Positions 1 to 64,000 of a stretch of DNA of 64,000 bases are shown here, piece after piece (positions within the stretch are counted from its first letter, which is position 1; the number at the start of each line of letters is the position of its first letter). The DNA lies in the NCBI GenBank assembly GCA_963575745.1, contig CAUYUJ010000140.1, positions 1-64,000 of the forward strand. Reading direction: 5' to 3'. Source of the stretch: Prorocentrum cordatum. Lineage: Eukaryota. The position numbers were made by a program, and so were the translations under genes. The notes under the pieces were generated by a model. The model was not told where the DNA came from, did no database searches, and saw only the letters and a list, made by a program, of their open reading frames with translations.

Positions 1-204
1 AAGCGTGTGCCGCATCACGGTGTGCCCCACCAACGCCCTGGAATATGTCTCCCACTCCTCGCGCTGCTGATCCGTGACCTCCCACTCGTGGACGATATCG
101 AGCTCCTTCTCGATAACAGCCAAGAGTGCTTTGTAGAGCTGGTTCACGTGGCTGTAGATGTGGCACACGTACACCAATGCATACAGATCACCGCTTAGAG
201 TGAA

Positions 205-918
205 TCCCACCAGCCCTCTGGGCGTAGGTGGTTTAGGGAGCTTTCTCCCCCTCCCCCGACCCCCCTACCCCCCCTTCCCCTCCTGGACCTGGAGGCCTCC
301 AGGATTAAGATGCCGCGGCATCTCGCTCGGGGGCGATTTCTGGGATATCTTGGGAGCCCTCTGTGGGCCTCTTGGGGTTTCTTGGGGGCAACTTGGGGCT
401 GCCTGGACGCCTCGTTGGGGCTTCTCGGGGGCACCCTGGAGCTCCCGGGGGCTTCCTGGAGGTCTCGGGCAGCAAGATGCCGCGGCATCTCAATAGAGCG
501 ATTTCTGGGATCTCTTGGGAGCCCTCTGGGAGCCTCTTGGGGGCAGCATCTCGCGCATCGTCGGGCGGTCCCGCGCGGAACTGAGTGAGTGGAAGGAATT
601 TGAGCTGGAGCGAGGCCGTGGCAGCCCGACTTCTGAGCAGCGGCCCGACCTACCCTCGACCACGAAATGACAAAACCCACTGGCGACCTCGAAATGTCCT
701 GACCCACCGTCGACCATGAAATCTCCAGACCCACCATCGACGAAACTTCCAGACCCACCCTCGAGCACCCCATCCATCCATCCATCCAGCCTCCTCCTTC
801 TCCTCCTCCTCCATCCATGGCACGGTGGGGCCGTCCCCCTCTTTCCTCCCGCACTTCCCTGATCACCCCAACTTCTTTTCTGGATGGGCTGGTACGGTGA
901 GCGAAGCTTTTAGAATTT
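205..918 (+). mobile_element. Non-autonomous Helitron2-like element, family B
   Basis: Starts TCCCACCAGCCC. Its complement GGGCTGGT lies at ~886-893, followed by the mini-hairpin AGCGAAGCT (900-908) and TTAGAATTT. Similar ends occur at 2696, 23339-24520 and 40641-41905. Removal restores the host reading frame. Confidence 0.65.
645..765 (+). repeat. ~27-bp degenerate tandem repeat (GACCCACCNTCGACCANGAAATNTCCA)
   Basis: 4-5 units; reverse complement of the array at 1381-1495. Confidence 0.7.
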
Positions 919-1380
919 ACCCGCCTTGGGAGTCGCCGCCTCTACGACGCGATAGCACGAGTGCACGCAACACCCAATGGGCACGTAGAGGCAATTCTTC
1001 GGCAGACGAGCATGGGTAGCCCACATCTTCCGGCGGTTGGGCTTCGCGTTGTCGGGGTTCTCGGCCAGGAAGACCCAGGGCAACGTCTCGCACAGCTCGG
1101 CGATCCCATTCAAGTCGAGCTGCCCGCGCCCGCTGTCAACTGCCCTGTAAAGCGTGGACGCCCTACCATTCTCGACGAAGCGCGGCGGGACAATGATCTT
1201 GCGTTGCGTCAGCACCGTGCCACTCCACCAAGCCACGGTCATGCGCTGCGCCAGCAACTCCGCTACTCCCACCTGTCTGGATCATCCGACTGATGATCCT
1301 CATCCCCCATGCCCCTTGCCCTCCGCCAAACACAAAGCAGCCTGACTCTGGGCACTGGGCACTATATAGGCGGCCTGGCT

Positions 1381-1495
1381 CTGGACGAGGGCGGGTCTGG
1401 ACATTTTGTGGTCGAGGGTGGCTCTGGACATTTCGCGGTCGAGGGTGGGTCCGGAAGTTGCGTCGAAGGTGGGTCTGGGCATTTCATGGTCGCAA
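1381..1495 (-). repeat. ~27-bp degenerate tandem repeat, inverted relative to 645-765
   Basis: TCTGGACATTTYGYGGTCGAGGGTGG, about 4 units. Confidence 0.7.
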
Positions 1496-2695
1496 AAAAA
1501 AATCATCCTCCTTCATCCTCCTCCTCGCCCGAGCCCGCCAAGAGGGGAGGGGCGCTGTTAGCGTTGTCGCCCGCTCACCTGCGGGGCATCTCTGTGCAGC
1601 TGCTGGTACTCCTCGAGCGGGATCATTTTCCACCTGCCGTCCTCGACCTGATGCAAGCCCGACCGGCCCTGCAGGCCCTAGGGCGCCAGGGCGCGAGGCG
1701 CGGGCTTTGCGCGGTTTAGTAGAGAGTCAGGGCTTCTCTACCAGAGGGGAGCGGGCAAGCAGGGAGAAGATGGGAGCGGGCCCCGCGACCGAACGCGACG
1801 CGGCGTGGCCGGAACTCCCGCTGCAAGCTCGAAATGTGCCACCCTGGGCACTCGCAAAAACGACATGGTGAAACAGTGATGCGCCACCTCGGGCGTTCGC
1901 GAAAACGACCGCCAGCAATATAGCAATACATCATATATCATTATATCATATATCATATATCAAGGATCCAAGATGGCAAGATGGCCTCCAGAGGACGCCC
2001 CAACAGAGCCCCAAGGGGGCCCCGAGACCTCAGACTCCCGACCTTCTCTCTTCTCCCGTCGGCTCTGAGGGGCTCGCGGGCGATGGGTGATGGGGGGTAC
2101 GCGGAGCGTCTCGAATATCTAGAACACCCCCGCATGTGCTGGGCCATCGCGCCGAACCGAATCCGGATGGGCGCGCAGTCGTACGAGCCGCCGACCCCAG
2201 CCAAGAAGGGCGAGGTGAATCGGTAAAGATGCGAGAGGGGCAAGGGACCGGGGGAAATTGGAAAAAGGGATGTGGGATGTGGGATGTGAGGAATGAGACG
2301 TGGGATGTTGGTTAAGGGATAAAGGTGGGATGTTGGATATGTTGCATGGGATAAAAGGATCAGGGGTACGGGAGGTGTAGTGTGCAGCGGGAGAACGGGA
2401 GATAAGGGATACAGGAGGCGGGATAAAGGTGTCAGGGGACGTGGGATGTAGGATGCCCAGGATGCCAGAGGCGGCGGGCGCAGCCCCCTGCGCACAGGCG
2501 AATGAAGAGCGACCTCTGCTCGAAGCGGAGGTCCATCAACGCCGCGGTGATGGCGCGCTCCTGCGCGTCCAGGTAGATGCCTGGGGGGCCATGGGCCATC
2601 GGAAACGTGAGCAACAACCCCCCAGCCCCTCACTGCCCCGGGGGGGCAGGGGCGAACCTCAAGGTCGATCACCTCATCATCCAGATCATATCCAA

Positions 2696-2930
2696 TCCCG
2701 GATCCAGCCCTCTGGGCGTAGGCAGTCTAGGGCGTTTCCTCTTCCAACCTCCTACTTCCCCTTCGGGGAGGGGTTTACCCCTCCCCCTACCCCCTCCCCT
2801 GGACCTGGACGGGGGGCGCGGCAAGCGGTCAGAGCGCCATGGCCCAGGATGATTCCAAGGGCGCCTCGGAGAGCCCAAGATGAGCTCCAAGATGGCTCAA
2901 GATAGCCTAAAATGCCGCATGATGGCTCCG
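2696..2930 (+). mobile_element. 5' fragment of a family B element
   Basis: CCAGCCCTCTGGGCGTAGG..CCCCTGGACCTGGA is shared with 205-295 and 23339-23550; no 3' hairpin end was found. Confidence 0.55.
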
Positions 2931-3497
2931 AAGACGCTGCCTATCATACCTCATGCCTCATCCAACTCCCCACTCCGAACCCTCTCCACGGCCCCCTCCT
3001 CCCCCCGCCCCCCATCCGCTCATCCACCTTCTCGCGCCGCCCGTCAATCCATACCTCATACCTCATACCTCACGCACCTCATGCCTCATCCTACTCGTCA
3101 TCCCACTCCTCACTCCATTCATCGGATAAGCCGCGCCTGCACACGTGATGGCGCACTCGAGGTGGTGGCCGCCGTCGCCGGACAAGCCCACGACGCCGTC
3201 ATTGCGCGCTGCAGCTCCAGTGCGGCCGACGACGACGCGGCCAATGCCGCCGAACGCCATCCGGATGCTGTGCGGCAGCGACCACGAGTTCACCCTCAAG
3301 GAGTCGGAGGCCTGGCACGGCGCTCTCTCACCCTGCTCCTCCTACCCCTCCTCCCCTCCTCCTGCGCCTCCTCCTTCATCGACATCGCCCCTCACCCTCG
3401 TCCTCTGATCCTTTATCCTTTATCCTTTATCATTTAGCCCTCATCCCGGCCCCTCCTCCTCCCTCCCCACCTCCTCCTCCTCCTCCTCCTCCTACAG

Positions 3498-3516
3498 TTC
3501 AGATGTCACGGGCCCC
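3498..3516 (+). repeat. Left TIR of the giant element (preceded by TSD 3490-3497)
   Basis: TTCAGATGTCACGGGCCCC. Confidence 0.9.
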
Positions 3517-6500
3517 CTTTGAGGCCCCTGGGGAGAAATCTTCGAAATAGCTCATTTTTTTATATAAAAAAAACTATGCGTTTGTCCCTATGACGTGCAT
3601 AAAGGCTCGGAGGTCGAGGAGGTTTGTCCCACCCGCAACGTATTTACGCTCGACATGCGAGCGACATTGTCCGATGCGAAAGAATTGTCTCTGTGAAAAG
3701 GCTTTAGCACTCAAGCCGCGCGCGCGGCATCGCGAAACGTTGCGAGGCCGCGCGAACGCGCTCTGGCCATTGCGCCTGCCACTGGCCGCAACGATAGCGC
3801 ATCGCAGCCCCATGGCGGCTCTGACCAACGCTCGTACCCCAAGCGGCCGTGCCGCCACATGAAGCGAAGCAAAACAACCCCGCGCGCTACCCATTTCAAA
3901 CGCGCTGAACCACGCGCGGCGGCTGCAGCCGAACAGGCCTGCGTCGAAGTGGGAGGCGTTCTGCCAATCCCCCCGCCGCCAACAGAAACCGCCGCCGCGC
4001 GCAAAGGATTAGCGCAAAAGTGCAACCGCTGGTTGCACGATGCAACCACACTTCAACGATTCAGGCCGCGACCCCCCTGGACCATGGCCCCAGCGTCTAC
4101 GCTGGGACCCCGAGACCCCCGCTTCATGAAAGCAGCGGGCTCGCAAGCCTTCAGGCCAACGCAAAGGCGCGCCAACGGCGGGCCAGCGGAAGAGCCAAAA
4201 TTGCGTCGGATAGAGGGGGGAGGGCAAGGAAACGGGCGTGGTGAGGTGGTGGAGGAACCGTGGGGAGCAAGGACAAGGAGGGAACCGATGAAGACACCTA
4301 TTGTTCCCCAGCCGCAGTCGCCACCCGCCATCCCAACCCTGTTGCCACCCTCGCACTCCCCGCCCCGCGTAGGACCCCAAGGCCCATCGGCGGGGTCAGC
4401 GGCGCAGCACCGCCGCCATCGCCTCGGCCTCGGCGAGGCTGAGCGCGGCGTCTGAGGAGGCAGCCGCCAACTGCTCCTAGCGCTCCAGCCACAAGTCCCT
4501 GCGGCGGGCCTCGGCCGCCTTGGCCTCCGCGGCGGCCGCCTGCTCGCAATATTCCATGGCCCAGTGGACCGCGTGCTCGGCGCGCGCGCGGGCCTTGATG
4601 GCCGCGAAGCGCGCCTTGTCCACGGCCGCGTCGGCCTCCTAGGTCGCGGTGGACCGCGGCAGAGACCCGCCGCGCGGTCCCTCGCAGCCAGCCTGCAAGT
4701 CGTCGGCGGCGGCGGCGAGGGGCTCTGAAGCAGCCGCGGCTGCTGGCTCTGGCCCCGCCGCCACTTGGGCGGCGCGGCAAGGGGGGGCTGCCCCATTTCG
4801 GGCACGGCAAGTCGGCATCGACGACTCGCGTGCACTTGGGAGACGGCGCCATCGGCGTCGCCGACGCGCGCGCCTAGGGCGCGAGGCAAGGGGGCGGGGG
4901 CGATCGCGCACTTGCGGCGCAGCGGGCGGCGTGGCATGCGCCCCGACGCCCTCTCGAGGGCGCGGGGCGCTTGGAGGATGACGAACAAGGCAAGCGGAAG
5001 TAGGCGGCGAGGGTAGGGAGGTTGAGGCAGGAAAGCGAGGACGACCACGCGACGATGAAGGGGCCTCTGGGGTGGGAGCACCATGGCAACCATAAGAACA
5101 ATCACGTGGCAAGCTCGGCGGCCATGAGGAGGATGATGATGATGAGGAGGAGGAGGAGGAAGGGGAGGAGGAGGAAGAGGAGAGGTGGGGAGGAGGAGGA
5201 CGAGGAGGAGCAGCAGCAGCAGCAGGAGGAGGCGGAGGGCCAGACGGAGACGGAAGCTCAGGGACGCTGGCGTCTCCGCAGCACGGGAAACGTTGCTCCT
5301 CGGCGCCGTCGCCAGCCGCCCGCGGCTGTAGCAACTACCAGCGTACGAGCGCACGAGTAGCATGAACTCAAGGAAAGGCGCGGCGGACCATCGCGACCAG
5401 GATGGATCTCCGATGAAGGCGGGCTGCACGAGCGCACAAACGCTTCGCGCGACCCCCATCGGTTACCCCATCCTGGTCGCAATTCTCTGTGCCGCCCCTC
5501 TCCCCGAGTTCATCCTACGCGTCGTCCTCGTTGTTGTCTTCATCCTCGCATCCTCCTCCTCCCTCACCGCCGTCGTCCTCGATGTCCCGCGCCCTCCCAC
5601 CCCTCCCCCACGTTGCGTCTTCGTCTGGTTCGTACCTCAGGCGGTGTACCCCCCCGCCCGCGCCCTCATCGTCAGTCAGCGCCCTCCGTCGCCCTCAACC
5701 TCGTTCCACCCTCCTCTTACCTCCATCCGGCCCTCCTCCAACAGCGGCGGAGGGCGCCGCGGCTCGAGCGCACCTACTTGGTGAACTCCATGGCCTTGCA
5801 GGCCTCCATCACCTTCGCCAGTGCTGGATGCATCAGGTGGCTGTACGCGTACGGAGCCTACTTCGAGGCCGCCTGCTGCTTGACGACGAACGAGCTCAGC
5901 GCGGCCTCGTCCTGTGACGCCTCGATCTCTGCCAAGATCCTGCACTCCGCCGTGGAGCACTTCAGCCTGTTGATCGTCTCGAGCGTTTTCTTCATCAGCT
6001 CATCGTCTGGATGCACCTTGAATGTCTGGGCGAAGTCGACCATGTCCTCATACGCGGTCGTGAGGTCCTTCGTGATCTTGTCGATCACGTCAGGGCTCCT
6101 GGTGAAGATCGTCACCATCGCAGCCTTGACGATGGCTTTGAAGGAAGCGTCGGCCTTCAGCTTATCACCCCATGTCTTGCCCTTCTCCGACACGCCGCCC
6201 GCGCCATCGAGCACTGACGGGCCGCCAGCCTTGATCTCGCTGGCCAGCAGGGCAGCCACGATCGCCTTCTTCTCCTGGTAGCCGACGTCGTAGCTCTCGG
6301 CCGCAGCGCGGTAAAGAGCCTCAACCTGGCCTCGAACGCCGTTGAAACTCTCGGTGTCCAAGAACGCAGCCTGCACTTTGGACCACTCCCTCTCCAAGTT
6401 CAGCCATTGGCCATGCAGGCCGCGGAGCTTCACACACTTCACGTCGATCGCCAGACGCTCCTGAGCGGTTGCACCGATGCCCACGTAGTTCACCGCCGCC

Positions 6501-9500
6501 GAATGGAACGCGATGGACGCCTTCACATGGTCTACGAGCAGCTTCTTCTGGCCCTTCCCCTCGGGCGGCACGAACCACACGAGCTGCTCGAGGACCTCTA
6601 CCCAAGTGGAGATCTCCGCCATCTGGTCCGTCCCGCCTGCCCCGAAGAGCAGATCGCGCAAGTGCTGGAACAACTTCTCGACTGCGGTCGTCATCTTCGT
6701 CTCGATGGGCTTGTCGGGGTCTCGCGGAGCACGAACGCCCTGGATCGCAACCATCAGCTCCTGGCGCCAACTCTGGCAGTCAGCTCCTGCCAAGTCGGCG
6801 ATCTCGGTCAGCTTCGCGATCAGAGGCATGAGCTTCTCTTCACTCTCGCTGGCCGCGACCATCGGCTTCACCTTCTCTGCCTTGGCCTTGCACTGCATCC
6901 AAGACAATGCAACACCTGGGAATCGCAGGGAGGCGACCGAGCCCATCATAGTCATGACCGCGTCGGCGTAGGTCACAGCGCTGTCATCAGAGCCCAAAGA
7001 GATCGCCTCGACCCTCTGCTCCAGGATCAAGCCCAACTTCTCGGAAGCCTCGTCGAAGAACTTACCCAACGCAATCTGCAATATCTTGACAACAGTGGTG
7101 TCCGAACCATTCCTGCAGTCGGCCTTCTTAGCACCCCACAACGACAAGCTGGCCGCCAAACTCGCCCGAGCGCTAGGCGAAGTCGGCGTTGCCGTCCCCT
7201 CACAGAACTCAGTCTCCACAATCTCTCTGAACGAAGTGATGGCTGAAGGGTACACCGCGAGCTTCACCATCATGTCGTCGTAGCTTGTCTTCAAAGCCGC
7301 TGATTTCCTGATGCACGGTACGACGAGTGTCGGCGCAACCCTTTTGACCAGCTCCGAGTCGGCATTGGGGCCGAAAAACTTCATGAATGGAACCACGTAC
7401 TTGACATCGGCGGCGTCGGCGATGTGAATCGTCGCGCGCGTGAGCGCGAGCACCGTCTGTATTGCCGACATCTCGTCGGGCCCCATCTCGGAGTGGATGA
7501 ATGAGCACACGATGTTGTCGAACGATCGCAGGTTCATCAAGGAGGCCCCCCCGCCGGTGTCGTCGAAACTCAGCACCAGCGGGCCCAAGATGCCCGATGC
7601 GGCGAAGTATTCAATTTGTTGATCTTCTCCTGGGGGCTCAACGAGAGGGACCGAACCTTCGGGTCGAGCGGGTCGAAGTCGTCGAGGTCCGCGTCGGGGC
7701 CGCCTGGCGCCGTCATCATGATGGCCCCCGTGAGGAACGCTAACTTCGTAACGGTGTCTTCCTGTCCAATTGGCCACTTGGGAACAGCGTTGGCGAGGGC
7801 CCTGTGCACGCAAGCCTCCTGGAGCTGCGCGGGCCACATGACGTCTGCCTTCTTGAGCAGTGTCAGCTCGTCGCCGACGGCATTGAACTCTCCGAACTGG
7901 ATGTGCTTCGTGTCCGAGCACGCCTCCGCGGCCTTCGCGAGCTCCAGGCGCGCATGGAGAAGGTTGGCCTTCTGCAAGTCCGAGGCCGCACCCGAGACAC
8001 GCAGCATTCCGACCTGCCCATGGGGCGCAAGCGCATGAGAACGAAGAATAGTGGTACTACATGGTTTCTTTCGGGTCGGAGGGCATACTACCCTCCCCAC
8101 GCGCCCGCGCTCCCCCTGCGCCTGGGCAGAGGGGCGGCGGGCCATCAGCACAAGCTGATCCAAAATGGCCCCATCACCCCCTCGGGACAGCTAGAATGCA
8201 TTGGCCGCCGCGAGGCTCAAGATAGCCCGATGCCACTTGACGGCCCTCGAGCCATCTAGGCCCAAGCGCCGCCCCACGACAAAGCAACCCCATCGCAGGA
8301 CCCCTCCCCCCACGCAGGCTTGCCCAAGCGGCCAACGCCTTGCAGAAACCAGATGGGGGCCACGAATGCTGCGTCCCGCCGCCGCACTCTCTTGGAAACC
8401 CTCCGCAGCTCGGGCGGGGCGGGGGGGGGGCAACGAGGCCCAATGCAACCCAATGGGCACCGCATGATGCTCCAGGGAGGCCCGAACAACGTTCAGAGCC
8501 ACGCCGGGCCGCCCAAGAGCCGTCAAGGGGAATAGATACGAGGGCCTAGAAGGACGCCAAGAGTCAAACACGCAAATTGCGTGATGCATCTTACCCAGGA
8601 TGGCATGCGTGGGCGGGGGCGAATACTCGAACGCGGAGCCGCGAGGATGGCTGAGATGCGCCCCAGAAAGCCCATGACCCCCCACCCCCCCGATGGCCAA
8701 CCCTAAAGGAACCCCAAGTCGATCAAGGAGCCGCGGGCGCGTCAGAAGACCACCGCCTGCCCCCAAACACATCCGACTAGCGCCCAAGAGCTCCGACACA
8801 TGATGCAGTTACATTGCCCCCTCGAATGGGGCCCATGACACCCGAGCCTCTCCGCACTCGCCAGGGCAAAGACACATGTCCTGCACCGCGCCCGCGACCA
8901 GCCGAGAGGGGGGGAAGGAGGGTGGAGAGAGGGAGGAGGGAGGCGGGAGGAGGGAGGCGGGAGGAGGGAGGAAGGAGGAGGAGGGAGGAGGGGGAAGGGA
9001 GGAGGAGGGGGAGGGAGGAGTGAGGGGTGGCGCACCTCGAGACCGCTCGCGATCCTTCTCCCCTTTCCCCCCGTCCACCCATCCCCCATCGTCCTCTTCC
9101 AGCTCCCCTCGCCATCCAGCCGCGTCCTCCTCCTCCTCCGTCGTCCTCGTCAAATTCCTCTCTCCCCCGCCCCCGTCGCCCCTCTTTAACTCCCACCTCC
9201 TCCTCCTCCTCCTCCTCCCCTTCAACCTCCTGAGCGCCATTGCTACGTGGGCTGGCGGAGATGCGCGAAGCGTCAATCATTGTTCTTTCTCGCGCATGCG
9301 CCTCCTCGAGTGCCCCTGCTTCGTCGAGCCGCCGAGGATCGCGTCAATGTTCAGCTTGTCGTCGTCACCGAGTACGCTCCTCACGGCGTCGGAGTCGCGA
9401 GGAGATCTCGCTGGCGACCTGGCCGGGCCCTTCTCCTCCACGATGGTCTTGCCGCTGGACTTCTTCTGGGCGGCAACTGCTCTGGATGCCAAAGTCGGCA

Positions 9501-10699
9501 CGTTGACAGCCGACAGCGTCCCACCAAAACCATCAGCACTACCACCTGCCTTACTTGGCGTCTCCACGGCGGCCTCGGAAGCACAAGGTGGAGCCGCCAG
9601 TTCCTGGATCTTCCCGTTGACGTCATCCACCGTCAAGGATGCGTTCCTGCAGAGCTTCACGAATGCGTCCTCGTTCTTCGACGGGCAGGTGAGGTAGTCC
9701 AGCATCTTGGCGGCGTGCTTGTCGCACAGCTGACGGGACGGATCCACGAACACCTCCTGGTCTTCAACCTCGATGTTGAAGTACAGCTCGTACGAGACGC
9801 CTGCGGCACCGAAGGAGCCGTCGTCGTGGATGAGGACGCCCTTGAACTTCTCCTGGCTGTAGAACGGCTGCGGGAGGTCCTTCGCGACGAAGCCAAGCTC
9901 TCGGTATTCCTTGCCGAACCTCGCCAGGAACTCCGACGGCCTGAGCCCTCTCATGCGGACGAACGCCTTCGCCCCTGCCATGATATTCTTGGTGACGTGG
10001 CGCGGGAAGAAGTCCTTCTGAGACGGGTCTGTCGACTTCTCCCACGCGACGCAAGCCTTCTCGAATGCGTCGTTGTAATCTTTCTTATGATGGCACTGCT
10101 GGCACACATGCGCCCACGCGCCGTCCATGCTGAACCCGATATTGTACACACACCAACACTTCTTGCAGCCATTGCCATACATGGTCGTCTCCGTCACGAC
10201 TGGTTGCATGATCATCGACCTGGGATGGAAAAAAACACAAGTGGCCATGTTGGAAAATCCCTAACAATTCTTCGTCGGCAAAGTATTAATCTTGGGCGGC
10301 GCGCCCATCGCCGAGCGGGGGCGGGGCGGAACAGATAGGGGAACGGAAGAACGAAGGGCGCCGCGATGGGATTGCGAGGACTACCGCGTGGAATACGCGA
10401 AAACGAATGCCACGATGATGTCTAGAACGCTTCTTCGCTTTGGGGTCGAGGCATGACCCCGCCGACGCGAGCTCTCGGGGCTTAAGACGCGAGCCCTCGC
10501 GGCCTGCGACGCCGCGCCTGGGGCCTGCCACGCGGGGCCCTGGGGCCAGTTCGCGACCGCCTGTGGCCTGCGACTTGGATGCTCAGGGCCCTTCACGCGC
10601 ATCCCTGGGGTGGGGGGGGGGGGGGGCGATGCGAATTCCAAGCGCGCCGCGCGACTCCGACGGCCGAAATCGCCAGGGACCGAAGCCCGCGGCGCGAGT

Positions 10700-12370
10700 T
10701 CCTGGCCCTCCCCCCCACCCCCCCCCCCCACCCCACCACCACACCCACCCCACCCACCACCCACCCACCACCCCACCCCACCTCCCCACCCCACCCCACC
10801 CACCCACCCACCACCCTCACCACCCACCACCCACCACCCTCCCACAACCCACTCCCACAAACACACCCCACACCCACCCCACACAAACCCACACACACAC
10901 CCACACACACACAACACACTTCACACCACACACACATCACAACAACACTCACTCAACACACACACACACACACACTCACACACACACACGCACACACACA
11001 CAAACACACACACACACACACACTCAACACACAAATTACCCCAACCCCCCACCCCACCCCACCCCGCCCGCCCCGCCCGCCCACCCCACCCGCCCTCCCC
11101 ACACCACCCCAGGCTGACGGGGCCGTCTTCTCCAGCATGCGACGGGGGCACTTGGGGCATCGGGCCCAAATCTGCCATGGCACTCGAGTTGGCTCAGACT
11201 GGGCTGACTCGGCTGAGCTAGGCAGGGATGGCCTAGACCATGGCAGGGTTACACGCAGCATGGGCCTGGTAAGACTTTACCACGAGCCTTTGCATTGCGA
11301 GGGGGGGGGGGGGGGGCTGTCAACGGCGCAGCTGTCGCAACTTCTGTAAGCTCCTGGGTAAGCCAGCGGAGTTGTACGCCACGCGATCCAGACGAGATCT
11401 CGCGGCTCCCTGGATAATGAAAGTGGGTGGTAGTGGTGGGAGGGGGGGACGTGGTGATGGGGGGGGCGCGGTGGTGGTGGGGAGGAGTGCGCGTGCGTGC
11501 GCGCGCGTGCGTGCATGCGTTGTGCGCGTGTGTGTGTGTGTGTGTGTGTGCGTGTGCGTGAGGGGCGTGCGTGTGCGTGCATGCGCGCGCGTGTGTGCGC
11601 GCGCGTGTTTGTGCGTGTATGTGCGAGCGTGCATGTGCCAGTGCACGTCCCTGATGTGCGTGTGTGTGCGTGTGCGTGCGTGTGTGTGCATGCGTGCTTG
11701 TGCGGGTGCGTGCGCGCGTGCGCCTCTGTGTGGTGAGTGGGTGGGCGTGTGTGTGTGTGCGTGTGTGCGCGTGCGTGGTGGTGGCGGTGTGGTGATGGTG
11801 GTGGTGGTGCGCAGGTGTGTGTGTGTGTGTGCGGGTGTGTGTGCGTGCCCGCGTGTGTCCGTGCGTGTGTGTGCGTGCGCGTATTGTGGTGGTGTGCACG
11901 CGTCCCTGCGTGTGTGTGTGCGCGTTGTGGGAGCGGTTTGCGTGGCGGTGGTGTGCGTGTGTGTTGTGTTGGGGTGTGTGTGTGTGTGTGCGTGTGTGTG
12001 CGTGTGCGTGCGTGCGCGCGCGTGCGCGCGTGCGCGCGTGCGTGTGTGCGCGTGCGTGGCGTGTTTGCGCGTGTGTGCGTGGTGCGCGTGCGTGTGCGGG
12101 TGGGCGGCGGCGGTGTGCATGCGTGGTCGCGGTGCTAAGTGCGGGTGTTGTTTGGGGAGATACGTAGTTTTATACACAGACGTACATGTGTATATACACG
12201 CGCACACACATTTGTATGTATATAGTTGTATGTGCATGCAAGCATGCATGCATGTGCGTGCACGCATGTGTGGGTGTTTGTATGTGTGTGTGCGCACGTA
12301 CGCACTCGAAGTGGTGGCGGGGGGGGGGGCGGCGGGGGCGCGCGGTCTGCGCGCGTGCGCGCGCGCGCGG
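10700..12370. repeat. Low-complexity CA/CCA tract (10700-11110) and GT/GC microsatellite tract (11480-12370)
   Basis: Directly visible dinucleotide runs. Confidence 0.9.
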
Positions 12371-12589
12371 CGGGGCGGTGGCGGAGCGGGGAGGGGGGGG
12401 CGGGGGGGAGGGGGCAACTGTCACCGCGCCATGTGTCATCTCGAAAGGGCCAGTCCTTGTTATAGCAGTCATTGCTATAGGATGGGTCGGGCACGCACAT
12501 GGCGGTTGTCGCGCGCGCGGGGCGGCGCTTACCAACGCGGCGGTCGTAGGTTCCGTTCCGTTCGCTCGTGCTTGCGCGCGGCGCCAAGT

Positions 12590-13380
12590 GCGGGCGCGAT
12601 TGCATCGGGCAGATGCCCATCTCTGGCGCCCGCCTCGCAGGAAGGCGAGGTTGCGTTTGGGAAATTTCTCTCCACGGGTGCGATGTTTTTCTCTGCGCGC
12701 GCGATCTATTTCCCCCATGGGTGCGATCTATTCTCTCCAAGGGCGCGATGGACATCCCCCGCGGGCGCGATGCATTTTCCCCAGGGGTGCGTTCTCCCCG
12801 TGGGCGCGATTGATTTTCTCCGCGGGCGCGATTTATTTTCTCCGCGGCTGCAAATCAGTTTCTCCGTGGTTGTGGTTGATTTGCTCCGCGGGCGCGGTTC
12901 CCCCCCCCCGCGGGCGCGATGCATTTTCTTCGCGCGCGCGATTATTGCTCCGAAGGCGCGATTGTTTTTTCTCCGCGCGGGCGATTTTCCCGCGGGCGCG
13001 AATTCATTCCCCTGGGTGCTATTGTTTTTGTTACTCAGCGGGCGCGGTTGTGTTTAGCCGCGTGCGCGAATTATTCCCTCCATGGGCGCGATTTATTTTC
13101 CCCGTGGACGCGATCGATTTTCTCCGTGGGCGCGGTTCAATGTTCCGTGAATGCGTTTTCTTCGCCGCGGGCGAGATCTATGTTCTCCCCTCGCGCGATT
13201 GTTTCTCCGCGGGCGCGATTTATTTTCCCCGAGGGTGATATGCGCGGTTTATTCTTCCGTGGGCGCGATGCATTTTTTCCGCGAACACGATTCATTTCCG
13301 CGGGTGCGATTGATTTTCGCAGCGGGTGCGATTCATCTTCTCCATGGGCGCAATTTAGCATTCCCCGTGGGCGAGATTTA
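12590..13380 (+). repeat. Degenerate ~21-23-bp minisatellite (CCGCGGGCGCGAT + T-rich spacer)
   Basis: The core GGGCGCGAT recurs every ~20-25 bp throughout. Confidence 0.75.
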
Positions 13381-13854
13381 ATGAGGGGGCGCCTTCCACT
13401 CTGATCTCCCCGATGCGGCGGCGACGGGCCCGTCGCGGACGGATGCGCAACAACGATCTGTCCGCCGCGCGGAACTATTGAGACATGATTGTATAAAGTT
13501 GTGCGATGTGCGACGGGCGCGCCGTGGACAGCGAAGTTCAACCGCGCGTGGCGCGCAACATTTTCGGTGCGACGGCGACGGCGGGTGGCCAGACAGATGC
13601 GCAGCGCGTAACCAGGCACGTTCGCCGACGGCACGACAGCGGCCGCCGAGGCCGCGACAGATAGACAGTTCGTTCGTTTCCGGACCTCCCCGCGCGGTGC
13701 GACGGCGACGGGGGAGTGGCCAGACACATGGATTGCACATAGCTGCGCATGTCGGCCTGGCCAACGGTGCGACAGCGACCGGCGGGGCCGCGACAGATAC
13801 ACAGCCTGTTTCCCACCCCCCGCGCGCGGCGCGACGGCGACGGAGGGCGGCCCG

Positions 13855-14275
13855 ACAGATGGACCCAGCCTGCTATGGGCCTCCGACACGCGCGCGCGGG
13901 TTCTGCAGCGCCCACAATAGAAAAGTCGACGCACCCGTCGGCCTCCATAAAGAGCCACAGAAATTTAGAATTCGGTTTATAAGCTTCCACGTCGACTTTT
14001 CTATTGTGGACAACACAGAACTCCGACGCGCGCGCGCGCGCGTCGGGGGTCTGTAGCGCCCGCAATAGAGAAGTCGACGCGCCCGTCGGCCTCTTTAAAG
14101 AGCCACAGAATTTTAGAATTCAGTTTTAAGAATTGCATATCGACTTTTCTCTTGTGCACAACAAAGAACTCCGACGCGCGCGCGCGTCGGGGGTCTGTAG
14201 CGCCCGCAATAGAGAAGTCGACGCGCCCGTCGGCCTCCTTAAAGAGCCACAGAAATGTAGAATTCAGTTTTTAGA
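13855..14275. repeat. ~145-bp palindromic satellite, left block (~3 units)
   Basis: Each unit contains GTCGACTTTTCTATTGTGG..CCGACG(CG)nCGTCGG..CCACAATAGAGAAGTCGAC. Confidence 0.9.
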
Positions 14276-14388
14276 CGCAGCACCCCGCAAGTGCGGATAA
14301 GAGTGAGGGGGCGGGCGCGGGCGACGCGGGCGTCGTCGAGCCAGCGGACCTCGTCGCCCCCACCTTCCCTGTCGATGGCGATCTCCTC

Positions 14389-14423
<35 letters not shown>

Positions 14424-15988
14424 GCCCGAACCCCCCCCTCCTGCCCACCACCCCCCCCCCCCCCCTCCTCTTCATCGTTCCTCGTCTAGGCGTTCATCGT
14501 CCTTCCTCCTCCCCCCCCTCCTCCTCCCTGTTGCTTCCTCGCCCTCCCCTCCTCCCCCCTCGTCATTATCATTTCATCGTCCTCCATCGTCGTCTCCACT
14601 CATTCTGGCCTCCATCATAGTCCTCCCTTGTCTCCATCCCATTCATATCCTCCCCTCCTCCCCACTCTTCGTCCTCCCCCTTCCCGCCCCCCCCCCTCCT
14701 CGCCCTCCTGCTCCTCCTCCTTTTCTCTCTCCACATTATCCTTGCATCCTCTCTTCTGCCGCGTTCTCCTCGTCGCCTGTTTACTCCTCCTGCCTCCCCC
14801 TCCTTTCCCAAGAAAACTACAACGCAGTCCTTTTTTCTACTTTATGCTTCCTGCCTTCTCTGATCAAGGCAACTCGCCAGGGCAAAGTTGCTGGGCGGGC
14901 TGGCGTGGATGCGCGGGGCTTGAAAGGGCCCTTGCGGGCTCAGACGGCACGCGAAACTCCGCCGCCGCGTTTGCGCGGCATTGGTCTGTTCAGTGAACGT
15001 GGTTTAGGTCGCGGCTGGGTCGCGGGCTCTCCACCTACACCTGGAAGGAATGCAAAAGCAACCCGCCGCAGGCGCCAACAACAATTCGCCTGCCCACTGA
15101 ACGTAGTTTGGGTCGCCACCCGCGGGCTCTCCACCGGGAACGGATGCAAAAGATACCCGCCGCAGGCGCCGAAAAATGTAGTTTGCACCCTGGGCGTGGT
15201 CGCGGATGGCCCGCGGGCTCTTCACCTGAAACGAATGCAAAAGATGCCCGCCGTAGGCGCCGAAAAATGTGGTCTGTACCCTGAGCGTGGTTCGGGTCGC
15301 GGGTTGGTCGCGAGTTGGTCACGGGGTGGGTCGCGGGCCCCCCGCCTGGAAGGAATGCAAAAAAAAACCGCCGCAGGCGCCGAAAATGGCGGTTTGTACC
15401 TTCAACGTGGTTAGGGTCGAAGGTGGGTCGCGGGTGGGTCGCGGGGTGGGTCGCGGGTGGGTCGCGGGTGGGTCGCGGGTGGGTCGCGGGTGGGTCGCGG
15501 GGTGGGTCGCGGGGTGGGTCGCGGGGTGGGTCACGGGGTGGGTCGCGGGGTGGGTCGCGGGGTGGGTCGCGGGGTGGGTCGCGGTGCGTGAGTGTCGTGG
15601 GTGTGGGTCGCGGGTGGGTCGCGCGTGGGGTCGCGGGGCGGTCGACGGGGTGGGCCGCAGGGCGGGTCGCGGGGCGGGGCCGGGGGCGGGTCGGCGGGGT
15701 GGGTGCGGGGGGGGTCGCGGGGTGGGGTCGCGGGGTGGGTCGCGGGTGGGGTCGCGGGTGGTCGAGGGTGGGTTCGGAGGGGGGTCGCGGGCTGGTAGCG
15801 GGCGGGTTTCGCGGGGCGGGTTGACGTGCGGGACGCCGACAACAAACAACATCAACAAACAACAAGGCAACCACAACAACAAACAACAACATCAAACAAA
15901 ACAACAACAACGAGAATCCGCGCCGCGGAATTCCACTTCAGCCACGCACCCAGGGACAGTGAATGACCGCTCGGCCCCCTCACTCTGA
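14276..15988 (-). mobile_element. Non-autonomous Helitron2-like element, family A, copy 1
   Basis: Minus-strand 5' end TCAGAGTGAGGGGGC. 13-bp asymmetric IR at 14300-14312 and 15974-15986. Hairpin CCGCA-AG-TGCGG at 14285-14296. Inserted without TSD; intact satellite units show the empty site TTTTAGATTTGCA. Confidence 0.8.
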
Positions 15989-17370
15989 TTTGCATATCGA
16001 CTTTTCTCTTGTGGACAACGCAGAAATCCGACGCGCGCGCGGGGGGTGTTCTGTGGCGCCCACAATAGAGAAGTCGACGCGCCCGTCGGCCCCCTTAAAG
16101 AGCCGCAGAATTTTAGAATTCAGTTTTTAGATTTGCACATCGGCTTTCTTTTGTGCACAACGCAGAACTCCGACGCGCGCGCGCGCGTCGGGGGTCTGTG
16201 GCGCCCACAATAAAAAAGTCGACGCGCCCGACGGCCTCCTTAAAGAGCCGCAGAAATTCAAAATTCAGTTTTTAGAGTGGCATATCGTCTTTTCTATTGT
16301 GGACAACACAGAAATCTGACGCGCGCGCGGCGGGAGTCTGTAGTGCCCACAATAGAGAAGTCGACGCGCCCGTCGGCCTCCATGCAGAGCCACAGAATTT
16401 TAGAATTCGGTTTTTGAAATTGCATGACGACTTTTCCATTGTGGACGACACAGAACTCCGACGCGCGCGCGCGCGCCGGGGGTCTGCAGCGCCCACAATA
16501 GAGAAGTCGACGCGCCCGTCGGCCTCCTGAAAGAGCCACAGAAATGTAGAATTCAGTTTTTAGGTTTGGATATAAACTTTTCTCTTGTGGACGACGCAGA
16601 AATCCAACGCGCGCGCGTCGGGGTCTGTAGTGCCCGCAATACAGCAGTCGACGCGCGCGTCGGCCTCCTTAAAAGAGCCACAGAATTTTAGCATTCAGTT
16701 TGTAGAACTGCATATCGACTTTTCTATTGTGGACAACAAAGAACTCCGGCGCGCGCGCGCGCGCGCGCGCGGTCTGCAGCGCCCACAATAGTGAAGTCGA
16801 CGCGCCCGTCGGCCTCCTTAGTGAGCCACAGAATTTTAGAACTCAGTTTGTAGAACTGCATACCGACTCTTCTATTGTGGACAGCACAGAACTCCGACGC
16901 GCGCGCGCGCGTCGGGGGTCTGCAGCGCCCACGATAGAAAAGTCGACGCGCCCGTCGGCCTCCGTACAGAGCCACAGAATTTTAGAATTCAGTTTGTAGA
17001 ACTGCATACCGACTCTTCTATTGTGGACAGCACAGAACTCCGACGCGCGCGCGCGTCGGGGGTCTCTAATGCCCACAAAAGAGAAGTCGACGCGTCCGTC
17101 GGTCCTCAAAGAGCCGCAGAATTTTAGAATTCAGTTTTCAGGTTTGCATATCGACTTTTCTTTTGTGGGCAACTCAGAACTCCGAGGCGCGCGCGCGCGC
17201 GCGCGCGTCGGGGGTCTGTAGCGCCCACAATAGAGAAGTCGACGCGCCCGACGGCCTCCTTAAAGGGCCACAGAAATTTAGAATTCAGTTTTTAGAATGG
17301 CATATCGACTTTTCTATTGTGGACAACACAGAACTCCGACGCGCGCGCGCGCCGGGGGTCTGTAGCGCGC
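15989..17370. repeat. ~145-bp palindromic satellite, right block (~10 units)
   Basis: (CG)n hairpin centres at about 16028, 16170, 16317, 16458, 16604, 16746, 16894, 17040, 17181 and 17336. Confidence 0.9.
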
Positions 17371-17840
17371 CCCCCCTCCTCCGCCGCGTCGGAAGAACTC
17401 CAAGCCAGTTGCCCAGAGATCCAAGCCGCATGTTCCAACTCAGTCCAAGCCCAAACATTCCCACTACAGTCGGGGCATTGCGCGCGGAGGGAACCAGCGG
17501 CGCCACTGGGAATCGCCCAGAGCTCGGCCTCGATCTGCCCAGCGATTGCCCCGACCGACCTTGGGCGTCGGCCGCGATGGCCGCCTGCGACCACCGTGCT
17601 ACCCAGGGTGACAGCGCGAAGCTGGGTCTCAAACCTCCCCCGGGGCCGTTCAATTTGCGATCGCACTTGCACCCGTCGCCAAGGCCCCCTACGGCTCAAG
17701 CTGGCGGCGCAGGGGACGGGGGCGGCGCGACGAGGCGGCCGAGAAGACGAGGGTGTTCATGGAAAGTGGCGGCCCTCCTACGAGCACTGCGCCTTCTTTG
17801 TCCCAGCGCAATCATCGTGAAGAGAACATAAAAAGAAGGA

Positions 17841-18162
17841 GGGCTCCGTTTGATCGGCGTTGGCTCCGTTTGTGCGGTGTTGGCTCCGTTCGTGCGGTGT
17901 TGGCACCGTTTGTGCGGTGTTGGCTCCGTTCGTGCGGCGTTGGCTTCGTTTGTGCGGTGTTGGCTCCGTTTGTGCGGTGTTGGCTTCGTTTGTGCGGTGT
18001 TGGCCCCGTTCGTGCGGTGGTGGTTGCGTCTGTGCGGTGTTAGCTCCGTTTGTGCGGTGCTGTCTCCGTTTGTGCGACGTTGGCTCCGTTTGTGCCGCGT
18101 TGGCTCCGTTTGTGCGGCGTTGGCTCCGTTTGTGCGGTGTTGGTTCCGTTTGTGCGGTGTTG
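17841..18162 (+). repeat. 20-bp tandem repeat TGGCTCCGTTTGTGCGGTGT, about 16 units
   Basis: Directly visible. Confidence 0.95.
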
Positions 18163-18454
18163 GGATCCCTCGGGGCTCTTCGGGGCGTTTGGGGATTCGT
18201 ACTGGGGCCTGGGAGGCTCTCCCCCCGCCTGGGAATTCGGGTCCGCCCCCCCCTGCGCGCGCCGCCGCGCGTGCCCCCCGCGCGCTGGGGGGGCGGCTTC
18301 TCGACGACGTCGTCGCCGCCGCTGTTGCCCCCCCCGTCGCATTGACATTCTCCGGGGCGAACCTTTGGTCCTAACGTGCTCCGCGCGCCCGGCCCGCGGG
18401 AGCGCAATCCCACTGTACTAAAAATGCATATTCCGCTTGTCTAACGCGGGATTT

Positions 18455-18680
18455 CCGCTTTACTAAAGTGGGCTTGTCCGCTTTACTCAAGTGGCTTTCC
18501 CGCTTTAGTAAAGTGGCGTGCCCGCTTTACTAAAGCGTCCTGTCCGCTTTAGTAAAGTGTCGCTGCCGCTTTACTAAAGTGGCGCTGCTTGGCATTTTAC
18601 AGCAAACGAACCCCTTCGTCCACTTTACTAAAGTGGCGTGCCCGCTTTAGTAAAGTGGCGTGCCCGCTTTACTAAAGTGG
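18455..18680. repeat. ~22-bp tandem repeat with palindromic core CTTTA(C/G)TAAAG, about 9 units
   Basis: CCGCTTTASTAAAGTGG recurs at 21-23-bp spacing. Confidence 0.85.
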
Positions 18681-19082
18681 TTCGTCTGCCAAACACAAGT
18701 TATTTTCGGTCCGAGAATTGTCAATTCTGGTACCGAGAATTGATAATATTCGGGCCCTGGATTCATCAGAGCGCGGGGGGGCGGCCTGGGGGGACGGTGT
18801 CGTGGGCCCCAGAAGTCCCACATAACGCACAGGCCCCCCAGGCCCCAGAAACCACGCAGGATCCCACAAGACCCCAAGGACCCACAAGCCACACAGGCTC
18901 CGCAAACCCCACAGGCTCCACAGGTTCCACAAACACCATGGACCGCACACGCCCCGCAGGTCCCAGAATCACACGTGGTCCCACATGTCGCACCAGCGCA
19001 GAACATCGAGTGTGCCCCACCGGCGCCACAGGCCCGACAATTCGCAAAAGCACCACAGGTCTCACAGGCCACCCAAATCATA

Positions 19083-20859
19083 CGCAGCACCCCGCAATTG
19101 CGGATAAGAGTGAGGGGGCGGGCGCGGGCGACGCGGGCGTCGTCGAGCCGGCGGACCTCGTGGCCCCCACCTTCCCTGTCGATGGCGATTTTCTCCTCCT
19201 CCTCCTCCTCGTCCTCCTCCTCCTCCTCCTCCTCCTCCTCCTCTTCCTCGTCCTCTTCCTCGTCCTCGTCCTCATCGTCGTCGGCGTCCTCCTCCTCCTC
19301 CTCCCTCCTCCTCCTCCTGTTTTTCCTCGTCCTCCCTCTCCCCCCCTCGTCCTTTCATCATCGCCCTCCCATTGTCGTCCTCCCCCTCATCGGCCTCCAT
19401 CATCGTCCTCCCATTGTCGTCCATCATCATCATCATCCTCCCCCTCCTCCCCCTCCTCGTCCTCCTCCTTCCCCTCCTCCCCCTCCTCCCCCTCCTCGTC
19501 CTCCTGCTCCTCCTCCTTTTCTCTCTCCACATTATCCTTACATCCTCTCTTTTGCCGCGTTCTCCTCGTCCCGTGTTCACGCCTCGTGCCTCCCCCCTCC
19601 TTTCCCAAGATAACTGCAGCGCAGTCCTCTTTTCCACTTTATGTTCCCCGCCTTCTCTGATCAAGGCAACTCGCCAGGGCAAAGTTGCTGGACGGGCTGG
19701 TGTGGATGCGCGGGGCTTGAAGAGGTCCTTGCGGGCTCAGACGGCATGCGAAAATCCGCCGCCGCGTTTGCGCGGCATTGGTTTGTTCAGTGAACGTGGT
19801 TTAGGTCGCGGGTGGGTCGCGGGCTCTCCACCTACACCTGGAAGGAATGCAAGAAGCAACCCGCCGCAAGCGCCAACAAACATTGGTTTGTACACTGAAC
19901 GTGGTTTGGGTCGCGGGTGGGCCGCGGGTTCTCCACCGGGAACGAATGCAAAAGATGCCCGCCGCAAGCGCCGAAAAATGTAGTTTGTACCCTGAACGTG
20001 GTTCGGATCGCGGGTTGGTCGCGAGTTGGTCACGGGGTGGGTCGCGGGCTCCCCACCTGGAAGGAATGCAAAAAAAAACCCGCCGCAGGCGCCGAAAATT
20101 GTGGTTTGTACCTTCAACGTGGTTTGGGTCGAAGGTGGGTCGCGGGTGGTCGCGGGGTGGTCGCGGTGGTTTCGCCGGGGCGGGTCGCGGGTGTGTGGGG
20201 TCGCGGGCGGGGTCGCGGAAGTGAGGTCGCGGGAGTGGGTTCGCGGGCGTGGGTCGCGGGTGTGTCGCGGGGTGGGTCGCAAATGGGTCGCAAGTGGGTC
20301 GCGGGGATTGGTCGCGGGCGTGTGGTCGAGGGTGGGTGCGGGTGTGGTCGGTGATTGTGGGGGGTCGCGGGTGTGTCGCGGGGTGGGTCGCAAATGGGTC
20401 GCAAGTGGGTCGCGGGTGGATCGCGGGTGGGTCGCGGATGGGTCGCGAAGTGGGTCGCGGGGAGGGTCACGGGGTGGGTCGCTGATGGGTCGCGGGGTGG
20501 GTCGCGGGTGGGTCGCGGGGTGGGTCGCGGGTGGGTCGCGGGTGGGTCGCGGGCGGGTCCCTGGTCCCCCGGTGCGGGTGGGGCGGACGGCAACAAACAA
20601 CAAACAAACAACAAACAAACAACCAACAAACAAACAACAAACAACAAACAACAAACAACAACAAACAACAACAAACAACAACAAACAACAACAAACAACA
20701 ACAAACGACAACAAACAACAACAACAAACACAACAACAACAACAACAACAACAAAAACAACAACAACAACAACAACAACAACGAGAATCCGCACCGCGGA
20801 ATTTCACTTCAGCCACGCACCCAGGGACAGTGAATGACCGTTCGGCCCCCTCACTCTGA
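19083..20859 (-). mobile_element. Non-autonomous Helitron2-like element, family A, copy 2
   Basis: Same termini and internal order as 14276-15988 (CCT tract, unique core, GGGTCGCGG tract, CAA tract). Hairpin CCGCAATTGCGG. Interrupts a CCACAGG-rich repeat that resumes after 20859. Confidence 0.8.
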
Positions 20860-21392
20860 CATGCCCCATGAATCCCACAGGCCCCTGAGGCCCACAAGGC
20901 CCACAGGTCGCGCTGACCTTGGGCTCCGACGCGCGAGATTGCCAAACTAAGGATTCACGGGCTATGGATGCATCAACCTTGAACCCAAGACGATAAACTC
21001 CAGGGGTTCGGGCCCCTCGGCCCCGGACCCCTTGGCCCCGGATTTCAAAGCCGCCGACCAGGACATTGAACACGAGTGGGCCGCCAGGTCCAAAGCCAAG
21101 GGCCCTGCGCTTCAGAGCTATGGAATCCAAGGGCCCCGTCCCTTCCACTCGCCATCCTCTCCCTTCGTCCGCCCATCCCCCCTCCTCCTCCTCGTCCTCC
21201 TCCTCCTCGTCCCCCCGTCCCCCCATCCCTCCTCCCTCCTCCCTCTTCCTCCCTCCTACTCCCTCCTCCTCCTTCCTCCCCGTTCCTCCTCCCTTTACGT
21301 CCCTCCTCCTCCCTCCTCCCCCCCCCGTCCAGCCTCTTCCCCCTTTCGTCTTCCCTCCCCCCCCCTGCGCTTTTCTCTTCCGGCCCCCCCCC

Positions 21393-21440
<48 letters not shown>

Positions 21441-23338
21441 ATCCATTTCACTCCTCCTCCCGCCTTCTCCCCCCCCTCCCCTTCCTTCCCCGCCCCCCCC
21501 TTCCTCCCCTCCCCCCCGCCTCCCTCCTCCCTCCGCGTTCCCCGCATTTCCTTCCTCCCGCCGCCTCCCCCGCGTCCTCCTCCCCCTTCATCCTGCTCCT
21601 CCTACTCCTCCTACTCCTCGTCCCCCCCCCCCTCTTGAGAGATACGCTGCCGATTTTTTTCCGATCCCTCCCCCTCGGCACGCGGTTTGTCGTTTGTACT
21701 TGACTCGGCGCCGTTTCTGGACGGGCCGGCGGGGGCGCGCCAAGAGGCAAGTTGTTCATGTAAAAAACATGCGTGTAGCTGCCCCCTGGCCCGCCCCCCC
21801 CCCCTCGCCCCCCCCATCGTGAACGCCGCCACTCGACGCCCCGCGCGCGCCGCGGAACAGGCCTGAGTCGTCTCCACGCAAGAGTGATGACCTCTGGCAG
21901 GAGCGACCTTTGGTGCGCACATTTTCGCTCAAAATCGGTCCCCGCACCCCTCCCGGGGCCCAAACTGACTCGTTTCTCGAGCTGCGTCTGGCCGCGGCGA
22001 CGAGGGCCCCCCACCGAGAACCAGAAAGCCGCTCACCAAAGGCCACCAGCGAAAAGTCACTCTCACGCGTCGTGTCTCGCGCAAGCCTCGAATCTCGCTC
22101 GGGCCGCAGAAGCGTCCATGCGAGCGCCCAGATACGTCGCTCAGGCCGCGCGTGCTTGAAAAACTGGGCACGGCTCCACGACGGACCCCCAGGAAAAGGC
22201 TCAAGGCAACGCAGTGCAATGCGGAGCGACGCGGCGCAATGCAACGCAATGCTGTATTTTGTGATAGTTTGAATATGTCATGACGCGAAATACTGTTATC
22301 CGCCACTGTGCCTGCACGGATGGTGCGCATTGGAATGGCCCTCTGTTGAACAGCTGGTGTTAAATTTTGTGGTTAAGCCGACCCTCTCGTTTCACGCGTG
22401 CTTGCAAAACCGCCCCCATCGGACTGCGCCCCCAGGCGCCCTCTTCGGCCTCCAATCGGCCCCAGAAGAAGCACATGCCGCCCGAGCACAACGAAGCTCG
22501 CCCCAAGACGGCCCCGAAAGCCCCCAAGACGGCCGCAAGACTGCCCGAGAAAACCTCGGGACGACACAAAAAGGCCACAAGATGGCCGAAAATGGCGCCC
22601 GCCCGAGAAGGCTGCAAGGGGCGCCCACGAGGCCCCCGAGTGCAAAACAAACATCGATGGTCCAATTAGTTTTACAAGCTGCTTCTTGACGAACTTCCGA
22701 AAACTTGACACGGCCCTTCCTCCTGAAAGTATATTGGATACTACCTCTTGGGGGCGTCTCGGGGCCCCCTAGGGGCAATGAAAGGGAACTCTAGCGGTCG
22801 GTTGGGAACCTCTCGGGAACTCTTCTGGCGTCTCCTGGGAGGACTTTGGGAGATCTGGAAGACAATTTGGAAGGACAAGCTTCCGAATCTTGCTCAAATC
22901 ACTTCTCGCGGGCTGCATCTTCGGGTTTTCGTGCGCCGTCGTGGGGGCGTCTTGGGCCGTGTTGGGGCCTTCCTGGGCCGTACTGGGGCTCGCTTGGGGG
23001 CCCTCTCGTGGGCCTCGGGCGGTTTTCGCGCCCCCCCCCCCCGAAGGGGTGCGTGTTGGATGACGTCGATCAGAAGATGGAGTCCGTATCTCCCCCTCAT
23101 TCTCTCCATCTTCCCTCATTTGTTTCCGGGGTCGACGGGGGGCGGGCGGGGGCGCGAGCGGACGAGGGGCAGCTGCGGCAGCGGCGCAGCAAAGGGAAAT
23201 ACCACGCCCCCAGTTCGCGGGCTCTTTCTTACAGGGCAGTCGAACGACACACAACGGTTCCGTCAACGATTCATTGCACGCGCCGTAGTGGCCAAGAGAG
23301 AACCAGCTGCCCCTCCAAACGAGCGCAAGGTTGCGAAG

Positions 23339-24520
23339 TCCCACGAGCCCTCTGGGAGTGACTGGTTTAAGGCATTTCCTCTCCCAGCTTCCCCTCCTAC
23401 CCCTCGGTGAGGGGTTCACAACTCCCCCAAACACTTCCCCCCTGGACCTGGACACGCGACCCACTGGAGCTTCCAAGATGGCCCAGGATAGCTCTCAGGG
23501 CGCCCCAGGGAGCCCAAGATGACTTCCAAGATGGCTCAAGATAGCCCGCGATAGCTCAACATGGCTCCCAACATGCTCCAAGAGGCCCCCATATCGCCCC
23601 AAGACTGATCCAAATGACCACGAAGCCCCTCCCCTCCAGGACGCCCCAGGGCGCCAGCATCAAGCACCTACCGAAAATCTACGCGTTGTTTGCCTTCCCG
23701 CTCTCTTGCTTTCGATTGCCCCCCGTGGCCCAAGATGACTCCTGGAGGGCCCAAGAGAGCGCCAAAAGAGGCCCAAGAGGGCTCCAAGAGCGCTCCGAAG
23801 CGCCCACAAAAGTGGCCCCGGAGGCGGGCTATCCATGAGGCAGCGATAATTTAGGACCCCCCCCCCCTTCCTTCGATCCATCTCTTCCAAGATTGCCCGA
23901 CCAGGCGCCCGGGAGGCCCGAAGATGCTCCGAAGAGGCCCCCAAGAGACCCCCCCAAGAGACCCCGAAAGAGCCCCCCAAGAGGCCCCCAAGAGACTTCC
24001 ACGAGGCCGCCAAGAGGCCCCCCAAGATGCCCCAAAAGGCCCCCGGGGAGCTCCCAAGAGACATCCGAAGACACACCGAAAAGGCATCCAAAGGGCCTTT
24101 GGCCTTTTTGCTCGCCCCCCGCTTCCTCGATACTGTCCAACCGATTCCTCCTCCTCCTCCCCCCCCTCCTCCCCCCCCCCCTCCTCCTCCTCCTCCTCTC
24201 TGGTCGTTTGGCAACCCCTGCATCTCTTGCACTCTGGAGTTTGGTCGGCAGCGGCGCACTGGAAAAACAAATCCTCTCTGGTCGTTCACCCCCCTACCCC
24301 TCCTCGCCCCCCTCCACTTCCCCGCCCCCCCCCCCCCTTCCCTTCCCCCCCTCATCCCTGCCTCCTCCATCTCGTCCTTCCCCGATCCCCTTCCCCCCTT
24401 TCTAAGGGGCACGGCGGTCCTTTGGTTCTTCTGCGCGCCCCCCTCTTTCCCTAACCAGTGCAACTCGCCTGGGCATCGTTGCTGGATGAGCTGGTGGCGT
24501 CGCGCGAAGCGTTTAGAATT
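23339..24520 (+). mobile_element. Family B Helitron2-like element
   Basis: Starts TCCCACGAGCCCTCTGGG and ends GAGCTGGTGGCGTCG-CGCGAAGCG-TTTAGAATT. Confidence 0.6.
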
Positions 24521-25267
24521 CCCTGCTCGTCGCCCGCGTCGCCCCCATCCCCATCCCGCCCGGCGCTGTCGCCGTCATTCCCGCTGTCTTTCGCCCCTGG
24601 CGTCGCCCTGTCTCCCTGCTCGACCTCCCACCTTCCACATCGTTCCTTGCCTCGTCCTCGCTGTCATCGCCCCCCGCCCTGCGCTGCCGCCCCCCCCCCC
24701 CCCTCGCCCCGACCCTTTCTCCTCATCCTCGCCCCGAGGCGGAGTCGGGAAGGGAAAAGGGGCGCGGTGCATTTTTTATGAAACTCCGGGCGGCTCGAGC
24801 GCCAAAGCGCAGAGGCGGCGCCCCCGCGCGGGGGCGGGAAGCGCGAGAGCAAACCGGGGCGCGGGCAATGACTCTCGCGCCCAACCCCGCCCGCCCCCGC
24901 CCCCGCAATCGCAGGCGGCGCAGGGGGGGAGGGGCGCGTGAAGAGGGAGTGGGGGCGAGGAACATGCGCCAAATGCGGCTGGGCACTGAACAGGGGGAGG
25001 GGGGAGGGCGCCGAACGAAACCGGCGCGCGACCAAACCTGTCATGGGCGACTTCAAGTCGACCCACAAGAGCCTCGGGTGCCGACATAGACTGAACATGT
25101 CCACGTGGGCGTTCTGCGACGCCCGCATGCCAGAGCCCCGCGCCCCGCGCGCAAGGCAGAAATCGGCGACCCCTGATTTCGCGGGTGATCCCCCCCCTTC
25201 CACCCGCCCGCCCCGCCCACCCGCCCGCCCCCCCTGCCCCCCCCCCCACCCCCCTTCGGGCCCCATG

Positions 25268-25289
25268 GAAAAAAAAAAAAAAAAAAACG

Positions 25290-25321
<32 letters not shown>

Positions 25322-25381
25322 AAAAAGTGGAAAAGAAAAAAAAAAAAAAAAACATAAAAAAAAAAAGAAAAAAAAAAAAAA

Positions 25382-25454
<73 letters not shown>

Positions 25455-25520
25455 AAAAAATAGCAAAAAAATAAAAACAAAAAGAAATAAAAAGAAAAAA
25501 AAAGGAGAGAAAAAAAAAAA
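25268..25520 (+). repeat. A-rich tract (~250 bp)
   Basis: Interrupted poly(A). Confidence 0.9.
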
Positions 25521-25854
25521 AGCACTGGGAGCAGCGAACATGATAGTTCGAGCCGGGGCGAACGCACGACGACCATAAGCATGAAGTTTTGTTTGTTTTC
25601 TAAAGGGGGGAAAGAAGGGGGGGCGGGGGGCGAGGGTCAAGACGCGCGGCTCGAGCGAGCAGGCGCCCCCCCCATTGCCCCGCGAACCATTTGCATTGGA
25701 AAAGGGACGCGGCACAATGGGCAGTTTGCCACATGCACGGGGGGGTGCCGCCTTGACGCGCGCCTTCCACTCGAAACGATCGTTTGCCGCGGCGCGATTG
25801 CCCGACGGGGCCCGGCCGCGACGTCGAGCACCCTTCTCGCCATTCTCCCCCAAT

Positions 25855-26040
<186 letters not shown>

Positions 26041-29000
26041 ACACCACCCCACCCCACCCCGCCCCGCCCCACCCCACTCCACCCCACCTCCCCCCCATCC
26101 CCACCGCCCCCGCACCCCCCGCGCGTCCTCAACCAAACGAACGCGCGATGTCGCGCGTTCCAGGGCGCCGCCAAGGGCCGCAGACTCCCGCCGCGCCCCG
26201 CGCGCGCGGTGCACGGCGGGGGTTGCCGATGAATAACAAACGCCGCCCCCCCGCGCGAACCCTATCGCCGGCGCCCGCCCTTGACAAAAACATCGCCCCT
26301 GTTTCGCGGCCGCTGCGCCTGGACCGCGACCGCCTGCGCTGGAACGACGAAGCCTGCTCGGATTGCCCGCGGCGCCTGGGCGCCAGCGCCCCGCGCGCGA
26401 AGCGGGATTTGGCGACCCCTGTTTGCCTGGGGTGGCATGCGCGGAGGGCGATTTCACTGCCCCTACCTATTGCGGACTCTTCGGGGCGCCGGGGGCAGCG
26501 CGCGAAATAATTGGGCCTGGCGGGGGGGGGCGGAGCGGGGGGCGCGACGAGCATGAGTGGGGGGCTTTCGCGGGGGGCCGGGCAGGGCCCGAGGCGGACA
26601 GCTCGAACGAGCGAGCGCGACCCAATTGCCCTGCGCCCCTGTTGCGCTGGAAGCACCAGCTGCGCAACGCAACGGGTGGCGGGTCGCGCAGGGCGCTGCC
26701 ACTCTGGCGCGCGAGTTCCACTGGGAGCGAACGCATCCTGGGGCGCACTTGCCAGACTGTGAATGGCTGGGGCGCCTACCATCATAACCCTCATCACCGC
26801 CTTCACACGCCCTCTTCATCCCCCCCCAACCCCTCGCGCCCTCACTTCAAACGCGGCGGGGGGAGCCCGATGACTCCCGCTGTGCCCCACGTGCTCTACA
26901 TGGTGAGGATCGCCAATGAACCGGACAACGGCCGAATGACCCGCCGCGCGACCCCTGGCAGCCATGTCCCTCCTTAACAAAAACCTGCCCCCTTTTTGTG
27001 GCCGCCGCGCTCGCCGCCGCGAACGCCCGGACCCCTCTGGTTATCCCATCCCAGGTCGATGATCTTGCAACGAACGGCGCCTTTCTTGTCAGTCTTGATG
27101 ACGATGAACGCCCAGTTGTCAGCGCCAATCTCTGTGGCCTGAACTCCGCATCTGGCGCACGGCGACAGCTTCTTCGGGATCTCGCCAGCCGCGCCAGGCG
27201 TCGGGGCACCTGCGACGGGCACCAACGCAGGCTGACTCCAACGGTGGGCGCTCGAAGAGACGAGCCCGCACTGACCCCCAACCTCGACCCCGTGCCGAAC
27301 GGCACAGGCCTCACAAGAAGCCATCCCTTGGCCCCAGGACGGTTGCGAAGCTGCGGTGGTTTCAAAAAAACACTCCTCCCTCTTCCATCCCCTCCACTCC
27401 CACCTTCGCCCTCCCCGTGCCGTCGCTGTGCGTCTCTCACTCCTCCAGTTTCCATTCATCATCCCCCCCTCCTGTTCTCTCGACGCTGTGGTTATCATCC
27501 CCCGCCAACCTGCTTTGGGGCCCTTCGCATCTCCTGCCTCCGCCTTCGTCTTCTTGGCGCCCCTGCGGCCCGCCACGACGGAGGCGGCGTCGTCTGGTGT
27601 CGAGCCCGCGGCAGCGTCCTTGCGCTTCATGGCGGAGAGCTCTCGGGCGGCCGCGCAGAAACCAGCCCAACAACACAAAACACAAAAAAAGGCGCCGCCT
27701 CAATAACGAAGAGATCAGCCCGACCCGAAATGGCCGCAGCGAGGACGGGAAAGAGGGGAGTTGGGCAGAGCGCCCGTCCGAGCGAGCCTCGAGGTCGCCC
27801 CAGGGGGCCGCGGGATTGGTTGAGGTGTTTGCAGGGTTGAGCAAGGCCCCCGAGCACGCCCGAGGGGGTCCAAGGTGGCCCCGCGATTTCACTAAGGGCC
27901 ATCAGACTGTCGTGATATCGCTTCCTGGGGGGTTGCCGAGGGCTCTTGGGTGATGCATCGGGGGGAGGGGTGGGGGGGGGGTGGCCTTTTGGGGGCCTGA
28001 GGGTGTTACGAGCCCTCCTCTTCTTCCTCATCCTCCTCCTCCTCCCTCTCCTCATCCTCCTCCTCCTCCTCCTCCTCCTCCTCCTCCTCGTCCTCCCCCT
28101 CCTCCCCCCTTCTCCTCCTCTCCCTCCTCGAGACAAGCCAGCCCCAGGACAGGTCTTTTGGCAACCAGGTGTGTGAGAACGTCGAGAACCAGGGTACACC
28201 AAGAGGGAGGGTGACCCGGATGGGGGGTCAACGTTCGATCGATGGGCGCACCGAAGTGCCCCAGGCATATGCCCCCCGCCTGCCCGCTCTCCCCATCCTC
28301 CCACCCTCCTCTTCCTCCTCCTCATCCTCCTGCTCCTCCTCCTCCCCCTCCTCCCCATCCTCATCACCCTCATCATCCCCCTCCTCATCCTCCTCCTCAT
28401 CCCCCGCTCTCGGGACGTATCGACTGCAAATTCCGACTGATCACCCCTCCCTCTCTCCTTCGCGTTCGTTCGCACCGCGCGGCAACGCGGCGGCGCGCCA
28501 GTCGGAGGCGCCTGGTAGTTCAAGTACTGAACCAGCAGTCGGGAAGGAGGATGATGATGCGGAGGAGGAGGAGGAGGAGAAGGGATGGAGGTGAGGGGGG
28601 TAGGAGGAGGGGGAGGAGGATGGGGGAGGAGGGGGAGGGGGAGGAGGAGGAGGAGGAGGAGGAAGAGGAGAAGGAGGGCGACGGCGTCGGCGACTGCGAC
28701 GCGACGCAGCTGAAGACGACGTCGACGGCGATGGCGACGTCATCGAATGCGACGGCGACGTCGACGGCGGTGGCGACTGCGACGATTCCGATTCCGATTC
28801 CGACGACGACAACAATAGCAAAGGAGGCCGGCGCATGAACCCCATGAAATATTCTGAGACACCGAGCCCTCGATCCAACACAAGCGGCGAGGCAGCACGG
28901 AGGCGGTCGGGCCCGCCTGGAACTTGTGGTCAGGCGGCCGCCAGGCAGCGGCCGAAGGAAGAATGCGGCAGGCAGGACGAACCAACTCCCCTGTCATCCA

Positions 29001-29387
29001 TCATTCGCCCCTGGGCTCTCGTAGACCATCCTTCCCTGCCGCTGTCCTCCCACCCTCTTCCAGCAACATCTTGCGCCCTAGCCCCTTGCACTTCTCCCAC
29101 CATGATGCGCTCGTGTAGCCTACGCGGTGCCCCACCGTGCTTTTGTGCGTTCTACAGCATAGCGCACGTGCCACACATAACACCTCCTCATATATCATCC
29201 CCCTCCTTACACTTCCCCCCACCCTCATGACTTAGAATTTGCCCGTAGTGTTTGAACCCTGGTATTGTTTGTGTCTTCGCTCCTCCTCACCTCTGTGCTC
29301 CTCCCCGTTGCTCATCCCCCCCTCCTAGTACTGGCTGCTGCATCTCAAGGCGCAGAGCGGGCCAGCAGGCTCAGCAAACGCCACCAT

Positions 29388-29723
29388 ACCTGACGAGGCG
29401 GTCCTCGGACTTGGAACTCGAACCCCGGGACGGACTCTGGCCCAGCGGCATGACTGGCGGGAGCGGCAACAACTTCGACAACCTGCCCAGAGCCGTTGGT
29501 GCGGTCTGCGTGCCCTTGTCCTTGGTTTTCTTGATATGGTTCGAGGCCTTGGCGATCGCGGTTTTGATCACGGGGTTCTTACTCTTACCAATCGCAGTGG
29601 CGATGTCCTGAAACGTACGTTCGTACTCTCGTGCCTCCTGCCGCTGGCCTTTCAGGTCTTGTTTCAAAACCATCCTGTCCCAAGAGCTCCCCCCCTCTTC
29701 ATCTTGTGAGGGTCCTTCGGCAT
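29388..29723 (-). pseudogene. Small basic cargo gene fragment, unknown function
   Basis: MPKDPHKMKRGELL.. then, after a frameshift, MVLKQDLKGQRQEAREYERTFQDIATAIGKSKNPVIKTAIAKA. A weak SL-like TGGCTCAAA lies upstream at ~29815. Confidence 0.4.
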
Positions 29724-32448
29724 ACTCTCGTGAGAACTATGCGGGGTGCACTGCAGGAAAGATGCGGAGGGCGCTGCAAGAACGACACGGAAGAATTGCA
29801 ACGGCTAAACCGATTTGAGCCAGAGAACCGCGAACGGAGTGGCGGTACCAACTGATGAACACAGTTGTTTGTGAAAGGCTTGCAAGCAGTGCAACTGCAT
29901 TCATGTAAGCAATACAATACATGCAACAATCACGCACAATACATGAATTGGCCCCAGGAAATGCAATGCACGCACGCAGTACACTTGCAACTTGTCGCTG
30001 GTGCTTCTGCTAACGGTGCGGCACACTGCGTGGTTAGATTGTGTTGGTGTAAATGCGATAATATACCTTCTATCCAAGACTTAGTTGGCACCCCTGAACG
30101 CACTATCGGTTCGCCATACGTTGCGCAACACGCTTGCCAAGTGGGCCCTCTTCCCTCGACCTCCCCCCCGCCTCCCCCACCCCCCCACCCCCCCCCCCCG
30201 CGCGCAACCAAACCGCGCCCCCGCCCCTTGCTCCCGCGCCCCAAGCGCTCCCCACCGCGCCGCGCTGTTGGAAGCTGGTGGGCGGGCTGCGTTGGGTGGT
30301 GCGCGGGGGGTGGGGGGGGTGGGGGGGGGGGGTGGGGGGGGGAGGGGGAGGGGGGGGGGGGGGGGTTTGGTGGGCATGCGAGTGGCGGCTCGGAAGGTTG
30401 CGCGCGTCGGGTGGCCGCTTGGACGGGTGCGTGGGTGCGCGGGTTGCAGGTGGGTCTCGCATGGGTGGTGGGTGGGAGGTGGGTGGGTGGTGGGCGATGG
30501 GTGGGTGGGTGGTGGGTGGACGGGTGGTGGGCGGGCGGTGCGTGGACGGTGGATGGGCGGCGGGCGGGCGGCGGGCGAGCGGCGTGGTGGCGGCTGGTGG
30601 CCAGCGGGCGGTGGGCGGATGGAAGCGCGCGGGCGCGTGGGTTGTGGGCGGGTTGTGGCAGAGGAAAAGCGGCGGGATGGCGGGGGAGGGTGCAATCAGC
30701 AACATGGCCCGCAGCGCAGAGATTCAAAGGCCATCTGGAGAACTGCGGTCCAATCCCCAACCCCTTGAAGAGGGGCACCCCTGCAACACGAACTGCGTTT
30801 TTAACCGAAGCAAAGCTGGTCCCCCAGGTGGGCGCGGAGGGGGCGCATCAGAGGGGCACCCCTGTAACGCCAGGCTGGCGGGCGCGCGCATGGGCGCGTG
30901 GCGGGCGGGCGGTGCGTGGTGGGCGGTTGGGAGGTAGGTGGTGGGTGGGTTGTGGGTGGACGTGGGTGGGCTTAAAGTCGGCGGTGCGGCTGGTGGTCGG
31001 TGCGTTGGTTGCGGTGGGCGGTTATCGAGTGGCGGTTGGGTGGTGCGTTCGTGACGCCCCTAACTCTGCGCGGGCGCCCCCGCCCCGCGCGGGGGGGGCC
31101 CTCGGGCGCCTCCCGACGAGGCCCCGTGCGAGCCGCCGAGGGCTTGGTAGCCCTTACTTCTCTGTTGAAAACCCTATGGGGGCTCTTTTGCCCTCTGTGG
31201 CCCTTCGGTGGAGTCATGGGGTCATTTCGTGGTCCTGCTTGGGGCCTAGGCGTGCTACTGGGCCCAAAGCACAAGGGGGACCACTTTCGGGAAGTGGTGC
31301 CCCTCGTGTTTGTTTGGCGGCGCCCCAAAGCGCGAAGGAACGAATCGCCGCGCCCGCGCGGGCGCGAGGGGTGGCGCGGGCGCCAGGTGCCAGCCCATTA
31401 GAAAGAAGGTTTTAAGCAACGCCTGACTTGCCTGGGCGCGAACACTAAACGATGACGACAGCGGATGCGGCGAATGGGCGCACGACGGATGCCCGACCCC
31501 TGTATGAAAGCACCTTCCACCCTTGTCAGGGGGCACCCCCATGCCCCTGTTAGGCGGCGCGCTGGCGCCCAATCCCCGCCCCCTGCCAGGAGGCACCCTT
31601 GCAGCGCAAAGTGCATGTTTCATTGGTGCGAAACTAGCTCTCCAGGTGGAGGGGCCCCATTGGGGGGGGGCGCAGCTGTAACGCCAGGGTGGCTGCGCAT
31701 GGTGGGTGCGCGGTGGGCGCGCGGCGGGCGGTGGGCTGGCGGTGGGCGGGCGGTCGCGCGTGGCGGGTGGCGGGTGGGTGGCGGGAACGCTGGCGGGCGG
31801 TGGATGGGCGAGTGGCGCACGGGCAATGCGCGGCGGCGGCGGCGCTGCGCACCCCCCCCCCCGCCCCCCGCCCCCACCATATTCCAGCGCCGCAATGTTC
31901 GAAAACCGCGCGGCGGCACCGCGCGCCGCCGCGGCCGCGCAGCTATAAGGCCCCCGTGCCGCGCATGGCCTGGCAAACTAGAGACACCGTTGCCCGCGAA
32001 ATCCGCACCGCCCCGCAGCCGCCCTGCAACCCCTTGTAGATTGCGAAAATTCAAGCCCACATTCCGCGCCACGCGGCCGATGTCTATTGCGGGGGCACTA
32101 CGGATTGGCGGCCGCGCGCCATGCAAACATCGGCGCGAAACTGCATGGCTCCGCGCGAGGAAACCGCTGAAGGCAAGCGGGCGGGCGCGCGCGTCGGACA
32201 AGGCAGAGCGCCGCTAAGCCGCGATCGACCGTCTCGGAGGGCAGCAGCTGACATCCCAGCCCCGACGGTCGCGGCCAAGGCTGCGCGTCCGCGGCTAGCG
32301 CATGCGGCGTTGATCGCCACGGGACAAGCACAGCCGCCTGCATTCAAGCCAGCAGACGCTTGCCGCGCGCTTCCAGCGGCGCCCGCGAGCCCGCGAAGAG
32401 CGCGGTCGCCTGGACTGATCGCAGAGATATCTTGACCACAAACGAAAA

Positions 32449-32701
32449 GACAACTGACATGCTCGCGCTAGCGGTGAGACAATTTTGGGACAAATGAAAA
32501 GACAAATTTGTCCCGCCGAACCCTGGGGGCTAAAAACCGGAGACAAATGTGAGACAACTTTGTCACAAATTTGTCGTTTTGGGACAAATTTGAGACAAAT
32601 TTGTCACAAATTTGTCCCCATGCGAAATCGATGCGGTTTGGATTGTCTCTTGGTTTGTCTCCTCCCGAAAGTCGGATGCAAAATTTGTCTCCGCGATTGT
32701 C
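32449..32701. repeat. Dense cluster of GACAA/TTGTC motifs including GACAAATTTGTC palindromes
   Basis: About 17 motifs in ~250 bp, forming an AT-rich island. Confidence 0.85.
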
Positions 32702-33479
32702 CTGCTGCGCGCGGCCTCGGCTAGTCCGCGCTGCCAACTCGTCCGCTCGCAGCGATCGCCCCCGATGGCCGCGCGCGCGCAGTGCAGCCTCCCGCGCGCG
32801 CCCTCCATGATCGATGTCTTCGCTGACCCCAGGGCTTGACCGACGCGCCGAAGACGCGCCGCGCTCGCGGACGCGGCGCCGACCCCACCCCCCCCCTCCC
32901 CCGAAGCTGCATTCGCCCGTGCCACCCGCCCTCGCGCGACGGCCGAAGAGGTGCGACCACCGCCTCGACCGTCGCCGACGTCGGCAACGCGCGCGGCCTG
33001 CGCGTCGCGGCGAGGCGCCCCCGCCCAGACCGAGCGCGTCGGAGCACGGGCGAAGAAACACGCCGCGCGGCGCGAAACAAACTAACCCACCGACTCCCGC
33101 CCTGAAAAGCGCGGCGCGCGGAGCGGATCGAGACATTGCGACGATCCAGGGGCGCGCTGGGCGAGCAATCGGCCGCCGTCGCCGCGTGCGCCGCGAGGCA
33201 ACTGCGCCCGTCGCCTTACAAAATGAGGGCGTCTCCTCGGCGGCGCGGCGCCGTCAATGCAGAGCCGCGCCGCGGCCGCAAATTGCGCTTGACTTAACAG
33301 TGGGCGCGCGGGTTGCAGCCGCCGCGCGAAGCCGTCGCGACGCCATTGGAGCGGCGCGGTCGTGGTCCAGGGTGCGCAGGCGCGCGCGCGCTGTGCGCGG
33401 CTTGCCGCCGCGACGCGAGCGGCGCGCGCATGCCCCGCTCGCGAGGAGAGAAGGCGCGGCGGGAAATGCAGAGACGGAT

Positions 33480-33703
33480 CATGGAAGGGGGTGCTGAAGA
33501 TGCAACGTGCAACTGGCATCTCGCGGGTTTCCCACCACCACCTGCGCCTCCCAAACAATTGACACTCGGGGCGGCGACAGCCTCGCCCATACATCAAGCT
33601 GCGTGGGAGCGCGGCGTAGAAGGTGAGCGACAAGTTGACGACGGCCAGCGCCAGGTAGACGTAGCCCGCATTGTTGTAGAAGTACAAGAGCTCGGCGGGT
33701 GGC
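33480..33703 (-). pseudogene. Exon-like hydrophobic fragment (decayed cargo gene)
   Basis: ELLYFYNNAGYVYLALAVVNLSLTFYAALPRSLMYG follows a TTCAG acceptor. Confidence 0.3.
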
Positions 33704-34519
33704 CTGAACGCCCGTCGCCGCGAAGTTCGCGACGGCGGGGGGGGCCGCGGCTTCCCCAGTCAACGGCGCATCGTGCCGCGGCGCGCCTCTAGCCCCAGCT
33801 GCCTGGGGCCCTCAGCTGCGGGGGGGGGGGGCGAGGAAGAAGGTTGCAAGGAAGAGGAGGGTTGTTCAACCGTTGCGAGTGCGGGGAGGGGGGGCGCGCG
33901 CGCGGAGGCGCGACGGGCGGCCCAGCGGGGCGAGCCGCGACATCAGGTGACGCGGGGGGCTGAAGTCCACGATGAGACTCACGGGGGATATGCTGCGGGT
34001 GGCAGCCCGCGAGGTCCATGGAGAGCGCGACCGCCGCCCGCCGCCCGAGGCGACGTGGCGGACATGGAATACGGCAAAACGCACCCCCGACAATCGACTT
34101 CGGCGACTGTGCGGCGACCCGAAGGCACAGCCCAAGCCAACAACTGCCTTTGAAGGACCCGACGGAACGGTCGCCAGTTCCCCCGCGGCGTCGGTGCGCC
34201 CATATCGGCTGGGATCTGCGCCGTCGGCGCAGAAGCCCAAGCCAAATTCGCGGCGTCGCAATTTTTCTGCGCATTTACGTTTCCCCCCCCCCCCCCCCCC
34301 ACACCCTCCTTCCTCATCGGCCCTCCCCTGCGCCACTCCTTCCCCCCCCCCTTGCCCGCGCCTGTCGCGGTCGCACCCCCCTTCCCCCCGCCCTCCTGCG
34401 CGCGCGAACCACGCCTCGCTTCTCGGGCATCAGACAACGCGCGGCGCTCGCAACTTTTGTCGCGCGCCCAAACGTACCCGCCCTACCCCCCCCCTGCGCA
34501 ACCCTCCACCCTCTGGGCA

Positions 34520-35021
34520 CGGATATGCGCAGCTGTGGCCGCTATATACCATCATCCAACCAAACCAGCCACTTGCTGCGCCAAACGCCCGACCAAGCTT
34601 CCCAGCCGCGCCCGCCAACCAAACAACCAACCACGGCTAGCACATCTTCGTGCAGCTTCCAATTGGGCAATTGCTGGGCGGTTGGATAGCGCCTGCCTCT
34701 GCCAGCGCGCCGTGGCTGCGACCGCGCGGCGGGCGCCCTTCAACTGCCATCCGTGCCCTACGTGCCGCGCGGATATGCGCAGCTGTGGCCGCTATATACC
34801 ATCAACCAACCAAACCAGCCACTTGCTGCGCCAAACGCCCGACCAAGCTTCCCAGCCGCGCCCGCCAACCAAACAACCAACCACGGCTAGCACATCTTCG
34901 TGCAGCTTCCAATTGGGCAATTGCTGGGCGGTTGGATAGCGCCTGCCTCTGCCAGCGCGCCGCGGCTGCGACCGCGCGGCGGGCGCCCTTCAACTGCCAT
35001 CCGTGCCCTACGTGCCGCGCG
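34520..35021 (+). repeat. 250-bp tandem duplication
   Basis: 34520-34769 versus 34770-35019; two substitutions seen. Confidence 0.95.
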
Positions 35022-37020
35022 TTTCCCCTGGTGGCCCCAGGCAGCGCGCGGCGCCCGCCGCCTCGGGCACGCGCCCCCGTTCCCAAGGGCACCCCCCCAG
35101 GGCGCGGACCAGCGTTGTTGGAGCATTCGTGCGGCCATTGCCGGCCGAACAAGCCAGCCAACCTGCCCGCAACGCAACGGCGCCAATCTTCCCAACCCGC
35201 CAGCCAGCCCACGAGTGGATCACATCTCCGCCCAGCGCTCGCACGGGGCACCTGCTGGAAGGCAAGGCTCGCACAACTAAGGGCGAGCGCGAACATTAGC
35301 GACGACATCGCGAATATTGTCACGAACCTAGTTCCTATTCGGTCGCGTTCTTTGCTGCGTCATTAAAGGTGCTTCACCAATTCAATACAACGCAGCGCAA
35401 TTTCACGTAACGCATCGCCGCGCAAGTTTAAACTCGCTGTTCTTCTCATCGTTCGATTCGCCTTCTTGCTGGTGCCATGCCGTGCAGTGCGTGCAGCCAG
35501 TGTGATGCAGCGTGCTGCATAGTCAGCGCCCGTCCACTAGCTCTTTAGGTGTCCTACTGGTTGCGCCATCGTTGCGTGAACCGCATTGGTGGCGACAAGT
35601 GTCATTTGGTCGGCCCTCCTCCTCCTCCCGCCCTTATCCTAGCTCCGCGGCCATGCGCCTCGCTCCTGATGTGAGTTTACGCTTTCTGCGCTCAGGGTCG
35701 GCCGTCATCCTCCTCCTCCTGATCCCCCCCTGCTCCTCCTCCTCCCGCTCCTCCTCCTCCTGCTCCTCCTCCAACCCCTCACGTGCACTCCCGCTCTCCG
35801 AAACCGACCCTCTCTTCCCCCCCCCCCCCCCAGCTCAGTCTCTCACCCGTCCAAGTCCCATGTGGCGAAGGACCCAGTGTCCCCAGGGCCTGGCCCGCGG
35901 CGCACCTGTGCAAAACCAGCCTTCGAAGGCCTCGGCGGGCCAGCAATAGCGAACGGGCCAACAGGTGGCCACTGATTGATCCCAGGGGTCGCGTCCAAAG
36001 ACCAACGCGGCAACGATTTCGGCGGCACCTCGATGCCCAAACCGTTTTTCCAGCCACAAAGGGGCACGCGCCACACGGGACCTGAAAGCATAAGACGCTG
36101 AACATGAGAGGGGCCGAGATGAATGCTTGGCGGGGGCGGGGGACGGGACCTGGGGGATGCAAGATTCGGGCAATGTGCAAACCCCAAGGGGGCTCCGAGG
36201 GCAATTTTGGAGCGTTTTACTGGCGGGGGCGGGGCGGCCACCCCGCGCCCTGGGAATTGCCAACCATCGCCCGCAAGGCCGAGGCTTCCCGCGACTGCAA
36301 AATGAGGGCAGTCCGTCACTGCTCTGTCTCGGCGTCTGAGTTCGATCCATTCGAATGCGACATCTGGCCACCAGGACAGGTCGGGGGAATGACTGCGCAG
36401 GTGACAGGATCTGCGGGGTTGAGCGGGAGCAGCGGGCAAAAAAAACACCATCTCGATGGCAGCGATCCGTTGCTCCAGCTGCCTGGGCCGAGCGTCTGCA
36501 TCGCTTGCGGGCGGCAGGCGGGCGACGGGCTTGAAATGGAGCGGAACGCCACGCCGCCCGTCGCGACACATGCCCGAACGCTGGAAAGGAAGAGGCCATA
36601 CTCAGGCTGAAGGAAATCCTGATAGAAGAGGAGGGGGGAAGAGGGGGGCGGAGTGGAGGAGGAGGGAAAGGATGCGGATGACACCACAGGGAAGGTGGAG
36701 GATGGCGGTAGGAAGAGTGGCCGTAAGAGGGCTTGGGTCGTGGATGAAGTGGAAGACAGGCAAGGAGAGAAGGATAAGGGGCGGGCGGAGGAAGAGAAGG
36801 ACCGTCGATCCCAAATGGTGCCTCAGGGGGCAAACGAACATATCACAAACAACACGTCACAACATAAAGTGTGTAGCGCAGTGCATTGGGAGTGGCGGTG
36901 CAAAGGATCGGGTGGCATGCACCTCCTCACTCAACCACGGCGGCAGCTGCAAAAAACTGCTCCTATTGCGAGACCTCGGGCGTTGTCCGCCCCGCTTGGC
37001 GTGCAAACTGTCGGGGTGTG

Positions 37021-37063
<43 letters not shown>

Positions 37064-37971
37064 CTCATGTCGTTCGCGCGGCGGCCCTGGACAACGTTGT
37101 TCGGTATATGGTAGGGCGGGCGGTGACAGGTTCGTTTGTGCCTGGAGCCCAACGGACAGACACTTGCAAGACATGGGCGGGACTGTTGGTAAGGCGTGCA
37201 GGGGTAGGCATTTTGAGCAGCGCAGGGCGGCGCCATGAGATCAGGAGGGGGCCCACGGGAATACGCAGCGCCTCACCCACCTACCATTAACACAGGGGGC
37301 GGGTGCTATCCTGTCCCCAACGTAGCGCCACCGCGGGCGCAGTTGGAGCCGTCCCCCCATCCCCCTGCCAGGTTGCAAACTTCGGTCCGTCCCAAAATTG
37401 CAGGTCGGGGTTCGGTGCCCTGGGCCGCGGATCGCGGGTGGGCGGGGTCGCGGACCAACCCCCTCAAGCGTTGAACATCCCAGAAGAGGCCAGGGGGAGG
37501 GCGATGGAACGAGAGTGGCGATGACGAAGAGGGTATCGGAGAGGGAAGGGCGGGGGAGGCAGAGAGGCCGAGGATGCACATGCGATTGCGTGAGGAGGGG
37601 GGACACGGCGGGCACAATCGGAAGGCGTACGATAATGCAGACGCGGAAGAGCACGATGCAGACAATTGGAATTGCCGACGGTGAGGGTTAGAGGGGCAGG
37701 ATGGGGAGGGCGGCAGGTGAAACATGATATACCACGGCCTTTCCAAGCTTTTGTTTGCGCGGGGTGGGGTGTCGGGCGGGCAGACCCCATCATTTCAGGC
37801 GCCGCGCGGCCCCGCCAACAAGACGTGCCACTTACTTCGTCGCCCCCCTTGCACCTTCCTTCCTCCCCGCTGCTCCTCGCTCCTCCAGGTAATCCTCCTC
37901 TTCCTGTTCCTAGTCGCCACTCAACGCTACATTGCGTTGCCTGTCACAGCAAGTTGTCTGAAACACAATGC

Positions 37972-40900
37972 TTACACGAAATCCTCGTGCTCCGAATCCT
38001 CGCCAGGGAGCTTCTCCCGCTCCTGGGCGAAAAGCACGTGCGCACCAGGAAGGGTCTTCAACCGCTCCCTGGCGGCTTTCCGAGCAGCCCATGAACAATG
38101 GCACAAGCTCTTGTGCTCCCACGCAGACGCAAAATTGTTGTACTGCTGAAGCCAACACACAAGATACCCAAGAGGCCTGCCAGTTCCCTTTGATGTCCGC
38201 TTGGCGTGACGGCCAACGCGGTTCTTCCTACAACAATGGCTGGTGCGAAGGTCAATGGCCTTCCCCTTCCTAGGCTTACGCTCCTTCCCATCACGATGCA
38301 TCTCGTCATGGCAATACGCGTAGAACCCAGAAGTGTCGTAATGAGTGATCGTGCCAAGGCCAGGTATATCGAATGTGACAACACCATGCTCCCGAAGATC
38401 AGGCTCGTCAGCAACGGCGGGCGGAGGCGCTGGAAGATGAGGTGGCGGTTCATCTCCGCCGACTGCATCGCCGCCCCCGTCTCCCCCTCCTGGACCACCA
38501 TGGCTCTCGTCGCCGTCGCCTGGGCCACCGCTCTCGGACTGCGGCGGCGTCGGCCCAGCGAGGGAGGACAGCTCGTCGGCCTTGACATCGGCATCCCCAT
38601 GGCCAGGGTCCTCGATATCCATGGTGCTGCCCTCGCCGTCACTCTCCGCGTCGGCACCCGCCTGCGACCGCCACGAAGCCAGCATCTGCTTCGCGGTCAG
38701 CTTCTTGGCCTTCTGAGGGTTTCCACCACTCATGGGCAACCCCGCGAAACCACGAAGCAACGTCAAGATGCCGAGCGTGAATCGCGCCGACGAGCTCGGG
38801 GGAGTAGCAGACGCGGAAGAAGCACACGTCCCACGCCCAGTCGACGGGGAACTCACGCACGGCCTTCCAGTCGGTGAAGTTCCTCAGGGTAGAGGTGAGC
38901 CGCACGCGGTCCAAGGCGATCCGCCCAGGGTTGTCCTCCATGCGCCGCGAGACGTCATCGACCTCCTGTCCATCAGCGAGCCGCATCTCGTGGATGTAGA
39001 GCGTGAACGGCTTCAGCTTCACGTCGGCTAGAAAGAACCAGCGGGCAGCAGGCTGCAGCCCGTCTCCGCCCGCGCCCGCGTCGGCGCGCGGAGGGACTGG
39101 GACGGCCAACATGACGATCTCGCCGTTCATCAACGCGTCCTGCCCGTCGCTCTTGGGGAACTGGGAAGACACGATGCGGTGGAGCTTGCCCCGCATGGAT
39201 GCGTGCGCCTTCCCCTGCGGCCCGCACATGCACGCGTTGGCCGCGTGGCATAGTCGGGACGCAAGCGGCGGCGGGTTGGACGCCTTGTCGGCGACCTCAG
39301 GGACAGGTGCGTGCTGTATGGTGTTATGAACGGCAGCCCATATATCATCAAGATGCTGGCGAATGGCACGGGCATGGTGATGCCGACCTCCATGAGATAA
39401 CATTGACGTCGCAAGTCTCGTGAAGCTCTTGTTCTTGTACTCCACGTGCTGGAACCCATCCACGGAAGTCGGCGCGATCGACGCGTCCGGAGCGTTGGCT
39501 TTGGCGCCGTCGCCAATGCTGCCCATGACACGCTCCGCCGCGTCCCTCGAGACGTTCAGGTCGTACGCTTTCAGGCGGTCCAGCTCGTCTTTCTGCAAGG
39601 CCCTCTGCGTCAGCGCATCCTGCCTCCGATACCGACTCGCCGACACAAGGCTGCTCCAATCGGGCGCCGCGAAAACGCCGACTGCGAGGACGCCGTCGGC
39701 AGCGCCAACGCCGTGCCCAGCAAGCGGCTCGCGGACGGCAGCTCGCTGGCGCCGACGCCCCAACGGGTGCGCCGAGCGGTGCGCAGCAGCCAAGTTCGCA
39801 GCGGCAGCCCGCTCCGTCAGCTCACGGAGCGCCTCGGGTGACAAGTTCGCGTACTGCGTGCTCAGCCATGGGAAAGACGGCATCTCCTCGGGCGTCTTAT
39901 CGGCCTTCTGGTCGCTGCAGAACACGTTCCACTCTGACAGCTTGCGCTTCTTCTGAGCGCAAGGCCCGTCGCCCCCAGGACCTGCGTCGTCGTCATCTTC
40001 GCCAACTGCCGCGTCAGACGGCTTCTCGTTGAAAGCCTTCTGCCATATTCCAGCCGCCTGCTTCTGCATTCCCTTGGAGATCCATTCAGCGTTCATCCCA
40101 TGAAAATCAATGGGCCGACCCTGCGGCGACCAGCCCAACACGAAACGGCGAAGCACGGAATGGTTTCTCTCGATCGCAACCTGGTCGCGGCGGGCTTTCA
40201 ATGCAATCGACCTCAACTCCATGGCAGCGTCAACGGTGCCCAGGCCACCATGGTGGCTGGTAAAATGCCTTGAGAAAGAATCCATGCGCTTGGGGCACGT
40301 CATATCACCTGCGACCTCTGCCACTAGGGCGTCGTTGGAGAGAGTGCCAAACATCTTATATGGATAATTACTGAGCTCGTCAACAAGGTCATGAAAGCGG
40401 GAAGCGCTGCGCGCAAGCATCTGGAACGCAATAGTCTGATACACGTGGGTGCGGTCTCTGACTGGAAGGCCATCGAAACCACAGTCGTCCATGATGAGCG
40501 CGTGGCAAGCATCGATGGCACTACGCTCCTCCTTAGCAAGAAACGCAGCTTCCAATTGGGACGACCGACGCACGTGGGGATGAGGACCGCATGCCGAAGC
40601 TCGGTCCAACTCCATCCGTCTCTGCTTTCTCTCCCAATCCACCAAGCCCAATAGAGCGCAGGCGAGTGAGGCAAGCTACTCACACGTCCCTCCCCCACAC
40701 CATCGGCGAGGGGTCGCCGCCGCCCGCTCCCGCGCCTCCCACGCGCAGCCTGGGCGGCAGGGGCGGCCGTCGCGGATGGCCCAAGATGGCTCCCACGCGT
40801 AGCGCCGAAGACCTAGAGGACCCAAGAATGCCCACTCTACCCGAACACAGCCCAACGCGGCACCGCCCGCGCCCCAGGGATCTCCAGTGCAGATCCTCGG

Positions 40901-43900
40901 CGGCATCGCGCAAGCACGACTTGCGTGCAAAGGGCGCGCCGCGCAAGCCAACCCAATCAGAACGCACGAAGAGGATGCAAGCGAGTCCTTACATCCCCGC
41001 GTCGCTCGGCCCCCCAAGACGTCAATATGCCCCCAGGGTGGCTCGACGCAATCCCGAGACGCGCCCGCGCGAGCCCCAGAGACGCGCTAAGAACGCCAAT
41101 GAATGACCCAAGAGCCCCCGCCCCCAGAGACGCCGAAGACCCGATGCTGGGGTTCCATCCAGGCCGCCCCACGCCGAATGAAAACGTTGGTTTGGCCGAT
41201 CAACGGCAACGTGCCCCCGAGAGGACACCGACGGCCGCTGCGGCGGTGCCGAGAGAACCCCAGGACGCGCGCGCGAGGGCACCCCTATGGACGCCCACAA
41301 GGCCAAGATCAGCACCCACGACGCACCGAATGGCAGCTAACAACAAGCAAAGCACACGCGCGCCCCAAGACACACGCGAACCACCCGCCGACAACACAAC
41401 CAAACGTAGGCAGGCGCCAATAAACCGCACGCACAACAGCCCTCGCCGTCGCGCCGCGGGCTGAAACCCGACAAGGCCAACGCAACGGCGGGGCGCGCCA
41501 AAACCAATGCGACCACACCGCGGTCGCGCTCAGTTGACAGTCAGCTTGCGCGTTGGCCAGAGCCAGAACGATCGTGCTTGACCCTGTGTTTTTTTTGTAC
41601 AGGCTGTGGTTGTGTCGCGCGCGTGGTCGCTCTGCTGCGCTGTTGACGAACAAAAACTCGCCCCACCTCGTTCCCCCCCACCCCCCCCACCCACCTCCGC
41701 AAGCATCTACGCCCGCCCCCTTACCCTCCTCACCTCCACCTACTCCTCCCCATCCGTTCCTCCTCGACCGCGCTCCCTGGGGCACGGCGACCCCGAGCGT
41801 TTTGTTTCAGCGCGCGTCGCCCGTTGTCCTCTGATTAGGAAAACCCGTTCGGCCGCCGCCGCTGGGAGTTTGGGCTGGCGGGGAAGCGCGAAGCGTCACG
41901 ACTTTACACTAGTTAACCCGATAAAACTGCACATGAAATCTGCGTGTATGAAAGCAACTCGGCACATGATGACGCAATCCTGCAGCGCGAGGCCAGTGTC
42001 GCACCATTCCAAGACAGATTGACGATATTTACTCGGTTCTGTTCGTCTGGCCTCCCAGACGCCTTGCCCGTCGGCCTCCCCTGAGGGAGGGCGCGGCAAC
42101 TAAGCGTTCGCGTCGGCATCAAGCACGCAGCACGCCCCCCTGGCCGCAAGGGCAACGCGCGCAACAAGGCGCGCGCCGTGAGCGCCTTCACGGCGTCCGT
42201 CCACTTGCGGCCAGGCGGGCATGGGGCATGCGTGATGCGCGGAGCAAGCGCGCAGTGAGCCAACCCCCATCGCACCTGCAAAAGCAACGCCGGCGCCGCC
42301 TGCTGGAGCGCCATCGCCGACGTCATCGCCGCCATGGGGCGCCGCGCCAGGGGCTCCGCCGCCGCCCGCGCCGACGTCGTCAGCGATGGCGGGCGCAGGG
42401 CCACCCCCGTCAGCGAGGGCGGGAATTGCAGCGGGTGGCCCCGCAGCGGGGACATGCCCAGCAGGCCCGCCGTCGTCTTTGAGCCACTTACAGAAGCGTC
42501 GGTAGATGGGGTCAAAGAGGCCATGCACGACCGCTAGGACACCGATCCACGAGGGCCCCTTCTCCCAGCAGGTCCAGCCTCTCCCAGGATAACTGTAAAG
42601 CTCGCGATTGACTACGGCATCAACGAACCTGAACACAAAACGAGATTGGACCACACAACAGGCGACGGCAAATTGCCAACGAACCCGCACCTGGCCAAGC
42701 CGAGCACCCCCTGAGATTGGCATGGGCGCCCATCCACCCCCCCCATACCCGCTCCCAGGCCGCCAGAGTCCCTCCCCGACCGCCCGCCGCCCGAAACCAG
42801 TCGAACCCCGCATGCTTAAGCAAGAGGGGTGTCATACCAATCTCGGGGTCTGTCTCGGCCAGACGCGGTGCGGCGTCGTTGACATGTTGGCGTCGCCTAC
42901 CTCGTCGGGCGTCCCTGCTGGGACATGCGTCTCCACGACGTCCTCATCGTCCCAATCGCCGCCGCACATGGCCAGCAACAGGGCTCGCAATGACAAGTTC
43001 TCCTTTGTTCTCGGGAGCACCATGTCAAGCTTCCTCTCGTTAACACGTCGCATCTCGGCGGACGGCATGCCACGTATGATTTTCATGCGTTCCAGGGTGA
43101 CATATCGGGCCGCAGCTCGAAACACCTTTCTGTGATTCCCAAATCTCAACGACAACACTGCATGCACCATATAACTGTGAGCAAGCCTCAGAAGAACTGC
43201 CGAGCGTTCCCGCACAGTCGCGCCCTTGTGGGCAAAACACCGGAGGCGCAACGACGGCGCGCCGAGCACATGCTCAAGCGCGCGCTCTGCGCGCGCAATG
43301 GCAGCATCACCGTCAGTGCAGCTCACGCGGTATACCCTCTTGCACAGAGCAGCAATAGCGTCCCACCCCACAAATTGCATGACGAATCGGCAAGCGATAA
43401 AATAACACTCGGCCGTGCACCTCCCAACATTTAAAATCGGCACGGGCACGTCGAACGTAAACACAGTGTACGTGCCATTTAAATGAACCAGCAACGACAT
43501 CGAACATTCCACCTGCAACAGCTTAGTCGGGGCCTTATCTCTAGCAGCGCCTACGCGCCAGAACGGATCATCAGCAGCCAGCGCGCTGGCAAGATGCTCG
43601 AAACCTGGAGGCAGAATGGAGTCACTAGCATTCTCTGGAACAATCACCGACATTGGGGTCTCATCATACCGAGTGGTGAAGATCGCGCACACGACGCGCC
43701 CCAACTGTCTCATCACATCTACAATGACGGTTGTGATCAAAAGCTTCACCATGAAAATGTGCAACACTAGCGAGCAAATCGAGAACAAACACTTCATGCC
43801 CCGCAGGGTTCGGCGGTCAACGCCGTGCTCCTCTCCCTGGGTCTTGAAACTCCCCTTGGTGCAAACCTCTGTGGACGAGACGAGGCCTACGATACGAGCT

Positions 43901-45000
43901 GATTCAGCATCATCAAGGGGCAATTGTTGGTTGGCGGCGGCCATGCACACGATTGCGCTCACGGCCTGGCCAACCGACTCCACGTGCTGGGGGGGACCTC
44001 GGGCCGCGCCAGCGGCAGCGTCGTGACCTCAGGAGGGCGCGGGATCGAGGACCCCCCCGCCTGCCTAGTCCGCCAACCCGCTAAGAGGTGCGACCGACCC
44101 ACAAGCATGCAGCACCGCCCCAAGGCGCCCAAGATGGCCCCGCGACCCCGCACAAAAAGTCCCCAATAATGCTTCCGATGGGCCCAGTCGCATCCCTTGG
44201 CCAATAGCTCCACGACAGGTCCCCCAAGAGACCTCACGACACCGCGCACTGCCCGTTCTGGCGCCCACGCGCCCGCTTTGGCCTAACTAACTACCGCGCG
44301 GATCCCATGTGCAATGTCGCGGTCGGCGCCGATATTTCTATTGGCGCGTGCTCCCACGCCTCATCGAATATATCGTTTCTGGATTGGTCGGCGGAGACGC
44401 GCACAGCGCCAGAACCTAAACGGCCACGGGGGCAAGTGCTGAAGGCAAGAGCGGCGCATCCAAGAGGTCGCCCTAGGTGGCTCCAAGTCGGCCGACGATG
44501 GCCAAACTATATTCCGAGGCGACGCCCAAACAAGACGACGGCCAATAGTGCCCAAGACGGCTCCCAAACGACCCAAAACTGAGTTGCCCCAAAATTGCAC
44601 CCGCCCCTCAATTCTAGGTTGCCCTAAGACCTGCCAGCAGACCGCGGACGAGGGCCGCGGCCCCCTTCCGCCACGCGCCTGCCGAGCGGAACTGGCGGTC
44701 CAGCCCCTCGGGCAAGGCCGCCGCCAGCAGCGCCGCCTCCGCGGTGCCGTCGCCGACGGCCGCGGCGGCCTCGACTGCCTGCTCCGCGCCTCCGTCGGCT
44801 GCGCCAGCGGCGGCCGCCGCCGCGCCGCCGCCTGCGCGCCACGCCGCGAGGCCGCCGGCGCCGGCCTCCTCGACGGCCGCGTCCGCGGCCGCGCCGCCGC
44901 CTGCGCGCCACGCCGCGAGACAGCCCGCGGCGTCGGCCTCCTCGACGGCCGCGTCCGCCGCATCACCCCCGCTGTCAGCGGCGAGCCACGCAGCGAGCAT
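37972..45000 (-). pseudogene. hAT-like DDE transposase of the giant element, with HMG-box-like region and Cys/His-rich C-terminal domain; multi-exon, probably inactivated
   Basis: ATG at 45000. Motifs: YDETP (Asp 43663-43665), CTDGD (Asp 43312-43314), RCFAH (43228-43239), PGRGWT (~42575), AIERNHS (Glu 40169-40171), KRKLSEWNVF..YANLSPE (~39810-39955). A phase-compatible GT-AG intron lies at 42275-42081. Lesions: insertion 40641-41905 and frameshifts near 38700 and 43990. Confidence 0.78.
40641..41905 (+). mobile_element. Family B-related Helitron2-like element inserted in a transposase exon
   Basis: Starts ACCAAGCCC and ends GGGCTGGCGGGGAAG-CGCGAAGCG-TCACGACTTT. Removal gives in-frame ..FIGLTSVDWERKQRR.. 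Confidence 0.65.
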
Positions 45001-45035
45001 GATGAAGCAAGGTGGATAGCCACAGCCACAACACA

Positions 45036-45054
45036 TTTGAGCCAAAAAATACGG
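45036..45054 (-). other. Relic dinoflagellate spliced leader upstream of the transposase ATG
   Basis: CCGTATTTTTTGGCTCAAA versus DinoSL CCGTAGCCATTTTGGCTCAAG. Confidence 0.6.
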
Positions 45055-45295
45055 AGGAGGAAGAGGACGGGGGGAAACCAATAATGATCAGGAGGGGGGA
45101 CATTGTTGATACAAGAGAATTGCTCTTGGGAGCGCATCGGCTACAATGCGAACGCAATTCAGATGGGCTGTGATCGTGAACCAGATAAAATTGAAATATA
45201 AACCATAGACAAGGTACATCATCACACACGAGTGAGGGACAATGCGATCAGACAAAAAAAGACAAATCTTACATTCTTACAAACCAAGGCGCAAA

Positions 45296-45314
45296 GGGGC
45301 CCGTGACATCTGAA
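45296..45314 (-). repeat. Right TIR of the giant element (followed by TSD 45315-45322)
   Basis: GGGGCCCGTGACATCTGAA then TCCTACAG. Confidence 0.9.
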
Positions 45315-46859
45315 TCCTACAGTCCTCCCCCTCCGCTGCTGATCGCCCCGCGCCCCCTACCCCCCCGCCACCTCTCCTCGCCCCGCGCCCATTTCGACGC
45401 ACCCCTCGAGCGGATCGTCGGGGCATTGGCGCGGCATTGGGGCGGCGGGGCGGCGGACAGCCGAAGCGAATACTACCCTAGGACCCCAAGCGGCCAAGAC
45501 CCCAAGACCCTAAGATGCCAAGATGATGCACTACGCCCGCGTGCCCGGGGACCGAGGCGGATTTGAACGGCGTGAATCCGTCTCCGCGCACGCGGCGGCG
45601 GGTGCCCAGTTCTGTGACCCAGCGACGCCCAGGTGCAAGGCAAGGATGCAGGGGTGCCCGAACGCCCCACCGCCTATGTAGCACGTCGGAATCGCGCGGC
45701 AGCGCCACTGGATTCGGTTTAGGTTTTTCTCCGCCAGGCGCCCTCGCTATCCGGGCTATCCGCGCACGCCGCAAGGTTGATACTCGGGGCGTGCGCCAGC
45801 CCAACGTGTATCACGGCGGCTGTGTAAGCGATGCTGCATGCTGCATGCTGCTGCATGCGCGGCCGGATGGGCCATCGATGGAAAATATCTTGGCGGCTGT
45901 CGTAAGGCGTTGCTGGACGTGCCGATTGTCAATGCGTGGCCGGATGGGACATCGATGTAACGATGTAAAAGATCTGCAGCCTGCTCGTGCGAACCACGCG
46001 ACCGGCCTCTGGTCCCAGTAGCGCGCCCACACGTGGCTCTGCGGGTACTTGCGAGCGTCCTCCGCGAACTGCAGGACCCTGAACCAGCGCCCATCGAGCC
46101 ATGGGCCCCTGCGACCGCGGCGCCACCAACCAGACCACCAGGGGGGCACGTGCATACGACGACGCCCGCGACGCCGGCGACGACGACCAGAGTGCTAGGG
46201 CCATCCTATGGGCCTGGGGGCCCCTTGCCCCGCTAGGGGCTCCAGGGTTTTCCGCGCCAGTTCCCCTTGCGTCTCCTCCGAGCGGGCCCCAACCCAAGAT
46301 GGCTCCAAGAGGAACCCGTACCCCCGACTCCATCTCTGCGCCCCCTTGGGCCAATTGGGCCTTGGGCCTTGGGGGCCCTCCCACGAGCCCCCCCCCAGCT
46401 CGCCGCCCTGGTCGTCGCCGGCATCGCATCTGTATGCACGTCGTCGTCGTCCTCGTCGTCCTCGCCATCGAATGCCGTGCCCCCCTGGCGGCGGCGGTGC
46501 CACTTCGACCCCCTCCAACCTCCGCGGCGGCGTCGCCGGCCTCCTCGCCGCAACGGCTGGCGGCGCCGCTGCGGCTGCGGCCGCGGCTTTCGGGCTCCGA
46601 CTGCGGCTGCGGGTGACCTCCGACAATTGATCCGGGCTGTTCGGGGGTTGCCAAGTGTCCCTGGCCCCAGGGTGTCTCCGGCTTGCCGCGCCGTTTTGGA
46701 CCCCCGGGGGCCCTCTGGGGCTCGCAAGGGCAAGGGATGCTCTGGAGGCCGCGGGGGCCCCCCTGGAAATCCTGGGGACACCTTGGGCCAGGGGCACCTT
46801 GGCAACCCCCGGGGGGCTGTTCATGTCGACGGGCGACCCTGGAGCGGCGCTGTCGACCG

Positions 46860-47241
46860 CGGGCCGGGGCGGAGCGGCCAGCGCCAGCAGCGCCCGCGCC
46901 TGCTCCGGGGGGACCGAGCATTTGACGAGGTCAAGCTCGATGAGGTAGCAGATGTGGGAGGAGGAAAACTGTGCAGATCCAGCTCTCTTGGCCATCCATC
47001 CTCCTCCCCCCTCCTTCCTCGATTTTCTCGAGGATGAGCGGGGAGGAGGAGGAGGAGGGCCAAGAGAGCTGGATCTGTACAGTTTCCCTCCTCCCAAGAT
47101 GTCCTCGTTCTTCGCGACGCCGAGCTCGGCGAGGACAGCCGCGTAGCCAACCAAGCCCTCCACCCGCATCTGCTCTAGCAGAGCTGGCGCCATGCCGAGG
47201 TCGGTCTCCAGCATCGCCGAACCGGGCGCGGGGAACTCCAT
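46860..47241 (-). CDS. N-terminal SAM-like domain exon interrupted in frame by a MITE
   Basis: Without the MITE it reads LEQMRVEGLVGYAAVLAELGVAKNEDICYLIELDLVKCSVPPEQARALLALA, which fits a sterile-alpha-motif pattern. Tandem SL relics lie upstream. Confidence 0.55.
46955..47096. mobile_element. 142-bp MITE
   Basis: 39-bp TIRs (46955-46993 and 47058-47096, 2 mismatches) and 5-bp TSD AGATG (46950-46954 and 47097-47101). Confidence 0.88.
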
Positions 47242-47308
47242 CCTCAGGGCCAAGCTCGGCCCAACGGCCAAACCAAAATGGCTTGGGCCTTGAATGGCTC
47301 GGGCCAGG
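47242..47308 (-). other. Tandem relic spliced leaders
   Basis: ..GAG CCATTCAAGGCCCAAG CCATTTTGGTTTGG CCGTTGGGCCGAG.. shortly before the ATG at 47241. Confidence 0.55.
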
Positions 47309-49196
47309 GGCGCAGCGGAGGTTTCGCCACGCGGCTGCACGGGCTCGGGAAACCGCCCGGCCCCTGAAGACCGGGAGAGGACCGCGGGTCGGCGTGCCAA
47401 CCAGCTACCCTCAGGCCCAACGGGGCCCAGGAAGGCAAACCCAGCTTTCCAAGTCGAGACCAGCCGTGGCGACGCTGACGCAACCAGCCGAACACGCCAA
47501 ACCTCACAGTCCCAGCGCCCGCACAGACAGTGCCTGGTGTGGCGCGCGTGCGCGCGCGTGTACAAGGGCGCAAGGGTGCCGCGTGTACAAGGGCGCAAGG
47601 GTGCCGAACTCTTGAGGCATTGCCCAGTGTGGTGTGCGTGAGTGCGCGTGCAAGGACGCAAGGGTGCTGCGCGCGCGTGTGAGTGTGTGTGTGTGTGCGC
47701 GCGTTGTGTATGCATGCTGCATTGCTTGATGGCGCTGGTCGTTCGCCTGCTTTCTCAGCGCCACTTCAAATCACGCTGGCAATTAATGCGTTCACACTCG
47801 CGCGCGCGTGCGCCCCTGGGAGCTCTCTTAGACTCCTCGTCGTCGTCCGTCGTCGTTCGTCGTCGTCGTTCAACCTTGAACGCCCGCGGCGGGGCAGTCA
47901 GCCCTGGGACCTGGGCTCGGTTTTCCATCGAAGCGTTCCTCGTCGTCGTGCGTCGTCGTCGTCGTCGTCGTCGCCGTCGGGGGCCACTGTCGTCGTTCGT
48001 CGTCGTTCGTCGTATCGCGATAGATAGAGCGACGCAGATCGATAGAGCGACGGAGCGATCCAGAGGTAGAGCGATAGAGGGATAGAGAGGACGGGAGGCA
48101 GAGGATGAATAAATGCCCAGACGAAGAGGAGGAATAGGGAGGATATCCAGGATAAGAATAGGGAGGAGGAGAAGGGGGAGGGGGGAGAAACGGACGAGGA
48201 GGAGGATCGGGCGCGGCCAAACCGACCCCTAGGAAACCATCCCCTTCCGTGACATCCCCCTCGCCCTCCAGGCGCCCCTCCGGCCGCATGCCTACGTCGC
48301 GGAGCGGCGCGAGGGGGGCGCCACGGAAGGGGATGGTTTCCTAGGGGTCGGTTTGGCCGCCCCTGGGGAGGAGGGGAAGGGATGGGGCGTTTCCGAAACA
48401 AGGCCACAAGGGGAAGTGGCAGTCGACGCCCGTCCGGGAGAACAGTCGTCGGCGGGAATCAGAGGCCCGGCTACATCTTGCGAAGGCCCCGAAGGCGCTT
48501 GCGCTCCCGCAGCGCGTCCTCGTAGAACCACGGCCTCTTGTCGCCGATCGGCGGCGGGCGCGGGGGGGGCATATGAGAAAGGGCGGGCCTTCCGAGGCTT
48601 CTGAGAAGTCCGCCGGCCTTCTGAGAAGCTGAGAAGTTTCCCCTGTCTTCGAAACCGACCAAGGAAACCTCTCAGAAGCCCCCCGGGCTTCTGAGAAGTC
48701 CCGCGGCCTTCTGAGACAGCCTTCTCCTTCTCACCCCCCCCCCTCGCTCGCCGCCGAGCCGAGCCGGGCCTCCCCCCCCTCCTGCTCCACCCTGTCCTTC
48801 TCGTGCTCGTAAGCATCGTCGCAGAACATCGCCCAGGCCTCGCTCCACGCCCTCGACGCCTCGTCCTGCTTCTTCTTCGCCTCCGCCTTCGCCGCCGGCG
48901 TCGCCCTCTCGCACTCCCCCCTCCTCCGCTGCGCTTCGGCCGGCGAGCGCGGCGGGGCGATATGGAGACTCATGGCCGCCAACGACCAACGACAAACGTG
49001 GCCATGCACGACGTCCCGACCAGTTTATTCGCGCTGCGTCCAGCCCTGGCGACGAGGAGGGGCCCTCGGGGGCCAGAAACTCTGGAACCTCGATCCTCGA
49101 GGTTCGAGGTTCGAAGATCGACGTGAATGGCGACGGCGACGACGACCGCGACGACGACGACGACGTCAACGACGAAGACGACGACGACGACGACGA

Positions 49197-49259
49197 CGGC
49201 AGTGCGCGCTGACTTTTGGATCGGCCCAGAGCCGATCCAAAAGTCAGCACGCACTGCCG
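49197..49259. repeat. 29-bp-stem hairpin
   Basis: CGGCAGTGCGCGCTGACTTTTGGATCGGC-ccaga-GCCGATCCAAAAGTCAGCACGCACTGCCG, 1 mismatch. Confidence 0.85.
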
Positions 49260-50204
49260 ATCGTGCATGGCCACGCGTGTCGTTCCTCGAATCGGCGCGG
49301 GCGCGGGCGAGGGCGCCGACGTGTACTGGCACCCCGTCTGCTCGAGGCAGCTCAGGGAGACTGCCCAGTGCTGAGCCAAGACCGGCCATGGCCACGGCGA
49401 TGCTGTCCGACCCCTCCGCCCCCCTTCCGACGTGACGCCAGACCCTTGGACGCTGAGGGTGCAAGACCCTTGAACCTTGGGCGGTCGCGGGTGGGTCGCC
49501 GGTGGGTCGCGGGTGGACGCAGGGTAAGGGTGCGTAACTCATCCCCCCTCCACTGCACCTCCTCCACCTCCTCGTCCTCCTTCCCGGGGATCTCCCCCGG
49601 AATCCTCCCGCGCGCTCCTGATCATCACCTGCGTGCGTGCGCGAGCGTGCTCGTGCTTGCGCCCGCGCGGTGGCGGACGAGGAGGTACTAGCAAGGATGC
49701 ATGCAATGGCGCGAGGATGCAAAGCCCCTCGGGCTCAGGATGCAAGACCCGTGGACGCCGAGGATGCGAGACCCTTGGACGGGCGACGCTATGGATGCAA
49801 GACCCGGGGACGCTCGTCGTCGTCCGTCGTCTGGGGTGGACGGCCCGGGCGCCGGCGACCGTGCCCGAGACACGGTCGCCCCCCCCGATCCACCAGACCC
49901 CTCCAGCCAGCCGCGCCCTGAGGGCACGGCCAGCGATGGGGGTCTGGCGGGAGCGGGGGAGCGCGCGGGCCTTCCACCCCCTCGGACAAGGATGGGGGAT
50001 GAAGAGGAGGACCGGCGGTGGACAGACCTCCCTTTAACAAACCTCTCTTTAGCGAAAACGACCTGGGACCGAACCCGACGGGCCTGGACCCGCAAAAATG
50101 ACGGCCGCGACGCCCTCTCGAGAACCGAAAACGGCCGATTCGCTAATCGACGCGTCAGGGTAGGAGGTCTATCAACCCCCGAGAGGAGGCGAGGCACCGA
50201 GCTT

Positions 50205-50470
50205 CCAGGAACGAATCGCTCACCATGAACGTTTTGCAAGTGCGGCTTCATCAAATCAAATCGCTCACCATGAACGCTCACTGACTCACTGCAAGTGCGG
50301 CTTCATCAGATCGAATCGCTCACCATGAACGCGCACTGATCAGCGGCTTCATCAGAACGAATCGCTCACCATGAACGTTTTGCAAGTGCGGCTTCATCAG
50401 ATCGAATCGCCATCGCTCACCATGAACGCTGCGAGCGGGGATCGCCAGGCGGCTTCATCAAATCGAACCG
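50205..50470 (+). repeat. Degenerate ~45-bp tandem repeat (GAATCGCTCACCATGAACG..GCGGCTTCATCA)
   Basis: About 5 copies visible. Confidence 0.8.
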
Positions 50471-50744
50471 CTCAGTCCGACGCCGCGCGGATGTCCCGGA
50501 TGCGAGTAACCTGGGGAGGGCGAGGGGGAGGAGTAGGAGATGGGGGGAGGGGATGGGGATGGGAGACGAGAAGAAGGGAGGAGGAGGGAGGAGAGGAGGA
50601 GGACGAGGAGGAGGAGGAGGAGGGAGAGAAGGACGGGGAGAAGGACGGGGAGAAGGACGGGGAGCTGTCCAGGGGAAGAGAGGGAGAAGAGGAGGAGAAG
50701 GAGGAGGAGGAAGGAAACACGGAGAGCAGGAGGAAAGAGGGCAC

Positions 50745-51184
50745 CTCGATGGGGATGCCCGCGCGCCCGAAGCGCTCCACCACGTCGAGCAGCTGCTGCT
50801 CCGACGACAAGAACGCCGTGATGTTGTCCGACGATCGGGAGGGAAGAAGATAGAGGAAGGGCGTCATCATCATGCCGAGTGCCATCGGCCCGATGGCATG
50901 ATGACGCCCTTCTTCTATCTTCTTCCCTCCCGAGATCGCGGCGGGTCCGTCCAGATCGTCACGTAGGCGATCGCGTCCTCCGGCGGCCCCTGGAACTCCG
51001 TGAAGATGTCGTCGGGCTGGGCGTCGGGCGCGGCGTCGGGCTGGGCGTCGGCCTGGGCGTCAGGCTGGGCGTCGGGCTGGGCGTCGGGCTGGGCGCCGGC
51101 GCCGGCGCGGGCCTTGGCCTTCGCCTTCGCCTCCGCCTTCGCCTTCGCCTTCGCCGCCGCGCGGCGCTCCGCCTGCGTCGGCAT
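50745..51184 (-). pseudogene. First exon of an unknown gene broken by a MITE
   Basis: MPTQAERRAAAKAK..YVTIWTDPPRS joins SDNITAFLSSEQQLLDVVERF in frame once 101 bp are removed. A weak SL relic lies at 51224-51238. Confidence 0.5.
50835..50933. mobile_element. 99-bp foldback MITE
   Basis: TCGGGAGGGAAGAAGATAGAGGAAGGGCGTCATCAT and its near-perfect reverse complement, flanked by GA (alternatively a degenerate 4-bp duplication). Confidence 0.8.
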
Positions 51185-51789
51185 CGCGCCCGCGCTGCGA
51201 CGCCCTGGCGCGGCGCCACCGCGCCAGAGCCGAAACGGTTGCGATGGGGGGATCGGGGGGAGGAGGCGGAGGAGCAGACGGGGGATCGGGCGGGGCGACT
51301 AAGGATGCAATACCCTTGGGGGGCCACGACGGCCCAGGGATGCAGCGCCGTCCGGTGCCCGCGAGCGGCGGCAATAGTAAAACCCCAGAACGGGCGGCAA
51401 GGATGCAATGCCCATGGGCCCTCGGGCGCGAAGGATTCAAGACCCGTGGGTGCCTCGGGCCCGCGCCCCCCCACAGGGGCCCGCGATCGTCGATGCGATC
51501 GTCGTCGTTCGTCGTCTGTTGCCCGTCCATCGTCGGCCCCGTTCGTCGACGCACTGCGAGTCAAGTTGCATTGCTGCATTGACAGGGATGGGGGATGGGC
51601 CGCGCAGGCAATGGATGCAAGTGTGCGGCAGGAGTCTGGAGGAGGGCGGGGCACGGGCATGGGGCACGGGCACGGCGCATCAGAGCGGGCCAACCCCGCC
51701 AGAATCGTCGTCGCATCATCGTCGTCGTCGTCGTATTCGCGTTCCCCCTTTTACCCACCCACCCCTCACCCCAAAATAATGCATGCCTC

Positions 51790-52040
51790 GAGGAAGGTCC
51801 GCCGCCCTGCATGGCGCAGCGCCCTGGGCACGTGAGGTGACTGGCCCCTGGGCCCCTTGGGCCCAACGCCCAGAATCTCGGGCCTCCTTGGGCCCAACGC
51901 CCATGCCACCACAGCGGCGCGGCGCCTCGTCCTCCGGACGGCGCCCGAGGAAGGCCCGCCGCCCTGCATGGCGCAGGCGCCCTGGGCATGTGAGGTGACT
52001 GGCCCCTGGGCCCCTTGGGCCCAACGCCCAGAATCTCGGG
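51790..52040 (+). repeat. ~92-bp direct repeat, 2 copies (~157-bp period)
   Basis: GAGGAAGGYCCGCCGCCCTGCATGG..CCCAGAATCTCGGG at ~51790 and ~51947. Confidence 0.85.
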
Positions 52041-53472
52041 GCGAGTCCAGCCGCGGCGACGAAGGCTCCCCAGGACGAGCAACGGCGTCGTCTAACCCCA
52101 GACGCCCTCACCTTTAACCTGACGCGGCCCGATGGTACACCGTGCCCTCCTCCTCCCCCTCGTCCTCGCCATTCCTGGCGGATCCACAACCCAGTGGCTC
52201 AAAATGTGGCTCTCGCCTTTTGCGCCGCGGACACTCGTCTTACGTAAAAGTTCGCAGCGGTTACGCGGATGGTCCCCTCCTCCACTGCCCCCTCCCCCCC
52301 CTCCTCCTCCCCCCACCTGCTCCTCCCCCCCTCACCCCTGCCGGGCCTTCGGGTCGGCGCCGTCGACGTCGCCCGCGGTGCCCTTGAGCGACAACGTGTG
52401 CAAGGAGCGCGCCGACCTCCGTCTCCTGATGACCCCCGGCATCACCTGGTCGCCGAACCGCAAGCCCATCTTGCGGTTCCACCCCTGCGACAAGGTGGAG
52501 TACCTCCCAGGGCCGAAGAATACGTGCCAACACCTCTCCCCTCCCCCCGTCGCCCCACCGCCCCTCATGCATCCACATACTGGATAGCATGATTCTGATG
52601 TAACGTGCAGCAATGCAATGTATAGGGGTATACTATATATAGTGTATATGTATATATATATATCATATATATATATATATATGTATTATATATTGTCCTC
52701 GGAGGCGTCGGGGGGAGGGGGCGGGGTGGCACGCATTCCTAGGGCCAGTGAATACCTCTTGCCGACCTGCCCCAGCTCGCGCTCGAGCCGCCCCGCCCGC
52801 CGAGTCAGCCTCCTCTTGATCCGCCAGATGGGGGCGCGCTGGTCGTCCCGCTGCCTGACTCGCCGCCGCGGGGCCACTGCCTCTGCGTCCTGGGCCTCCT
52901 GGGGGCGCGGGCGAACGCTCGATTCGGCGCGCCCCCCTCCTGCGTTTCGGAACACCCCTCACGCTGCGACTGACGACGACGGACCCCGCTCGTTTCGGCA
53001 CACCCCTCACACGCTCACACGTTTCGTGCCACGTTACGTGCTGAAGCCCGGTGCAAAGGTGGAACCCTGCCCCCCCCTTCCCCCTTCCGGGGCCCTTCCG
53101 AGCCCCAGAATTCCCAAATCCAAAACAATAGTACGGGCGCATGGTTAGGATGCAAGACCCTCTTGCAGCGTGGACGCCCCTGGACGTAGCGTGGCCTATA
53201 GCCTCATTAGCCTATGGCCCATGGCGCAAGCAATGGGGGGGGGGGCAAGTTGCTTCTCGGCGGCCGAGGGCGCAATCGAAAATGCTAGCCTCGTTCCATG
53301 GTCCCGCCTGCCCCCCTCCCTCCCTCCTCCCCCCCTCCCCAGACACGTCCCCCTCCTTCGTCTCCTCCTTCCTCCTCCTTCCTCATCATTATTCCTTCCA
53401 CCTCCTTCCTCATCCTCCTTCATCCTTCCTTCTTCCTCATCCTCCCTCCACCTTCTCCGGGCTGCGGCCAGC

Positions 53473-53760
53473 AGTGGCGACGACGGGGGCCCCCGAAGGT
53501 CCGAAGGTCAACTTGTCTCCGCTGGCCCTCCTCTGAGCATCGCCGTCAACAGCCAGCGCGGCAACGATGACCAATGACCAGGGGAGGGCCAATTTGAATC
53601 AGAGACCTAATCAAAATCTGCAGACTGAAAACTGAAGACCGAGCTGCGCCGAGCCGTGGCGACGAGGGGCCCCCCGAAGGTCCGAAGGTCAAGTGCCGTT
53701 ATTCTGTTATCTCAACTGGCCCTCCTCTGAGCATCGTCGTCGACAGCCAGCGCGGCAACA
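53473..53760 (+). repeat. ~95-bp imperfect direct repeat, 2 copies
   Basis: GTGGCGACGA..CCCCGAAGGTCCGAAGGTCAA..CTGGCCCTCCTCTGAGCATCG..CAGCCAGCGCGGCAAC occurs twice. Confidence 0.75.
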
Positions 53761-54378
53761 GACGACGACTAGAAGAGGGCCAATTGAGACAACGGCTCCT
53801 CGAAATCCGATTGTCGATTGAGGTCCCGCGCGGCGGGCTGCGCCGCGACGCCATCGGCGCCGCTCGGCGCCCCGAAGAAGCCCTCGTCGAAGACCGACGG
53901 GGCCCACATCGGGCCAGCGCGGCGCGGAGGGCGCACCTCCCTAAGCGCCTAAGCAAAACGACATCGGGCGAGGCGAGGAGGAGGTGGGGGAGGAGTGCGA
54001 CAGGAGCAAAAGGATGCCGAGGTCACCTGGTCACCTGACTTCGCGCGTCGCGAACCGCGATGCGCGACGCGCGGTGCTCTTCGCCCCCTCGCGCCGACAT
54101 CCTGGAGATGGGCAGCTCTCTAGCCCAGGCCGCGACGCGCAAAGCGCGACTATCTACGCGCCGAAGAGAATGGGACCGGGTAACCTAAGACCTAGGATAC
54201 GCAGAGAAATGGCGCGATGGCGAAAAGGATGAGGGATGAGAGGGCGAGCTCGCAACAGTAAGTGGACGGGGCCGGAAGGAGGAGCTAGCGCAGCGCCGGA
54301 AGAGGGAGGAAGCCAGGATGAGGAGATGATGAGAGGAGAGATGAGGAAAGGCTGAGGGAGTCGGATCCTTTCTACTTT

Positions 54379-55830
54379 CTACGTTGCCGACGTGGCGCTG
54401 GCGACCGTCTCCTTGGCCGACGCGGCGTTGCTGAGCAGTCGCCCCCCGGGCAGCGCGGCCTCGACCCGCCCCGCAGGTCCGCCGAACAGCCTGCGCGCGC
54501 AGTGGGCGGCCAAGAGCTGGCTGTAGACGTCTGCAAGGGGAGTGTCAGGCGCTGCCCTCGCCACGAAGCGTTCCACCCCCTCGAAGGTCAGGAAGCGCAT
54601 CGAGCCGCCGTCGATGACCGCCTGCAAGACGTGGACCTCCCTCAATGAGGGCGTGTACTGGCCATCTGGAATGTCGCACTGGCCCTCGTCATTGGCGCCG
54701 CAAGCCACGGCAATGCCGTCGGATGTGAGCAGCACCTCGAGCGTTCTAGTCGCTACGGCTGGATTCGCCTTTGATGCGATTGATGCGGGGTCTCGTCGCC
54801 ACGGGCGGCGTCCGGGACCACCTCGAAATCTACATCCCAAGAGCTCTGCCCGAAGCCCTGACTCCCAAATCTAAGTCCTATGGTCAGACCGCGCCCCGGG
54901 AGAGTTGGGGGGATCGCAAATCACCGCCGACCACCGACCACCACCAACCACCAACAACCAGCACCGCTCCCCCCGGCACTGCACCGTGCGATCAGCTCCA
55001 GCGGACACCTGCGTGTAGGTCTGGTCGCCGCGCAGCGCTGGGAGATCGCACTGTCCGAAATCATTCGAACCGCAAGCAGCGGCGGTGCCATCGCTCATGA
55101 GCAGCACCGCGTGGAGCCCCCCAGCGGCTACTTGTGTGTAAGTCGAGCCCTCATCCAGCGGGGGGATGTCGCACTGCCCGCGGTCATTGTGGCCGCATGC
55201 CACCGCCGCCCCGCCGCTCGTCAGCAACACTGCGTGATGTTCACCAGCCGCAACTTGCGTGTAGGTCTGGCCCGCGATCAGCGCGGGCACCTGCGCGGCC
55301 AACGACTCCACGTAGTCCTCGTCCATCGCGTCTTGCACGTTGGCCGTCTCGCCGCGCATCCACGGCGGCGGTTCGAAGCCGCGGGCGACAACGGCCCCGT
55401 CGCTCCTCAGCAACGCGATGTGGTTGTTGCCGACGGCGACCTGCACGTACGTCAGCCCTTCGCCCAGCTGCGGCACCCACGCCACGTCATCCGTGCTGAG
55501 CCACGGCATCTGTCTGCCAAGATCGGTGACGCCCGCGCTGACGGCCGCGCCATCGCTCTTGAGCAGCAACGCCATGGTTCCCCCGGCGGCGACTTGCGTG
55601 TAAGTCAGGCCGTCGCCGAGAGCTGGGATGTCGCATGGCCCGCAGTGGTTGATGCCGCAAGCCACTGCCGTGCCATCGCTCGTCAGAAGCACCGCGTGAC
55701 CAGCTCCGGCAGCAATTTGGGTGTAGGTCTGGCCCACCCCCAGCGCCGGGACGTCGCACCTGCCGCCGTAAACCTCGCCGCGGGCCACGGCCGCGCCATC
55801 GGTCCTGAGTAGAACTGCGCGTCGTTGCCC
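54379..55830 (-). CDS. RCC1-repeat (beta-propeller) protein, 3' part, two exons
   Basis: About 7 repeats of TYTQVAAGxxHAVLLxSDGxAVACGxNxxGQCDIP. GT-AG intron at 54984-54736, phase 0. Stop at 54379-54381. 5' end not identified. Confidence 0.85.
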
Positions 55831-56280
55831 ACGCGCGTTCCACATGGTCACGCGGTGCGCCAACAGTACTCGAGACAAACTGGCCACGGACGGGGGGGGG
55901 AAGGAGGTGGAGGTCCCACAGGCCCACAGGAACTCCCCAGGGCGCGAAACGCGTGAGGGGCGTGCTGATATCAGAGGGGGGCGGGGGGGGCATGTATGCC
56001 TTATGCCTAATGCTGCATGCGAACGCACCCATTTGGCTAAACAGCTTTAAGCCGCTCCCCATGGGCCACGGGGCCCATTATCAGCCTCGGGACCATGCTT
56101 TGTGTGGCTTGCATGGTAGATACCATATGGCCCATACAAGACAATTATCGGTAAAACAAGACAATTAAAGGAAATCGCAACACAATTAAAGGGAATACAA
56201 GGCAATTAGCGGGAAGGATTAACGGAAGGCTGAATCACCAAAAGGGGGGTGGGACACCACTTGCAACAGTTCGGGCGAGC

Positions 56281-56560
56281 TCAAGCGATTTGCAGCCCTC
56301 CACGCGCACTAAAGTATCTGCCAGCTCGGCCGCGCCTGAAGTTCGCCACCTGCGCGGCGCCCCGGGCCAGCCCGAGCTCGTTCGCAGCGCGGGCCATCTG
56401 AGCCGACAGTCTGCAGCGCTGCTGGCATGCGGATTTCTTGGCGCGCTTCAGAACCCCAATGCGCGCAGCCTGTGTCTCTACAGTGCGTTCCAGCTCGTTG
56501 ATCCGATCCAAAGCCTGCCTCAACTGCTCCGCGTCGCTGAAGGGGGCGGCCTGGGCAGGT
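56281..56560 (-). pseudogene. Coiled-coil exon fragment ending RYFSARGGLQIA
   Basis: AEQLRQALDRINELERTVETQAARIGVLKRAKK..; protein-like composition, truncated at a stop. Confidence 0.3.
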
Positions 56561-58649
56561 GGAGCAGCTGGGGCTGGCGGGGCCGCGGCGGCGCGACAAG
56601 GGCCGGCAGCCGCCAGCGCGCCTGGGGCGGGGCGGAGAGGGGGGGGGAATGCGGAGGAGGCGGACGACGACGACAAGGACGAGCCCCCCCCGTCGAGGGC
56701 AGAATTTGTCTCGGTCAAGACCCCCTGAGGAGGAGGAGAAGGAGGAGGAGGGGGAGGAGGGAGGAGGAGGAGGGGGGAGGAGGAGGAGGAGGAGGGAGGG
56801 AGGGGGGGCAAGGGAGGAGGAGGACGATGAGGGGGACTGAGGAGGAGGCGGACGACGACGACGACAACGTCGACGACGAGGTGAGGGCGAGGGGGGGGGG
56901 TGCGCAGCGGCGCAGCGGCAGTAGGAAGAGGAGGGGGAGGAGGAGGGGGAGGTGGGGGGCGACGTCGACGGCGACGACACCTTCCCCCGTCGCGCCGTGT
57001 TACCCCTGTATTCCTGAGCCTCGTCACCTTCTCCTCCTCCTCCTCTTCCTCCTCCTCCTCCCCCTCTCCTCGTCCTTGTCCTCCTCCTCATCAGCATCAT
57101 CGGCATCATCGTCATGCTCATCCTCATCATCATCACCCTCCTCCCTCTCGTGCTTCTCGTCCGTCGTCGCATCTCCGCCCCATGTCCATCCTCACCTCGT
57201 CTGTCGTCATCCTGCTATCCCTCAGCCCCCCCCGCTACCGCCGCTGCTCCGCGCGCCGCGGCCGGGGCGTCGGCTGTCCAGTACCTGGGCGGAGTGGCGC
57301 GCGGAGTGGTGGCGGGGGGGCAACACAAGCGACCGCCGCGACCGCCGTCCTCATCCTCCTCCTCATCCTCCTCCTCCTCCTCCTCTCCTCTCCTCCGCCT
57401 CCTCCCCCTCCTCCTCCTCCCCCCCCTCCTCCTCCTCCTCCCCCTCCTCATCCTCGTCCTCCTCCTCTGCCTCCTCATCCTCCTACTACTGCCCATCTCA
57501 TTCGTTCTGGGCCTGGGCGCCTCCCGCCAAGCCGTCGACGCCACGGCGTTCCCCGCCAAGTCCAAGATGCCCGGGGCCCGCGCCCGCTGGCACCAACTGG
57601 CGAGCCTCGCGTAACACAGGAAGGGTGCAACACAGAAAAAGACAAGACAAATAAGCATGGGAGTGATGGGCAATGGCCCATCGCCTGCGAGCGGCCCACT
57701 CGCGCTGGAAGGCGCACCCCACGCGAAGTTGGCCCAGAAACTGGGCCAGCTGAGATTCACCGATCACAAGCTCGTTATCGTGAACAGTGACAAATTGCAA
57801 AAACAGAAAGTCGAGGCGCCGCTTCACGAAGGACACGCGCGGGCGCGACGCGCCCGGCGCGCCCGGGCAGGTGGCCAGACCAATGGCGCTCGAGCCGCCC
57901 AAGGCGCCAAGGCGCCCCAGGCACGCTGCAGATGGCGGGTTCGAGGGGGGAGTGGAGTGGAGAGAGCGCGGGGGGGTGGGGGTCTGAATTCTCGGCATCG
58001 CCCCCCGCCTTTTTTTTTGTGTGTGCGTGGGGGGCGGCGCGTCGACGGCAACGATCAGTCGTGAGCTGAGCGGGCTGGTCGGTCGACTCACCCGCAACAC
58101 CAACACCTACACCTACCGACAGCGCAACTCTTTACCTGATCTTTTAAATATGGTGCAAACTCATAAAGAAAAGAAAGACAGGTGCGAAGTCAACTGAGGT
58201 CAACGCCGAAATGCGCAACGACTAATATGCCTGCGGGTGCACAGAACAGACGTGATCAGTGTGGGCGTGGGGTTGTCCCCGTCCCCATCCTCCTCATCCT
58301 CCTACTCCTCCTCCTCCTCCTCCTCCTCCTCCTCCTCCTCCTCCTCCCCCTCCTCCTCCTCATCGTCCCCATCCTCCTCGCGCCACTGCCGCACGCGTGC
58401 GCGCGCGGAGGAGCTTGGGCGGGGAGGGCGGGAGAGGGGCGGGCGGGGGGGGGGGAAAGGAAGCACGAGGCGATGTTTACAACACCACTGTCAAAACGGA
58501 GAAGGAGAAGACAGACGAGTTTGCCCCGGAGAGCAGGCGGCACACCCACACCGAGAGAAGCGCGACGTGCACGCGCGACCGCGCAGTGGCCGTCAGCCGC
58601 CAATGGAATTTAAAACTAGACAAGCCCAGCACGCTACTACTCAGTCTAC

Positions 58650-59381
58650 TCAGTGCGTGGAGGTCATCCCGCTCCGCGGGCAGCGGCCGTTTCGAAAGCG
58701 CAGGAGATTCTCGCGGCCGCCAATCGTCCTCGTCAACGCGCACGGGGCGCGCAGCCTCTCGGTCATCGCCGTCTGGCGGTAGCGGCCGCAACGAACGCAC
58801 GCGGCGACCGACCGGAAGCTCCGCGTCTGATGGTTGACGTCGCAGAGGTGAAAAAAGCCCGCCAGCAAGTCCGAGAGGCGGATCGCGGCCGAAGCGATTG
58901 CTGTCCCACGGTTTGTCATTGGGCCAGCCGCGCTCGTTGGCGACGTCGTGGCCACCGCCAGCAGCAGGAGCAGCAGAAGCTGCAGCAGCAGGGCCAGGGC
59001 CAGCATCATCATCCGAATCATCAGCGCGGAACGAATCAGCACCGTCATCATCGCCTGCGCCGGCGCCGCCAGGAGCGGCATCGCCGCCGCCGCCGAGACC
59101 ACCGACAAGGTCAAGCATAGGGGCAGAACTGCGAGCCCACGGCTGGGCGGCGGCCTCGAGGAGCCCCGCGCGCAGTCCAACCTACGGGGCCCCGCAAACG
59201 AGGACATTGATAAACCAGAGCGCGGCGCAAACACGGGGCGAAGTCCCTGCGTGATGTAGCAGCGCCCTGGTTAACAATTTCAACGCCCTGGTTCCCAGGC
59301 CCCTGAAACCTTCTCGCGCAACCCGCGTCGGAACGCGATGCGGCACTCCCGGGGGCTGCGGCTACGCGCGGCGGCGCCCAT
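58650..59381 (-). pseudogene. Decayed small gene with a C-terminal His/Cys motif (H..CVRCGRY..C)
   Basis: ATG at 59381 lies downstream of an SL relic; HQTRSFRSVAACVRCGRY..LRAPC..LLRFRNGRCP follows a probable frameshift. Confidence 0.35.
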
Positions 59382-59452
59382 TGCCACGGCTGCCACGGGC
59401 CGGGGAGGGGGGGCGAGTCTCAGAGGCGGCGTGACCTGAGCACAAGAAGTAG

Positions 59453-59472
59453 CTAGAGCCAAAATGGCTGCG
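59453..59472 (-). other. Relic dinoflagellate spliced leader
   Basis: CGCAGCCATTTTGGCTCTAG, 18/20 identical to the 3' 20 nt of DinoSL. Confidence 0.8.
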
Positions 59473-60013
59473 AACAACTGGCACGGGGAAAGGAACAGGG
59501 GTGGGCACGGGCGGGGATGATGGAAACTGACAGGAGGGGAATGACGTGAGAAGGGACTGGTACGAGAGGCCGCCAGCGATCAACAACTGATTGACTCACA
59601 TCATCGATGGTATTTCAGGTATCCTGAGAGACTTTGTCTGCTCCCCGACGCCCCTGGACTCCTGGGCGGCCTAGGCGCCACCAATGCGACGCAGGACGCA
59701 AGCCCTGGGAAGCTCCGAGGGGCCCCCAAGCAGCACCCGAAGCCCACCATGATGCTTCAGTCGCGCGCACGAAAAACCCAAGGGACCCGTTCGCAAGAGC
59801 CCAACCCTCATCCTATGATATCGCCGTCGCCGTCGCCACCGTCTCATCCTTCACCCCGCGTGGCATGCGTGCTACACTGACTCGTCATTCCCATCCTTCT
59901 CATTTCTCACCAACATGTGCGATCCTCCTCTCTCGTAGACCGATTGACGTCAAGCGGCGCTGCGCCCCGCAAAGCCAGCGCGCAACATGCAGACAGGCCA
60001 ACGTGCATATGCC

Positions 60014-62580
60014 TTAAAACTTCGCACATCGAACAATCAGACGTTGTGAAGTATGGTGTGAATTACACCAGGTAAGCGAAGTAATTCGAAATACGGGGTC
60101 GTTCTTGAATGATGTTATATAGCCCGACATTGAGTGATGCCCACCCACAATGTTATCATTCGGGCGCGCCTGCAGATGTGTGAAATTACCCTGCCATGTT
60201 GCATTTTGCGAAGTAACGCTGTGATGGATGATGGTCGTGCGTGTGATTTGTGCAATGTAGGTTAAGGAAACCATATTATTGTTTTCCCCAACATGTGTTT
60301 CAAAATCACGCGATGTATCATCATGTTTTTAAACATTGATGTGCTAAATTATGAACGTCCCTGCGGCTTGCGCATCGCAGGGTCGACGACCCATAATATT
60401 GAAACGCCTACGTTTACATTCAAAAAAAAACGCAAGCACTACTCGATTTATTTAATTGAGCCTGTCAACAAAATACTTCTCGCCGAGCACTGAGGCCAGT
60501 CCCAGGAGGGCCCCCCCCCCTCCTGGGGGAGGGCGCAAACCTCAACGTAACCAGCAGGAGCGGCCTACCCTCGCCTCCATGAACGCATTCCCGACCATGA
60601 ACTACATCAGTTTGCTTCTTCATGTAGATCGTCGACGCGAGCGGAACAAGCACCAGCTCCTCAGCCTCAAACAAACGCGTTGCGGTGAGGGCACGGAACT
60701 CTATAGGCGTAGTCGCGTAACTCAAGTACTTGAGAGAGTTGCCGTTTTGGCTGTGTACATCGTCCAAGGCCAGCCTGATTGTAGGCTCCTCTATACTCCA
60801 CTGGTAGTCGACCGGCTTGAGGGGGCCATGGCCAGCAAACTTGTCGATCGTTTCCGATGGGGGAGCAGCGACGAAGATAGATGAGACATGAAGACGCGCG
60901 GTGGGCTAAATTAGATGAGGGAACAACGCAAGAACATTCAGATGCATGGGGCGCATGCATGTCGAGCGAATTGCGACGAGCCCGCAAGACTGTCCTTCGT
61001 AATCGTGGACGCGGCGAACTGGCCGCGTAGGAAGTCGCCCGTGGGGTGGAACGACGCATTGCCAGCGGCATGAAGCTGCAACTTCACGCCAGCCACGGCG
61101 TCGGTGGAGAACACCTCGCATGCGTTCTCGCCCGAGGTGTCATTCGGCAAGGCGACTTTGGCGCCAACCTCAAACCCTGCGTCGCTGAGCTCGCCCACTT
61201 GTCTCGACCACTTGCTCGAAGCGGCGAACCCTTTCACGTCGGAGCTGCGCCCTTGCGTTGTCGCGGCTTTGGGCGCGCGCTCGGTCTGACTCCATGGGCT
61301 AGCAACTGATCTGCCAACGAGCGCTGCCAACGCAGCGGCGAAACCGACACGGATGCCATTCATCGTCTTGCAATTGTCCAAGCGCCGATCGGGCTTGCTG
61401 AACACGAAACGAACTACGCGAACGTCAGTCAATCCCACGATGGTGCCGTAGGCGGCCGTGTCTGCCGCGATGCCTCGGCCTTTTGCGATCCGTCGCACTT
61501 TCTGAAGGGACTCATCAGCCACCAATACAACAATAAACTTCTTATCGATCGACAAGGCGGTCACGTCGCCCGGCTTCAAAAGCAACTGGCTGCCATCCTC
61601 GCGAACTTGCCCGTCGCGCATGTCATCGCCTACACGCGTGGGAGCTTGAATGTCACCGCGGCCCCCTCATGCTTGATCTGCACGTCGGCGAGAGACTTCG
61701 CCAAAGAATCCGTGGCCACGCGCAGGGAGGTCAGCTGCCGCGAGAAGTCGCGAAGCTCGTTCAGGAAGATGGGGTTGGCGAGGCCGCCAGACACCTCCTT
61801 CGCACATTTGACTAACCCATCGATTTCCCCAGGAAAGAGCGATCCCGCGCGAGTGGCCTCACGGATGACATTGTCCCAATCGATGGTGCTGTCTGCATGG
61901 TGGCGGTTCGCAATAGCTGCGATTTTGAACATCAGACCCATGCGACTCTCGCACCTCGCAATATGCTGACCAGCGTTGCCAGCTTCTTGCGCCAGGTTGC
62001 TGACCCATGGGAACTGCTTGAACAACTCGCATCGAAACACCTTCCATTCGATGCCCTCGTCGCAAGACTTTGCGTAATCGGGTTGCACGTTCCGCAATCT
62101 CCCCAATGACAACTTACCATCATGCGATATGTTGTCAAATCGTTATGGCATTGGCGTTGGCACGGGAACTTCTGCGTTAAAGCAACGCAAACCCATGCTC
62201 GTGTGCCCGCAAGTATAGCTTGCGAACTTGGCATCGCAATCATAGTGAGGTAACTGGCCTGGAGGATCACGCATGATTTTGAAATTGAACGTCTTGATCT
62301 TCTCATACTCAGGTGTGTCCACTGGTGGGAGCTCCATGCAAGCTGGATCCATGAGGGCCGAATTTCCGAAACCATTCCTGAAGATCTTCACGATCAAATC
62401 CAACCCCTCGCTCGGGACAATACCATCCCCATACCGATTCTCCGTACACACAAACATAAATATTGAATGTATCTTCTCCACCCTGAGGCAATCGATGTTC
62501 CTGGCGATCCCACAGACATCCTCAAACAATGAAACCACAGGCGCGTATGGCTGCAAATGCGCTTGCTTGATTGGCATCAT
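60014..62580 (-). pseudogene. Decayed intron-poor gene with a putative N-terminal ParB/Srx-like domain
   Basis: ORFs 62143-62580 and 61630-62112 share a frame across a TAA. A TAG and a frameshift near 61600-61630 lead into 60938-61621. Motifs ENRYGDG..LIVKIFRNGF..P and FASYTCGHT..LR. Visibly lower GC than the flanks. Confidence 0.55.
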
Positions 62581-62644
62581 CTCACCACTGACATTCGTTC
62601 TATGTTTATTCTAGGGAGGCGTTCATCACGCCGTGTGAAAGAAT

Positions 62645-62678
62645 CCGAGCCCAAACGGCTTGAGCCAAAACTCGACGG
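62645..62678 (-). other. Tandem relic spliced leaders
   Basis: CCGTCGAGTTTTGGCTCAAG-CCGTTTGGGCTCGG, ~65 bp before the ATG at 62580. Confidence 0.7.
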
Positions 62679-63842
62679 ATATGCACAACAAACATGCAAC
62701 AGAGGACTGCGTATTCGAGATGATATGTCGAATTTGCAACGCACCGCATTCTTGCAACGCTCGAGACAAGATTCTGAATGCGTTCACACGCAAGTTGATC
62801 ATACTTTCCTATATGCATGGCCAAGAAAAGTCCAAGAAATGCTTGCGCTTTTGAACGCAACATTCAAGGACATTGCAATGCAACAACCTGGTTTTCAAGT
62901 AAGCATGTATAAGTTAGCGAACTTAGTAACTTTGCGAGTTCAAGCTATCTGCCTCCAACTGCACCACCCGAGTTAGCCGACTTAGTAGCGCTACTAATGC
63001 TTATAACCGACTTGTAACATGGTTACAACTGAAGCTAACAATTAGTAAAACCGAGGGCCTTCAGAGGGGGGGGGGTCGAACTGGTAGTGACCACCCCCCG
63101 GTTTTCCGCCAGCAGCGGTAGAACAGGCTCTTTCCGTCCTTATACGCCAACGCTGCCCCTGGAGAGGGGCCTCTGGAGGCCAACGTCGGTCGCCAACGTC
63201 GGTCGCCAGTCCAGGGTGACGCCTGCCGGAACCCGCAGGCGCGCTGAGCCGTGCACCATCGCCGCCTCGGAGAGCGCGGTGTAGCCGGAGTGGTCCACCG
63301 CCTCGAGGTGAGGAGCGGGCGGGCGAAACGCGGAATCCGATGGACCTCCTCCGCCCCCAGGGCCGCCCGTCACAAGACGGCCGACAAGTGCACAGCCCTA
63401 CGGCATCACGGGGGGGTGGAAGCTCTCCAGCCGCCCTGGGACGGTCGCCCACGATAGCGGAAAAGTCTGTCAGACCTTGTTCGTCCGCCAGATGACGGGA
63501 GGACCTTTCTGTGCCACCTCCAACAGACGGCCGAGTGTGAACCTAACCCCTGCAGGTCAGATTTCTGAAACACCGCGGGGGCTCAGAACTCGAAGGGGGC
63601 TTCGGCCAATTGAACCCCAACGGGGTGTCTGGACCAGCAGGAGTAATCGCGCAGTGTCTTCGATACCTATCCCAATGATGGGAAACTGTATTCCACAGGC
63701 TTAGTGACGGATTGGGGCCCCAACTTTTGAAAGTGATTATTCCAATGCGGCGGCCACCGTCCAGGCCTCTGCTATAGTCGTCGACGCCGCCGTCGTCGTC
63801 ATCGCACTCGCACGCCACGTGCTGGTGATATGCCGAAAAAAC

Positions 63843-64000
63843 CTCCTCCTCCTCCTCCTCCTCCTCCTCCTCTCCCTCCTCCCCTCCTCCTCCTCCTGTT
63901 TCCTCCTCCTCCTCCTCCTCCTCTCTCCTCCTCATCCTCATCCTCATCCTCATCTCATCATCCTCATCCTCATCCTCATCTCATCCTCATCCATCCTCAT
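63843..64000 (+). repeat. (CCT)n / (CATCCT)n microsatellite
   Basis: Directly visible. Confidence 0.9.

Follow-up and report, generated by a model that had tools for sequence, protein, structure and literature searches.

On the minus strand, between positions 44028 and 37972 of the window (the 64,000-nucleotide stretch of Prorocentrum cordatum DNA analysed here), lies a genuine multi-exon gene with a predicted Hermes-like fold and an HMG box of its own. Its likely product is a large DDE transposase with a Hermes/hAT layout and a built-in HMG box, from a family of marine protists whose intact members measure ~1500 aa. In this protein the Glu helix of an RNase H-like core would be parted from strand 5 by an all-helical insertion domain, and the same chain would continue downstream of the Glu helix with the HMG box, a long helix, a C-x5-C-x-C cluster and β-rich domain, an acidic linker and a C-terminal domain. 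The two Asp and the Glu would coordinate the metal ions needed to cleave and transfer strands, as they do in Hermes, and the built-in HMG box may bend or capture DNA that is distorted at the ends of the element, thereby aiding synapsis. The Cys-rich modules probably give sequence-specific DNA binding, the part played by the BED finger in hAT. The analysis shows the gene structure (by homology), the conservation of residues, the similarity of fold, the HMG box and the break in the frame; catalysis, DNA bending and mobility are inferred.

Gene structure and state of the copy

All motifs listed in the preliminary description are present on the minus strand (Table 1), in the order claimed for the joined exons, and this order is colinear in the long relatives. 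Homology delimits four coding blocks, at about the positions tabulated, and a tail (38719-37975); the joining of five or more exons claimed earlier therefore stands as four blocks plus tail, the last junction being a one-base frame change and not an intron. Block 1 sits in an open reading frame at 44028..42832. Splice sites are putative, read from the sequence as GT..AG sites with the reading phase: block 1 would have its acceptor at cccccccag/CAC near 44003 and its donor at GTAGGC (~42899) or, alternatively, GTATGA (42836); block 2 would lie between ggccag/GTG and CT/GTAAGT; and the phase-1 donor at ~42490 and the block 3 acceptor ccctcag/GG together make a Trp codon. Block 4 (ORF C) contains the rest of the insertion domain, the Glu helix, the HMG box, the long helix, the Cys cluster and the β-rich domain. 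No homology to the N-termini of relatives was found in 44029-45000, which leaves the gene without a defined 5′ end.

Table 1. Features of the locus, in window coordinates (minus strand throughout), with the conservation or basis of each.
Feature	Position	Strand	Basis or conservation
Coding block 1: helical N-terminal region and RNase H-like core strands 1-5	42900..44003	minus	homologue tblastn blocks 44001-42898
Coding block 2: part of all-helical insertion domain, with PGRGWT	42491..42692	minus	homologue blocks 42693-42466
Coding block 3: insertion domain too	41881..42077	minus	homologue blocks 42072-41902
Coding block 4 = ORF C, 678 aa	38720..40675	minus	open reading frame and homology
First candidate catalytic Asp, in RYDETP	43663..43665	minus	D in 103/103 aligned members
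Second candidate catalytic Asp, first D of CTDGDAA	43312..43314	minus	D in 104/105, E in 1
[C/D]xxH (CFAH), after strand 5	43228..43239	minus	C 103/105, D 2/105; H 105/105
Conserved Trp of PGRGWT	42576-42574	minus	W 89/96, F 6, L 1
Candidate catalytic Glu, in AIERNHSVLRR	40169..40171	minus	E 43/43 in one alignment, 58/60 in the other
HMG box, ORF C residues 239-302	39770..39961	minus	window's own model and family profile
C-x5-C-x-C cluster (CHAANACMC)	39224..39250	minus	C476 32/33, C482 32/32, C484 30/32 members
β-rich domain, ORF C residues 520-651	38723..39118	minus	strands with pLDDT above 90
One-base frame change in AAA run, boundary of ORF C and tail frame	38720..38722	minus	
Linker, basic then acidic, low-complexity, ORF D frame	38392..38719	minus	translation; comparable linker in homologues
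Conserved C-terminal tail domain	37972..38391	minus	conservation in 17 sequences
YDETP	43668-43654	minus	
CTDGDAA	43320-43300	minus	
LRCFAH	43245-43228	minus	
PGRGWT	42588-42571	minus	
AIERNHSVL	40177-40151	minus	
KKRKLSEWNVFCSDQK	39952-39905	minus	
SFPW..TERA	39877-39806	minus	
CHAANACMC	39250-39224	minus	
YCHDEMH	38316-38296	minus	
HCCR	38238-38227	minus	
GRPLGYLVCWL	38181-38149	minus	
Stop codon	37974-37972	minus	

In the family alignments D, D, [C/D]xxH, W and E, whose succession had been read as hAT-type from the window alone, are near-invariant. Around the candidate Glu, 39 of 42 members retain H172 and all 42 retain R176.

The window copy carries one extra base at 38720, which cuts off the tail. 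This base is left out in two other DNA sources, sequencing runs X1 (depth 31.3) and X3 (depth 6.2), a P. cordatum relative (P0151) reads through both frames, and no intron of plausible length fits between ORF C and the tail frame. Given this insertion, we do not take the window copy for an active gene: most likely it is a cut-and-paste transposon copy in decay, or one with a base-calling error. X1 carries the locus colinearly, running past both ends of the stretch. Among the 40 listed of the 50 differences between the window and X1, 29 fall in the exon model, 20 of them non-synonymous and 9 synonymous, giving a pN/pS of ~0.69, near neutral. Four of the 15 X1 contigs compared are merely 90-95% alike, and some match the Cys-cluster or HMG region only and then diverge, which suggests paralogues.

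Predicted folds

The model of the catalytic fold is that of P0003, a homologue with 31-34% identity in block 1, in place of the window's own spliced product. Its AlphaFold model (pLDDT 73.6, pTM 0.71, 560 residues at pLDDT of at least 90) runs strand-strand-strand-helix-strand(D)-helix-strand-CxxH and continues through helices as far as the one bearing the Glu, with D405 directly after strand 4 (E397-404); the model thus contains an RNase H-like DDE core in which a large all-helical insertion separates strand 5 from the Glu helix. The AlphaFold and Foldseek comparison with Hermes proposed in the preliminary description, run on this homologue, placed Hermes first (probability 0.99) with an E-value of 1.3e-2, weak like the other Foldseek E-values, all above 1e-3. 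When the model was compared with 48,161 chains using VIA-align, Hermes (8edg_A) again ranked first, with 379 residues aligned at an rmsd of 4.3 and a Z of 14.0 that is only modestly above background, because mostly helical models such as this one can reach Z up to ~13 through common arrangements, as the tool warns. The alignment spans residues 233-914 of the P0003 model and 138-609 of Hermes at just 8-9% identity, and takes in both the core and the insertion domain. Hermes stood 3.7 Z units above any other chain. Integrase catalytic cores came next (Z up to 10.3, 127-146 residues aligned, across 278-924 of the model), and ISCth4 (Z 8.7-9.2, 268-282 residues, rmsd 5.8-6.3) and the P element (Z 8.4-9.0, rmsd 8.0-8.2) also aligned, the number of aligned residues for the two ranging from 268 to 366. 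RAG1 was weak in Foldseek (E 0.27-0.43) and absent from the best 50 of the 48,161 VIA-align chains. Among solved chains, the P0003 model thus supports Hermes (hAT) as the closest in fold to the predicted catalytic part.

The HMG box claimed at ~39955-39806 is borne out by fold, on the window's own sequence, and by sequence profile. In the AlphaFold model of ORF C (pLDDT 81.1) the segment forms three helices with pLDDT 85-97, so that 39810-39955 does model as an HMG box, and HMG-box matches were also obtained with the P0003 model. In fold searches with this ORF C model the best 21 rows in one search, and ranks 1-10 of 48,161 chains in another, were all HMG boxes, at Z 5.0-6.6 and with 58-71 residues aligned (Sox11, Z 6.6 over 64 residues; HMGB1 box A, Z 6.4, against ORF C 239-302); with Z below 8, it is specificity and coverage that carry the assignment by fold. 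When 30 family segments were combined into a profile, it retrieved TFAM (3.7e-5), HMGB1 (2.2e-4) and NHP6A (2.5e-4), matches to these proteins spanning E 3.7e-5 to 8.9e-4; the first 14 rows were all HMG proteins, and DnaJ J-domains appeared from E 1e-3. The box shares with TFAM, HMGB1, NHP6A and SOX the three-helix fold and an N-terminal basic K/R-x-x-S/G-A-W/Y-x-x-F strand, but differs from these proteins in being embedded within a transposase and in scoring below the Pfam gathering threshold. The window segment itself gave no Pfam match and the gathering score was not reached in the window or in homologues; homologue P0001 gave YABBY (6.9e-5) and HMG_box_2 (E 0.078), both below threshold, at the place of the HMG box.

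Further downstream, the β-rich domain matched no fold above Z 2.5 in one search and none among the best 50 rows of the other, and the long helix of ORF C matched none either, in searches that barely test these segments. The Cys/His-rich tail noted earlier is, judging from conservation across 17 sequences, a conserved, family-specific domain. Y18, C27, C54, G71, R72, P73, W80, R104, R108, E124, R125 and E134 are invariant in these sequences and H32 and H93 are kept in at least 90% of them; with its candidate C-H-C-H ligands the domain probably binds metal. It also bears a GRPLGxLxAWL motif and a terminal ERPRxxGExxEPE motif. Against PDB sequences the tail, as a single sequence, gave nothing but chance streptavidin rows and, as a profile, a best E of 1.3; it had no match in Pfam, and a protein-atlas search linked it at 0.81-0.83 to diatom hypothetical proteins, as leads only.

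Relatives and known systems

The gene belongs to a big, uncatalogued family, widespread among marine protists and lacking a Pfam model. A search with block 1 (398 aa) found 467 proteins at E ≤ 1e-3, 122 at ≤ 1e-10 and 8 at ≤ 1e-30 (best 7.7e-54), each standing for a cluster at 50% identity. The sole named relative is from Prorocentrum cordatum, and ORF C matches a P. cordatum protein at 62% identity over 97% of its length (E 7.3e-268). Many relatives are 1000-1700 aa long and colinear with the whole locus: for 48 of at least 900 aa that had HSPs on the window, every HSP lay on the minus strand, colinearly between 44001 and 37978. Of these 48 relatives, 32 extended over 40642-38690 as well and 15 over the tail (38397-37978). 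The catalytic residues and five modules are kept between relatives merely 20-40% identical. Full-length relatives of ~1600 aa lie on contigs of 5.9-7.8 kb that look like transcripts.

No family matched in Pfam with four window pieces (E ≤ 1 to 10) or 32 homologues (E ≤ 1), and nothing real was found among PDB sequences with the full-length family profile or block 1 alone. An Rfam scan of the whole window, a tblastn of block 1 against phage records and a search for longer homologues with ORF C were likewise negative, and 32 pattern matches in viral contigs and 121 in metagenome contigs yielded no confirmed related locus. In the protein atlas, block 1 scored at most 0.83 (leads only), a weak lead at rank 15 (score 0.79) being a cluster with PF20700 (Mutator) in 23% of its members. 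Neither a transposase-HMG box fusion nor the present family is described in the titles and abstracts covered by our literature search, and the word 'transposase' occurs 0 times in the dinoflagellate genomics review searched. With at least 467 clusters at 50% identity but no Pfam model or mention in that review, it appears, therefore, that annotation of dinoflagellate-type genomes is missing a large class of genes, mobile or domesticated.

With Hermes and other hAT enzymes the protein would share an RNase H-like DDE core split by an all-helical insertion and the order D, D, [C/D]xxH, W, E, the W being likened by order. Unlike them, it has ~700 extra residues after the Glu helix (HMG box, Cys cluster, β-rich domain and tail), no match in any of 32 homologues or the window pieces to the C-terminal hAT dimerisation domain (Pfam Dimer_Tnp_hAT), and no zf-BED match in the 32 homologues. 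IS256/Mutator enzymes, represented by ISCth4, have in common with it the DDE core and inserted helical domain, but their fold score is clearly below that of Hermes and no MULE or Transposase_mut Pfam model was matched. For P element/THAP9, marked by a THAP finger and a GTP-binding insertion domain, Pfam gave no match, and the P element alignment at Z 8.4-9.0 came with the high rmsd noted above. KDZ/Zisupton elements encode large eukaryotic DDE transposases with Cys-rich modules; to our knowledge no KDZ structure has been solved, and the KDZ Pfam model was unmatched by the window pieces and the 32 homologues. That Zisupton transposases carry HMG boxes, stated as established in the preliminary description, found no support: no title or abstract in the literature search ties the two together.

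According to one published account (PMC10368747), host HMGB1 helps synapsis by RAG and Sleeping Beauty, so that RAG1/RAG2 and Sleeping Beauty likewise combine a DDE recombinase with a DNA-bending HMG box in synapsis. Those systems draw on a host HMG protein separate from the recombinase, whereas here the HMG box lies within the transposase chain. A transposase with an in-chain HMG box would be a natural experiment on the host HMG-protein requirement of RAG/Sleeping Beauty-type recombinases. Enzymes of this kind might also point the way to transposase tools that are self-sufficient.

With the family missing from Pfam, a new transposase clade is plausible. Tentatively, and with rather more doubt than confidence, we propose an unnamed, hAT-related cut-and-paste lineage at superfamily level, found in dinoflagellates and further marine protists, in which the HMG box together with two private Cys/His modules would stand in for the BED finger and make a host architectural protein unnecessary; it would be the first DDE transposase known with its own DNA-bending cofactor.

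Alternative readings and element ends

The hAT-like assignment made earlier holds for residue order and for the P0003 fold; it does not extend to a hAT dimerisation or BED match in Pfam, nor to ends above decoy (see below). The absence of those two Pfam matches would also fit a DDE transposase outside hAT (Kolobok, CACTA/Mirage/Chapaev, KDZ/Zisupton or eukaryotic MULE) to which Hermes is merely the nearest available structure. This seems to us rather doubtful, although several points agree with it: the first Asp lies in RYDETP, which differs from the D-x-W-T/S context of hAT, ISCth4 (IS256, a Mutator relative) and the P element align as well, over 268-366 residues at Z 8.4-9.2, and the weak atlas lead points to the PF20700 cluster. 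Yet no MULE, KDZ, P or CACTA model in Pfam was matched at E ≤ 1 either, the Hermes alignment exceeds all others by the margin given above and includes core and insertion at a far lower rmsd than the 8 of the P element, and the contexts of the Glu (I-E-R-x-H-S) and the Cys (R-C-F-A-H) resemble the hAT block consensus. A large DDE transposase with a Hermes/hAT layout remains our preferred reading.

An immobile host gene, domesticated from a transposase and serving a cellular DNA transaction in dinoflagellates and their relatives, would fit the lack of ends. The preliminary description had envisaged ends tens of kb apart, and no ends of any kind were found: a search for inverted ends of 12 nt, allowing at most 2 mismatches, together with an 8-bp duplication, between 20000-37972 and 44030-64000, gave 3 candidates against 25 in the decoy, and no joints, nor any sign of splicing or excision, were seen in the sequencing-run contigs over the locus. 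Domestication would also accord with the several introns of the gene, with its colinear presence in X1 beyond both stretch ends, with the retention of catalytic residues and five modules at such low identity, and with the transcript-like appearance of contigs encoding ~1600-aa relatives. Introns, however, also occur in transposase genes such as Ac and P, and we hold domestication to be unlikely: the listed X1 differences are near neutral, the window copy has a frame break, the diverged partial X1 matches suggest paralogues, and the count of 467 clusters at 50% identity is more readily explained by a proliferating family than by a single host gene. That the frames are open by chance, with no gene, might be thought of in DNA of 61-65% G+C in which 269 frames of at least 130 aa occur in the window, but its probability is negligible; E-values down to 7.7e-54 and 7.3e-268 and an architecture colinear in 48 long relatives refute it, and the AlphaFold models are confident. 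A repeat scan of the window returned mostly low-complexity DNA.

Exon structure of the transposase gene

The preliminary description had read, between 37972 and 45000, a hAT-like transposase carrying an HMG-box-like domain and a Cys/His-rich tail, assembled by joining exons. All its ordered motifs lie on the minus strand, in four stop-to-stop frames. When protein matches of at least 900 aa were used as tblastn queries against the window, 48 gave HSPs, all of them colinear and falling into five blocks; the motif series is therefore that of a real multi-exon gene, the protein matches and colinear HSPs ruling out a chance pattern as its source. Blocks 1 to 4 would be joined by phase-compatible GT..AG sites, as read from the DNA; contigs of the sequencing runs compared with the window showed no joints. 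The block 3/block 4 junction is uncertain because the one named relative, a P. cordatum protein, has ..LGLVSVKWER.. there. Upstream of 44028 no homology to the N-termini of relatives was found, which leaves the upper bound of 45000 unsupported.

Coordinates of reading frames, homology blocks, putative splice sites and domains
Feature	Position	Strand	Remark
Stop-to-stop frame 1	44028-42832	minus	motif-bearing, 398 aa
Stop-to-stop frame 2	42831-42100	minus	motif-bearing
Stop-to-stop frame 3	40675-38639	minus	motif-bearing
Stop-to-stop frame 4	38883-37972	minus	motif-bearing
Homology block 1	~44001-42898	minus	tblastn HSPs
Homology block 2	42693-42466	minus	tblastn HSPs
Homology block 3	42072-41902	minus	tblastn HSPs
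Homology block 4	40642-38690	minus	tblastn HSPs, 32/48 relatives
Homology block 5	38397-37978	minus	tblastn HSPs, 15/48 relatives
Putative acceptor	near 44003	minus	read from DNA
Putative donor	~42899 or 42836	minus	read from DNA
Putative acceptor	~42692	minus	read from DNA
Putative donor CT/GTAAGT	~42490	minus	read from DNA; pairs with acceptor ccctcag/GG at ~42078
Putative donor GTAAAG	~41880	minus	read from DNA
Putative acceptor	40675	minus	read from DNA
HMG box	39961-39770	minus	ORF C residues 239-302; three helices in model, pLDDT 85-97
Long helix		minus	ORF C residues 340-394; model, after HMG box
Beta-rich domain		minus	ORF C residues 520-651; model, pLDDT >90, after Cys cluster
Tail domain	37975-38391	minus	conserved, 17 aligned sequences

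The tail frame overlaps ORF C, the 678-aa frame of block 4, and an intron between the two was rejected, since none of workable length fits. One base at 38720, within an AAA run, is absent from the contigs of both runs covering this position, X1 (depth 31.3) and X3 (depth 6.2), with no coverage there in X2 and X4. Minus the extra base, the frame reads ..HEWWNPQKAKKLTAKQMLASWR.., in agreement with ..HEWWSPSKAKKLSAGQMLASWR.. of the P. cordatum protein. Given this match and the missing base in X1 and X3, the window copy carries a one-base insertion, whether by mutation or through an error in base calling, that would terminate the protein at 38639 with loss of the tail. Hence the multi-exon gene described previously holds, but its last junction is a frame break without an intron.

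G+C content in 2-kb bins is 54-70% across the window and 61-65% around the transposase locus. The sequence has a eukaryotic appearance. Low-complexity repeats abound, Rfam gave no match in the whole window, and contigs of runs labelled as marine metagenomes contain small parts of the stretch.

Protein family and catalytic fold

Scored against 1.84 billion representative proteins, the block 1 query (398 aa) had 467 relatives at E ≤ 1e-3, of which 122 reached ≤ 1e-10 and 8 reached ≤ 1e-30 (best 7.7e-54); many of the relatives are 1000-1700 aa long. Only one relative carries an organism name: a dinoflagellate protein entered as 'unnamed protein product, partial [Prorocentrum cordatum]', which matched ORF C with 62% identity over 97% of the frame. 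In the columns of a 105-member family alignment, the key residues of the motifs noted previously are conserved: D (103/103) and E (100/103) of RYDETP, D of TDxDxA (104/105), C (103/105, with D in the remaining two) and H (105/105) of [C/D]xxH, W of FPRxRW (89/96) and E of IExxHAxxRR (58/60). When 43 sequences were aligned separately with ORF C as lead, the catalytic-motif Glu appeared in 43/43 and an Arg seven residues after it in 42/42. Pfam returned nothing for pieces of the window at E ≤ 1 or ≤ 10, and no transposase family for 27 homologues (E ≤ 0.01) or 32 homologues (E ≤ 1); 24 of these 32 were without any match and seven had a single one at chance level (E 0.037-0.32). The full-length family profile found nothing among PDB sequences (best E 0.25, low complexity).

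We modelled the fold on the homologue P0003, a protein of 1089 aa sharing 31-34% identity with block 1, using a 105-row alignment (pLDDT 73.6, pTM 0.71, 560 residues at ≥90). In the model, three strands, with the first Asp on strand one, lead into a helix; the next strand ends at the second Asp and is followed by a helix; CxxH comes immediately after the subsequent strand, beyond which all is helical as far as the Glu helix (871-888). Foldseek gave nothing at E ≤ 1e-3; Hermes headed its rows (E 1.3e-2, probability 0.99), and ISCth4, RAG1, P element and Mos1 came next. In VIA-align on this list the first six entries were all Hermes (Z 11.5-14.0; top match 8edg_A, Z 14.0, rmsd 4.3, 379 aligned, P0003 233-914 with Hermes 138-609), values to be read with the tool's warning that in mostly helical models common arrangements alone can give Z ~13-14. 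A Foldseek-independent search of 48,161 chains also ranked Hermes first. Retroviral integrase cores took the next places (Z up to 10.3 over 133-145 residues, model 278-924, across the insertion), with ISCth4 (Z 8.7) and P element (Z 8.4, rmsd 8.1) among further rows. The integrase-core alignments show, for the predicted structure, a complete RNase H-like fold with its final helix past the insertion domain. This rank and the conserved D, D, [C/D]xxH, W and E support a Hermes-like DDE transposase.

HMG box, tail and proposed mechanism

ORF C of the window (678 aa), folded with 43 rows (pLDDT 81.1), models as an HMG box in a region for which such a domain had been proposed at 39810-39955. In a second look at its Foldseek list the first 21 rows were all HMG boxes (Sox11, Z 6.6, 64 aligned; HMGB1 box A, Z 6.4; then HMGB3, Sox17, TFAM, UBF and TOX), with Z ≤ 4.2 in the rows below, and HMG boxes took ranks 1-10 in the full search of 48,161 chains. 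The corresponding region of P0003 matched HMGB1 (Z 7.9) and SOX2 (Z 7.2). A profile from 30 family segments agreed, matching TFAM (E 3.7e-5), HMGB1 (2.2e-4) and NHP6A (2.5e-4), with HMG proteins in all of rows 1-14 and DnaJ J-domains from E 1e-3. Residues 771-836 of P0001, another homologue, gave sub-threshold Pfam matches to YABBY (6.9e-5) and HMG_box_2 (0.078).

Beyond the long helix lies a C-x5-C-x-C cluster, its cysteines kept in 32/33, 32/32 and 30/32 sequences. The beta-rich domain matched no solved fold in either search, both of which barely sampled this part of the model. The Cys/His tail noted previously proved to be a conserved domain, with Y18, C27, C54, GRP, W80, R104, R108, ER and E134 invariant in 17 sequences and H32 and H93 kept in ≥90% of them; the conserved Cys and His residues suggest a candidate C-H-C-H metal site. 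The tail had no match among PDB sequences or in Pfam, and in the protein atlas only weak leads to diatom proteins. Altogether, an architecture of Hermes-like DDE transposase, HMG box and Cys/His tail is supported.

At the extreme C-terminus, LF-x-x-ERPR-x-x-GE-x-x-EPE (window 37975-38040, minus strand, and homologues; E and R invariant, 17/17) resembles a short linear docking motif. The N-terminal 150 residues of the homologues P0010 and P0003, otherwise disordered, carry repeated acidic W-G/G-W motifs (D-A-D-W-G, D-A-G-W-G) reminiscent of GW-type protein-binding hooks.

By analogy with Hermes, cutting and joining of DNA would fall to the acidic triad, and the hairpin step to CxxH and Trp. The HMG box, in turn, might bend or trap DNA at the element ends, a job done by host HMGB1 for the RAG 23RSS and Sleeping Beauty (PMC10368747). 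The titles and abstracts searched, with Repbase and subscription journals outside the search, held no transposase with an HMG box and, with the original Zisupton paper likewise outside it, no link between Zisupton and HMG boxes; 'transposase' and 'hAT' had 0 occurrences in the text searched of a dinoflagellate genomics review (PMC11453091). A name for the family may already exist in Repbase or subscription journals.

Transposon copy or host gene, and other features of the window

Scanning for 12-nt inverted ends (≤2 mismatches) adjoining an 8-bp duplication found no element ends, with 3 matches compared to 25 in a decoy scan. About 0.5-0.7% of sites differ between the window and X1. At least 29 differences fall in the exon model (among 40 listed, 10 more existing), 20 non-synonymous and 9 synonymous, where ~22 and ~7 would be expected under neutrality; pN/pS from these 29 is ~0.69. 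Four of the 15 X1 contigs compared are 90-95% alike, some matching the Cys-cluster or HMG region alone and then diverging, which suggests paralogues. Taken together, the near-neutral pN/pS, these putative paralogues, the broken frame and a family this large favour a decaying transposon copy, while being compatible with the less favoured reading of the locus as a member of a domesticated gene family.

Hundreds of X2 contigs, 90-95% alike, pile up on low-complexity DNA at 41560-41803 (intronic, summed depth 3044) and 44732-44975 (upstream, 250); this is a dispersed simple repeat that does not belong to the gene. A 391-aa RCC1-repeat frame at 54874-56046 (minus strand; RCC1_2 E 5.1e-27, RCC1-like domain 2e-28) alone matched Pfam among the 21 frames tested. 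A 732-aa open frame of protein-like composition at 5861-8056 (minus strand) had no match in Pfam or PDB sequence searches. Tandem arrays of an 11-12-nt GGTGGGTCGCG-type unit lie ~4.8 kb apart (15411-15850 and 20237-20576), one of 20-nt period at 17782-18241, and repeats of period ~146 nt at 13885-14330 and 16032-17349. Long homopolymer tracts (G run, C run) occur at 37019-37063, ~1 kb downstream of the transposase stop codon, and at 21394-21440.
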